A stretch of DNA of 64,000 nt from Mobula hypostoma (lineage: Eukaryota), in the NCBI RefSeq assembly GCF_963921235.1, contig NC_086097.1, positions 155,188,001 to 155,252,000 on the forward strand. The letters run 5' to 3'. The first letter of the stretch is position 1. Each line of letters opens with the position of its first letter. The translations under genes were made by a program, and so were the position numbers. The notes beneath the pieces are model-generated. The model was given only the letters and a program-made list of their open reading frames with translations, searched no databases and was not told where the DNA came from. This document shows positions 1-64,000 of the stretch, piece by piece.

Positions 1-330
1 CCCACCCCTTACCTTAAAGCCATGTCCTCTTGTATTGAGCAGTGGTGCTCTGGGGAAGAGGCGCTGGCTGTCCACTCTATCTATTCCTCTTAATATCTTG
101 TATACCTCTATCATGTCTCCTCTCATCCTCCTACTCTCCAAAGAGTAAAGCCCAAGCTCCCTTAATCTCTGATCATAGTGCATACACTCTAAACCAGGCA
201 GCATCCTGGTAGATTTCCTCTGTACCCTTTCCAATGCTTCCACATCCTTCCTACAGTGAGGTAACCAGAGCTGGACACAGTACTCCCAAGTGTGGCCAAA
301 CCAGAGTTCTATGGAGCTGCATCATTACCT
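1..330 (-). mobile_element. CR1-type LINE fragment (3' part of ORF2)
   Basis: Similar to the CR1 ORF2 C-terminal segment at 43160-43790. Confidence 0.7.
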
Positions 331-644
331 GACGTAACTACGTGTTTTTTCTAACCGTGCTTTATGTACAGTTTTTGGAGGACAATATGAAGTTTGCTAC
401 AGTTTCCCTTGAACTTAAAACACCTCACCCATTTTATTTGTGAAAACCAACATTGATGACCCTTATGCCCTAAGATGATCCCAGAGTTATTGAACCGGCC
501 AATGCAGTCTCTTTGAAAATTTCAGTTTTGGGAGTGAAATGCCCTTGCTTGGTTTGTACATTCCATGGCCTAATTCGTCCAGTGAGAAATATCCATGGAT
601 GACACCAGATATTAATACAGAGTAAAAAGTTCTATTCAAAAGGT

Positions 645-1477
645 TCAAAGAAACATCTAAACAAGCCTGATTCATTTTGGAAACAATTCCTGTGGACTGA
701 TGAAGTTAAAATAGAACTTTTTGTCTGCAATGAACAAAGGTATGTTTGGAGAAAAAAGGGTGCAGAATTTCATGAAAAGAACCCCTCTCCAACTGTTAAG
801 CATGGGGGTGGATCGATCATGCTTTGGGCTTATGTTGCAGCCAGTGGCATGGGGAACATTTACTGGTAGCGGGAAGAATGAATTCAATTAAATACCAGCA
901 AATTCTGGAAGAAAACATCACACCATCTGGAAAAAGCCAAATATGAAAAGAGGATGGCATCAACAACAGGATAATGATCCTAAACACACCTCAAAATCCA
1001 CAGTGGACTACCTCAAGAGGCGCAAGCTGAAGGTTTTGCTTTGGCCCTCACAGTCCCCTGACCTAAACATCATCGAGAATCTGTGGATAGACCTCAAAAG
1101 AGCAGTGCATGCAAGACGGCCCAAGAATCTCACAGAATTAGAAACGTTTTGCAAGGAAGAATGGGCAAAAATCTCCCAAACAAGAACTGAAGGTCTATTA
1201 GCTGGCTGCAAAAGGCGTTTACAAGCTGTGATACTTGCCAAAGGGGGTGTTACTAAGTACTGCCATGCAGAGTGCCCAAACTTTTGCTTCAGGCCCTTTT
1301 CCTTTTTTGTTATTTTGAAACTGTAAAAGATGGAAATGAAAAAGTTTTCTTAAAATATTAAAGAAATGTGTCATCTTTAACTTTATGCCATTTGGAATTT
1401 AGTTCATCTTTTACTCGCTTGGCTGTTCACAGTAACAGAAATTTTGACCGGGGTGCCCAAACTTTTGCATGCCACTG
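645..1477 (+). mobile_element. Tc1-family DNA transposon, 3' part with disrupted transposase and right IR/DR terminal repeat
   Basis: WTDE, TVKHGGGSIMLW, QDNDPKHTSK and WPSQSPDLNIIENLW motifs; GTGCCCAAACTTTTGC repeated at about 1272 and 1453; ends CACTG followed by TA. Confidence 0.9.
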
Positions 1478-2169
1478 TATCCTTCAAAACCTTCCCAATC
1501 CCTGTACGTCTGGCTATCTTTTAAAAGTTGTTATTGTACCTGCCTCAACCACCATCTCCCACAGCTCATTCCACAAAGATGTCACTCATTGCCTAAAAAA
1601 TAAAGATGCCCCTCAAGTTCCTATTAAATCTTTCCCCTGTCACCTGAAACATATACCCCATAGTCCTCGATTCCCTAATCCTTAGGAAAGACTGTGTGCA
1701 CTCACTGTCTATGTCCCTCATGATTTTATAAACTTCAATAAAGTCAATTCTTAGTCTGCTACAGTTCCCTTCCTGACCAGCACAGCCTCTCCTGAAAACT
1801 CAAGCCCTCAACAACTGACAAAATTCTTGTAATCCTTTTCTACGTTCTTTTCAGTTAAATAACATCTTTCCTGTAACAGTGTTCACAGGATTCAGTATCA
1901 GAATCAGGCTTCTTATGAAGGACATGGAGGTAAAAATTACTATAAATTATGATATAAATGAAGAGTACAAAATTAAATGGTTGTTCATGGGTTCATGGAT
2001 CATTCAGAAATTTGAAGGTCAAGAGGAAGAAGCAGTTTCTGAATTGTTGAATGTGGTTTACAGGCTACTGAAGCTCCTCCCTGATGGTAGGAATGAGAAG
2101 AGGGCAGTTCCTGGATGGTCTTCCTGAGGCACGATGTGTTAGGAAACATAGAAAACATGGAAACGTAAG

Positions 2170-4677
2170 TTGATACAAATGACACATTTCAATGTGTGTG
2201 TTGATGTTGTGATGTCGATGTGACAAATGAAGCTGATCATTTAATTCGCACAACTGCCGATGCTTTCCATGCACCCACCACTCTCTGTGTAAACATTTTA
2301 TATCTGACATACCCCTATGCAGTACCCTCCTCCAATCACCTTCAAAAACTGCCCCCTTGCATTAGCCATTTCTGCACTCTGGTTATCCACTCGATCAGTT
2401 TATCTCATATTATTCTGCATTGTTTTTGTGTACATTGTTTCAGTGTACTGTGTCATGATTTGAGCTGTATCAGCAGTATCAAAAACAAACCTTTCACTGT
2501 ATCTTGGTCCATGTGACAATAATAAACCAATACCAATACCATAGAGTTGCTTCCCGCCAGTGGGCACACATGAGGCCTGGGTCCCCATCAACGAGGAGGA
2601 ATTGTGTGGACATCATTTGAGAAACAGAGTGCTCCATTACTGTCCCCTTGCTGTAGACAGAAGCTTGGTCTCCATGCCAACACGATGTGGTGTTTGATTC
2701 CAGGTCACTCCCTACCCTCCCACCCTGTTCCTGAGGAGTCAATGCAGTATAGAACAGAAGAAGGTCATGGTGCAGCACATGAAATCTATTCTGGGGGACA
2801 AGATGCTCTACAATACCTTGATCGGGAAGATGCCCTCACCTGAGGTAAGGAGCGGAGTGGGCTTTATTCAAACAACAGGCACCAACCGGACAGGACCCTG
2901 CTGATGAGTACATTTCTGTGGACCTTGTAACATCTGCCATCTCCTCATCCACCAAGATCATGTTGTGTCCGATTGGGAATCCTGCAGATGTACACTCGAG
3001 CTCTGCTGAGGACGGTCTCGGTCTGACACCTTTGCCTGGGCTGTTGAAGGTGGAGCACATCCCACCAACACTGGAAACGATGCAGAAATACTACTCATTG
3101 CTCCTGAGATGGTAAGTCTATCTGAAGAAGGAAACGTTTTACAGGCTGGGGGAATGTGTGGATTCAGCAATGGCGTGTCAAGAGGCTGCAAAACCAGATC
3201 CAGGTTGACTTGTCACACCTACGTTGAAATATATAATGAAATGCATTGTTTGTGTTCACAGCCAACACACCCAAGGATGTGCTGGGGTAGCCCACAGATG
3301 AAGTCACACATTGCAGTGCCAACATACCTGCAGTGTGCCCAGAAACCTTGTTAAAACAACAGAGAACACAACAAAATAGAATAGACCGAGTGACAAGACA
3401 ACAGCAAAACAAACCCTTTCCTCATTCTGTACACATCTCCCCACTGCCCCCCCCCCCTGCCCGACGGGACAGGCCATCTCTGGCATCCAGCATCCAGTGG
3501 ACCTGAACTTGTAGACATTGAGCCTTTGCTGACTCAATCTTATAGAGGGGTATAAAGTCATGACAGGTATAGAAAGGGTCACTGCAGACACACCTTCTGT
3601 TTCCTTGTTTTGAGTAATCTGGAACTGCAGGACACGGGAGAGGAAAGAGATTTAATAGGAAACTGACGGGAAACCTTTTCACTCAGAGTGTCGTCATTAC
3701 ATGGAATGAACCGCCAGGTGAGGAGGTGAATACACGAGCAACATTTAAATGATACTTGGACAGCTATATGGACAGGAAAGGTCCCGAAGGATTTCGGCAA
3801 AACACTGGCAAGTAAATCTAAATGAGAATCTTCGTCAGCATGCATGAGTTGGGCTGAAAGGCCTGTTACCGTGCTGTATGACTCTATGCTCACTGATTGG
3901 TTGCTTCTTGGCCTTGTGATGGGTGTAGCAACTAAAGGGAAAGATCTTGGTGAAGGTCCAGAGGGTAAATTAACTAGCAGATGAAATTGATGAGAACAGG
4001 GAGGACTTATATAGACATGAGGCTGCTGAAATGGAGGAAGAATGTAAGTCAGCAGAAGCTTAAAGAAAAGGTGGGTCCCCTCTTCCTTCCAGTCCTTGTC
4101 AATTCATTCAGTCTCTCTCTTCCTTATTCATTCACCCAGTGACCCCACATTTCTTGACTTGCTCCATCATCCCCACTCACTCTCCCCCCTTCCCCTCATT
4201 CAATTCCTCCTTCACTCACTGCCTCCACACTCACTTATTCTCCCTTTCTTCACATATTCACTATCTCCCTCCTTCCTCTCAGCTTCACTCCCTCTTACTC
4301 ACTTGCTTGCTCACCTCACCTATGCTTGCTCACTCCCTCTTCCGCACTCTCCTTTCATTCATTCACTCCCTCCCTCCTTCAGTCATTTAGATTCAGATTC
4401 TTTTATTTACCACATGTACAGAGAAACGTGGAGTGAAATGTGTTGCGTTCTGGTGTCCTCTGGAATGTGTCCCGATACATCCTCACTGTGGAATGCGTGG
4501 GTTTACTCTGGGCCCTCCGGTCACATGTCACTGGCTGGAGAACAAACATTTTAGGTTGGCATGATGCTTTTGTGTTAATATCCCTGTCGTACTTTCCAGA
4601 AGGAAACTTTTGAAAGAGGCAATTTGCTGCCTTCAACAGTCAGGGCATTGAGTTGAGGAGGTGGGATGTTTTATTGA
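2170..4677 (+). pseudogene. Inverted duplicate of about 19672-22297 carrying copies of PLC-delta exons 8 (2704-2844) and 9 (3929-4070)
   Basis: Collinear reverse-complement similarity including introns. Exon 8 copy is open (VTPYPPTLFLRSQCSIEQKK...MPSPE) with intact splice sites; exon 9 copy has TAA at 3971-3973 and is 142 nt (frameshift). Confidence 0.9.
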
Positions 4678-5730
4678 AGATGAACGTATTAGTCACATGT
4701 ACATTGAAGGATACAGTTAAATGTCACGTTTTGCATCAAATGAAATCAGCAAAGTACGTTTATCTTTGGAATGTGAGAGGAAACATTTGTATGGAGTTCT
4801 GCATAGGTATGTTCTATTGAGGCAGGGAAAGGGTGGTAGAGTTAAAGAACCATGGTGTACAAAGTATGTAGAAAATCTCATTAAGAAAAGCCTACGGCAG
4901 ATTCTTACTCTTGCGAGTACAGGGAAGAGTTATCAGAAGTTGCGCATGTATAAACCCTTTCACTTCCGGGATCATTCCTGTGTACTGCATCTGGACCCTC
5001 ACAAATGCCATCATATCCTGGCTCAGATCAGGGGCCCCAAACTGTTCACAATACTTCAAATGTGGTCTGACCAATGCCTTATGAATTCTCTGCATTACAT
5101 CCGAGACCTCTCTCAAAATGAGTACTAACATTGCATTTGACTTCCATACCACTGACAGAGCGCAATAGCTCGGTGGGAACTAACTCAGTCCCATACAGAC
5201 AGGGAGGGTGATTCTTACACATCTCGGATACGTTCAGGGTGGCAGCCAAACGAACAACTGTAAGATGTGACAATAAATGAACTTGAACATCTCACCATAA
5301 TTTTACTGAACACACACCATGAATGTATTTTAAAAACGAGCAATAAGTAGCGTTGGATGTTGCTTACTTGGATTTTCAGAACACTTGAAATGGTGCTGCA
5401 TGGACTGCTCAACAAGGTAATGGCCCATGATATTACAGAAAAAATACCAGCATGAGTGGATGGGCAGAAGGCACAGTAGGAATAAAGGGAGCCTTTTTCT
5501 GATGGGCTGCTGGTGACTGGTGGTGTTCTGCAGGGGGTGGTGTTGGAACCACTTCTTTTTACATTGTACATCTTTCTTGACATGTGCTGACTGGAAGAAT
5601 GCACAATCCTCCACCTGTGATGTACGCTAGTGCTCTGCACAATTCCAAAATAAACATTCCCATTTTAACCTCCCCATATCACTATCTCCCAAAGAAGACA
5701 AGGATAAATGGTGAGTGTGGTAAAATTATT

Positions 5731-5736
5731 TTTAAT
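5731..5736 (-). terminator. Candidate polyadenylation signal (ATTAAA) of the PLC-delta gene
   Basis: ATTAAA about 340 nt past the stop, followed by a U/GU-rich stretch on the minus strand. Confidence 0.4.
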
Positions 5737-6076
5737 TAACATGTGGAGAGAATCTCACAATGTTTGCCATCGATCAGCTCCTGACTTGGTGAGTAATCTC
5801 TTCTCTGTCCTCTGACCAGTGTTAAATGTGAATACATGCAGATAATGAAAAGGTCAGGAAGTACATTTGAGAAGTCCATTCTCAGACCCCAGAAACAACC
5901 CCAATCCCCTTCTCTCTGTTTCACCCTCCCCCCTCCCACTTCCCTGTTCTTTCTTTCAATCTACCCCAACCCAATCCAGCTGTCCCTCTGTCCTTCTCCA
6001 GCTGCTCAAGAGGACTCTCTGTTCCAGCTCCTGGTGAGTCAGGAATCCCAGCGGAGGAGATCATGGCGGTGAGGAT

Positions 6077-6159
6077 TCAGTCGATCCTGATGTTGACGAA
6101 GAGTGAGGCTGCGGGCAGGGGGTCGCCGTTTGCTGACAGAAGGTGGATGTGGCGGTACC
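6077..6159 (-). CDS. PLCD1-like: PLC-delta last coding exon (end of C2, stop)
   Basis: tctcag|GG TAC CGC CAC ATC...; [27 protein letters not shown] then TGA at 6077-6079. Confidence 0.94.
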
Positions 6160-9100
6160 CTGAGAATAGAACAGAGAGAGGGGTAATCACCTAGTAACCC
6201 AAACACCCAACATCCTTGGAGTTTTGAGTAGATTTGGCACTCCCAATAACCCTGTCCACCATCTCAACAGTGAACTATTTCTTGTTTCCTCGTGCTGCAC
6301 ACCACATGCACTTTCAACTACATTTTATTAACTCATTTGTGTTAATACTTTGGTTTATGTGCTACATGTCTGATATGTTTTGTGGGTGCACCACGGTCCA
6401 AAGGAACATTGTTTAATTTGTCAGATGAGAATAAATTTGAACTGGAACTTTTACCTCCAATTCTCCCTTCCTTACACCCCGTTCCCTTTCCCATTTTATT
6501 GTCAATCCATTGGGACATGGGCTCAGAGCTGTGCTGGCTGTTCCACCATTACAAGCATTGCATTGCTTGCTGGTGCACAGATTCTGCCGTCACCATTAGA
6601 AATATGTCCCTTGCTGCCTCAGTGGGGATGGTGGTATTGATCAGAAATGTGGGACTGCCTCAGTCATCAAAGACAGACATGGAGGCTCCACCCTCTCCTC
6701 CCTGGCCAGATGTGGAACTAATATCCTAAGCCAGATGTGAAGGACCCACATTCTCCTCTCCGGCCAGCTGTAAGACCAATTCCTTCAGCCAGATATTTCT
6801 TATTGTTTTATTTAGTCAGGGATACGATATGAAATAGGCTCTTCCATCCCACCAAGCTGTGCCGACGAGAAACCTTACCCTCATCCCAGGAATAATTAGT
6901 CACCTAACTGTGACGTCTTTAGATTGAGTGAGCAAGCTACAACACCCAGAGGAATCTCATGCACACCTGAGAAGTACATACGTATAGGCATCCGTTAGTC
7001 TCGTGAGACCATGGATTTGCACCTTGGAAGGTTTCCAGGGTGCAGGCCTGGGCAAGGTTGTATGGAAGACCAGCAGTTTCCCATGCTGCAGGTCTCCCCT
7101 CTCCACGCCACCGATGTTGTTGGTGCCAGTGTGGTTAAGTGCCTTGCTCAAAGACAACACGCCAGCTCAGTTGAGGCTCAAATTAGCGACCTTCAGATCA
7201 CTAGACCAACGCTTTAACTACTTGGCCACGCGCCAACACGGGGAAGTACATACTGTACACACTTTCTTAGAGAGGACGCCAGTACTGAACTTCAAACTCC
7301 GAAGCTCTAAGCTGGAATAGCTAAATTACATGATGTCCATCTTTTTCTCCTTGGTGAAACGTGGGATGCTCCTGCTCACTGGGACGGTGCCCCAGGTCCT
7401 GGTAGAGGAACTTGGGATGCAACTGAAAGAGGTGGAGTGGGAAGCAGGGGGTGAGGAAGAACTGTTGTTTGCTGGGCTGTTGGATCAAGGTTGGTAGGAC
7501 CCAGACGTGGTTAGGATGGAGTTAGAACACATCACCCAGGATCAGCATCGCCACAGTTGGCCATGTCCTACTACTAGTTGTCTCACTCACAGAGCAAGTA
7601 TAACCTTGTGGCCTTGGTGGTGGGGGGGTTGGGGTCACAGCCCACCTGCACATTGACACCCTTGTCAGAACTACTTGTTGATCTCAGGGCCATTTGGCCT
7701 ATCATGGCTGATTTATTAAACCTCTCAACCCCACTCTCCTGCCCGTAACTTTTGTTGCACTGATTAATCAAGAACCCAACAACACCGGTTTAAATCACCT
7801 AATGACCTGGCCTCCACAGCCATCTGATGAACGAATTCCACAAATTCACCACCCTCTGGCGGACAAAATTCATCCTCAGCTCTGTCCCACTATTCTGAGA
7901 ATGCACCCTTTGCTGCTAGACTGTCCAACTATAGGGAATACCCTCTCCACATCCACTCTATCTGGTCCTTCAAGATTCAATAGGTTTCTCAGTCTTCGAA
8001 ACTCCAGTGAGTACAGGCCCAGAACCATTAAGTGTTCCTCAAAAATTAACCAATGAATTCCAGAGATCATTCTTATTCTTGTGACTCACGTCTGGACGCT
8101 CTGCAATTCCAGCACATTTTCTCTTGGGTGAAGGGCCCATAACTGCTCACAATACACAAGTGTGGTCTGACAAACAACTTACAAAGCCTCTGTATCACAT
8201 CCTTGTTCTTATATTCTTGTCCTCTTGAAATGAGCTTTAACAGCAGGCTTCTCTGGCTGAGGGAGAGTGAAGGATGGGACAAAACACATGACCCCATTTC
8301 TGGAGAAGGGGTGGGTCTCAGTGAGCCAGATCTGGCTCTCTCACCGCCCAAACTCTCCACACTCTTCCCTCCACTCCTTTCCAGTTTTAAAGGGGTGGGG
8401 TCTTGATACAATACCTTGCTGTAAGCTAGTGAATGGTAGTGTGAACTGTCCGATGAAGTCATTCCTCGAGGAGTCGTTAAAGTCCTGAACCAAGAAACGA
8501 ACAAAGGCCAGCTCGGGCACACACACGTCGAACTGAAAGTATGTGTTCCACATGGGGTTGAAACCTGAAACAGTGAAGGGGAAGATGGGTCAGACACAAT
8601 GCCAACACTAATACCTCCAGCATGAACATGGGTTCAAATCCAAACAACACTGGCTCAGAAACAATATTGTAAGTATGAACACAGTCGTTTCCACGTGTTG
8701 ATCTCAGTAGTTTCAAAAGATGCTGCTATCCAGAGCAATACACACAAAATGCTGGAGGAACTCAGCAGGTCTGGAAGCATCTATGAAAGAGAATCAACAG
8801 TCAATACTTCAGGCTGAGACCATTTACCAGGACTGTAAAGGAAGGGGGAAGATGGCAGAATAATAAAGTAGTGAGAGGGGAAGAAGGTGATGGACAGGAG
8901 GGGTTGAAGTAAGAAGCTGGGAGACGATAGGTGGAAAAGGCAAAGGGCTGGAGGAGGAGGAGTCTGATAAGGAGAGGAGAGCAGACCTTGGCAGAGGAGG
9001 AGGAAGTAGAGACACTGGGGAGGGAGGGATATGCAGGAGGGGAGAAGAGGGAAAAGGCCAGAGTGCGAAATTGAAGAAAAGGGAAGGAAGAGGGGAAGAA

Positions 9101-12100
9101 AGTTCCAGAACTTGGAGAAATCAATGTTCGTGGCATTAGATTGGAAGCTACATAAAAGGAATAAGAGGTGCTGCTCCACGAACCTGAAAGTGGTGTCGTC
9201 ATGGCAGAAATCAAAGCTGTCAGAGTGAGTTTTTTTTGGGTATGTGATTTGTTTACACTTAAATGACTTTGGCCACCAGACTATTTGACAATGCGCTTCC
9301 TCAAAAGGTGTGAATACCAGATGCTGTAGTTTCAAAGACAGTATTACCTATACATTATTGTCTATAGCTTTTTAAGTAGCGATTGCCTTTGTGTTTAGCA
9401 TATAAATATCGAGCCCACATTGAGCTAGCAGACCTTTCTGCGGAAAGCGTCTCCGTCTGTAAGGTGCCTGCTGTACCTTGTTGTGTCGAGTAAAGAAGCT
9501 GCTTTGTATCTACCAGTGACTCTGTCTCTCTGGTGATTTCATCCACCCCACAACCAGGTGTCGAACCAGGTAAAAAGCAAATCAGAAACACCCAACCACC
9601 AATCCCTTCTACCTACACAATTTCCATATCCTTCCATCCATGTGCCTATCTGGAGGTCTGTTAAAAGCCTCTAACAATTTGTCTTTACCACCATACCAGG
9701 CAGCACATTCCAGGAATCCACAATTCTCTGAGTAGGAAAACTTGCTCCTCACACCCCCTCTCACATTCACTGCATGCCTTCCGGTATTAGACATTTCAAC
9801 CCTAGGAAACATGCACTCTTTCCACTCTACCTATGCCTATCATAATCTCGTAAGCCTCTATCAGAAATTCCCTCAGCCTCTGGCGCTGCAGAGAAAATAC
9901 CACAAGCTTATCCAGCCTCTCGTGACCGCACATGCCCTCTAAACCAGGCAGGATCCTGAGAAAAGTCTTCTGCACCCTCTCCAAAGTCTCAGAGGTCACA
10001 GCACAGATCCCTATGGAACTCCACAAATTTCAGGCCTCCTGCTCCAATAAACCCCTTCAATCACAACACTCCAGTCTTCCATGTGCAAGCCAGTTTTGAA
10101 TCCAAACAGCCAATTCGTTATGACTCCATGCATCTTAATTTCTGATTAGCCTCCAATGAGGGAATTTGTCAAAAAACTCAGTTAACTTGGTAAGGCATGA
10201 TCTGCTATGCACAAGACCATGCTGGCTCTCCCTCATTGGACATGGGTCTTTCTGCTATGCAATAGGAGAGGTGAGAAGAGAGAATGTGTTGGAAAGCCAC
10301 ACGGCCACAATGACAATATGCAAACTCCCATCAGGTTTCCGCTATCAAGGCTGATTTACATTTCCACTCAATCCATTCTCCTGCCTTTTACCCGTAACCT
10401 TTGATGCAGTTACTGTACCTGTCAAACGCTGCTTTAAATATAACTTAGCAACTTGGCCTAAACAACTATCTGTGGTCATGAATTCCACAGATTCACCACC
10501 CCCTGGTTAAAGAAATTCCACCCAATCTGTCTTCTATAGTCATATCTCTTTCCTGAGGCTGCACTCTCCAGTCTCAGACTCTCCCACTATTGGAAACATC
10601 ATCTTCACGATCACTCTATCCAGGCCTTTAAATATTTGATAGGTTCCCCAATTTGAGATTCCCCCTCATTATTCTAAACTCCAATGAGTACAGGCCCAGA
10701 ACCACCAAATGCTTCTCATACGTTAACTCCTGACTTCCTGGGAGCATGCTGGTGAGCCTCCTCTGGACCTTCTCCAATACCAGTACATCCTTTCTTAGAT
10801 ATGGGGCCCACTACTACTTAGACTCCAAAGATCTGAAAAAAGTTGGACCTGGACCCACCAACTACCATTCACCCCCGCCATGCTGGAATGACTCCAAACT
10901 TACCATTGTTGGAAACATGTGGCGTCACTTTCTGATCATTGTCGTCTTTGACTCCAAAAACCTGCACCTTCACAAGTGGGTCCACCACCGAGCCGGGTTT
11001 CGCCTTGTTTGTTTTGGGGAGTTGCTGGGCAGAGATGACCTGTGGAGAGGCGAGGACATGATGTGAGAGTCGACTGGTGCAACAGTAACTTAATGTATTT
11101 GATGACTGGATGGTATTAACAATCGGGGAACACAGAGTACAGGACAGTTAAGTCCCTTCAGCCCACAATGCTGTGCTGACCTTTTAAAGAAGATTAGCAT
11201 TATTTGTCACATGTACATCAAACACACAGTGAAATGTGTCGTCTGTGTCAACGACTGACAGACCAAGGGCAGTCTGGGGTGAACCATAAGCGTTGCCATG
11301 TTTCTGATGCCAACTTAGCATGCATACAACTTAGGAATCATAAGCCAAACATCTTTGGAAGGTCGGAGGAAATCCATGTGGTCATGGGGAGAATGTACAA
11401 AGTCCTCAGAGACAGTGGCTGGAATTAGAACCCAATCTTACAGCTAGCACTGTAAAATGCTATGTTAATCGTTACAGCACTATGCTGCACAACCTCCCTT
11501 AATTAACTCGAAATGAAATGCTAACTAATCCCCTCTGCCTGCACATCATCCCTATCTTTCCATTCTCTGAACACTAATGTGCACTAATAATGCACTAAAA
11601 GCCTCTCATATCTGCTTCCACCATCTCCCCTGACATCCCGCTCCAGACACCTACGGCTCTCTAAAAAAAAGCATGATCTGTACAAGCCCTTTGAACAGCC
11701 TCTCTCACCTTGAATGTATGCCCTCTGATAATACGCATTTTGAACAAAGGAAAAGATATTGTGTGTCCACTATCTCTACACCTCTCGTAATTTTATAAAC
11801 ATATCAGAGCTCCCCTCAGCCTCTGACACTCCAAAGAAAAGCAACCCAAGTTTGTTCAACTTCCCTTAATCGTGCATGCCCTCTATTCCAGGCACAGTGC
11901 TAATGAACCCCTTATGCACCCTCTTTAAAGCCTCCACACCGTTCTTGTGATGGGTTGGTGTGACTCGGTAGGCTGAAGGGAGAGTTTTCATGCAGCCCAA
12001 CCAACGGTGTTTATCCAACATTTCCTGCTCTTACCAGCACGCTCAGCTTCTTTCTGTTTAGCCAGAGTCTCATCTGGATCCTTGAGGCACACGTTGTCTT

Positions 12101-12946
12101 GCGCTTCCTCAGGAACTTAGGCTTCAGGATATAACCAGAGAAACCGTTGTTTCGAAATTTACTCTGGTAGATGTCCATCTCCTGCCCAAAGGTCTGAAAA
12201 TTCAGGGCCACTGCAGGCATTGTGGTGGAAGTGCAGAAGGAAGAGGGTGGGGAGGAGAACCAGAGGGAGGGTGAGAGGGAGGATAGAGAGTTGTGTGGGA
12301 GAAGAGGAGGAAGGATGGGCAATGGAATGAAAGGAGAGGGTGTGTGCGTGTCAGAGAGAGAGAGGGAGAGAAAATGAGAACTTTTAAAACATTTCATTAT
12401 CATCTCTGCACTGAATATCAGCAAGTAATAAATGTGTTTGTATCTGCGGTGATTACAAGGAACTGAAACAGTTACTGGGTTACCATTCTGTGTGGTATCA
12501 GACACAGTTTGGTGCTGAACAATCTCCCAATTAAAAGCCAATTGAGTTGTACATGCAAACCGATCAGGAGCTGCATTGGTGTTCGGCAAGGGTGGTTGGG
12601 TGGGATGGGGAATGTACAGGCAAATTCTTGGAGAGTATCCAGGGAATCTGGGCTGACTAGGATCCCGTGCATAACCAGTGATCGGGGGTGTTAATACTTT
12701 ACTGAAGCCCGTCTTCCATGTGAGTTGGCTATAATGGGAGAGTGTGAGTCAGGGACTCCCATCCATGACGCGGTGTGTGTGAGAGTGTGTATCTCTATGG
12801 GTGTGTAGCATTTTGATCGTGTGTGTGTGAGATTCAAAAACAGTTACTGTCCCCAAGATGTCAGATAGCAGATATGAGGTTTGCATCTATGACGGGGTGT
12901 GCGTGTGATGTGCACGCATGTCCATCTCTCTGGGTGTGTATCCATT

Positions 12947-12984
<38 letters not shown>

Positions 12985-15900
12985 CGTGTTCGTTTTGAGC
13001 GGGTGGAGGATGGAATGAGGGAAGGTGGTCCTGCAGGGAGAAAGGAATGCTGGTTGAGGTGGTAGCAGAGCCAGTCAGGAACATAACAGCCAGTATTTAC
13101 ACTCAATGCCTTGGCTGTGAGGGCAAGCATAATGACTTCTTCACCATCCTCTCCACATGTGTCAGTGACCATTCGACTTGCACCTCGATGTCCCTCTACG
13201 TCAACACTCCTTAGGTCTGTGCTACATACTCTGCAAGTTTTATCGCAATTTGAGCTCCCAAAATGCATAACCTCACACTTGTCTGTCCCCTTTGGCAGCA
13301 GGGTGGGGGACGGATGATTGAGAAAGGACCAAAAAGAGTCTATCCTGAATGTGGTGGACACCTCTGACCTCTAACCCCAGTGATGAAGCTCCTCAAGGGA
13401 AAGCTCCCAGCAGGCTTTTCAGGGTCAAGATCAGGGAATAAGGTCCACACCATCTGGGCCACTCCCTTTTTTCAATGCTGCCATCGGGCAGGAGGCACAG
13501 GAGCCAGAGGATGCCTCACCCCCTGGTGTAACGACAGAAGAGGCATAATGTTATGTGACTGGAGGAATGGATAGGGGTGATGTCAGAGGTAGTTCCATAT
13601 TTTGCTTAGGGAATGGTGATGCATGGAACATCCTTCTGGGGGGGTGGTAGAGGGAGATGCACAAGGGACATTGAAGAAACTCTTAGACAGGTGCATGGAT
13701 GATAGAGGGCAGCAGTATATTGACCTCAGAGTGGATGAAAAGGATTGTACAAAGTCAGGGCCGAAGGGCCTGTGTTCTATGTTCTAGTAGCTTCTTCCCC
13801 ACTGAGACCATACGACCGTATTGCATAGAAGCAGAATTAGGCCACTGGGCCCATCAAGTGTGGTCTGACATTTCATCATACTGATTTATTATCCCTCTCA
13901 ACCTGTTTATCCTGGTTTCTCCCATAAGCTTTGCCTGCCATCAGTTTCATGAACCTTAGTTCTGTCTCAGACTATATTTGGCTACTTGGCAAATGTCATT
14001 TTGCTTATTGTTTATTGTGCCTCTTACGTATAACATAAGTTAACCTAAATTTACATCATTTACAGTTGTCATATTTTGTAATGTAAAATACTACGGCTGT
14101 AAAAACTTAATTTTCATGTTGTTTATACCCATGACAAATTGTGTTTATATAGTGCACAGAAAAACCATGCGATGCAGTCGGCTGATTTGTTTGACAGACA
14201 GGCAGGAGTGATCTAATCAGGGCCCGCTTATGATGCAGGAAGGTGAGGCAGCACAAGATGGACATTTCCACTGCCCAACGACGGGAGGCAAGGGTTGGGT
14301 TTGGGCGATCAGATGTTCAAAGGAAGAGCTGGCGACACAGATGACAGGTTTACCTATCTGGTAGCCGGCGTTCCACATGTCAATGGCAGAGTAGTTAGAC
14401 GAGTCGGTCCTCCCGTCTTCTGGATATACCCTGTCCAGCTGTTGGGCATCGCACTGGAAAGTGGAGCCTGCAAACAGAAAATGGGTTTGTTGGAATGTAA
14501 AGACAAAAGATTCTGTAAATGCTGGAAATTCAAAGCAGCGCGCAATAAATGCTTGAGGAATTCAGCAGGTCAGGCAGCATCAAATGAAAGGAATTAACAG
14601 TCCTGATGAAGAGCCTCAACCAACTGCTGAGTTCCCTAAGCATTTTGAGCCATCTCTCCTTGCCAAACTCAGGCTTCCAAGCTTCCTGCCAGGACAGAAA
14701 ACCTGACCATATGACATGGGAGCACAATGAGGACATTCAGCCCATTCAGCCTGCTGCAACATTCCATCATGACTGATCTATTATCCCTCCCAACCTCATT
14801 CACCTGCCTTCTCTCTGTAACTTTTGACGGCCTTATTTATCAAGAACCTATCTCCCTTCGGTTAAAATATACCCAGTGACTGTCTCTACAGCCATCTGTG
14901 GCAATGAACTGCATAGATTCACCACCCTCAGGCCAAAGAAATTCCTTCGCATCTCTCTCCTAAATGGACTGTTCTATTCTGAAGCTGTGCCCTCTGGTCC
15001 AGGACTCTCTCACTACTGGAAACATCCTTTCCACGTTCAGTCTATCTCGGCATTTCAATATTCGATAGGTTTCAATCAGATCTCCCCCTCATTCTTCTAA
15101 ACTGCAGCGAGTACGGGCTAAGAGCCATCAGATGCTCCCACTGCTCTGTGCACCCACCAGCTGATTTATGTCCCTCTGTATCCTGGGGTGACCTTCCTTG
15201 CTATCTACGATTCGAACAACTTTTGTATTGTCTACAAACTTAGGAATCAGATCACCTACATTGATAACAATATATTACAAACAACAGAGGTCCCAGCACC
15301 AGACCGCTTGTTACAAACTTCCAGTTGAAGGAACACCTGTTCAGCACCATCCTCTGATTCCTGTGACTTCATATGTTGTCCTTCCAGTCTTCCAACCATT
15401 CTCCCTGCAGCTTCAAATCGCCTGCATTTTTGAGTTTCTCACAGATGTTGCCTATCAATAAACCAATAAACGCACCATTGAGTACATTCAAAAGGCACGC
15501 TACCATGAGGAAGTACCATCCATTATCAAAGACCCTCTCCATCGAGACCTTGTTAATCCAACATATTTTTGTTAGTTCTATTGTATTTCTTGATTTTCTG
15601 TAAATGTCTGCAAGAAATTGAGCCTCAAGTTCGTACATGTTGGGCCTACATGTACTTTGATAATGAATTTACTTAAGACTTTGACTTGGTTCACCTCTTA
15701 CTTTACATTGCACAGAAACTATATTTCCTTCATCAAACATTGCTGTCATTTCACTGTAATGTTTGACTTTAATAAATTGACACCGGTTTACTCCCATCAT
15801 TCCATGTTTGCAAGTAACTGCTAATTCCATCCCAGATCTCTATTTCTACAGCTTAGCTAACTATCAAGTTCAGAGAGACTGCTCTGTAGTTATTGGCTCT

Positions 15901-18900
15901 TTTTTTGAGAAACATGATGGAACAGATTTTATCAACACACATAAAAAAATGCTGGTGAACGCAGCAGGCCAGGCAGCCTCTACAGGAAGAGGTACAGTCG
16001 ACGTTTCGGGCCGAGACCCTTCGTCAGGACTAACTGAAAGAGAGATAGTCAGGGATTTGAAATTGGGAGGGGGAGGGGGAGATCCAAAATGATAGGAGAA
16101 GACAGGAGGGGGAGGGATGGAGCTAAGAGCTGGAAAGTTGTTTGGCAAAAGGGATACAAGGCTGGAGAAAGGAGAGGATCGTGGGACGGGAGGCCTAGGG
16201 GGAAAGAAAGGGGGAGGGGAGCCCAGAGGATGGGCAAGGAATTATAGTCAGAGGGAGAAAAAAGAGAGAGAGAAAAAAAGGGAAATAAATAAATAAGGGA
16301 TGGGGTACGAAGGGGAGGAAGGGAATTAACAGAAGTTAGAGAAGTCAATGTTCATGCCATCAGGTTGGAGGCTACGCAGACGGAATATAAGGTGGTGTTC
16401 CTCCAACCTGAGTGTGGCTTCATCTTGACAATAGAGGAGGCCATGGATAGACATATCAGAATGGGAATGAGACATGGAATTAAAATGTGTGGCCACTGGG
16501 AGACCCTGCTTTCTCTGGCAGACAGAGCATAGGTGTTCAGCGAAACGGTTTCCCAGCCTGCGTCGGGTCTCGCCAATATATAGAAGGCCGCATCGGGAGC
16601 ACCGGACGCAGTATATCGCCGCAGCCGACTCACAGGTGAAGTGTTGCCTCACCTGGAAGGACTGTCTGGGGCCCTGATGGTGGTGAGAGAGGAAGTGTAA
16701 GGGCATGTGTAGCACTAGTTCCGCTTACAAGGATAAGTACCGGGAGGGAGATCAGTAGGAAGGAATGGGGGGGGAACGAATGGACAAGGGAGTCGCGTAA
16801 AGAGCGATCCCTGCGGAAAGCAGAAGGAGGGTGAGGGAAAAATGTGCTTTGTGGTGGGATCCCGTTGGAGGTGGCGGAAGTTACGGAGAATTATATGTTG
16901 GACCCAGAGGCTGGTGGGGAGGTTGGTGTGGACAAGGGGAACCCTATTCCTAGTGGGGTGGCGGGAGGATGGGGTGTGAAATGGGAGAGCTGTGTTTGAG
17001 AGCAGAGTAGATGGTGGAGGAAAGGCAGCCCCTTTCTTTAAAAAAAGGATATCTCCTTCGTCCTGGAATGAAAAGCCTCATCCTGAGAGCAGGTGCGGCG
17101 GAGATGGAGGAATTGTGAGAAGGGGATGACAGTTTTGCAAAAGTCAGGGTGGGAAGAGGAACAGTCCAGGTAGCTGTGCGAGTCAAATTTTATATTGGCA
17201 GAGTGAAGACTTTGAACTTGATATATTTCCAGTCTCCTCTTACCCGAGTTCTGCACCAAGTCACTGAACTTGTTTGCCATGAAGGACAATTTCTCATAGA
17301 AGACCTGGTTGCTCATGGCACCCTCAAAGCTGTTGAAGTGGATCATTTTGCAGTAGATGAGCACGCCGGGCAACTCCTTGACTTTGTTGAGCTTTGCATC
17401 CTGGAAGGAAGAGGTCACAGACACACAGATTGTCCTTCCATAGTTCACTGAGCAACCTTCAGTATCAATAAGACCAAGGATATGATTGTGGACTTCAGGG
17501 AACTCACACTTAGGGGTCAGCAGTGTTCCATCATTAAAGACTCCTGTCACCCTGTGATAATAAATTTGATTCCTTTTCTGAGCAAATCAATCTTGTAGCC
17601 AGTGAGTGCTGTCTTAGGGGTTTAGACTTCTGGAGGCTTTACTCAACCCTCCTGGGATCTCCGCACATCTCCAGCTCTGGCCAGATATTTCACTACTTCT
17701 GTGAACGGAGTTGTACAGCAGGGAAACAGACCATTTGGCCCATCTTGTCCATGTCACTGGATTTGCCCAGTGAGCCAGTCGCATCTGTCAGTGTTTGGCC
17801 TATGGCCCTTTAAACTCCTGTCCCTATTATTTAGCAAGATGCTTTTAACCAATGCTTATGCCCCTGGCTCAACCACTATCTCGCATAGCTCATTCTGAAA
17901 ACACTCCTTGCATGAAAAAGATACCCTTGGTGTCCTTTAGTAATCTGTCAGTTCTGATCTTAAACCTGTACCATCTTGTAGTAGCACCCTCTCCTTGGGG
18001 GAAAAAAAACTGTGTGCTTTTACTCTCTCTATGCACCTTATGATTGTAAACTCTTCTATCAGGTTACCCCTTAATCTCATGCATTCCAGGGAATAAAATC
18101 AACTTTGCAATCTCTCATTGTAACTCCAGCCCCTCAGTCTGAGCAGCATCCTGGTAAATCCCTTCTGCACTCTTCCCAGTTTAATAATACAAGACCATAA
18201 GAAATAGGAGCAGAATTAGGCCATTTGACCCATTCAGTCTGCTCCAGCATTTCATTATGGCTGATCCATTTTCCCTCTACCCCCAATCTCCTCCCTTCTC
18301 CCCACATCCCTTAATGCCCTAAACAATCAAAATTCTATCAAGCTCTCTGTTAAATATATGTTAATACTTGGCCTCTGGTCACCTGTGAGAATGAATTCCA
18401 CAGATTGACCAGTCTCAGGCCAAAGAAAATCTCCTAGCTCCATTCTAAAAGGATGTCCCTCTATTCTGAGACTTTGCCCTCTGGCCATGGGATCTTCCAG
18501 CATAGAAAACACCCTTTCCACTTCCACTCGATTCAATTAGGTCACTCGCATTTCTCTCTGTTCCAGTGAATACAGGCCCAGAGCCATTAAATGCTCTTCA
18601 CATGACAAGTTGTTCAATCCTGGAATCATTTTCATGAACATCTTTTGAAACCTCTCCAGTATTAGCACATCCTTTCAAAGCTAAGAGGCCCAAAACTGCT
18701 CACAAGGCTTCAAGTGAGGCCTCACTGGTGCTTAAAGAAACCTCAACATTATATCTTTATATTCTTGGCCTCTTGAAATGAATGCTAACATATTTTTGCT
18801 TCCTCACCCCTGACTCAACCTGCAAATTAAACTTTGGGAATCCTGCACAATTTTCCCTCCCATTTCGAAAATAGTCTACTGTTTTATTTCTTCTACCAAA

Positions 18901-21900
18901 GTTCATTAGCCTACAATTCAGGACACAATATTCCATTTGCAACTTCCTTGCCCATTCTCCGAATCTGTCCAGAACCTACTGTGGTCTCTCTACCTCTTCA
19001 AAACTGCATGTCCCTCAACCTATCTTCATTTAGTCTGCAAACCAATAAAGTATGACTATGACTATGACTAAACTGGGCCACAGCGCCATCAATTACAATT
19101 GGTCAAGTAAGATTTTCCCTCGAGGAAACCATGCTAACTCCGGCCTATTTTACCATGTGCCTCCAAGAACCTGAAAACCTCACCGCTAACAATCAACTCC
19201 AACATCTTCCCAACCACAGAGGTCAGGCTAACAGGCCAACAATTTCCTTCTGTCTGCCTCTCTTCCTTCTTGAAGAGTGGAGTAACATTTGCAATTTTCC
19301 AGTCTTTTGGACAATCTTAAAAGCTTTGGACTCTCCACTGCAACTACACAGCTTGGTGGTGTAGCGGTTCGTGCAATCACTTTGCAGCACCAACTCCAAG
19401 ATCAGAATTCAATTTCGATTGCTTTCTGTAAGGGGTTTGTACCTTCTCTGTGTGAATGCATGGGGTTCATTCAGGGTGCTCTGGTTGCCTCTCACATTCC
19501 AATTAAAATGTACGGGTTGGGCTTAGTGAGCTGTGGGCATTCTATGCTGGCACTGGAAGTGAGGCAACATTTGTGGTCTGCCCTGCGAAATTTTTACTGA
19601 TTTGATTTGATAGAAAAACGTGACATTTTACTGTATGCTTCAATGTGCATGTGCCAAAAAACACTCACCTTTAACAAAACATCCCACCTCCTATGCTCAA
19701 TGCCCTGACTGATGAAGGCAGCAAATTGCCTCTTTCAAAAGTTTCCTTCTGGAAAGTACAATTAACACAAAAACATATGCCATCTTGAAATGTTTGTTCT
19801 CCAGCTAGTGAATGTGACCAGAGGACCCAGAAAAAACCCACAGATTCCACAGTGAGGGAGTATAGGGACACCTTCTAGAGGAGCTGGGATTGAAACCTAA
19901 AATATGATGCCCCTAGCTTTAATAGTGTTGTGCTAACTGCTCTGCTACCACGGTGCACTGGCTGTTAACACAATGACACATTTCACTCCATCTTTCTCTG
20001 GACACATGGTAAATAAAAGAATCTGAATCACTAAAGGATGGAGGGAGTGAATGAATGAGTGTGGAGAGGAAGAGGTTGAATGAGGGAGTGAGCAAGCAAG
20101 GGCGAGGTGAGTGATCAAGTGAGTAAGAGAGGAAGTGAATGAGAGGGAAGGAGGGAAAGTGAATGAATATGTGAGGAAAGAGGGAGAGAAAGTGAGCATG
20201 GAGGGAGTGAGTGAGGGAGGAAATGAATATCAGAGGGAAGGGAGAGTGAGTGAGAGTGAGTGAATAAGGGAGGGAGGAGATGATGGCGCAACTCAGGAAA
20301 TGTGGGGTCACTGGGTGAATAACTGAGCAAGGAAAAGAGAGACGGAATGAATTGGCCGGGACTGAGGGAAGGAATTCAGTGAGGTGAACGACGGAAGAGA
20401 AAGGGGACTCACCTTTTCTTGAGACTTCTGCTTTCTTGCGACCTCCTCCATTTCAGCAGCCTCATCTTCGTCCAAGGCTTCCTCGTTCTCAACAATTGTA
20501 CCGATCACTCGGTTTACTCTCTTAAGCTTCACCAGGATCTTTCCCTTCAGTTCCTACATCCACCACAAGGCCAAGAAGCAACAAATCAGTCAGCATAGAG
20601 TCATACAGCATGGTAACAGGCCCTTCAGACCAACTCTTGCTGACCAAGATTCCTATTTAGAGCTACTTGTCAGTGTTTCGCCCATATCCCTCAGAACCTT
20701 TGCTGTCCATACCCCTGCCCAAGTATCATTTAAATGTTCTTCATGTGTTCACCTCCTCACCTGGCAGCTCATTGCATGTAATGACACTCTGAGTGAAAAG
20801 GTTTCCCCTCAGATACCTACTAAATCTATATCCTCTCCCCTGTGTCCTGCAGTTCCAGATTACTCAACACAGGGAAAAAGAAGCTGTGTCTGCATTCACC
20901 CGTTCTATGCCCCTCATGATTTTATACCCCTCCATAAGACTGAGACAGCTGAACAATCACGGGAGGCCAAAGGTGTCCTGTCCTGGAGGTTGGAGGTGTG
21001 TGTGTCTGTCTGTCTGCAAGGACATAATGAAGGAAGGGGTTTGTTTTGCTGTTGTTGTGTTACTTCGTCTATTGTTTTGTTGTGTTCTCTGTTGTTTTGC
21101 CTAGGATTGTGGGCACACTACTGGTATGCCGGTGCTGCAACTTGTGGGCTGGCCCAGAACATCCTTGGGTGTGTTGGTTGTGAACACAAACAATGCACTT
21201 CACTGTATATTTCGATGTGGGTGTGACAAGTAAACCTGAATCTGAATCTGGCATCACAGCCTCTCGCCACACCGTTACTGAACTGAATCCACCCATTTTC
21301 CCACCCTGTTAAACGTTTCCTTCTTCAGATTGACTTCTCATCTCGGGAGCAATCAGTAATATTTCTACATCATTCCAGTGTTGGTGAGCAGTGCTCCACC
21401 TTCAATAGCTCAGGCAAATGTGTCTGACAGACACTGTCCTAGGCAGAGCTCTAATGTACATCCACAAGACTCCCAATCGGACACAACACGGTCTTGGTGG
21501 ATGGGGAGATAGCAGATGTCACAAGGTTCGCAGAAATGGTGTTCATCAGCTGGGCACGGTCTGGATTGTGCCTGTTGTTTGAATAAAGCCCACTCCGCTC
21601 CTTACCTCAGGTGAGGGCATCGTCCCAATGAAGGGCTTGTAGAGTAGCTTGTCCCCCAGGATAGATTCCATGACCTGCACCATGACCTTCTCCTGTTCTA
21701 TGCTGCAATGGCTCCTCAGGAACAGGATGAAGGGGTAAGGAGTGACCTGGAATCAAACACCACATCATGATGGCATAGAGACCATGCTTCTGTCTACAGC
21801 AAGGCGACAATAATGAAGCACTCTGCTTCACAGGTGACGTCCATAGAATTCCTCCTTGTTCATGGGGACCCAGGCCTCGAGTGTGCCCACTGGTGGGAAG

Positions 21901-24900
21901 CAACTCTATGTTTATTATTATTGTCACATGGAGTTTATTATTGTCACATGGACCAAGATACAGTGAAAGGTTTGTTTTGCATATTACTCATACAGCTTAA
22001 ATCATTACACAGTACACTGAAACAGAACAACGTATTAAAAAAATGCAGAATAAGATGAGTGATATTGATCGAGTGAATAACCAGAGGGCAGAAATGGCTA
22101 ATGCAAGGGGACATTATTTGAAGGTGATTGGAGGAAAATACTGCATGGGGGTATGTTAGAGGGAAACATTTTTTTTTATAAACACAGAGAGTTGCATGGA
22201 AGGCATTGCCAGGAGTGCCAAATTAACTGATTAGCTTTATTTGTCACATCGACATCACAACATTAAAATACACAGTGAAATGTGTCATTTGTATCAATAT
22301 AGCATGTCCTCAACTTACCAACCTATTAACCTGTACATTGTTAGAATGTGGGAGGAAACTCAGCACCCACAGGAAATTTGTTGTTTTATTCTTGTGCCAG
22401 CTGTATCGTGTCAAGATGGTGCCAGCGTACAACACTCACTCAGTCAACATCTTTCATACAACGAAACGGCTTATTTAACTTTTTTGATGCCTGTTTCTCA
22501 TTTTAAACATCTAGAGCCTTCGATTTAGTTTGGAGAGTAGCTGAGAGATCTGGTACTTTGCAGCCATTGAGAATAATCCGGGGAATGAGTGTGAACTCAA
22601 GCTTGAATCTCGAGACCACAAAGCGAAGAATCTTCGAGACTGGTCACAAGCTGAAGTTCGACTACAGTTCACTGATGAAAGCATCCATTATTTGTTGATT
22701 AAAGCATCAAGGAAGATTAAAACATCAAGGAGAATGCAGAAGGCAAGCGAGGGTTTGGGATCCTTCTGCCGGAGAAGGAGCCTGTGTGGCCTATCGCTCT
22801 GTTTTTAAGCAAAAAATGACAAAGCAGTGTCTGGATTCCAGACAACAGGAATTCTGCAGATGCTGGAAATTCAAGCAACATACATCAAAGTTGCTGGTGA
22901 ACGCAGCAGGCCAAGCAGCATCTATAGGAAGAGGTGCAGTCGACGTTTCAGGCCGAGACCCTTCGTCAGGACTAACTGAAGGAAGAGTGAGTAAGGGATT
23001 TGAAAGCTGGAGGGGGAGGGGGAGATGCAAAATGATAGGAGAAGACAGGAGGGGGAGGGATGGAGCCGAGAGCTGGACAGGTGATAGGCAGAAGGGGATA
23101 CGAGAGGATCATGGGACAGGAGGTCCGGGAAGAAAGACGGGGCGGGGGGGGTGACCCAGAGGATGGGCAAGAGGTATATTCAGAGGGACAGAGGGAGAAA
23201 AAGGAGAGTGAGAGAAAAAATGTGTGCATAAAAAAGAGTAACAGATGGGGTGCGAGGGGGAGGTGGGGCCTAGCGGAAGTTAGAGAAGTCAATGTTCATG
23301 CCATCAGGTTGGAGGCTACCCATACGGAATATAAGGTGTTGTTCCTCCAACCTGAGTGTGGCTTCATCTTTACAGTAGAGGAGGCCGTGGATAGACATGT
23401 CAGAATGGGAATGGGATGTGGAATTAAAATGTGTGGCTACTGGGAGATCCTGCTTTCTCTGGCGGACAGAGCGCAGATGTTCAGCGAAGCGGTCTCCCAG
23501 TCTGCGTCGGGTCTCACCAATATATAAAAGGCCACATCGGGAGCACCGGACGCAGTATATCACCCCAGTCGACTCACAGGTGAAGTGATGCCTCACCTGG
23601 AAGGACTGTTTGGGGCCCTGAATGGTGGTAAGGGAGGAAGTGTAAGGGCATGTGTAGCACTTGTTCCGCTTACATGGATAAGTGCCAGGAGGGAGATCAG
23701 TGGGGAGGGATGGGGGGGACGAATGGACAAGGGAGTTGTGTAGGGAGCGATCCCTGCGGAATGCAGAGAGAGGGGGGGAGGGAAAGATATGCTTAGTGGT
23801 GGGATCCCGTTGGAGGTGGCGGAAGTTACGGAGAATAATATGTTGGACCCGGAGGCTGGTGGGGTGGTAGGTGAGGACCAGGGGAACCCTATTCCTAGTG
23901 GGGTGGTGGGAGGATGGAGTGAGAGCAGATGTACGTGAAATGGGGGAGATGCGTTTAAGAGCAGAGTTGATAGTGGAGGAAGGGAAGCCCCTTTCTTTAA
24001 AAAATGAAGACATCTCCGTCGTCCTAGAATAAAAGCCTCATCCTGAGAGCAGATGCGGCGGAGACGGAGGAATTGCGAGAAGGGGATGGCGTTTTTGCAA
24101 GAGACAGGGTGAGAAGAGGAATAGTCCAGATAGCTGTGAGAGTCAGTAGGCTTATAGTAGACATCAGTGGATAAGCTGTCTCCAGAGACAGAGACAGAAA
24201 GATCTAGAAAGGGGAGGGAGGTGTCGGAAATGGACCAGGTAAACTTGAGGGCAGGGTGAAAGTTGGAGGCAAAGTTAATAAAGTCAACGAGTTCTGCATG
24301 CGTGCAGGAAGCAGCGCCAATGCAGTCGTCGATGTAGCGAAGGAAAAGTGGGGGACAGATACCAGAATAGGCACGGAACATAGATTGTTCCACAAACCCA
24401 ACAAAAAGGCAGGCATAGCTAGGACCCATACGGGTGCCCGTAGCTACACCTTTAGTTTGGAGGAAATGGGAGGAGCAAAAGGAGAAATTATTAAGAGTAA
24501 GGACCAATTCTGCTAGACGGAGCAGAGTGGTGGTAGAGGGGAACTGATTAGGTCTGGAATCCAAAAAGAAGCTTAGAGCTTTGAGACCTTCCTGATGGGG
24601 GATGGAAGTATATAGGGACTGGACATCCATGGTGAAAATAAAGCGGTGGGGGCCAGGGAACTTAAAATCATCGAAAAGTTTAAGAGCGTGAGAAGTGTCA
24701 CGAACATAGGTCGGAAGGGATTGAACAAGGGGTGATAAAACAGTGTCGAGGTATGCAGAAACGAGTTCGGTGGGGCAGGAGCAAGCTGAGACAATAGGTC
24801 GGCCAGGACAGGCAGGTTTGTGGATCTTGGGTAGGAGGTAGAAACGGGAAGTGCGGGGTGTGGGAACTATAAGGTTGGTAGCAGTGGATGGGAGATCCCC

Positions 24901-27900
24901 TGAGCGGATAAAGTCGTTGATAGTGTGGGAGACAATGGCCTGGTGCTCCTTAGTGGGGTCACGATCGAGGGGTAAATAAGAGGAGGTATCCGCGAGTTGT
25001 CGCTGTGCCTCGGCAAGGTAGAGCTGTGAGGATTCAAAGCAATATGATTTGGTGTGTATTTCATATGTCCCTTTATCTGAAGGAACGACGTGTATGTGTT
25101 CACAACAGCTGATACCTGGAATAGATGGAGCATCTTATGGTCAAAGCTCAACTCATTCTCCCATGCTCTAGGGAAAAAAATTCTAACCTACTCAACATTT
25201 CTGTATTAGTCATGATACGGAGTTAAGGTGATCGTTACTTGATTGGCAGTCATATTCAGTGACAGAGCAGGTTCAAGTAACTGAGTGGTGCACTTTCTGC
25301 CTAGTCTGTATACTCCTATTTAAGTTCCAATTGACACAGCCTGTGGAGTCTACCTCTGCAGAGTGTTGTAGAATCATCCAGCACCATCGCGGGAACTGCC
25401 TTCCCATGATCGAGGACATCTTCAAGAGGTAGTAATCTCAATAAAATGGCATCCATCAGTAATGGCTCTCACCCTCCAGGATGTCCCCTCTTCTCATTCC
25501 TACCGTCAGGGAGGAGGTACAGGAGCCTGTCGACCATACTTAATGATTCAAAGCAGCTTCTTCCACTTCACCTTCAAATCTCTGAATAGTCCATGAACCC
25601 ATGAACAACCATTTTATTTTGTACTCTTTATTTATATCATAGTTTATCATTTTTTAATGTCTTTATACATTGTACTGCTGCTGCAAAGCACTATATTTCA
25701 CAACATCAAACTTATGAGTAATGTAGTGCTTAGTTTAATGCTTTACAACATCAGCAATCACAATTGGGGTTCAATTCTTGCTGCTGTTTGGAAAGGAGTT
25801 TTCACGTTCTCCACATGATCATGTGGGTGTCCTCCAGATGGTCCACGTTCTTTCCGCATTCCCAATATGTGCGGGTCAGGGTTTGAAGTTGTGGGCAATC
25901 TATGTTGGTGCCAGAAGAATGATTAAACCTTCAGGCTGCACCAGCACATCATCGGACTGCGTTGGTCATTGTCACAAAGCATCGCATTTCACTGTATCTT
26001 TCGATGTACATGTGACAAATAAACCTAACCTGTAATCTTTTAATTTTACCTATATTAAACTTGATTCTGATTTTATTATCCCTGGTTACAAAAGCATTAT
26101 TGAATGATTAAAGTACTGCTAATACTGTATTTCTCTTTCATGAGGAATAAATCATGTAATGACAGTTCAGTTTGATGTTCATGGTGTACAAATTATTGGA
26201 ATCAGTTCTGAGGAACATTCTAAACTTTTAATTGCAAAGGGCACTTCGTATCCTCTTGAAATCTGAAATGGCTGCCACAAGGGGGCACAGGTTTAAAGTG
26301 CTTGGCAGTAGGTATAGAGGAGATGTTGGGGTAAGTTTTTTTTACGCAGGGAGCGGTGAGTGCGTGGAATAGGCTGCCGGCAACGCTGGTGGAGGCGGTT
26401 ACGATAGGGTCCTTTAAGAGACTTTTGGATAGGTACATGCAGCTTAGAAAAATAGACGGCTATGGGTAACCCAAGTAATTTCTAAGGCAGGGACATGTTC
26501 CGCCCAACTTTGTGGGCCGAAGGGCCAGTGTTGTGCTGTAGGTTTTCTATGTTTCTATCTAGGGCCAGACAGTGTGGATTTGTCACAGGTAGCGTGTTGC
26601 TTTTGAGGAGATAGTAAGGTTTCTAAAGCCATTGAATTTTATGGGGTCAATGAGGACTTTGTCAAGCTCATAGTGATAGTCATAGTCATACTTTATTGAT
26701 CCCGGGGGAAATTGGTTAAGATCCCGGGGGAAAGCTTCTTGACAGGGTCTTATGAGACAGGCTGTTTAGAAAGATAGGTCCAAGTGATCTGAGAGAGAGT
26801 AACAAAACTGGCTGAGTTACAGGCAGGCGGGATGGGTGACAGGGAGGCTATTACTTTTGGCATAATTCCATTCAGGGTATTAATGTATTAGAGAGGGAAT
26901 GCAATGTAGATGTTTGCAGATGACACAAAAATTGGCCATGTGGTTAACACTGACCTTCAAATCAGAATCAGGTTTATTATCACAAACATATGATGAGAAA
27001 CTTGTGGTTCTTTTGGCAGCAGTGCAGTGCAAGACCTTAAAACTTATGAGGTCACAATAAATAAACAGAGACATACATACATAATAGATAAATGACCAGT
27101 CAGACAGAAAGAGAGATAGTGCAAAAGAGGAATAGTGAGGGGATTCAGAGTCCATTCTGATGGCACGTGGGAGGAAACTGTTTCTTAATCACTGAATGTG
27201 TGTCATCAGACCCCTGTACATCCTCACTGATGTTAGAAATGAGAAGAGGATATGCCCTGTACGGTCAGGGTCCTTAGTAATGGATGTGGACTTCTTGAAA
27301 CACTGGTTCTTGATGATGTCCTTGATGACATGGAGGCATGTGACTGTGATAATGTGATTAAGTTTGTGAGGATGTAGACAAGACTGAGAAGAAAGCTGTC
27401 TGTAATAAGGGAACAGGCCCTGTATGCTCGGGGTCCTTAGAAACGGATGCAGCTTTCTTGACACACTGGCTCTTGGTTGTCCTTGATGGTATAGAGGTTT
27501 GTGCTTGTGATGGAACTAGCTGAATCTAAAACCCGCTGCAGCCCCTTGTGAACCTCCATACCTGACTGTGATGCTCTCCTGTCAGAATACTGTTCACGAT
27601 ACAGGGGATGACATACATGATCCAACCAGTTGTCAAGTGGCAAATGGAATTTAATCTGGAGTAGTATGTGGGTGAAGGTGGTGTGTGGCACACTCGTCTT
27701 CATTGGCCAAGGCAATGAAAACAAGAGTTGGGACTTGGTACCTCAATCCTACAAAATGTTGGTTCGACCTCACTTGGAGCAGTGTGCAGTCCCATTCACC
27801 ATGCGACAGTAAGGATATGATTAAGTTTGTGAGAATGTAGATAAGATTAATTAGAAAGCTGTCTGGAATGGAGGGCTTGAGTGACATTGAACGATGTTGG

Positions 27901-30900
27901 GACTGTTTTCCTTGGAGTGAAGGAGTCTGAGAGATGATGTTACAGAGGTTTATGAAAATATCAGAGGCACAGATAGGGGAGACAGTCATTCACTTTCCAG
28001 GAGAGGGCAGTCAAAACAAAGAGGGCATTGGTTTAAGATGAGAAGGAAGAATTTAAAGTGGACATGAGTGGTACGTTTCTTGCACAGTGGGTGGTGGGAA
28101 AATGGCATGTGCTGCCAGAGGAAGTGGGTGAGGTGGGTACAATTACAAATATAGGGCAAGTCGGGACATAATTTGGAAATATTTAGAGGGATATTGGCCT
28201 AATGCAGCCACATGGGATCATCTTGGACAGGCATTTTGGTCAGTGTGAACCAGTTGGGCAGAAGGGCCTATTTCTGTGGTGTATAATGCTACGGATACAG
28301 TATGTAACCAAAGACTTATGCAAATTTCTACAGAAGTACTGTGGACAGCATTCTAATAGGTTGCATTGCTGTCTGCAATGTAGCAGCCACCGTGCAGAAT
28401 CAGAAAAAGCTGCAGAAAGTTGTAAACTCAGCCAGCTCTATCATGGGCACTAGCCTCCCAAGCATCGAGCACATCTTCAGAAGGCGATGCCTGAAAAATG
28501 CAGCATCCATCATTAAGGAACCCCATCATCCAAGACATACCCTCTTCTCTTTGCTACGATCACTGAGAAGGTACTGGAGCCTGAAGACACAAATTCAGCT
28601 TTTCCCCCTCCACCATCAGATTTCTGAATGGACAATTAACCCATGAACATTACCTCACTCTTTTTTCATATATTATATAGATTACAATTCTCATTGTAAT
28701 TTATCTTTTTTATAATGTACTGCTGCTGGAAAACAACAACTTTCATGGCAGCTGACAGTGATATTAGCCCCGATTCTGATTCCGATTAAAATAAGGTGTA
28801 AGGTAATACATTTGGGGATGGACATGCACATTTCCCAGCTGTGGAATTAATGCCAAATGTGAAAGATCGGTGACAGTCTCATTACCCAGTGGCCCGACCC
28901 TCACTGTCACTGCCAAACACACTTTCCAACTTACAGGAAAACCGAGCCTACAACACAAGAATGAGAACATCTGCAAATGCTGGAAATCCAAGCAACACAA
29001 AATGCTGAAGAAACTTAACAGGCCAGGCAGCATCTACAGAAAAGAGCAAACAGTCGGAGTCGACAGAATCTCCCGGTGGCCAACCATTTCAATTCTACTT
29101 CCAATTCCCATTCCGACATGTCAATCGAAGGCTGCCTCTAATGCCGCACTCAGGCTGGAGAAGCAACACCTTATATTCCATCTGGGTAACCTCCAACCTG
29201 ATGGCCTGAATGTATATTTCTCGAGCTTCCGGTCATTGCTCCACTCCACCTTCAATTCCCGCGTTCCCTTTTCCCTCCCTCACCTGATTTCCTTACTTGT
29301 ACGTCAGCATCCTCTGGTGCTCCTCCCCCTTCCCTTTCTTCCACAGTCCTCTATCCTCCCCAGTCAGATTTCCCCTTCTCCAGCCTTTTGTCTCTTTCAC
29401 CCATCTGCTTCCCAGCTTCTTACTTCATCTCTGCACCTCTCCCAGTTTCATCCATCACCTCCCACCTTGTACTTCCTCCCCTCTCCCCACCACCTTGCTT
29501 TCACTTCTCATCTTTTCTCTCCCAGTACTGATGTAAGGTCTCGGGCTGAAACGTTCACTATTTACTCCTTTCCATGGATGCTGTCTAGCCTGATGCGTTC
29601 CTCCAGCATCTTGTTTGTGTTTCTACAACACAAGCTTTGCATGGAGCATGTCAGCTTACCGTAAAGGCATAATTATTTATGACTTCCATGACGTCCCGTA
29701 AGAGGACTTCTGAGGTGAGGGCGAAGCCGTGATAAATGACAGGCTCACCGTTCCGTCCATTCCAGCATTCCAGTTCCATCCAGCGGCAGCCTTTATTCAG
29801 TTCACTGATGATGAGAGAGGATAAGACATACAATATAAATACAGTACAGGCCCTTCAGCAACCTCTTAATTTACTCCAAGATCAGACTAACCCTTCCCTC
29901 TCACATAGCCCTCCAATTTTATTTCATTCATGTGCCTATCTAAGAGTGACTTAAATGTTGCTAATGTATCTGCCTCTGCACAATGCCTGGAAGTCATTCT
30001 GACATTTCCCCCGCCACGACCTGTACTTTCCTCCAATGACCTTAAAATTGTGACCCGTCATATTTATGCCCTGGGAAAAGTCTCTGGTTGACCACTCTAT
30101 CTGTGCCGCTTATCAGGGTCCCAGAACAGATCCCTGCAGAACATCATCGGTCACTGATCTCCAAGCAGTTTATGATCCAACTACGACCAGCCTCTGTGTT
30201 TTTTGGGCAATCCAGTGCTGAATCCAAAAAGCCAAATGTCCCTGGATCCCATGCCTCTTGACCTTCTGAGTCCACCATGGGGAACTTCATCAAACCGAAT
30301 AAACTTTGCAATGGCACAGTTAAAGAGTTATACTGTGCAGAAACAGGCCATTTGGTCCAAACGGTCCACGTTAGTCAACATTGCAATCTGACCTCGTCTC
30401 ATTTGCCATCGTTTGATCCATATCCCCATAAATCTTTCCTATCTGTGAGTCTTTAAATGTGGTTAATGTCCTGTGTCTACTTCAAACACTTCCTTTGGCA
30501 GCTTGTTCCATATACTGATAACTCTCTTTGAGAAAGTTTTGCCCCTTGGGTTCAAATGAAGTTTCTGGCCCCTCACCTTAAAACTATGTCCTCGAGTTCT
30601 TGATTTCTCAACCCTAGAGAAAAGACTGTGCGCATTCACCCTAACTACACTCTTCGTGATTTTACACATTTCGGCAGGATCACCCTTCAGTTTCCTGTGT
30701 TCCAAGGAAAAAAGCCCCAGCTTGTCCAAAGTATAACTCAGGCTCTTGAGTCCAGAAAACATCGTTGTGAATCTCCTCTGCATTCTTTCCAATTTAATTT
30801 ATCTCTTAATATTGTTTTACATGCTGTATGTAACATGTGTACTGTGTTTTGCACCTTGGTTCCAGAGGAACATTGTTTAATTTATCTAATCTATATGCAT

Positions 30901-33900
30901 GATTGAATGAAAGTAAAACTAAACTTGAAATTAAGCCCAAACTTTCAGGTAACCATGTATTTCTACTCCAAGGTCTTTCTGTTCTATAATACTCTCCAGG
31001 GTCCTGCCATCAACTGTAAAGGTACGATTATGGTTTGACTTCACAAGAAAGCAGTATCTTGCATTCATCTGAATTAAACTCCATTTGCCATTCCTCAGAC
31101 CACATACCCAGCTGATTAAGATCCCTTTGTAAATCCTGATAATCATTTTCACTGTCTATGATACCAGTAATCTTGGCAATGACCATAGCCACAGGATTTT
31201 CACTATGCCAGGCCCGCAATGATCATACACCATAAAGCAGTCAGACTATAAGATACAGGAGTAGAATTAAGCCAGTTATTTCATTGAGTCTGCTCCATCA
31301 TGCTGATATATTAACCCTCTCAATTTCATTTGGATGCCTTCTTCCTGAAATCTTTGATATCCATACTAATCAAGAATCTGTCAACCTCCACTGTAAATGT
31401 GCTGAATGATTTGGCCTCCACAGCTGTCTGTGGCAATGAACTCTACAGATTCATCAATCCCAGCTGAAGAAATTCCTCCTCATCTCTGTTCTAAAGAGAT
31501 ACCTTTCCATTCTTGGGCTCTTGCCACTGGTCCTAAACTCTCGCACTGTAGGAAGTATCCTCTACACATTCACTCTATCCAGATTATTTAATATCCAGTC
31601 AGTTCAATGAGATTGACCTCCACCCTACTTCCCTCTTATCCTTCTCAATCCCATCAAGTACAGTCCCAAAGACATCAAACGATTTTCATACTTTAGAACT
31701 TTTGTCCTGGGATTGTTCCGGCAAATCTCCTCTGTACTAGCACATCTTTCCTTGGGAATGGAGCCTTAAAGCGCAAGGAATTTGTATGTTTTCCCCATGG
31801 CTGCATGGGTTCCTCCTGACACACCGGTTTCCTCCCACAGTCCCGAGACAAACCATTATTAGGATAATTGGTCATTGTAAATTGTCCTGTGATTAGGTGA
31901 CTGTTTACTAGGTGGGCAGTTGGACAGCGTGACTCGTTGGGCCAGTCGGGCCTGTTCCGAGCTGTATCTCAAAATAAAACAAAAAAGAAATACAATTGCT
32001 CACAATATCCCAAATGAGATCTGCCAAACACTTCACAAAGACTCAGCTGTACATCCTTGCCTTTATATCCCAGTCCTCTTGAAATGTACTAAGTCCCTTT
32101 CTGTAGCTCCCTTGAGAAATCCTAGGCTGCATTCTCCATCCCCCACCCTTTCGCATCAGCCAAAAACAGACTTAAAAAAACCTTTGCTGCCCATTTAATC
32201 CCAAGCCCCCTTCTGCAATATGGTGCCAGTACCTAATGAAGGTCTCGGTTATACTGGAACCGTCCAGCGGATTTCTGAGCAGGCAGGTGTTGTGAGAGGA
32301 AGAAATATAATATTGATCGAGTGGCTTTGTCATGTTTTGGTAAACCTTGTCGTGTTCTTGGTTGAAAATGTCCCCTCTCGGTGACATCAGGAAGAACAGA
32401 AATCCATCCTTGGTCATGAAGAAATGACGCTTCGCTAACAAAAGAACACACTGCTATTAATGCCATTCATGTATTACCTGCACTGTAATTAGGGTTATGA
32501 TTTCTTAAGATTAGCTTTATTTTTCACATGTATATCGAAATATGTAGGTGCGGTGAAATGTGTTATTTTCAGTTAATGACCAGCATAATCTGAGAATGTG
32601 CTGAGGGCAGCCCAGAAGTTTGTCCATGCTTCTGGCACCAACAAAACATGCTCATAACTTACTAACCCACACCCACCTGTGCTTGAAATGTGCAAGGACC
32701 TGGAGAAAATGCACGTGGGCACAGAGAAGACGTATAAATTACAGTAGTGATGAGGTTTGAACCTACATCGGTGATCGCTGGTACTGTAAAATGAGTGCAA
32801 TCCAGAAATTTGGTGTTGAAGAAAGGTAGATTCATGGACAAGCTTTTCTTTTCCTTGGAAGGTACTGCTTTCCCATTCATCGCTGAAAAACCAGACAAGA
32901 GTCTTTGACTGCAGCCTTAGAGATGTAGCTGCCATCTGGAAGACCAACAAAGAGTTTGAAGTCTGGCTTACCAATGTGGATAAATCAGGCTAAGCTGCCA
33001 GGATGTCATACTCCCCCGAATCTACTGCCCCTTGCTGGTATAAGGAAAACTCATGAAAACGGCTGAGGCTCTTGAAAGAATGACCCGTGGCTATCTTCGA
33101 AAATAGCTAGACCTCCATCGTCGCCTGAGCAGATTTGCTCTGTACAGGGAGGTGAATAAACTATAGCAGCCTGGACAAGGAGTTCATTGTTGCCTGCACA
33201 GGAGAATTGCTGCTGTACAGAGATTCCAGCGACCACGTCTTATCAGCAGGCACTGATGTCTGGACAGGCAGGAAATAGAAGGCCAAAGATGCAGTGAAGA
33301 TGGTTGAGTCACACCTGAGGCGCTGGGATCTGGTAGGGACAGTGGTGTCCGGTCAGGCAGGGTGGGACGATTTCCCTGCAACCCTCTTCAACAGAGATCA
33401 GGGTAGGGACAGATGCAGAATGGTACAGGAAGACTTGCGAGCAGCTATCAAAGAAGTGCATACCAACAGGGTGGTAGGTATGGGGCAACACTGAGCTGGG
33501 ATATGGTGGGAGGGTGCGCTGATACGGAAGATCTCCTGGTCCAACATCTGGCAGGCAGGTCCCCTGCACGTTGTTCTTTTCCAGATTGTGTAAAATTTCT
33601 TGCCAAGTCTCAGTCAACCTTTATGCTTGGGGCAAAAGTGAGGCAACATCATGTCTTCTCTGCCCTGGAACACATCCTCAGCAGCTGCCAAAAAGCCTTG
33701 CGACAAGGATGCTACTGCTGGTGCCATAACCAGCAGAATTGAGAATAAATGTGATCGAAGTGAATTTGACTATTGAATGATTGCTAGTGCCAGATGGGAT
33801 GTTTTGAGCATTTCAGAAACTGCAGATCTCCTGCAATTTTCATGCACAACAGTTTCAGGAGTTTACAGATAATGATGTAAAACAAAGAAAACTCCAGTCA

Positions 33901-36900
33901 GCAGCAGTTCTGTGGGCGGAAGTGCCTTGTTAATGAGAGAGGTTAGAGGAGAATGTCGAGAGTAGTTCAAGCTATCAGGAGAGGGACAGAAACGCAACTA
34001 ACCATGTGTTAAAACAGCGATATGCAGAAAAGCATTTCCGTATGCACAACACATTGAATCATGAAGTGGATAGACTACACCACACGCTACTGCCTTCTAC
34101 TGTGCCTATTGTCTTGTTTATTATTTATTGTAATGCCTGCACTGTCTTGTGCACTTTATGCAGTCCTGGGTAGGTCTGTAGTCTAGTGTAGTTTTTTGTG
34201 TTGTTTTACGTAGTTCAGTGTAGTTTTTGTATTGTTTCATGTAGCACCATGGTCCTGAAAAACACTGTCTCGTTTTTACTGTGTACTGTCCCAGCGGTTA
34301 TGGTCAAAATGACAATAAAAAGTGACTCAACTTGACTTGACTACAGTAGCAGAAGACCACGAACGTACACTCTGTTGTTACTTCATTAGATACCAGAGGT
34401 ATCTAATAAAGTGGCCACTTGAGTATATGTTCTGAGGTGACAGGTCATGTGATTAAACATCCCTAAAGTGTCGGCAACACAACTTCAAGGTGAGGGATGT
34501 GGCTTACCTTCCTCGTTTAATTCATACATCTGGATGAGATGTGATGCATTCTCCTGCGTCACACTCTCCCTTTGTTCCTTCCATAGGAACTCCTGGAGTT
34601 TTCCCACACTGATCAGCTGCTCCTTGTTGCAGTAGAAATCAAAGATGGTGGTGATCTCCTTGCGGTCCGTGAGCATGTGATGAAACTCTTTAATCTCCCT
34701 GCCACAGATGGTACCGTCTTTCGCCTTGTCACATTTCTGAGGGTGGAAGAAAGGACCAGAGACAGTTACGATGAAAGAACGGCCAAAATTGTATTGCTAC
34801 TGAATCTGTGCTGCCTTCACCCCAGTGAAAACAGTTCACCTCATTCAACCACTTTGCCAGAGAATATTGGGCCCTTTTATAAGAAAGTGTGCACTAGCAT
34901 TGGAGAGGGTCCAGAGGAGGCTCATGGAAATCATCCTGGGAAAGAAAGCCTCACTGCATAAGGAACAATTGAAGACTCTGGACTGGCGCTCACTGGAGTT
35001 TCTAACAATGAGGTTGGGGGGTGGCGGGGTGGCAAGGGGAATCTCATTGAAATCTACCACATATTCCAAGGCCCAGACAGAGTGGATGTGAAGGTGATGC
35101 TTCCTTTCGTGTTAGAGTCTGAGACCAGGAGGTACAGCCTAAGAATAGAAGGATGTCCCTTTACAAGTGTTGAGGGGTGATTCATTTAGCCAGAGGCTGG
35201 TGACACTATGGAATTCATTGTGACAAATGGCTGTGGAGGGCAAGTCAATGGCTATATTTAAAGCAGTGGTTGATAGGTTCTTGATTAGTAGGGGATTGAA
35301 GGTTATAGAGAGGAAGCAAGAGAATGCAGTTGAGAGGGATAATAAATCAGCCACGATGGAATGGCGGAGGAGACTGAATGTCCTAATTTGCTCCGATGTC
35401 TTATATTCCTTTGAATTTATGGTTAGTGGAGCAACACAGAGAAAATGTTGCAGGAACTGAGCAGGTCAGACAGCATTCATGCAGAGAAGTAAACAGTCTG
35501 CTTTATGGGCTAAGATCCTTCACCAGGACTGGAAAGGAAGGGAGCAGAAGCGAGAATCTGAAGGCATAGGAGGCTGGTAGGAGAAGCTGGCGGCTGTAGC
35601 TGAGACCAGATGAGGGGGAAGGTGACTGGGTGGGGAGGTGAGGATGAAGTAAAAAGCTGGGAGATGATTGGTGGAAGAGCTGAAAGGCTGAAGAAGGAGG
35701 ATTCTAATAGGAAACGAGAGTGGACCATGGAAGAATGAGGAGGAGGAGGAGGGGAACGACAGGAAAGTCATGAGCAGGTGGGAGCAAAGGGGGTGAGAGT
35801 GGAACCATGAAGAGGAATGGAGAAAGATTGAAGGGGAAAGGGGGAGAAAACACCATAAAGAAGAAAAATCTAATGTTCAGTAACATTACCCTTTCACCTC
35901 AGCTGCTCCAGCGAAAATAGTCCCAGTCTATCTAAGACTCAAGTTCTCTGGTCCCAGCAGTACATGTTCTGCAGTTTTCCAGCTTAATGACATCATTGAT
36001 GCCTGTCGCTGGTGGGTAAAGGAGAAGGAAGGTGCCGTGACATGCAGACGAGGGAGGCCTGGCTGTTAGTACAAAAATCTGACAGGCCTGGAACATCGAG
36101 TTGCGGGGAGAGATAGATGGGACAACACAGTAGCGTAGTGGTTAGTGTAAGTACAGGGTTCAATTCCTAACACAGTCTGTCAGGAGTTTCTACATTCTTC
36201 CCATGATTGTGTGGTTTTCCTCTGTGCTCTGCTTTCCTCTCACATCCCAAGACACGTGGGTTAGGTTTAGTGAGTTGTGGGCATGCTACGTTGATGCTGA
36301 CGCGTGAACTCAGTTGCGGGATGCTCCCAATACAGTATCAGATTGTGTTGGTTGTTGACACAAATGACACATTTTACTGTATGTTTTGATGTACATGTGA
36401 CAAATAAGGGTAACTATAAGGGTTCTCATTGTGATTGCATGCATTTCCCCAGCTGATCCAGTTTACTCCCACATTCCAAAAAAAGCAAGGTGACCCTTGC
36501 ACACTGAGCCCAGTACATAGATGGGCTGTGTCCATCTCCAAAACAAGGTACTGTATTTCACTGTATGCTTCGATACACACGTGACAAATAAAGCTTATCT
36601 GTCTTTTAGGCACCGCAGTAGGGTAGCGGTTAAAGTGACACTATTACACTCAAGTGGAGTTCAGAGTTCAATTCGACACCATCTGTACATTCTCCCCGTG
36701 ACTGCATGTCTTACCTCTGAGTGCTCCCATCTCCCTCTCACAGACCAAAGACGTACCAGTTAGTTGGTTAATTGGTCATTGTAAATTGTCCTGTAATTAG
36801 GCTGGGGTTAAATAGGTGTGTTGTTGGGCAGTGCACCTGAAGGTCCAGAAGTGCCTATTCCGCACTGTATCTCTGAATAACAATAATTAAATTAATTAAA

Positions 36901-39900
36901 TCATGAAGATACAGTAGTGTACCTTGAACAGGTCCATTGCATGCATACTATCCACTTCTATATTCATCATATGCATAAACTGCTTCACTTCTTCCAGCGT
37001 CATTTTGGCGTTCTTATCAATATTGGCCTTCTGCAGGTAAAGTTGGAACAATCTGCGAAGTGATGCAAGGAAACAACTCAAGCAGTGGGGTACAGCCCCA
37101 TCCAAACCCAAGCAATGGGGTACAATCCCATCCAAACCCAAACAGTGGGGTACAGTCCCATCCAATCCCAAACAGTGGGGTACAGTCCCATCCAAACAGA
37201 GGGGTACAGTCCCATCCAAACTCAAACAGTGGGGTACAGTCCCATCCGAACCCAAACAGTGGGGTGCAGTCCCATGAGAGTCACACACAGCAATGCACAC
37301 AAACATAGATAACAGACACACTCATGCAAAGACATATATACACACACACACAGATACACAAACACAAGTCAGTGACAATAAACATGATTCTGATTATGTG
37401 CTCTCATACCTATAGGCTTATGTACTTCTAAGTCAGGTTACGTGACTTGGAGGCGAAGTAGTTCCCACGTGCCTGCTACCATTGACTTCTACACGGGGGT
37501 GGACTTAGGTGCCAATGTCGAAGAAGACAATGGATGAAATGGTACCCTCCTTTTCTCACATACTTAGCAAAGGATACTGGTCCAGCTGCTCTCTCCGTTT
37601 CATGCTGGAGTTTCTGATCTTCAGTTTTGTAAGGCCATTGACCCAGTGCTGGGCCTCCTCAGCGCTGCTGGCCACCAGGTCCAGTTTAGTGTTCCTCTCC
37701 TTAAAGAGGATGGAGAAGCTGCAATCTGTGCGCTTCTCCAATATCACCTCTGACCAGTGGCCTGCCCTCACCTCTTGGATGTCAGCGATGGAGACTGGAG
37801 GGGATTGGGGGGTGGGTGGGTTAGAACAGCAACAGAGATCAGAACAAAATACTCAGATTCAGATTAATAAACACAAGAGATTCTGCAGATGCTGGAAATC
37901 CATATTAGCACACAGAAAATGCTGGATGGACTGAGCAGGTCAGGCAGCATCGGTGCAGAAAAATAAACAGTCAATGTATCAGATTTTCCGAAATTGGCCT
38001 GAGTCCTGATGAAGTGTCTCAGCTCAGAACGTCAACTCTTTATCTTCTCCAGAGAGCAGCCTGACCTGTAGATTCAGATTTATTTATTATGTGTACATCA
38101 AAACACACAGAATCCTCAAAGATCACCCTCAATCCAGACATGCACGCTTCTCCTCTCTCCCATCAAAATAAAAAAGCTTGAAAACACATATCCCCAGGCT
38201 CAAGGACAGCTTCTATCCCATGGACTCAGTTCTCTTTGCCTTATTGCAGGAAGGATGTGGCAGTTTCAGGAAGAGTGCAGATGAGATTTACCCAGATGCT
38301 GACTGGACTGGTGGGCATGTCTATGAACACAGGTTGAGCACACTATGGCTGAAATGAGTGCAGTTGATATTATGAAAGAGAAGGTACATGGAAAACTGGA
38401 AGGCCTGAGGTACATAAGACAAATGCACCAGGATAGACAAAGGAGAATCAATGGATGTTTTTTTACTTGGATTTGCATTGACAACATGTCGCACACGAAG
38501 CTGCTTAAGAAGAGCCCATGGTATAAGTTGCATGGACAGAAGATTGCCTGCGTAATGTGAGACAAACAGTGGGAATAAAGGGGGCCTGTTCTGTTTGGCT
38601 GTTGATAACATGTTGTGTTCCGCACACATTGTATATCAATAATTTGGATGACGAACTTGATCACTTTGTGGCCGGGTTTTCAGATGATGATACAAAGATA
38701 GGTGGAGGGGCAGGTAATATTGAGGAAGCAGGGTCTACAGAGAGATTTAGACAGATGAGGAGAACGGGCAAAGAAGTGGCAGATGGAATATAATTTAGGG
38801 ACGTGTATGTCATGCAATTTGGTCAAAGGAATAAAGGCATAAGACTATTTTCCAAATGGGAAGAAAATTAAAGATTCAGAAGTGCAAAGGGATTGGATGT
38901 CCTTGTTGAGGATTCCCTGAAGGTTAACTTGCAGGTTAAGTTGGTGGCATGGAAGGCAAACGCAATATTAGCATTCATTTCGAGAGGACAAGAATATGAG
39001 CAGGATGTAATGCTGAGGCTTAAATAGACATTGGTCAAATTGCACCAGTATTGTGAACAGTTTTGGGCCCCTTCAAAAAGATGTGTGGTATTGGAGAGCA
39101 TCCGGAAGTTGTTCATGAGAATGAGTCCTGGAATGAAAGGATGAACAGATGAGGAGAGTTTGCTGTCTCTGGGCCTGTAACTGTTGGAGTTTCAAAGAAT
39201 AAGGGGAGCTCTCATTTAAACCTAATGAATATTGAAAGTCCTACAAAGAGTGCATGTGGAGTGGATGTTTCCTGTAGCGGAGGACACGAGTACCAGAGGG
39301 TACAGTCTCAGAATAGAGGGATAGCCATTTCAAACAGAGATGAGGAGTGATTTCTTTAGCCAGAGGGTGGTGAATCTGTGGAGTTCATTGTCATGGATGG
39401 CTGTGGAGGTCTTCCTTGTCTCCATGGAGATCAAGTGGATAGCCAGAGATTTTTCACCCCCTCCAGAGTGAAAATGGCTATTATAAGGAGGCATAATGTT
39501 AAAGTGATCGGAGCAAAGTACAGGGTGGATAGCAGACGATGGATTTTTTTTTTTTTTACACAGTGTGGTGAGTGCATGGAACACATTGCTAGGCATGGTG
39601 GTAGAGGTAGATACATAAGGGACATTTGAGAGATTTCTTCTACCTCTGACCTCCAAGCTTCTTAGTTCAAACACCTTCCCAAAACCACAACCTTTCCTCT
39701 CACCTGGTGCACTGATCAGGTTGTATTTTTCCCCTCACCGACCCTCTCGTGATGGCTTCTGCTGCCTTCCTTTCCAGTCCTGATGAAGGGTCTTGGCCCA
39801 AAACATTGACAGTTTATATATATCCTTTCATAGATGCTGCCTGAGTTCTTCTGGCATATTGTGTGTGGTACTCTCAACAGATTCACCTTAACTCCCCCAA

Positions 39901-42900
39901 GATTCTACTCCTTGCAGAAGACATGAAAACTCAAGAATATAAGGACAGGCTCAAGAAAAGCTTCTAACCTGCTATTACAAGACTCCCAAGCAGACCTCTC
40001 ATCAAATTGTCCTCCTTTCTCTCCCCCACTTTTTTATTTGGTTGTCTTCCTCTCTTTTCCTTTTGGTCCGAAACATTAACTACTTATTTTTCTGGATGCT
40101 GACATAACACCTGAAGCGTCCAGCAGGCAGCACCAACATCTCCAAGAGCAATGATGCCATCTGTCTGGATGGTGATGCTCACCCCAACTCACTGGGACTG
40201 ATTAAGTGGCGTTCAAGGCTGGTGGCTGCATGCATTAGTTCTTCAATCATGATACTTAATCTGCTTGTTAGAATCAACTGCTAAGGTTAGTCAATCTCTG
40301 TGGAATTGTTTCTGCGTGTCGGTACTGAAAAAAGACTTACCTGGGATCTAGCCTGTGGAAACACCCCTTTTGTTTTGTGGACTGACTGCATCATTTTCTC
40401 CTGAACCCTGAATCTTGTGAGACAGTCTATCTGAAGCCTTTATTGTGTATTCTTTGTGAACTCTTAAATTGCCTGTGTATTTTTGTTGGAATCTGAACAA
40501 GTGAATGTGGCAAGACAGTTGTACTGAGAACTTCTCACTGTTGAAGTAAAGTCTGAAGTCATTTGAGTCAGTGTCTGTGTACAATTGTACTTTGACCCAC
40601 CTATATCTTTTCTGCTGACTTATCCAGTGTTGTGTATGTGTTGCTCTGGATGTCCAGCATCTGCAGAGTTTCTTGTGTTCATGCAGGAAAATTATTCTTT
40701 TGATCTTTCAACCCATCTGACTTGATTTGATGCAAAATGACAGATTTCACTGTCTGTCTCGATGCACATGTCACAAATACACTCACTGGCCACTTTATTA
40801 GGTACCTCCTGTGCTGAGTACAGGTTTGTGGTCTTCTGCTGCCATTGTCTGCCCACTTCAAGGTTTGGCATGTTGTGCTTTCAGAGACATTCTTCTTCCA
40901 ACCACTTGTACCACATGGCTACTTAAGTTACGTCCAACTTCCAGGCAGCTTGATCCAGATTGGACTTCGTTCTCTGGCCTCTCTCATTAACAAAACATTC
41001 TGCCCACAGAAATGAGACTCACTAGATGTTCTTTAGTTTTGTGTTTTGTTTTGAACCATCTGTAAATACTAGATGATCAGCCATGATCACAGTGAATGGC
41101 GGTGCTGGCTCGAAGGGCCGAATGGCCTACTCCTGCACCTATTGTCTATTGTCTCGAGAGCATTGTGCATGAAAATACCAGCATGACTGGCTGATTAGAT
41201 ATTTGCCTTAATGAGCAGGTGTACCTAATGTGCCAGTGATTATATTCTACATTCTGTAGTGATTTTTGCTTTTACTACCTCAATGTATTTTTGCTTCAAA
41301 GTAATGTGTGTCTAGCTGTCAAAGTCAAAATTGAGTTTATTGTCTTGTGTGCAACTACATGTTTGCACAGGGCACTGAAAAACTGGCTTCCAGCAACATA
41401 TATGGCTCATAGCATCAGATAAGCACCATTCACAAGAAATTAAATTTATGTACAATATTTTCAAGAATGAACACCATTAGAAAATGAAGTGATCAAAGCA
41501 AAACCAAGTTTTACACTTCATCTCATTACATGTGACAATAACAAACCAATATTAAATAGAGGGAGGAAGTTAAAGCTCCCAGGGCAAACACGTGTGTTCA
41601 CATGGAGAACGTACAAGCTCCACACAGACAGCACAAAGGTCAAGGGGCATCACTCTTGCGTGGCAGTTACCAGGATGCTATGACAGCTCAGGTCGTCAGA
41701 GTTCACATTTCAATTTTGGCACCGTCTGCAAGGGGCTTATTCATACTCCCTGTGATCAAGTGGGTTTCCTCCACAGTCCAAAGTCGTACAATTTAGTAGG
41801 ATAATTAGTAATTGAGTATGGTCCTGCCATTGGGGTCATGTTAAGTCGGCGAGTTGTTGGACCAGAAAGGCCTGTTCTGCGTTCTATCTCAAAATAAAAT
41901 GAATTAAATTTTATTTCATTCTGCTGTTTCTGCCCAGATCAGAGCTGCCTTCAGGCAGCAAATCTACTGGCTCCAACATGGTGTCATACCATCAATCAAG
42001 GTCTCATCACTGGCATTGTTGGCCCCTTGGACAAATATTTTTGTAAACTTTCTACCAACACTCTCACTGTCCCGTCCCACCATCCCTCTAAGACTTGCAC
42101 AGCACTCACAAATTTGGTTCCTGGCTCTCTTGAAGATTTTCTGAGAGTCATACCACACCGTCTGACAGTCCTCCTGGAGCCTGTAATAACGGAACTTCAT
42201 CCAAAAATGAGACTTAATTTTCAGCAGACGGCTCCCTTTGAGCATGACTTCAAGATCTTCTTCGTTGAAGTCTTCTGAGGAAAACAGAGAGGACACATCA
42301 GTCAGAGAGACGCCAGAAAGGCAGAAAGGAAGTGAAGGCTAAGAAGGTAATGAAGGAAAAGAGGGAGCGAAGGAGGAATGGGATAGGTAACTGGAGAATG
42401 CCTAGAGCAGGGAAAAGGTGTTAATGTTCAGGAGAGAGCAAACAATAAGATATGATACTAATCCACAACACAGGCCCTTGTTATGTGACAGAACCCATGG
42501 AAATCATGCAGCCCAGACAGTGAACCTGGCTGAATTTCTAAAGATCTCTGCTCATCAACTGTATGGAGTATTTACTGTTATCTTTAACTTTTCGCTACAG
42601 CAGTCTGAGGTACCCACCTACCTCAAGCAGATATCGATCATACTGGTACCCAAGGAGATTCAGGTAACCTGCTTCAATGATGATCATTCAGTAGCATTTA
42701 TATCCAATCCAATCCACCTACCATCACAACAGGTTACAGCAGATGCTATTTCATTGACTCTCCCCTCAGCCCTAGAACATCTGCACAGGGAAGATGCACA
42801 CAGCAGGACACTCTTCATTGATTACAGATCAGTAGTCAATGCTATCATTGCATCAAAACTAATCAATAAACTACAAGACCCTGACTTCAATACCTCTTTG

Positions 42901-45900
42901 CAAATGGGTCCTCAATTTGCTCACTTATTGACGCCAGTCACCAGACTGACATCTCTTCCACAATCACCATCAACACAGGTGCACCACAAGGCAGTGTGCT
43001 TAACCCCATACTCTACTTGCTTTATACTTGAGACTGTGAGGCTAAAGATAACTCCAATGGTATATTAAGAGCATAAGACCATAAGACAAAGGAGCAGAAG
43101 TCGGCCATTCGGCCTGAGTGTGCCCCGCCATTTTATCATGAGCTGATCCATTCTCCCATTTAGTCCCACTCCCCCGCCTTCTCACCATAACCTTTGATGC
43201 CCTGGCTACTCAGATACCTATCAATCTCTGCCTTAAATACACCCAATGACTTGGCCTCCACTGCTGCCCATGGCAACAAATTCCATAGATTCACCACCCT
43301 CTGACTAAAAAATTTTTTTCGCATTTCTGTCCTGAATGGGCGCCCTTCAATCCTTAAGTCATGCCCTCTCGTACTAGACTCCCCCATCATGGGAAAAATC
43401 TTTGCCACATCCACTCTGTCCATGCCTTTCAACATTCGAAATGTTTCTATGAGGTCTCCCCTCATTCTTCTAAACTCCAAGGAATACAGTCCAAGAGCGG
43501 ACAAACGTTCCTCATATGTTAACCCTCTCATTCCCGGAATCATTCTTGTGAATCTTCTCTGCACCCTCTCCAACGTCAGTACATCCTTTCTTAACTAAGG
43601 AGACCAAAACTGCCCACAGTACTCCAAGTGAGGTCTCACCAGTGCCTTATAGAGCCTCAACATCACATCCCTGCTCCTATGCTCTATTCCTCTAGAAATG
43701 AATGCCAACATTGCATTCGCCTTCTTCACTACCGACTCAACCTGGAGGTTACTTTAAGGGTATCCTGTACGAGGACTCCCAAGTCCCGTTGCATTCTAAG
43801 TTTGCTGACAATACCACTGGTTTTGGGCTAAATCAAAGCTAAATAACATACAGGGAAAATGAAAATCTAGATGAATGGTGCCACAACAACAATTTCTCAC
43901 TTAACATATTGTTGTGCGGGCCCTCTCAGCAGTGGCAACTGAACTCGACGAAGAAGTGCTTCTCGCAGGTCAGAGACGGTTATTTAAAACAAGAGCTTTG
44001 CGGGCATTAGTCCATTGTGCGGGGCCTATCAGCGGCGGCAACTGAGCTCAACGAACTAACTAAAAGTACAGATGGGATAAGCAGAGCGGCCATTGTCGGG
44101 AGCAGGCCAGTGGCGAGAGTAGAAGCGACAGGCTTTGGCTCATTCGGGCTTCGGCGAGGTAAGTGGGTAGGTGGACTTCATTTTTGGGTTTTCATTGCAT
44201 TTTTTTGAGGAATAGAGAGCATGCCCGATAGGGTTAGTATTTTGTTCTGGGTGTCGGATGTGGGAATCCTGGGAATTTTCCTGTCTCCCAGATGGCCACA
44301 TCTGCTCTAGGTGCACTGAGCTGCAGCTCCTGAGAGACGGTGTTAAGGATCTGGAGCTGCGGCTCGAAGACCTACAGCTTATTAGCGAGAGTGAACAGGA
44401 GATAGAGAGGAGCTACAGGGAGTTAATCACCCCGAGGCTGAAGGAGGTAGATAAGTGGGTGACGGTCAGGGAAGCGAAAGGAAGAGCTCTGATAGTAGAG
44501 AGCACCCCTGTGGCCATCCACCTCAGTAATCTTTATCTGACTTTGGATGCGATTGAGGGGGATGACCATGGCACTGAGCGTGGTGCAGAAGGGAAAGAGG
44601 AAGATGAGGAATGTGGTAGTCATAGGGGGATCCAGAGTGAGGGGAAAGAAAGGAGGTTCTGTCAGCCTGATAGAGATACCCACATGGTGTGTTGCCTCCC
44701 AGGTGCCAGGGTACGAGATGTCTTGGTTCAGGTGCAGGGTATTCTGAAGGGAGAGGGTGAACAGCCAGAAGTCTTGGTACACGTTGGTACCAATGACAAA
44801 AGTAGAAAAAGTGAGGAGCTATTGGAGAGAGAATTCAGGGAGTTAGGAAGGAAGCTGAAAAGCAGGACCTCTTGGGTAGTAATCTCAGGATTGCTGCCTG
44901 TGCCACGTGCTAGCAAGTGCAAGAATAGCATGATCAGGTGTCTTAATGCGTGGCTGAGAGACTGATGTAAGGGGCAGGGCTTCAAATTCCTGGATCATTG
45001 GGGCCTCTTCTGGGGAGGTACGACCTGTACAAAATGTACGGGTTACACTTGAACCCAAAGGGGTCCAATATCCGAGCGGGCATATTTACTAGAGCTGTTA
45101 GGGAGGGTTTAAATTAATTTGGTAGGGGGATGGGAACTGGGGTGATAGGGCTGAGGAAGGGGAAAACAGAAATAAATCAAAGATAGCGTGCAACAGAGAT
45201 GATAGAAAGCACAGGCAGAAGATGAGGCATAATCACATCCAGTGGGATGAGTTACAGGGCAATAGAGGCGTGGTGCAGTTAAAACAGAAAGCAACAAATA
45301 CTGGACCAAAAATGTATATATTTGAATGCCTGCAGCACAAGAAATAAAATGGCCAATCTTGAAATTCAGCCACAGATTAGCAAGATTGACGTTGTGGCCA
45401 TTTCTGAAACTTGGCTAAAGGATGGCTGTCACTGGGAGCTGAACGTGCAAAGATATTCAGTGTATCGGAAAGATAGGTTAGTAGGCAGAGGGGGTGGTGT
45501 GGCCCTGTGTATAAGAAATAATATTGGCCGAGGACTTCCGGGTCATCAAGGGGAATGGCGGCGTAAGGAAAAGGTCTCTCGACAAAAAAGAAGGTAAACT
45601 GCCCCAAAATCGAATTTAGACAAATACTTAATATTGCATAACTATATTAATAAAAGGGGCAAGGATGATGTCTAAGAACAAGAATAAAAAGTCCGCTTCG
45701 AAGGCTGATAAACGTAAAGAGATACAGCAAGGCGAAGGGCCTAGCTCTCCCACGGCAAGCCAGGACGGAGATAATGAGGGGGAATCGGTGACTCTGTCTT
45801 TGATTCTCGGAGAGATTCGCGAGTTCCGACAAGATAACAGCAAACAGCTGGAAGATATTAAAGGAGAAATAGTAAAAACTAACTCGCGGATAGATGAAGC

Positions 45901-48900
45901 CGAAGCGAGGATTGTTGGAATTGAAGAGAAGCTACAAAACGCCGAGGAAGTGATAGCAGAAATGTTGAAGCTACAAGACCAACTCCAGTGGAAACTAATA
46001 GATCAAGGCGGCCGCTCGAGAAGGGAAAATGTGAGGATCTACGGAGTTCCCGAAGGAACCGAAGGTAAACCAGGATTGATGATTCCCTTCGTGGAGAAGC
46101 TGCTTAGAGAGAACCTTGATATGCCGGCCGCAAAAGACCTACAGATAGAAAGGGCTCACCGCGCGTTGGCACCACAGCCCCCGGCAGGTGCCCAGCCCAG
46201 ATCGATTCTGATCAGATTTCTCAGTTACAGAATGAAGGAAAAGGTGCTTAAAAGAGCATGGCAAAAGAAAGGTTTCATGTGGAACAACTGCAAAATCAGT
46301 TTAGACCACGACTACGCACCGGGGATTCTTGCCAGACGGAAGGAATATACGGAAACACGGAGAGTCCTGAAGGAAAACAACATCAGATTCCAGACCCTGT
46401 ATCCAGCTCGGCTGAGAGTCTTTTACGACGAAGGGACAAAAACTTACGCTACGGTGGAGGAGGCAACGTCGGACCTGGCGGACCGGGGACTACCTATTAA
46501 AGTTATCACCCAACCGGAGTCGCTACTGGAGAGGATTCGGCAGAAGTCGTGGCAGTTAGTGGGGCGAGACGCTCCACTCGAACCAGAGTGTCAAACTACA
46601 AGGAAAAGCTGCAAATATTCAGACGCGAATGTACAGAGAATACAGATTAATTAAGAGAAATGACTGAAAAGAGTAAATCGGACTTAAAAGTAAAATGAAA
46701 ACTGGTAACTGAAAATAAACTAGGCGGAATAACTTGAATGATAGCAATATGGTCGAGACATAAATAGGAGAAAATTCTCTATGATTATTCAAACTGCTGA
46801 GGGCCCTCTAACACAGGGTGAAGATCGAGGTTATCCCTCTGAACTGAGGCGGGTCGGTGCTCAGGCCTCATTGTGGGAAGTCGGGGAAAATTTTCAAATG
46901 TTATACGTTCAGAAATGTCTAGGGTGTGGTTATATGTCTCGGTTTACTGTTGAGAAGGGATTGCTTACTGTTTGGTTAGAAAAGGAGAGTGCTTTTTTTC
47001 TACTAGAGAAAAATGCAAACTGAATTGGTAAAAATAATTTCCTATAATGTTAATGGGGTTTTGAATCCAATTAAAAGAAATAAGATTATGTCTAAATTGA
47101 AAAAAGAGAGGGCACAAATAGCTTTCCTCCAGGAAACACATATGAGCCAATCTGAACATGGAAAATTAAAAAGAATGGGCTTTAAGCATGTATTTTATTC
47201 ATCATATAAATTGAGTCACAAAAGAGGGGTAGCTACTTTAATATCAAGTACTCTTAATTATGAACATATTTCAGAGACTAGAGACAAAGAAGGACAGTTT
47301 GTAAAAATCACAGGAAGAATAGAAGGTACAGAAATAACATTGCTGAATGTTTATGCTCCTCCAGGTAGTGAATGGTCATTTTATAGACACATTTTTGACC
47401 TAATGGTCAGTTCTCGAGGGGTAGTAATTTGTGGAGGGGATTTTAATATTAGATTAAATCCTATATTAGATTCTTCAAGAATAGTTACTCAGAATAAACC
47501 TCTGACTCGGAAAGTGAATTCATTGATGGAGGAGTTGGGAATTATAGATGTCTGGAGGGAATTACACCCTACGAGTAAAGATTATACATATTACTCTTTC
47601 CCTCATTCAGCCTATTCAAGGATAGACTATTTCTTTATCTTTAATACAGATAGACTCAGGATAAAAAACTGTAATATTGCAACAATTGATCTGTCGGATC
47701 ATAGCCCAGTCTCTATGTCTCTAATCCTGGAAAAGAAAATGAGGAAAACACTATGGAGGCTAAACTCACATATACTTAATAACCCAAAAGTAATGGAGAG
47801 ATTAAGGGGAGAAATCAAAGAATATCTAGACCTTAATGACACGGGAGAAACATCACCAGTGATTTTATGGGATACATTGAAAGCTGTACTGAGAGGGAAA
47901 ATTATTTCCATTACTACTCACATGAAAAAAATCAATGCACAAAAATTAGCAGACCTTCAAGGAAAATTAAAGCAACTTCAAGTTGGGGATAGCAACAAAA
48001 GTAATTCAAATCGAAAACAGGAAATTAGGAAATTGCAAAGTGAAATTGATGATATTTATACGTTGGAAACGCAAAGAAATTTTCTTTACCTGAGACAAAA
48101 GAATTATGAAGTAGGAGGTAAATCAGCTAGATTATTAGCATATAAATTACGAAAACAAGCAGACAATACAATTCATAAAATAAAGAATCCAAAGACAAAG
48201 CTTGTGGAGAGTACAATAGGGAAGATTCAAGAGAGTTTTGAAACGTATTATCGAGAGCTGTACTCCCAACCCCGGGCCCCCAATGAGCCCTATATGGACA
48301 GTGTATTGAATTTTTTAGATCTACCTAAACTTACAGATTTACAAAATGAAAGTTTATTAGAACCAGTAACTGTCAAAGAACTGAACGTGGCCATCTCTAG
48401 GTTAAAGGCTGGAAAGTCCCCGGGTTCTGATGGGTTTACCTCAGAGTGGTACAAGTCCCTGAAGACACAGTTAGCCCCATTACTACTTAACACCTTTAAT
48501 TGGATCTTGCAGAGAGGAGAAACTCCACCTTCCTGGAGAGAAGCGATTATTTCAGTTATTCCTAAAGAGGGTAAAGATAAACTAGAATGTGGCAATTATC
48601 GGCCAATTAGTGTTCTTAATTTAGATTACAAACTATATTATCTATAAACATCTATATTAGCGCGCAGATTGGAAAAGCTTTTACCTGGCCTAATCCATTT
48701 AGACCAGATTGGATTTATTCAACAAAGACAAACACAGGACAACATAAGGAGAACTCTGCACATATTAGAACAGGTTAATAAGAACGAGACAGAGACAATG
48801 GTAGTAGGATTGGACGCTGAGAAAGCTTTTGATTTGGTTAGTTGGGCATTCCTATACAGAGTGTTAGGAAGATTCGGCTTTCAAGAAAGGTTTATTAAAG

Positions 48901-51900
48901 TAATTCAGACTCTATATGACAGCCCAACAGCCCGAATTAAGATAAATGGGGACCTCTCTGACTCCTTCATTTTAGAGAGAGGCACTAGACAGGGATGCCC
49001 AATTTCTCCTCTCCTTTTTGCGCTATATATTGGACCACTTGCCCAACTAATAAGACAGAGCGAAATCGTAAAAGGTATCAAGGTGGCAGGGATTGAACAG
49101 AAAGTGGCATTATTCGCAGATGATGTTTTGGTCTATCTGAGTGAACCAGAAAAATCATTTATAGGATTGTTTACACTGTTGGATGACTTTGGGAAAATAT
49201 CAGGTTATAAAATAAATGTAAAGAAAATGCAGGTTATGTCCCTAAATTATACACCATCCAAAAAATTGCAGGATACATACAATCTTAAGTGGGAAGCTAA
49301 ATCATTAAAATATTTAGGAATAACCCTGCCGAAGGATCTTTCAACACTGTCACAGGTAAATTATGGGCCATTAATCTCAGAGATAAAAGCAGATATGCAT
49401 AGATGGAATCTTATCCCCTTTTTAAGTTTAAATTCAAGGATAAATACTATAAAAATGAATATTCTTCCTCGGTTATTATATCTTTTCCGTACTTTACCAG
49501 TGGAGGTGGATGATAATCAATTCAGGGAATGGGACAAATGGATTTCCCGCTTCATTTGGCAAGGAAGGAAACCTAGAATTCGATATAACACCTTACAGTT
49601 AGGGAAGGAAAGAGGAGGTATGGTTCTTCCTTGCCTGAGAAATTATTTTTATGCCTCACAGATAACCCCTCTGTTATATTGGTGCAATAGGGAATATAAG
49701 GCTAGATGGAAGGAAATAGAATTTGGATTAGTTGACAGTTTTCCTCTTCAGGCCTCAATAGCTGACAAAGGATTGATGGCCCAGTTGGAAAAATTTAATA
49801 ATGCTTGGATAAATCTTACATTAAAAGTATGGCAGAAGGTGGTTAATTCATGTGGAATTAATAACATGCTAAAACTCTTTAGATGGTGTGCATATGATAC
49901 TGAATTCCTTCCCAACAGAGGAGATAAAAGATTTGAGCTATGGATAAAGAAAGGTCTTACAACCTACCTCTCATTTATAGATAAAAGAGTATTACAAAGT
50001 TTCCAAATCCTGCAGGACAAACATGGCCTAGAACATAATGACTTTTTTAGGTACCTTCAAATACGAAACTATGTTAACCAGAGTTGTAGATATACAGACC
50101 TATCAACAGTAGAATTAGAATTTTTCAAGATTCTGAATTCGGCTTGCAGTTCAATACCTAGTAAATCAGTTTCTCGCCTATATAATGCACTCTCCCATGC
50201 TAAAAATGTAAATACACTGTATATTAAAGAGAAGTGGGAGAAAGAAGCGGGGTTGGTACTTTCAGAGGAGGCTTGGGGGAAAATCTGCAGCTTTCAATGG
50301 TCCTCGACTAATTCTTTGACTTGGAGAGAACATTGTTGGAAAAACATTATAAGATACTTCAAGACCCCATATCAGGAAAAATATAAAGATACAAATGTGA
50401 TGTGTTGGAGAAGGTGCGGCTCCAAGGAGGCAAATCATTTTCATATTTTCTGAGATTGCCCTAAATTAAGTCTATTTTGGGAAGGTATTCATAGAACATT
50501 AGTTAAGGTACTTAGGTCCCAGATACCTCTGAACTTTGAGACGCTCTATTTGGGGCATGTATTGTTCCTTGAACAGAAGGAAGATATAAAGTTGCTGCAG
50601 GCCCTCTTAACAGCAAGTAAGAAATCAATCACTAGAAAATGGCTAAATCCAATACCACCTACATTAGAAGATTGGTACGAAATTATCTTGGAAATATTTA
50701 AAATGGAAAAGTTGACTTACTCCCTGAGAACTCAAAAAGAAACATTCTATCAAATCTGGAATAAATGGATTGAATATATAACCCCAATGCGAGCAGACTT
50801 TAGATGACTCTCCTAATGATTTATATTGCTCTTCTCATCAACACAGTAATATTGCTAACGTAAGCACCCCTAGTCTAAATGTTTGTTGTTTTTCTTTGGA
50901 AAATAGAAAATTAACACAAGTAAAGGGAAAGATTTGGGAAAGGGATAAAAAAAAAATGAAAAAATTAAGTAAATAAGTACATAGGGATTGGATAATTATG
51001 TCTGCGGGCAGGAACAAGCACGAACAAATTGGGATATAAACACCTACAATGGTTGGTATATAGGCTTGTATGCAACATTTTGGACCAGTGGAAATGGTCC
51101 AGAAGGGTTGTATGGAAACTATTATTACCATTTTTCTTAACAACTAATTTCATTACTTAGCCTAATAGGTTAGATTTACCACAGTACATAATTATCTATT
51201 TAAATGTTTATTTTCCTTTTATATCATCTCAATGTGTACTTAAGAATGTATAAATAATTGTAGTTTTATACATATAAAAAAATGGAAAAGGTTATATGTG
51301 TGAAAAAAGTACATGATAATTGTGAATTCCTTATCCAAATAAAAATAAAATTAAAAAAAAAAGAAATAATATTAAATCATTAGAAAGGGATGACATAGGA
51401 TAGGAAGGTGTAGAGTGTCTATGGGTTGAGCTAAGAAATGACAAGGGTAAAAGGACCCAAATGGCAGTTGTATTCAGGCCTCCAAACAGCAGCCAGGATG
51501 TGGATTACAAATTACAGCAGAAGACAGAAAAGGCGTGTCAGAAGGCAGTGTCATGATAATCTTTGGGGATTTTAACATGAAAGTGGATTGGAAAAAGCAG
51601 GCAAGTACTGGACATCAAGAGAGAGAATTTGTAGAATGTCTAAGGGATGGATTTTTGGAACACCCAAGTCATTGGGTGTATTTAAGGCAGAGATAGATAG
51701 GTTCTTGATTAGCCAGGACATCAAAGGATATGGGGTGAAGGCAGCGAAGTGGGGATGACTGGAAGAAATGCATCAGCCCATGATTGAATGGCGGAGCAGA
51801 CTCGATGCCGAGTGGCCTACTTCTGTTCCTATATCTTATGGTCTTATGGTCCAACATCAGCCAAGCCAAATATGTGTTTCTTTGACTGCAGGAGGAAGAA

Positions 51901-54900
51901 ATCAGGGGATTATCAGCATGAGCACAACCTTTGAACACACTTGCAAAGACAGTACAACTCAGCTTCTCAAAGTTATTTATTTACTTATTATTATTATATT
52001 GTATTAGCATAGTTTCTCATCTTTTACACGTTGGTTGTTTATCAGTCTTTGTGTGCAGTTTAGCTTTGATTCTATTGTATTGTGGCGAGCATTCGGTACA
52101 TGATGACAAACGAGGAAAGCTCACTCATCTCAACTGCTCTTTCTATTGCGACATGCACAATAACAGAGCGCAAAGCTTGGTGAGAAGTAACTCAATCACA
52201 TACAGATAGGGAGGTTATTAGTGCACATCCTGGTTACATTCAGGGTGGCACACAAACACACAAATGAACAACTGAATAACCCGAGCTGAAATGTAACAAA
52301 AACTGAACTCGAACATCTCACTATAATTGTACTGAATACACACATTATGAATGCAATTTTCAAACATAAATGCTGGGGGCGTGAATAACCCCCAGATCTT
52401 TGGAGCTGTCCCACACCAGATACTTTCTCTTCTCCCGTCTCCCATCAGTCGGAAGATGCAAAAGCCTTAAAGCACAAACCAGCACCAGACACAAGAACAG
52501 CTTCTATCTTCCTGTTATAAGACGATTGAACGGTCCCCTTGTACAATAAGATCTTTATTTTACAATCTATCTCAATATAATCTCGCATGTAATCAAAAGG
52601 ATCTGCAGTGTTATGGACATAGAGACCATGGAGTGGAGGCAGGTTTCTCTGATGGGGAAAGCTGTCTGTATTTCTCACTGCCTCAGTAAAGCAGCCAGCA
52701 TCATCAAAGACCTTCCCACCTCAGACATTCTTTCTTCTGGAGTTGCACAGTGGAGAGTATCCTGACTGGTTGCCTAATGGCCTGGTATGGAAAGACCAAT
52801 GTTCAAGAATGTAAAGGCCGACAAAAAGTGATGGATACGGCCCAGTCCAGAGGAAAAGCCCCAACATCCACCATTGAGCACATCTATCAGAAGCACTGCC
52901 AGAAGAAAGCAGCATCGATTTTCAAGGACGTCCGCCATCTAGGCCACGCTCCCTTCTCATTGTTGCCATCAGGACGGAGGCACAGGATCTATATTTCCCA
53001 CACCACCAAGTTCAGGAACAGTTATTACCCTTCAACCATGAGGCTCCTGAACCAGTGTGGATAATTTCCCTCACCTTAACACTGAACAGATCACTGAGCA
53101 CAACCTTTGAACACACTTTCAATGGCAATACAGCTCATGTTCTCAAAGTTACTTATTTACTTGTTATTATTATGTTGTATCAGCATAATTTGTCATCTTT
53201 TGCACATTGGTTATTTGTCAGACTTTGTGTGTAGTTTATCTTTGATTCTATCGTATTGTGGCGAGCATTTGGTACATAATGGCAGATGACAAAAGCTCAC
53301 TCATCTCAACTGCTCTTCCTATTGCGACATGCACAATAACAGAGCGCAAAGCTTGGTGAGAACTCAGTCACACACTGACGGAGGAGATGATTACTACACA
53401 CCACGGTTACATTCAGAATGGCACACAAACACACAAGTGAACAACTGTATTACCCGAGCTGAAATGTAACAAAAACTAAATTTGAACATCTCAACATAAT
53501 TGTACTAAACACACAGCGCTGGCTGCTAGGAATGCTGGGGGCGTGCTGACAACCACATCCCCGGTGTGCAACACTATTATTAATTGTATTGGGAAGGTCC
53601 AGAAGAAAATGAATTTCAGGATAGTATATGGTGACATATATGGAATTTGAAAATAAATTTACTGTGAACTTTAAACTTTGAGAAATAAATCTGAACTTAA
53701 CCATTAAATTTCTTCCCTCTCACCTTTAACATGTGCCCTCTAGTCCTCGATTCACCAGTCCAAGGAAAAAGACTTAGTACATTCACACTACCTATGCCAC
53801 TTATAGTTTTAGACACTGCTATAAGGTCACGCTTCAGCCTGCTACACTTCAATTAAAGTTCTCGACTATCCAAGTTGGGATAGATGCAGAGATACAGCTT
53901 GTTTTCACATCTCTCTTCATCCAGGGTTTAATTGTGACTTGGGATTGTTAATTCCACTCTGCTGGTTTGTGCTCATCATTGTATTTATTGTTGGAATCAT
54001 TGACATGGTCTCAGCATACAAGGACATGGGAACCAATTCCTTGAAGAGCACCCGTCAGTTCACTGGAAGAAACCAGTACGTCTGCAGAAGTGTAGTGGTC
54101 AGTGGTGATCACTTTCCAGTGCTAGCAATCACTGGTAAGGGTTCGATTCCCACTGCTGCCTGTAAGGAGCTTGCCTGTTCTCCCTGTGGGCACCTGGGAT
54201 TCCTTTGGGTCCTCTGGTATTCTGCCACATTCCAAGTAGGTACAGGTTCAGGTTAGTGAGTTGTGGCATGCAATGTTGGCGCTGGATGCGTGCCAACATT
54301 TACGGTGTGCCCAGAGCCCATCCTCAGACCGTGTAAGTCCTCAATACAAGACTGCACGTTTCACTGAATATTTCGACGTGTTATAAATAAAGCTAATCTT
54401 TAAAGGGCTGGCTGAGATTACTTCTTTAAGAGTTAAATAAGAGAAGAGGGCAAAGGAGTGGGAGCGAAAAAAAAGATTATGCGAAACAGAAATATACGTG
54501 GCAGGAACTCAATGCATAAAAGCATGTAGCCGTGTACAAGAGGATCAATTGCTGTTCAGACCAAATATCAGAATGGGGTAGAAACGTGATCTAAGTGACT
54601 TTGACCACAGAATGATAGTTGGTGCCAGACAGAGTGGTCTGTGTTTCCCAGAAACTGATGAGCTGGAATTTTAAAGCACAACAGTCTCTTGAGTTTTCAG
54701 AGAATGGTGCAAAAACCATCCAAACACCTTGTTAATTAAAAGGGACAGTGGAAAATGGCCAGCCAAGCTCAAGCTGACAGGAAGACTCTGGGAACACAAG
54801 TAACCATATATTACAACAGTGCTGTGTAGAACAGCATCTCTGAATGCACAATACATCAAACCTTGAAGTGAATGGGTTACAACAGCAGAAGACCAAGAAA

Positions 54901-56878
54901 ATACACCCAGTGGCCACGTTTTTTCAGATACAGGTGGCAACTGTATTTAATATAAAAACCTTGATACAGCGATCGTGCCTAAACATCTATTCTCTCACAC
55001 TCACTCGCTCACACATCTCACTCATGTTGGTATGAGACAATTTTTACCTTCAGCTTCTTTGTGAGAGTTTGCATTCAAATCTTCTGTATATTTTGTGATG
55101 TGAACTGAATCCTCTTTGCAGAATCTTGACTGCAGTGTCATATCAGCGGGCACCATTCCCTCACCTCGGCAGCCCTCTTGTTCACATCTTTGCCGATCTC
55201 TGTGGAGTTTTTGATTTGTTCTTGGCCATCTTCTCTTGTATTCTGTCTTCCCGTCCTCAGCCAATCTCACCTCTGCATACCTTCGTTTCTTAACGCCAAG
55301 AAACTTTCCTACTGATTGCAATCTTCCACTCAATGGAGCTCTTCTGTCACCCACCTTTGTGGTGTCATCTGATCCACACTCTGGACTCTGTTCATCGTTC
55401 TGCACTTGTTCTTCACTGCTCATTCCTCGATCCCCTCTTTTAAGTCCCACTTTCTCTTCTCCCACAATTACATTGTCTTTCCTTTCATTATTCACTTCCT
55501 CCTCAGCAATGATTCCTTCATCCTTAATTTCATTTATCATGTTCTCATCCCAGGTATCTCCGTTTTTGAACACTTGGTTCATTGTTGGGACAGCCACCTC
55601 TGACGGAAAATTCCCAACAGCTAGCTCGGGACCTGGCTGTTCCAGTAAACTAATTCCATGCTGCTTTCCTTCATCCCCTTCTTCCATATTATAACCCCCA
55701 ATATTCTGGCTCTCCGGTTTCCTATTCAGAGCTCCTTCCTCTGAATAACCTTCCTGGAAATCCAGGCTACCCTCACCTGGACACAAATTTTCAGTTTCAT
55801 GTTCTGACTCTCTAATCTCAGGAGCCAAGCTTTCAGCTTCCAGATTTTCCGTCTCGATGATTACTGGTAGACTCGAGCACCCCAAGTTTTCTGGCTCCAC
55901 TCGCTCAACTTCCTGCTGGGCGACGCCTGCTCCAAGCTCAGCTTCCCCAGCTTGGGGGCCCTTCCTGGCATTCTTCCTGCGGGCCCAGAGGCTGGCGGCA
56001 ACAGCGGCCCCAACAGCTAGCTCGGGACCTGGCTTTCCATCTGGCTGTTCTAGTAAACTAATTCCATGCTGCTTTCCTTCATCCCCTTCTTCCATATTAT
56101 CACCCCCAATATTCTGGCTCTCTGGTTTCCTATTCAGAGCTCCTTGCTCTGAATAACCTTCCTGCAAATCCAGGCTACCCTCACCTGGACACAAATTTTC
56201 AGTTTCATGTTCTGACTCTCTAACCTCAGGAGCCAAGCTTTCAGCTTCCAGATTTTCCATCTTGATGATTACTGGTAGACTCGAGCACCCCAAGTTTTCT
56301 GGCTCCACTCGCTCAACGTCCTGCTGGGCGACGCCTGCTCCGAGCTCAGCTTCCCCAGCTTGGGGGCCCTTCCTGGCATTCTTCCTGCGGGCCCAGAGGC
56401 TGGCGGCAACAGCGGCCCCAACAGCTAGCTCGGGACCTGGCTTTCCATCTGGCTGTTCTAGTAAACTAATTCCATGCTGCTTTCCTTCATCCCCTTCTTC
56501 CATATTATCACCCCCAATATTCTGGCTCTCTGGTTTCCTATTCAGAGCTCCTTCCTCTGAATAACCTTCCTGGAAATCCAGGCTACCCTCACCTGGACAC
56601 AAATTTTCCGTTTCATGTTCTGACTCTGTAACCTCGGGAGCCAAGCTTCCAGCTTCCAGATTTTCTGTCTCGATGATTACTGGTAGACTCGAGCACCCCA
56701 AGTTTTCTGGCTCCACTCGCTCAACGTCCTGCTGGGCGATGCCTGCTCTGAGCTCAGCTTCCCCAGCTAGGGGGCCCTACCTGGTATTCTTCCTGCGGGC
56801 CCAGAGGCTGGCGGCAACAGCGGCCCCAACAGCTGACAGGCTGAGGAGCAGCAGCGCAGATAGTTTGTGGCAGCACAT
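6077..56878 (-). CDS. PLCD1-like: Phosphoinositide phospholipase C delta-like gene (divergent PLCD1-like paralogue), 15 predicted exons; span of the gene model
   Basis: Hand-spliced exons give PH, EF-hands, X box (SSSHNT, GCRxxEL, IYHG), Y box (RVYP..RTDSSNY, VALNFQT) and C2 ([29 protein letters not shown]). Exons 2-15 total 2186 nt in one open frame. Family is secure; delta1 versus delta3/4 orthology is not proven; the exon 1 link is inferred from phase. Confidence 0.9.
8415..8564 (-). CDS. PLCD1-like: PLC-delta exon 14 (C2 domain)
   Basis: tttcag|GT TTC...CAA G|gtattg; 150 nt; [50 protein letters not shown]. Confidence 0.95.
8735..9215 (-). mobile_element. Degenerate 3' derivative of the Penelope-like element
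   Basis: Similar to 22860-23370 ([11 protein letters not shown]...[13 protein letters not shown] plus purine-rich tract); related pieces at about 28965-29620 and 35440-35880. Confidence 0.7.
9243..9552 (+). mobile_element. Possible LTR remnant
   Basis: TGTG...CACA termini, TATAAATA at about 9401, AGTAAA at about 9489, PBS-like GGTGTCGAACC just after; no TSD seen. Confidence 0.35.
10904..11039 (-). CDS. PLCD1-like: PLC-delta exon 13 (C2 domain)
   Basis: ccacag|GTC ATC...AAT G|gtaagt; 136 nt; [45 protein letters not shown]. Confidence 0.94.
12035..12210 (-). CDS. PLCD1-like: PLC-delta exon 12 (end of Y box, linker to C2)
   Basis: ctgcag|TG GCC...GTG CTG|gtaaga; 176 nt; [38 protein letters not shown]...NRKKLSVL. 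Confidence 0.94.
12953..12982. repeat. (TG)n microsatellite
   Basis: About 15 perfect TG units within a TG-rich tract. Confidence 0.9.
14354..14467 (-). CDS. PLCD1-like: PLC-delta exon 11 (Y box, Arg549/Tyr551 equivalents)
   Basis: ttgcag|GC TCC...ATA G|gtaaac; 114 nt; [37 protein letters not shown]. Confidence 0.93.
   Translation of the reverse strand, partial: APLSSAMPNSWTGYIQKTGGPTRLTTLPLTCGTPATR
15930..17182 (-). mobile_element. Penelope-like retroelement, 5'-truncated (GIY-YIG endonuclease)
   Basis: ORF 16326..16715 [28 protein letters not shown]; same family as 22840-25022. Confidence 0.88.
17244..17400 (-). CDS. PLCD1-like: PLC-delta exon 10 (start of Y box)
   Basis: ttccag|GAT GCA...TCG G|gtaaga; 157 nt; [52 protein letters not shown]. 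Confidence 0.92.
18190..19050 (-). mobile_element. Degenerate CR1-type LINE 3' fragment
   Basis: Tail CCATAAGAAATAGGAGCAG and ORF2 remnants ([15 protein letters not shown]) similar to 43076-43790. Confidence 0.75.
20413..20553 (-). CDS. PLCD1-like: PLC-delta exon 9 (end of X box and acidic X-Y linker)
   Basis: atgtag|GAA CTG...GAA AAG|gtgagt; 141 nt; [47 protein letters not shown]. Confidence 0.93.
21606..21746 (-). CDS. PLCD1-like: PLC-delta exon 8 (X box; canonical SLENHC reads FLRSHC)
   Basis: ttccag|GTC ACT...CCT GAG|gtaagg; 141 nt; [47 protein letters not shown]; this frame is absent from the ORF track. Confidence 0.93.
22840..25022 (-). mobile_element. Penelope-like retroelement (RT + GIY-YIG), 5'-truncated, one frameshift
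   Basis: RT motifs [26 protein letters not shown] (ORF 23593..24630); GIY-YIG in ORF 23270..24013; frameshift near 24030. Confidence 0.92.
27630..28290 (+). mobile_element. Degenerate CR1-type LINE 3' fragment
   Basis: [12 protein letters not shown] and following ORF2/3'UTR remnants. Confidence 0.7.
29660..29804 (-). CDS. PLCD1-like: PLC-delta exon 7 (X box, His356 equivalent)
   Basis: catcag|T GAA...TTT ACG|gtaagc; 145 nt; [48 protein letters not shown]. Confidence 0.95.
30330..30790 (-). mobile_element. CR1-type LINE 3' fragment
   Basis: ORF 30463..30792 [10 protein letters not shown]...LGLFSLE...TRGHSFKV. Confidence 0.8.
32233..32434 (-). CDS. PLCD1-like: PLC-delta exon 6 (start of X box, catalytic His311/Asn312 equivalents)
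   Basis: tgttag|CG AAG...ATT AG|gtactg; 202 nt; [10 protein letters not shown]...[31 protein letters not shown]. Confidence 0.95.
32815..33735 (+). mobile_element. Degenerate HERO-like (RLE-class) non-LTR retrotransposon fragment
   Basis: Across frameshifts: TGRK*KAKDAV...[11 protein letters not shown] and [39 protein letters not shown], a CCHC knuckle of the type preceding RLE domains; clade assigned from memory. Confidence 0.6.
33770..34420 (+). mobile_element. Non-autonomous Tc1-like relic (related copies at about 40782-41235 and 54540-54920)
   Basis: Shared TCAGAAACTGC.GATCTCCTG body and AATAAAGTGGCCACT terminus. Confidence 0.55.
34508..34736 (-). CDS. PLCD1-like: PLC-delta exon 5 (EF-hand region)
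   Basis: cctcag|AAA TGT...GAA G|gtaagc; 229 nt; [28 protein letters not shown]...[11 protein letters not shown]. Confidence 0.92.
36923..37052 (-). CDS. PLCD1-like: PLC-delta exon 4 (EF-hand region)
   Basis: tcgcag|A TTG...TTC AAG|gtacac; 130 nt; [43 protein letters not shown]. Confidence 0.9.
37053..37577 (-). other. U12-type (minor spliceosome) GT-AG intron 3
   Basis: Donor GTATCCTTTG matches the U12 consensus RTATCCTTT; TTCCTTGCA branch-like motif lies about 10-20 nt before the AG. Confidence 0.8.
37083..37275. repeat. 30-bp minisatellite, about 6.5 units (CAGTGGGGTACAGTCCCATCCAAACCCAAA)
   Basis: Directly visible tandem units; one is shortened by 6 bp. Confidence 0.92.
37578..37794 (-). 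CDS. PLCD1-like: PLC-delta exon 3 (PH domain, C-terminal half)
   Basis: ctccag|TC TCC...GAC CA|gtatcctttg; 217 nt; [12 protein letters not shown]...[29 protein letters not shown]. Confidence 0.93.
38470..39420 (+). mobile_element. Degenerate CR1-type LINE ORF2 fragment
   Basis: YINNLD...[12 protein letters not shown] remnant followed by C-terminal CR1 sequence. Confidence 0.75.
42110..42274 (-). CDS. PLCD1-like: PLC-delta exon 2 (PH domain, N-terminal half)
   Basis: cctcag|AA GAC...ATT T|gtgagt; 165 nt; [54 protein letters not shown]. Confidence 0.93.
42500..43068 (+). mobile_element. Old Rex1/L2-like LINE RT remnant, continuing at 43795-43907 and 51851-51920
   Basis: [13 protein letters not shown]...RTLFIDY; resumes as KFADNTT after one CR1 insertion and as NIS..K after the next. 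Confidence 0.7.
43070..43794 (-). mobile_element. Young 5'-truncated CR1 LINE
   Basis: Intact ORF 43160..43573 ([13 protein letters not shown]...RGDLIETFR...[11 protein letters not shown]) and (TCTTATGG)n tail. Confidence 0.9.
45533..45563 (+). promoter_or_regulatory. L1 internal-promoter-like motifs (ETS-like ACTTCCGG, YY1-like ATGGCGGC)
   Basis: Both motifs lie in the first 40 nt of the element. Confidence 0.45.
45665..46654 (+). CDS. L1 ORF1 protein (coiled-coil, RRM, CTD)
   Basis: [31 protein letters not shown] motifs; C-terminus may be frameshifted. Confidence 0.88.
   Translation: MMSKNKNKKSASKADKRKEIQQGEGPSSPTASQDGDNEGESVTLSLILGEIREFRQDNSKQLEDIKGEIVKTNSRIDEAEARIVGIEEKLQNAEEVIAEMLKLQDQLQWKLIDQGGRSRRENVRIYGVPEGTEGKPGLMIPFVEKLLRENLDMPAAKDLQIERAHRALAPQPPAGAQPRSILIRFLSYRMKEKVLKRAWQKKGFMWNNCKISLDHDYAPGILARRKEYTETRRVLKENNIRFQTLYPARLRVFYDEGTKTYATVEEATSDLADRGLPIKVITQPESLLERIRQKSWQLVGRDAPLEPECQTTRKSCKYSDANVQRIQIN
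47013..50807 (+). pseudogene. L1 ORF2 (APE endonuclease, RT, Cys-rich C-terminus), single frame with two stops
   Basis: ORFs at 47013, 48669 and 50550 share one frame; [27 protein letters not shown] motifs; TAA at 48645-48647 inside an apparent 9-nt insertion and TGA at 50451-50453 (HIFW->HIF*). Confidence 0.92.
51920..53520 (+). repeat. Direct duplication of about 450 bp (51920-52365 versus 53097-53515)
   Basis: Collinear similarity including shared junctions between unrelated pieces. Confidence 0.85.
55048..56878 (-). CDS. Candidate exon 1: signal-anchor-like start, 3 x 136-aa acidic repeat, unique charged region; in-frame TAG at 56777-56779
   Basis: ATG at 56878 is in frame with ORF 55022..56716. 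Donor GAAG|gtaaaa after 55048 is phase 1 and matches the exon 2 acceptor (G+AA=Glu). Next in-frame ATG at 56503 has strong context (AATATGG). Confidence 0.6.
55622..56833 (-). repeat. Tandem triplication of a 408-bp (136-codon) unit; third unit has a 12-nt deletion
   Basis: VEPENLG codons recur at 56716, 56308 and 55900 (period 408); units nearly identical. Confidence 0.96.
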
Positions 56879-57185
56879 CCCGCTGTTCCGGGGGATACAA
56901 GTAGAATTCTAACAATATTGCAGAAGCAAAGCAAGAAGGTACTCCCCTCTTCAGCAGGGAGAAGCACAAAACTTGGACTTTGCCAATAGACAACTTCTGT
57001 CCTACAGTTATTAAAATACTTAGCAGTCCCTTGAAAAATAACATGCACTGATGACCTCACAATCTAGCTCATTATGACCTTGCTCAAGAAAATGTACGAG
57101 TATTGTGGACACAGATCATCATGACATCATGAAAACCAGCCTCCCATTTTACATGAAGATGTATTCATGAACTCACAATCTATAT

Positions 57186-58418
57186 AGTCATAGTCATACT
57201 TCATTGATCCCGAGGGAAATTGGATTTCATTACAGTTGCCCATAAATAAATACTAATAAAACAATAAATAATTAAATAGTAATATGTAAATTATGCCAGG
57301 AAATAAGTCCAGGACCAGCCTATTGGCTCAGGGTGTCTGACCCTCCAAGGGAGGAGTTGTAAAGTTTGATGGCCACAGGCGGGAATGACTTCCTATGACG
57401 CTCAGTGTTGCATCTCGGTGGAATGAGTCTCTGGCTGAATGTACTCCAGTGCCCAACCAGTACATTATGTAGTGGGTGGGAGACATTGTCCAAGATGGCA
57501 TGCAACTTGGACAGCATCCTCTTTTCAGACACCACTGTCAGAGAGCCCAGTTCCATCCCCACAACATCACTGGCCTTAGGAATGAGTTTGTTGATTCTGT
57601 TGGTGTCTGCTACCCTCAGCCTGCTGCCCCAGCACACAACAGCAAACATGATAGCACTGGCCACCACAGACTCGTAGAACATCCTCAGCATCGTCCGGCA
57701 GATGTTAAAGGACCTCAGTCTCCTCAGGAAATAGAGACGGCTCTGACCCTTCTTGTAGACAGCCTCAGTGTTCTTTGACCAGTCGAGTTTATTGTCATTT
57801 CGTATCCCCAGGTATTTGTAATCCTCCACCATGTCCACACTGACCCCCTGGATGGAAACAGGGGTCACCGGTGCCTTAGCCCTCCTCAGGTCTACCACCA
57901 GGCTTTAGTCTTTTTCATATTAAGCTGCAGATAATTCCGCTCACACCATGTGACAAAGTTTCCTACCGTAGCCCTGTACTCAGCCTCATCTCCTTTGCTG
58001 ATGCATCCAACTACGGCCGAGTCATCAGAAAACTTCTGAAGATGACAAGACTGTGCAGTAGTTGAAGTCCGAGGTGTAAATGGTGAAGAGAAAGGGAGAC
58101 AAGATAGTCCCCTGTGGAGCCCCAGTGCTGCTGATCACTCTGTCGGACACACAGTGTTGCAAGTACATGTAGTGTGGTCTGCCAGTCAGGTAATCAAGTA
58201 TCCATGACACCAGGAAAGCATCCATCTGCATTGCTGTCAGCTTCTCCCCCAGCAGAGCAGGGAGGATGGTGTTGAATGCACTGGAAAAAAACATGACCCT
58301 CACAGTGCTCGCTGGCTTGTCCAGGTGGGCGTAGACACGGTTCAGCAGGTAGACGATGGCATCCTCAACTCCTAGTCGGGGCTGGCAGGCGAACTGGAGG
58401 GGATCTAAGTGTGGCCTA
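57186..58418 (-). mobile_element. Rex1/Babar-type LINE, 5'-truncated
   Basis: GVEDAIVYLL, GAPQGTILSPFLFTIYTSD, LYFLRRLRSF; (GACTAT)n tail; possible TSD CTATAT. Confidence 0.88.
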
Positions 58419-59284
58419 ACTATATCATCAAGATCTTGCTCGTAACTACAAAATAATGAAAAATGTTTGTGGATACAGTTCAGCACATCATGGAAACCAT
58501 CCTCCCCACCATGAACTGTGTCGGCCCGTCCCACTATCTCAGCAAAAACACCGGCTTATTCAAAGACCTCTCCCATACCAGATATTTTCCCCTCTCCCGT
58601 CTCCCATCAGACGGCAGATACAAAAGCCTTAAAGCACAAACTAGCACCCGACACAAGAACAGCTTCTATCTTTCTGTTATAAGACGATTGAACTGTCCCC
58701 TTATACAATAAGATGGACTCTTTATTTCACAATCTATCTCAATATGATCTTGAAAGTGATCAAAAGAATCTGCAGTGGGATGGACGTAGCTTTGCGCATC
58801 ACCGAAACCAGCCTCCCCTCCACTGACTCTGTCTGCACTTCTCACTGCCTCAGTAAAGCAGCCAGAATAATCAAAGACCCCTCCCACCTCAGACAATATT
58901 TCTTACTACCTCCGGCAAAAGACTCAAAAACCCGAAAGCATGCACCACTCAGCACAAGGACAGCTTCTACCCCGTTTTAAAAAACTATTGGCAGATACAG
59001 TAGGGACAATTAGAAACTTAGATAGGCACATGGATGATAGAAAAAATGTGGGCTCTAATGGGAGGGATTAGATGGATCTCAGAATACTTTGAAAGGTCCG
59101 ATCAACGTCATGAGCTGAATAGCCTGTACTTGGATAGACTCTTGAACTCATTTTGATCTTGCACTTGATTGCTTACTTGTACTGCACTTTCTTTGTGACT
59201 GCTGAACTTTATTCTGCCTTCTGTTAGATTTTTTTTACATTGTACCCATTGCACTAAGTAATCTGTATGAACACTTTGCAAGAT

Positions 59285-59688
59285 AAGTGGCCAAATCAGA
59301 GTCCAGACCTCAATACAATTGAGAAGCTGGCTGGATTTTAAAAGGGCTGTTCACCCATGATCCCCATGCAATCTGACTGAGGTTGAGCAGTGCTGTAAAG
59401 AAGAATGGGGAAAAACTGCAGTGCCCAGATGCGTAAAGCTGATAAATACCTATCTACACAGACTCAAGACTATAATTGCTGCCAAAAGTGCATCTCCTCA
59501 ATACTGACTTGAAGGAGGAGAATACTTATGCAATCAGTTATTTTGTGTTTTATATTTGTAATTAATTTATTTCACTTTGTTTTGACGAGTTTTTTTCTGT
59601 TGATCAGATTTTTTAAAAAGTGAAATTAAATCCACTGAGATCCAATGTTGTAAAATAATAAAATGTGAAAACTTTATATAGGCACTAT
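59285..59688 (+). mobile_element. Degenerate Tc1 3' fragment
   Basis: WPNQSPDLNTIE remnant followed by an AT-rich terminal region. Confidence 0.7.
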
Positions 59689-59999
59689 CGTTGAGGGACC
59701 GAGTGGAATGCCTTCCCCGCACCCCCGGTCTGGGGTCCTGAAGATGGGATGCCAACCCGGAGGGAGAACCTGTGAACTGAGCATTATGTCATCCAAGTAA
59801 AGCCGATGGGGTGAGCGGAGCCAGGCTCCCAAACCCGGGTTACGTGGTGGAGTGGATCCCCTGCCATCTTTGCAGCCTGCACCAGGGATCCCAAGACACC
59901 ACAGCCACGGGAGGATGAGCAACAAGGTAGGTACCACTAATACCATCAGGGAAAGAGGAAGACCAACGGGCCCCAGCATTTAATGCCACAATGTCCACC

Positions 60000-61480
60000 C
60001 TCCAATCTCCTAGTGCACACTGCCATTTTTGATGACGCTTTGCGAACGTGGAAGAGATCTTTGCCGCCATCTGCCAGGTGAATCAGCCTCTCTGCCGTGC
60101 AAAATGCAGTTTGCTGCGCCACCAGACGAAGTTACTGGGGCACATGTTGAATGTGGAAATAAGTGGCAACTGACCCTGAGAACGTGGTGGCGGACAGGGA
60201 ATGACAGATCCCTTGCATTGTCTCCGAGCTTCTTGGCATCGCAGGGCTGGTATCATACTACTGTCCATTTATTACAGACTTCACCACCATCGGCAGTTCC
60301 CTGCAGCAGCTCACATACAAGGGAAAACCCTTCGCCTGGACTGACACCTGCGCTGCCACCTTAAACCAGTTCCGAGCTGCGCTCACCAAGCCTTGGTGCT
60401 GGCAGGCATACCCCAATCCAGCACGCCCTTTCATTGATGACACAGACACCAGCAACAGTGGGCTCAGCGCAGTGCTGTCACAGGAGGGATACCAAGGAAA
60501 ATGCAGTTTGGCATACTTCAGCTGCACCCGGTGCTGCCCAGAAATGAACTATTTTGTCACCCATCAGGAGCTCTTGGCCACTTTCACCCCTACCTCTTCA
60601 GCCGACTGATCCTGCTTCACATGGAGTATGCGCCGTTGACCTGGCTATTGAGCTTCCATGGTCCCAAGAGGCAGCTGGTGCGGTAGCTGGAAGCTCTCCA
60701 TGACTACGATTTTGAGGAGCGGCACCGTGCCGGAAGGCACCACAGCAATGCTGACGTCCATTCTCCTCGTCCCTGTGAGGCCACTGAGTGTCACTACAGT
60801 TGCCACCTCGAAAATGGAGCCAGCAGCAAGCATGGTGGCGACAGTTCAGGCGGCGGCCCGTGGTGAGATAGACCTCCCCATCATTGAGCACAAGCAGCTG
60901 CACTGCGAACACGAAAGTGATGTCACGCTGGCCCGGTTGAAGGGGTAGCTGCATATTGGACGGTGGCTGGAGTGGGCAGAGGTCTCCACCCTGGATCTGG
61001 AGACGAAAGCCCTGCACTCTCAGTGGGGCATACTGGAGGTGCACGATGGGTGGTTGTTACAGCAGTGGCGGTTTTCAGATGGCAACAGACATCTTCTGCA
61101 ACTGTTGGTGCCCCAGGGCTTCTGTGCCGTCGTGCAGCAGTGGGTGCAGAGGCTGGTCAGGGCCTTCCACTTCGGTGTTGCAAAGACATTGGGCAAGCTG
61201 CATGAATGCTTCTACCGGCCTGAGTGCAGTCAGGACGTGGAGCTGTTTGTACACTTGCACATCTCAGAAGGGGCTATACCACCAATGCAGCAGTACCTGG
61301 TGGGGGTCCCAATGGAGTGCGTAGGGTGGCCATCTTGGACCCCAAACCCTCACCGACAGCAGGAAGCACTACGTTCTTGTGGCCATGGATTACTTCATGA
61401 AGTGGCCAGAGGCATACATGGACCCGGACCAGAGCCGCCACCACCACGCTGCTGTTGGAGGCTTCCAGTGAGATTTTGTC
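60000..61480 (+). mobile_element. Degenerate Ty3/Gypsy pol (RT connection, RNase H, integrase)
   Basis: SFLG, FAWTDTC, RPFIDDTDTSNSGLSAVLSQ, HFGVAKTLGKL..FY, YVLVAMDYF.KWPEA across frameshifts. Confidence 0.85.
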
Positions 61481-64000
61481 ACTCTGTGCCTCCTCATCAA
61501 TAGGCAAAGCCGGCAGCACACTCTCATGACCACCCTCATCACAAAGGAAATGTTGCTCTGAGGGGTGTCCATAATGAACAATCGACCACCGTGGAATTAC
61601 TGAGCGACCTACTCCACAGTAACATCTGGTATTGTCCGCGGATATTTCTCACAGTGCAAATAGGGCCTTGGCTTGTACAAATTAAGCAAAAACACTTTTC
61701 TCCCAAAACTTCAGCAGTTTCAAAGCGACTGCATTGGCCAACATGTTCAATAACTCTGGAATCGTCCCAGAGCATCCGGGTCTCCAGTGTAGGCTTTCAC
61801 AGATAAAATGGGTGAGGTGTTTTAAGTTCAAGGGAACCCTTAATAAACTCCCTTTTTCCCCTCCAAATGTTCAGCGTAAAGCATGGTTAAAAAAATTAAT
61901 CAAGTCAGACCAGCTTCTTAAAATGAACCCCAACTCAATGCTGGTGCTTGTGAATTACTGTATGTACATTTCCTACAATTGCATATATCGATGAAACAAT
62001 TAGGCCTACACAGCAATGTTCCATTAAATCTCCAAAAAAAAAACACAATTCGACGAGAACAGTCCCAGCTTTTGAGACCGTTCCTTCTCTCCCCCACTCC
62101 ATCTGCTATCACACAACACCCCGCCATACAACCTGGATCCACACATCAGGTACCTGATCTTGCCCCACCACTTTATAATTGTTATCTCACCTCTATCCCT
62201 CATTCCAGCGACACCAATTGTGCATTCCCCTCCACAAATGTTGCCTGATCTGCTGAGTTTTTCCAGCGGTTTGTGTGTTGCTTCAGATTCCAGCATTCAG
62301 TCTCGTTGAAGTGGCAGGTACAGTGAAGGGAAGGATAACGTCATGCAGTTTGGTAGAAGGAATAAAGGCAGAGATTTTCAAAAGGGGAGCAAATTCAGAA
62401 ATTTGAGGTGCAAAGGGACGGAACAGTCCTCATGCAGGATTCCCAATGGAGCAACTTGCAGGTTAAGCCAGTGATATGGACGGGAAATGCAATGTTAACA
62501 TTACTTCGAGAGGTCTCGACTGTAAAATAAAGTGTGTAATGGAAGATTTTATAAAGCATTGGTCAGAACATACTTGCAGTATTGTGAACAGTTTTGGAGC
62601 ACTATCCAAGATAGAATATGATATTGGCACTCGAAAAACTGAGTCACAGGGGAAGGTTGGACAGGCTGATCTTTATTCTTTCCGGTGTCGGAGACTGAGG
62701 GGTGACCTTATGGATGTGTCTAAAATTGTGAGCGGGATAGAGAGTGTATACATCAACAAAGACTATCACAAATTTCTATAGATGTACCGTGCAGAGCATT
62801 CTGATGGATTGCATCACTTTCTAGTATGGAGGGGTCACTGCACAGGATCGGGAAAGTTGCAAACAGTTGTAAACTCAGCTGGCTCCATTCTGGGTATCGA
62901 TCGCCCCAGCATCGAAAACATCTTCAGAATGTGATGCCTCAAAAAGACAGCGTTCATCAAAAAGGACCCCCATCACCCAGGACATACTCTCTTCTGATTG
63001 CTACCATCAAGAGGGGGATACCGGAGCCTGAAGACACATACTCAATACTTCAAGAACAATTTCTCCCGCTCCCCCCACCCCCCACCATTATCAGTTTTCT
63101 GAATGGACAATAAACCGATGAACACTTCTCCAACATTTTCCCTCTCTTTTTGCACTACTTACTTACTTTGATTTTTATTTATTATTGTAATTTATTGTTT
63201 TTTTACAATTATGTATTGCTGCTGCAAAACAACAAATTTCACACAACATATGCCAGTGATATTAAACCTGATTCTGATTTGCACAGACTTTTTCCAGAGC
63301 TGTGGATTCAACAACTAGAGGATGAAAGAAATACAGAAGCTGGAAACCTGAGATTAAAACAGAAAATGCCAGAAACACTCAGTGGGCCAGGCAGCATCTT
63401 TAGGGAAAGAAACAGAGTGACCGTTTCATCCCCGAGGTCGAAGCCCTTCATAAATAGCACCCGTGTTCAGGATTGAACCAGGTTCTCTGACACTCGGCTT
63501 TCTGCCTCAACCAACGTTGGTCACCTGGGGGGTCCATGCTCTACAAGTAACACATAAAATAGCTGAAGATGCGCAGAGAAGCTGCAAGAGTTTTTGTTCT
63601 CCTTTACATTTGTGTACTGGAAATGAAATTTAACAATTTTGAAACTTTAGTCAGAATAGCAAACATTAGGACAGAACACGAAGCACTCAAACAATTACCT
63701 AGGAGTGTATGGGCCCCTTCTACTGCAGAACACATCCCACACTGTCCAATCAGCAGTGCTGTTCACAACCAGTCCGAGAATTACTCTCAAGCCCCCAACT
63801 GCTCTACTTCGAGACCCATCCACTGATATGAAGTGCTGCAGTAAGTAAACCAATACCTTAACACTAGCTGTAAACACCAAAGCAGAACCAATCATCCCTC
63901 TTCATCATTTTTCACGAGTCCCAATCCTGTATTCATCGAACTTTCATGTTCCCACGATTGTATTTCCATACTATAATCAAAGCACCTGCAGAAAGTTCTA

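Follow-up and report, generated by a model that had tools for sequence, protein, structure and literature searches.

How a PLC-delta gene of the ray Mobula hypostoma acquired a giant first coding exon, and what that exon would add to the enzyme, are the questions raised by the window, a 64,000-nt stretch of contig NC_086097.1. The exon (55048..56878, minus strand; 1831 nt) opens with an ATG at 56878 and runs to 55048 as 610 codons plus one base, comprising an anchor-like segment, a basic flank, an in-frame TAG, three acidic repeats, a unique charged region and a phase-1 donor, G|GTAAAA. Beyond the donor the frame continues for a few codons and stops. Exon 2 begins at 42274, directly after an AG, and the junction reads EAE-E-DFNEED. 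This is the frame, donor and in-frame join that the initial annotation had described. With all introns bounded by AG/GT, the 15 exons of the window gene add up to 4017 nt, or 1338 codons; codon 34 and the last codon are the only stops. The figure of 1338 aa, given previously with the TAG set aside, therefore stands as a codon count; the TAG itself cannot be ignored, because it removes everything past the anchor.

The repeats have a period of 408 nt, with 2.9 copies and 96% matches. Unit 1 (56427..56834, minus strand; 408 nt) starts at a 10-nt microhomology, AGCTGTTGGG, within the anchor codons, and unit 2 (56019..56426, minus strand; 408 nt) opens with a partial anchor copy that is too short for a membrane-segment score by hydropathy. 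Unit 3 (55623..56018, minus strand) carries a 12-nt deletion; thus, of the three 136-aa acidic repeats proposed earlier, the last is 396 nt and encodes 132 aa. Close relatives of the exon carry one, two or three units, which rules out a conserved three-repeat domain, and the window repeats arose by recent expansion of sequence from the 5′ part of the exon itself. The unique region (55048..55622, minus strand) is acidic, then rich in Lys/Arg clusters, and ends at the conserved phase-1 donor. Judged by composition and by FoldIndex, which classed 85% of spacer windows as unfolded, the spacer is predicted to be disordered, as the initial annotation had supposed. A WH_PARP12 Pfam match inside the repeats scored under the family cut-off and was discarded. 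We also considered whether a motif shared at 130-190 nt before the ATG might be a conserved promoter, and rejected this, since many repeat contigs cover a similar sequence in the parental flank (see below); the motif is probably a repeat remnant.

The N terminus is a predicted signal-anchor. Its hydrophobic segment (56801..56863, minus strand; aa 6-26 by hydropathy) contains the only 19-residue stretch with a mean Kyte-Doolittle value above 1.0, a single peak of 2.02 at aa 6-24, and the following 15 residues have a net charge of +4, bearing out the hydrophobic stretch and basic cluster noted previously. All seven family members examined had a hydrophobic segment and, after it, a positive C-flank, the latter being a criterion for outer-membrane signal-anchors that we took from sections of PMC2426950 (best 19-mers 1.63-2.27; flank net charge +3 to +6). 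The columns that are invariant across subfamilies follow the hydrophobic segment (Trp26, Ala27, Lys30, Lys34 and Pro36 in the numbering of the parental exon). The window segment also resembles a cleavable signal peptide. For the family exon as a whole, these features point to an uncleaved anchor with a cytosolic PH domain, which we consider likely.

The window copy itself very probably makes no anchored protein, because the TAG at codon 34 (56777..56779, minus strand) removes all that lies past the anchor. Stop-codon read-through was ruled out, as this codon encodes Lys in every other copy read (AAG/Lys in the upstream copy, gene B and both Mobula birostris models). The first AUG after the TAG, Met126 (56501..56503, minus strand), has A at −3 and G at +4, and re-initiation there, which is possible, would yield an anchor-less protein. 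A stop-free copy of the exon, without an exon 2 of its own, lies 38.6 kb upstream of the window exon, just across an assembly gap of 200 N (G000:C1:155280720-155280919), and begins exactly there; it differs from the window exon by 30 nt, with 21 codon changes. The window contains the start of one 38.6-kb unit (54336..64000), and a second unit, 98-99% identical, stands directly beyond the gap. The contig ends flanking the gap thus overlap by ~38 kb at 98-99%, as seen when a second haplotype escapes purging or a paralogue is collapsed. The neighboring 38.6-kb duplicate may therefore be an assembly artifact, and the upstream stop-free copy is probably the other allele. Other intact versions are gene B, a further gene at a distance of 194 kb, and two M. 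birostris genes, and the RefSeq models of all three splice the anchor exon to PLC-delta exon 2, the same join proposed for the window gene. These RefSeq joins are possibly ab initio. For the window gene itself, RefSeq (model P0122) starts from another first exon and enters beyond the TAG. The sequencing reads examined were DNA-like, with LINE/SINE depth in the thousands and no exon joins among the joints listed; they leave the TAG uncovered, include the parental exon as only one 40-base piece and have no bearing on expression or allele.

Downstream of the spacer the gene encodes a recognizable PLC-delta-1. Exon 2 (42110..42274, minus strand) supplies the first half of the PH domain and retains the PIP2-binding pattern K-x-K...W...R, and exons 3-15 (6077..37794, minus strand), all open, supply the rest of PH, the EF hands, X, Y and C2. 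Pfam found PH, EF-hand, X, Y and C2 in PLC-delta-1 order in P0122 and P0001. The window gene is 66% identical to ray PLCD1a, and its best named matches are PLCD1a. The SSHN and YHG motifs, which we take to be the positions of His311 and His356, retain both catalytic histidines, and the equivalents of N312, E341, K438/K440, S522, R549 and Y551 are also kept. The PLC-delta-1 Ca2+ ligands are Asn312, Glu341, Asp343 and Glu390, according to sections of PMC12195575. By this alignment, two of the four are lost in the window enzyme. D343E and E390R occur in all four full-length duplicates (ELD to ELE/EME; SLENH to xLRS) and in none of four parental orthologs, in which both ligands are intact. Our literature search found no paper on E390 mutants, and the effect of E390R is therefore inferred. 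In the PH domain, aligned against the parent and rat 1MAI, equivalents of K30, K32 and R40 were kept in all nine copies (two have Arg at K32); the PLC-delta-1 PH domain requires these residues to bind PIP2, as described in part of PMC2132833, and their retention suggests that the ray copies may bind PI(4,5)P2. Over 725 codons of the core, dN/dS between parent and window was 0.25, with 0.44 for X and 0.15 for C2.

The window exon is not an orphan: by homology it traces to a hidden exon of PLCD1a. Within intron 1 of ray PLCD1a we found an unannotated homologous exon (G000:C5:222128663-222129440) with 259 open codons and the same G|GTAAAA donor (E 3e-16 against the gene B exon; 92.8 bits against the C1/C76 exon profile). 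It sits downstream of both annotated PLCD1a first exons (222039013 and 222089632) and 11 kb before the sole exon 2 in the 260 kb examined. Because the introns are collinear (seven noncoding segments of the copies match the parent at 74-78%), the copies derive from the parental PLCD1a arrangement. In a tree of 22 rows, all PLCD1, with other PLC classes and PLCL left out, the duplicates were nested in batoid PLCD1a (98/97) as sister to PLCD1a of Mobula, Hemitrygon and Hypanus (90/88), and an AU test disfavored a Mobula-only clade (p=0.012). The branch of the duplicates is long (0.44), which can bias dating. None of the 62 listed members of ten shark/ray PLCD1a clusters exceeds 812 aa, so an anchored parental isoform is unannotated there. 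Pfam assigned no family to the parental exon, and the Atlas gave no usable match for residues 1-478 of P0001; a single 0.75 Atlas match to the parental exon was treated as noise. The parental gene could make an anchored, intact lipase. The initial annotation's organelle-tethered PLC-delta thus holds insofar as a coding first exon puts an anchor-like N terminus and a long acidic spacer ahead of the enzyme, but its tethered enzyme would fit the parental isoform better than the window duplicate, because the duplicate has lost Ca2+ ligands.

Across the genome the exon occurs at at least 61 loci on 14 contigs, and at 50 of the 61 a PH exon 2 lies within 16 kb; no match to exon 2 was found within 16 kb at the other 11. 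The phase-1 G|GTAAAA donor is common to the parent and the C1 and C76 copies. Most family loci lack lipase exons. The four C76 exon copies are open, with decayed lipase exons in both C76 regions read, while translation of the second subfamily showed 18 of 29 loci cut short and one with an altered donor. Penelope-like frames lie on the gene strand just downstream of the PH exons of PH-only copies in the C1:93.97, C45:49.5 and C45:70.4 regions, and also within introns of the window gene; none was found in the C50, C70, C167, C2:252 and gene B regions (5 of the 16 regions read). In wider searches, the C1/C76 profile matched one protein (P0002) among 1.84 billion representatives, a protein search yielded no short anchor-PH protein among 24 candidates, and metagenome scans confirmed none of 139 candidate stretches with the exon-1 alignment and one of 55, a 14-residue match, with the exon-2 alignment.

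Homologous frames are open in five diverged subfamilies. In 2000 runs of neutral simulation at 0.15-0.3 substitutions/site, the parent frame stayed stop-free in 2.9% to 0.1% and the gene B frame in 0.55% to 0%. Since five subfamilies remain open, compared with ~3% to <0.1% of neutral runs per lineage, the open frames exceed chance. Indels in multiples of three made up 42 of 81 in the exons versus 10 of 75 in the flanks. Exon-1 dN/dS between subfamilies was ~0.5-0.8, which is not below the simulated neutral expectation of 0.62-0.70, and thus only the frame and composition look selected; we rejected dN/dS <1 as proof of selection after this simulation. For PH, dN/dS between subfamilies was 0.19-0.54, mostly under the neutral mean of ~0.6. 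Taken from the sequence comparisons, it is highly probable that the exon is, or recently was, coding.

Our preferred reading, which we hold with somewhat more than even confidence, is that the window gene is a stopped copy of a ray PLC-delta-1 duplicate whose first exon came from PLCD1a intron 1 and supplies an organelle anchor and a spacer ahead of a PIP2-binding PH domain. A promoter inside that intron would have produced an anchored isoform in some tissue, and this internal transcription unit would have been duplicated as genomic DNA, probably before the split of devil rays and whiptail stingrays. The lipase would then have disappeared from most copies, and Ca2+ ligands from the full-length C1 copies, with anchor, spacer and PH domain kept. 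In the product, the N-terminal helix would sit in an organelle membrane and the PH domain in the cytosol on the long spacer, which would work by length and charge, its sequence being immaterial, and would have grown from one to two to three units as two 10-nt direct repeats recombined. The likely task would be to keep an organelle, at its outer mitochondrial membrane or as ER, close to a membrane containing PI(4,5)P2, with local buffering of PIP2/IP3, leaving the lipid uncut. The window allele would be null, or re-initiate at Met126 without the anchor. On whether the duplicates act as a tether or buffer rather than a lipase, we are evenly divided.

If instead the full-length duplicates were working membrane-tethered lipases, with Arg390 replacing Ca2+ and the window gene rescued by splicing from the upstream intact exon, one could account for the catalytic equivalents kept from H311 to Y551, the 14 open downstream exons with their X and C2 dN/dS, and a stop-free upstream exon that lacks its own exon 2. 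However, the altered ligands and the many members devoid of any lipase speak against such an enzyme, as the overlap at the 200-N gap does against the rescue, and we regard this alternative as unlikely. Somewhat less likely still is a family that consists today mainly of selfish or neutral cargo: segmental duplication and retroelements would have spread an old cassette, which now yields little or no protein. Open frames could be attributed to past function or recent copying, and the TAG, the truncated second-subfamily loci, the near-neutral exon-1 dN/dS, the 21 codon changes among 30 differences between window and upstream exons, the Penelope-like frames in three regions and the failure to find a short anchor-PH protein would all fit. 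Yet the parental exon, which is not a recent copy, has kept its 259 open codons and donor, PH dN/dS is mostly below neutral, both M. birostris genes are intact and five regions lack Penelope frames.

Two further alternatives concern the exon itself. The window copy and the C76 copies have a Leu-rich core ahead of small residues (Ala, Gly, Ser), the typical signal-peptide pattern, and the products could enter the secretory pathway after cleavage; but the columns that do not vary stand C-terminal to the hydrophobic segment, as suits a membrane boundary, and the cytosolic side is where PH, EF-hand and C2 domains work, making this improbable. We consider it very improbable that the exon forms a single-exon gene of its own, with the PLC-delta gene behind it starting from another first exon: the short read-through past the donor to a stop and the 11 loci without exon 2 would allow it, whereas the donor shared by parent, C1 and C76 copies and the exon 2 that follows at 50 of 61 loci oppose it, as does the lack of a match to a short PLC first exon in 262 kb around the window (query P0002, not the parental first exons).

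New here is the parental anchor exon inside an ordinary ray PLCD1a gene; the flagged window copy matters less, being probably a dead allele. If the parental isoform is made, it would be a natural, catalytically intact, anchored PLC-delta-1. No PI-PLC is known to us to carry a membrane-spanning anchor of its own, and our literature search found no paper on a membrane-anchored PI-PLC or on a batoid PLC-delta expansion. More tentatively, and with considerable doubt, we suggest that in rays the hidden exon gave rise to an anchored PLC-delta-1 and then to dozens of anchor-spacer-PH tether genes with adjustable spacers, the parental lipase acting at the same contact. If true, this would be a home-made vertebrate tether family holding mitochondria or ER against PI(4,5)P2 membranes, whose copies would show stepwise the origin of a gene family from an alternative first exon, with the enzyme discarded and the anchor and lipid sensor retained. 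The tether molecules between mitochondria and plasma membrane in higher eukaryotes are described as an open question in part of a review (PMC12033498); the anchor-spacer-PH proteins have the predicted layout of such a tether, which simple GFP fusions could probe.

Among known proteins, elasmobranch PLCD1a (P0123/P0003) and rat PLC-delta-1 (PDB 1DJG, 1MAI) share with the window gene the PH-EF-X-Y-C2 order, the catalytic histidines and the PH basic residues. The PLC-delta-1 leader is ~20-35 aa, whereas the family's first exon encodes 342-610 aa with an anchor-like segment; the duplicates carry D343E and E390R, and most relatives end after the PH domain. PRIP (PLCL1/PLCL2) combines a PLC-delta-like fold and damaged catalysis with a PH domain that buffers IP3/PIP2. 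These are ancient separate genes without a membrane anchor, and the window gene, an intron-containing PLCD1a duplicate with collinear introns, resembles PRIP only in its proposed action; we therefore rejected descent from PLCL1/PLCL2 (the tree contained no PLCL rows). Tom20, Tom70 and AKAP1, with a short N terminus, one hydrophobic segment and aromatic then basic residues, share the N-terminal layout of the ray exon by analogy only. In plectin 1b, an alternative first exon provides an N-terminal signal-anchor that fixes a soluble protein in the outer mitochondrial membrane, as shown by experiment in the relevant sections of PMC2426950. The ray exon, known from sequence, is likewise a candidate alternative first exon with one hydrophobic segment and a positive C-flank, a likeness for which no homology is expected. 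Plectin exon 1b encodes 38 aa without a long acidic spacer and is less hydrophobic (1.49 versus 1.70 for the window anchor, aa 5-27), a value that does not separate mitochondria from ER. Yeast Num1/MECA, for which the sections concerned of PMC12033498 give no mammalian homolog, has no sequence relationship to the ray proteins and attaches to mitochondria by a coiled coil instead of a membrane helix; like the predicted ray proteins, it joins an organelle-binding N terminus to a PI(4,5)P2-binding PH domain across a long region of dispensable repeats.

Exon 1 of the window gene, read on the minus strand, starts with the ATG at 56878 and continues for 610 codons plus one base to the donor G|GTAAAA at 55048. 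Spliced to the 14 downstream exons, it yields a frame of 4017 nt, or 1338 codons, in which all introns are bounded by AG/GT and stops fall at only two places: the end and codon 34, where a TAG (56779-56777) is the single in-frame stop of exon 1. Tandem Repeats Finder reported a period of 408 with 2.9 copies and 96% matches; the units measure 408, 408, and 396 nt, and the 10 bases AGCTGTTGGG open each of them as well as the unique part. Frame, donor, 1338 codons, and three units were all re-derived as the initial annotation had described them. Its interpretation, an organelle-tethered PLC-delta, stands insofar as this is a PLC-delta-1 with an anchor-like exon, but the codon-34 TAG makes the flagged copy probably a null allele. 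As it reads, that copy would yield a 33-residue peptide, or possibly an anchor-less protein from Met126. P0122, the RefSeq model of the window gene, has a different first exon and enters the frame after the stop; its use of another first exon means that the RefSeq models are no proof of splicing. P0122 also places 30 extra residues ahead of the C2 exon (window 11129-11040, minus strand) despite a canonical AG acceptor at 11040, which is probably an annotation error.

The unique part of exon 1 has nine genomic matches (9/9 candidates confirmed). A copy of the exon 38.6 kb upstream carries three repeats, reads AAG at codon 34, and differs from window exon 1 at 30/1831 bases and in 21 codons. It lacks an exon 2 of its own. 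This upstream copy sits in a unit that repeats, at 98-99%, the window sequence from 54336 on. The 262 kb read around the window contain a single gap, a 200-N scaffold gap (G000:C1:155280720-155280919, on contig C1 of the ray genome, G000), and it coincides precisely with the point where the two 38.6-kb units meet. The gap and the 98-99% units likely represent the pattern left by overlapping contigs from different haplotypes, or by a paralogue with a collapsed body; that the upstream copy is a true extra first exon is possible, though we consider it rather doubtful. The sister PLC-delta gene 194 kb upstream (gene B) carries a single repeat ahead of a complete PLC body, and the two Mobula birostris models, each of 1206 aa, contain two repeats and keep the start intact. 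Because the upstream copy, gene B, and both M. birostris models are without the stop, the anchored form is the norm and the window copy the exception. Decayed PLC-delta fragments in either orientation surround the two full-length genes (window 2698-4131, plus strand; G000:C1 at about 155.254-155.268, 155.293-155.307, and 155.348-155.354 Mb), and a further X-domain match lies at C1:155.51 Mb.

Mobile elements also occupy the gene. A nearly full-length LINE (window 45632-50807, plus strand), which we take to be L1/Tx1-like, sits in intron 1 in antisense orientation, with an ORF1 of 340 aa and a stop-broken ORF2; gene B's intron lacks it. Two other intronic locations, window 23270-25134 and 16326-17077 (both minus strand), hold reverse transcriptase and GIY-YIG frames that, judging from their motifs, are presumably Penelope-like. 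A 30-nt minisatellite (window 37075-37275) lies in the intron that separates exons 3 and 4; in the family copies on contig C76, a similar repeat is read as a tail after exon 3.

Repeat-unit number varies among relatives, with one unit in gene B, in the C76 copies, and in the parent gene, two in M. birostris, and three in the window. The 10 bases AGCTGTTGGG form a direct repeat, with one copy within the anchor codons and the other 408 nt further on, and this pair would explain unit expansion by unequal crossing-over or slippage. Each extra unit has only the second half of the anchor and, by hydropathy, no membrane-segment score. In a second subfamily, a different, 11-residue Pro/Glu repeat has expanded at a nearby position.

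Genome searches revealed a larger family. Exon 2 gave 75 matches from 83 candidates, some of them in other PLC genes, and two further anchor exons, used as queries, returned 62 and 49 rows. Merging the unique-part search, the two anchor-exon searches, and three local matches produced 61 exon-1 loci on 14 contigs; at 50 of them an exon 2 follows within 16 kb. Among those 50, an X-domain match within 80 kb occurs only for the window gene, gene B, and the parent, in a count that takes a single position per X-domain locus (20 loci) and overlooks decayed remnants such as C76's. PH-only copies, which end after the PH domain and have no lipase, continue exon 3 into a short tail in those read, often with a GC donor. 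When 29 second-subfamily loci were translated, 10 were open to an intact donor, 1 had an altered donor, and 18 were cut short. The exon-1 family is a birth-and-death family; no earlier description of it was found in the literature, with subscription papers mostly outside coverage. Four copies (L004-L007, G000:C76:4.52-5.06 Mb) have first exons open for 358 codons; the two C76 regions read show open PH exons, loss of the first catalytic histidine motif, and 3' exons that are either disrupted or gone. Five PH-only copies (L069-L073, G000:C1:93.97-98.11 Mb) have frames of 442 or 508 codons, with spacers that combine a variable number of 11-residue Pro/Glu repeats with a strongly basic end. Eight tandem PH-only copies at G000:C45:49.53-49.60 Mb, spaced about 8-12 kb apart, have truncated first exons where translated; within the 30 kb read, every copy has a same-strand Penelope-like frame behind it, and PH Trp36 is Arg in the two copies aligned. 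Locus L008 (G000:C21:96.96 Mb) is a C76-type exon without the start codon and half of the anchor, and no exon 2 was found downstream in the 37 kb read.

A weak row of an anchor-exon search pointed to C5:222128681, within the ordinary ray PLCD1a gene. Intron 1 of this gene contains an unannotated anchor exon of 259 open codons (G000:C5:222128663-222129440, plus strand; L102:8663-9440 in the region read), in frame with exon 2. It starts with a hydrophobic segment, Trp-Trp-Ala-Cys, and then basic residues, and its donor is G|GTAAAA, as in the copies. Both annotated first exons lie 5' of this exon, and the sole exon 2 in the 260 kb examined follows 11 kb later; this position and the donor place it in frame with the intact enzyme, and its use would yield an anchored protein of roughly 1000 aa with its catalytic machinery intact. 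Alignments of the exon to every subfamily give 35-38%. The noncoding DNA 5' of the exon, between the exon and exon 2, and 3' of exon 2 is collinear between parent and copies at 74-78%, in segments picked by BLAST and hence biased toward conserved sequence, some of them repeats. Had a copy returned to the parent locus, another exon 2 should have come with it. The simplest reading is that the anchor exon was an alternative first exon of PLCD1a and that this internal unit was then copied at the DNA level. About 19 kb past the gene's last exon lies another near-identical match to PLCD1a exon 3 (G000:C5:222250317-222250547, region L130).

In a tree of 22 PLCD1 proteins, the four full-length duplicates (the window gene, gene B, and two M. 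birostris genes) fall beside Mobula+Hemitrygon+Hypanus (90/88), and a Mobula-only clade was rejected (p=0.012); the long branch of the duplicates makes this dating tentative. An anchored parental isoform was found neither in ten shark and ray clusters (62 listed members) nor in the best 120 of 2004 matches. A profile of the exon matched solely the Mobula hypostoma model P0002 among 1.84 billion representatives, whose 50% clustering could hide such an isoform; the profile scores the parental exon at 92.8 bits. From the sequences, we read the system as a PLC-delta-1 with an alternative anchor exon, plus a derived family. The hidden parental exon and the family are what is new, and the flagged window copy, given its stop codon, matters less.

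Sequence comparisons indicate that the frame of exon 1 is selected and the spacer sequence hardly so. In neutral simulations, counted before frameshifts, the parental exon remained stop-free in 2.9% of runs at 0.15 and 0.1% at 0.3 substitutions per site. Indels were multiples of three in 42/81 cases across six exon pairs versus 10/75 across seven flank pairs. Between subfamilies, exon-1 dN/dS is about 0.5-0.8, like the same method's neutral expectation of 0.62-0.70, and PH-exon dN/dS is 0.19-0.54 versus a neutral value of about 0.6 (lower bound about 0.35). The PLC core, parent versus window, gives 0.25.

Each of the seven family members examined carries a single hydrophobic segment within its first 28 residues, followed by a net charge of +3 to +6. 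A hydrophobic segment with a positive C-flank is the rule for signal-anchored outer-membrane proteins, according to the plectin 1b study PMC2426950. The single segment proposed initially is borne out by hydropathy, but the ER and the outer mitochondrial membrane are not separated: the family's hydropathy is somewhat higher than that of plectin 1b, which makes ER insertion about as likely. The spacer contains 21% Asp/Glu and is predicted by FoldIndex to be unfolded in 85% of windows, in agreement with the disorder first suggested for it. By polymer scaling, a chain of 260-610 such residues would extend over roughly 15-25 nm, which matches the width of a contact site.

In alignment, the PH domain keeps the basic residues that PI(4,5)P2 binding needs (PMC2132833); the same source describes inhibition of agonist-evoked inositol phosphate formation by the isolated PH domain. 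The lipase of the duplicates keeps both catalytic histidines and has D343E and E390R, at positions described in PMC12195575 and PMC3195387 as Ca2+ ligands and active-site residues. The kept PH residues together with D343E/E390R favor the reading that the full-length duplicates would be anchored PIP2 binders that act as tethers or buffers rather than cut lipid; the parental isoform would act as a genuine lipase with an anchor. This PH domain is also reported to bind acidic peptides (preprint 10.64898/2026.09.21.753330), so the acidic spacer could mask it in cis. As putative tethers, the duplicates would resemble yeast Num1, which likewise combines a PH domain with repeats (PMC12033498).
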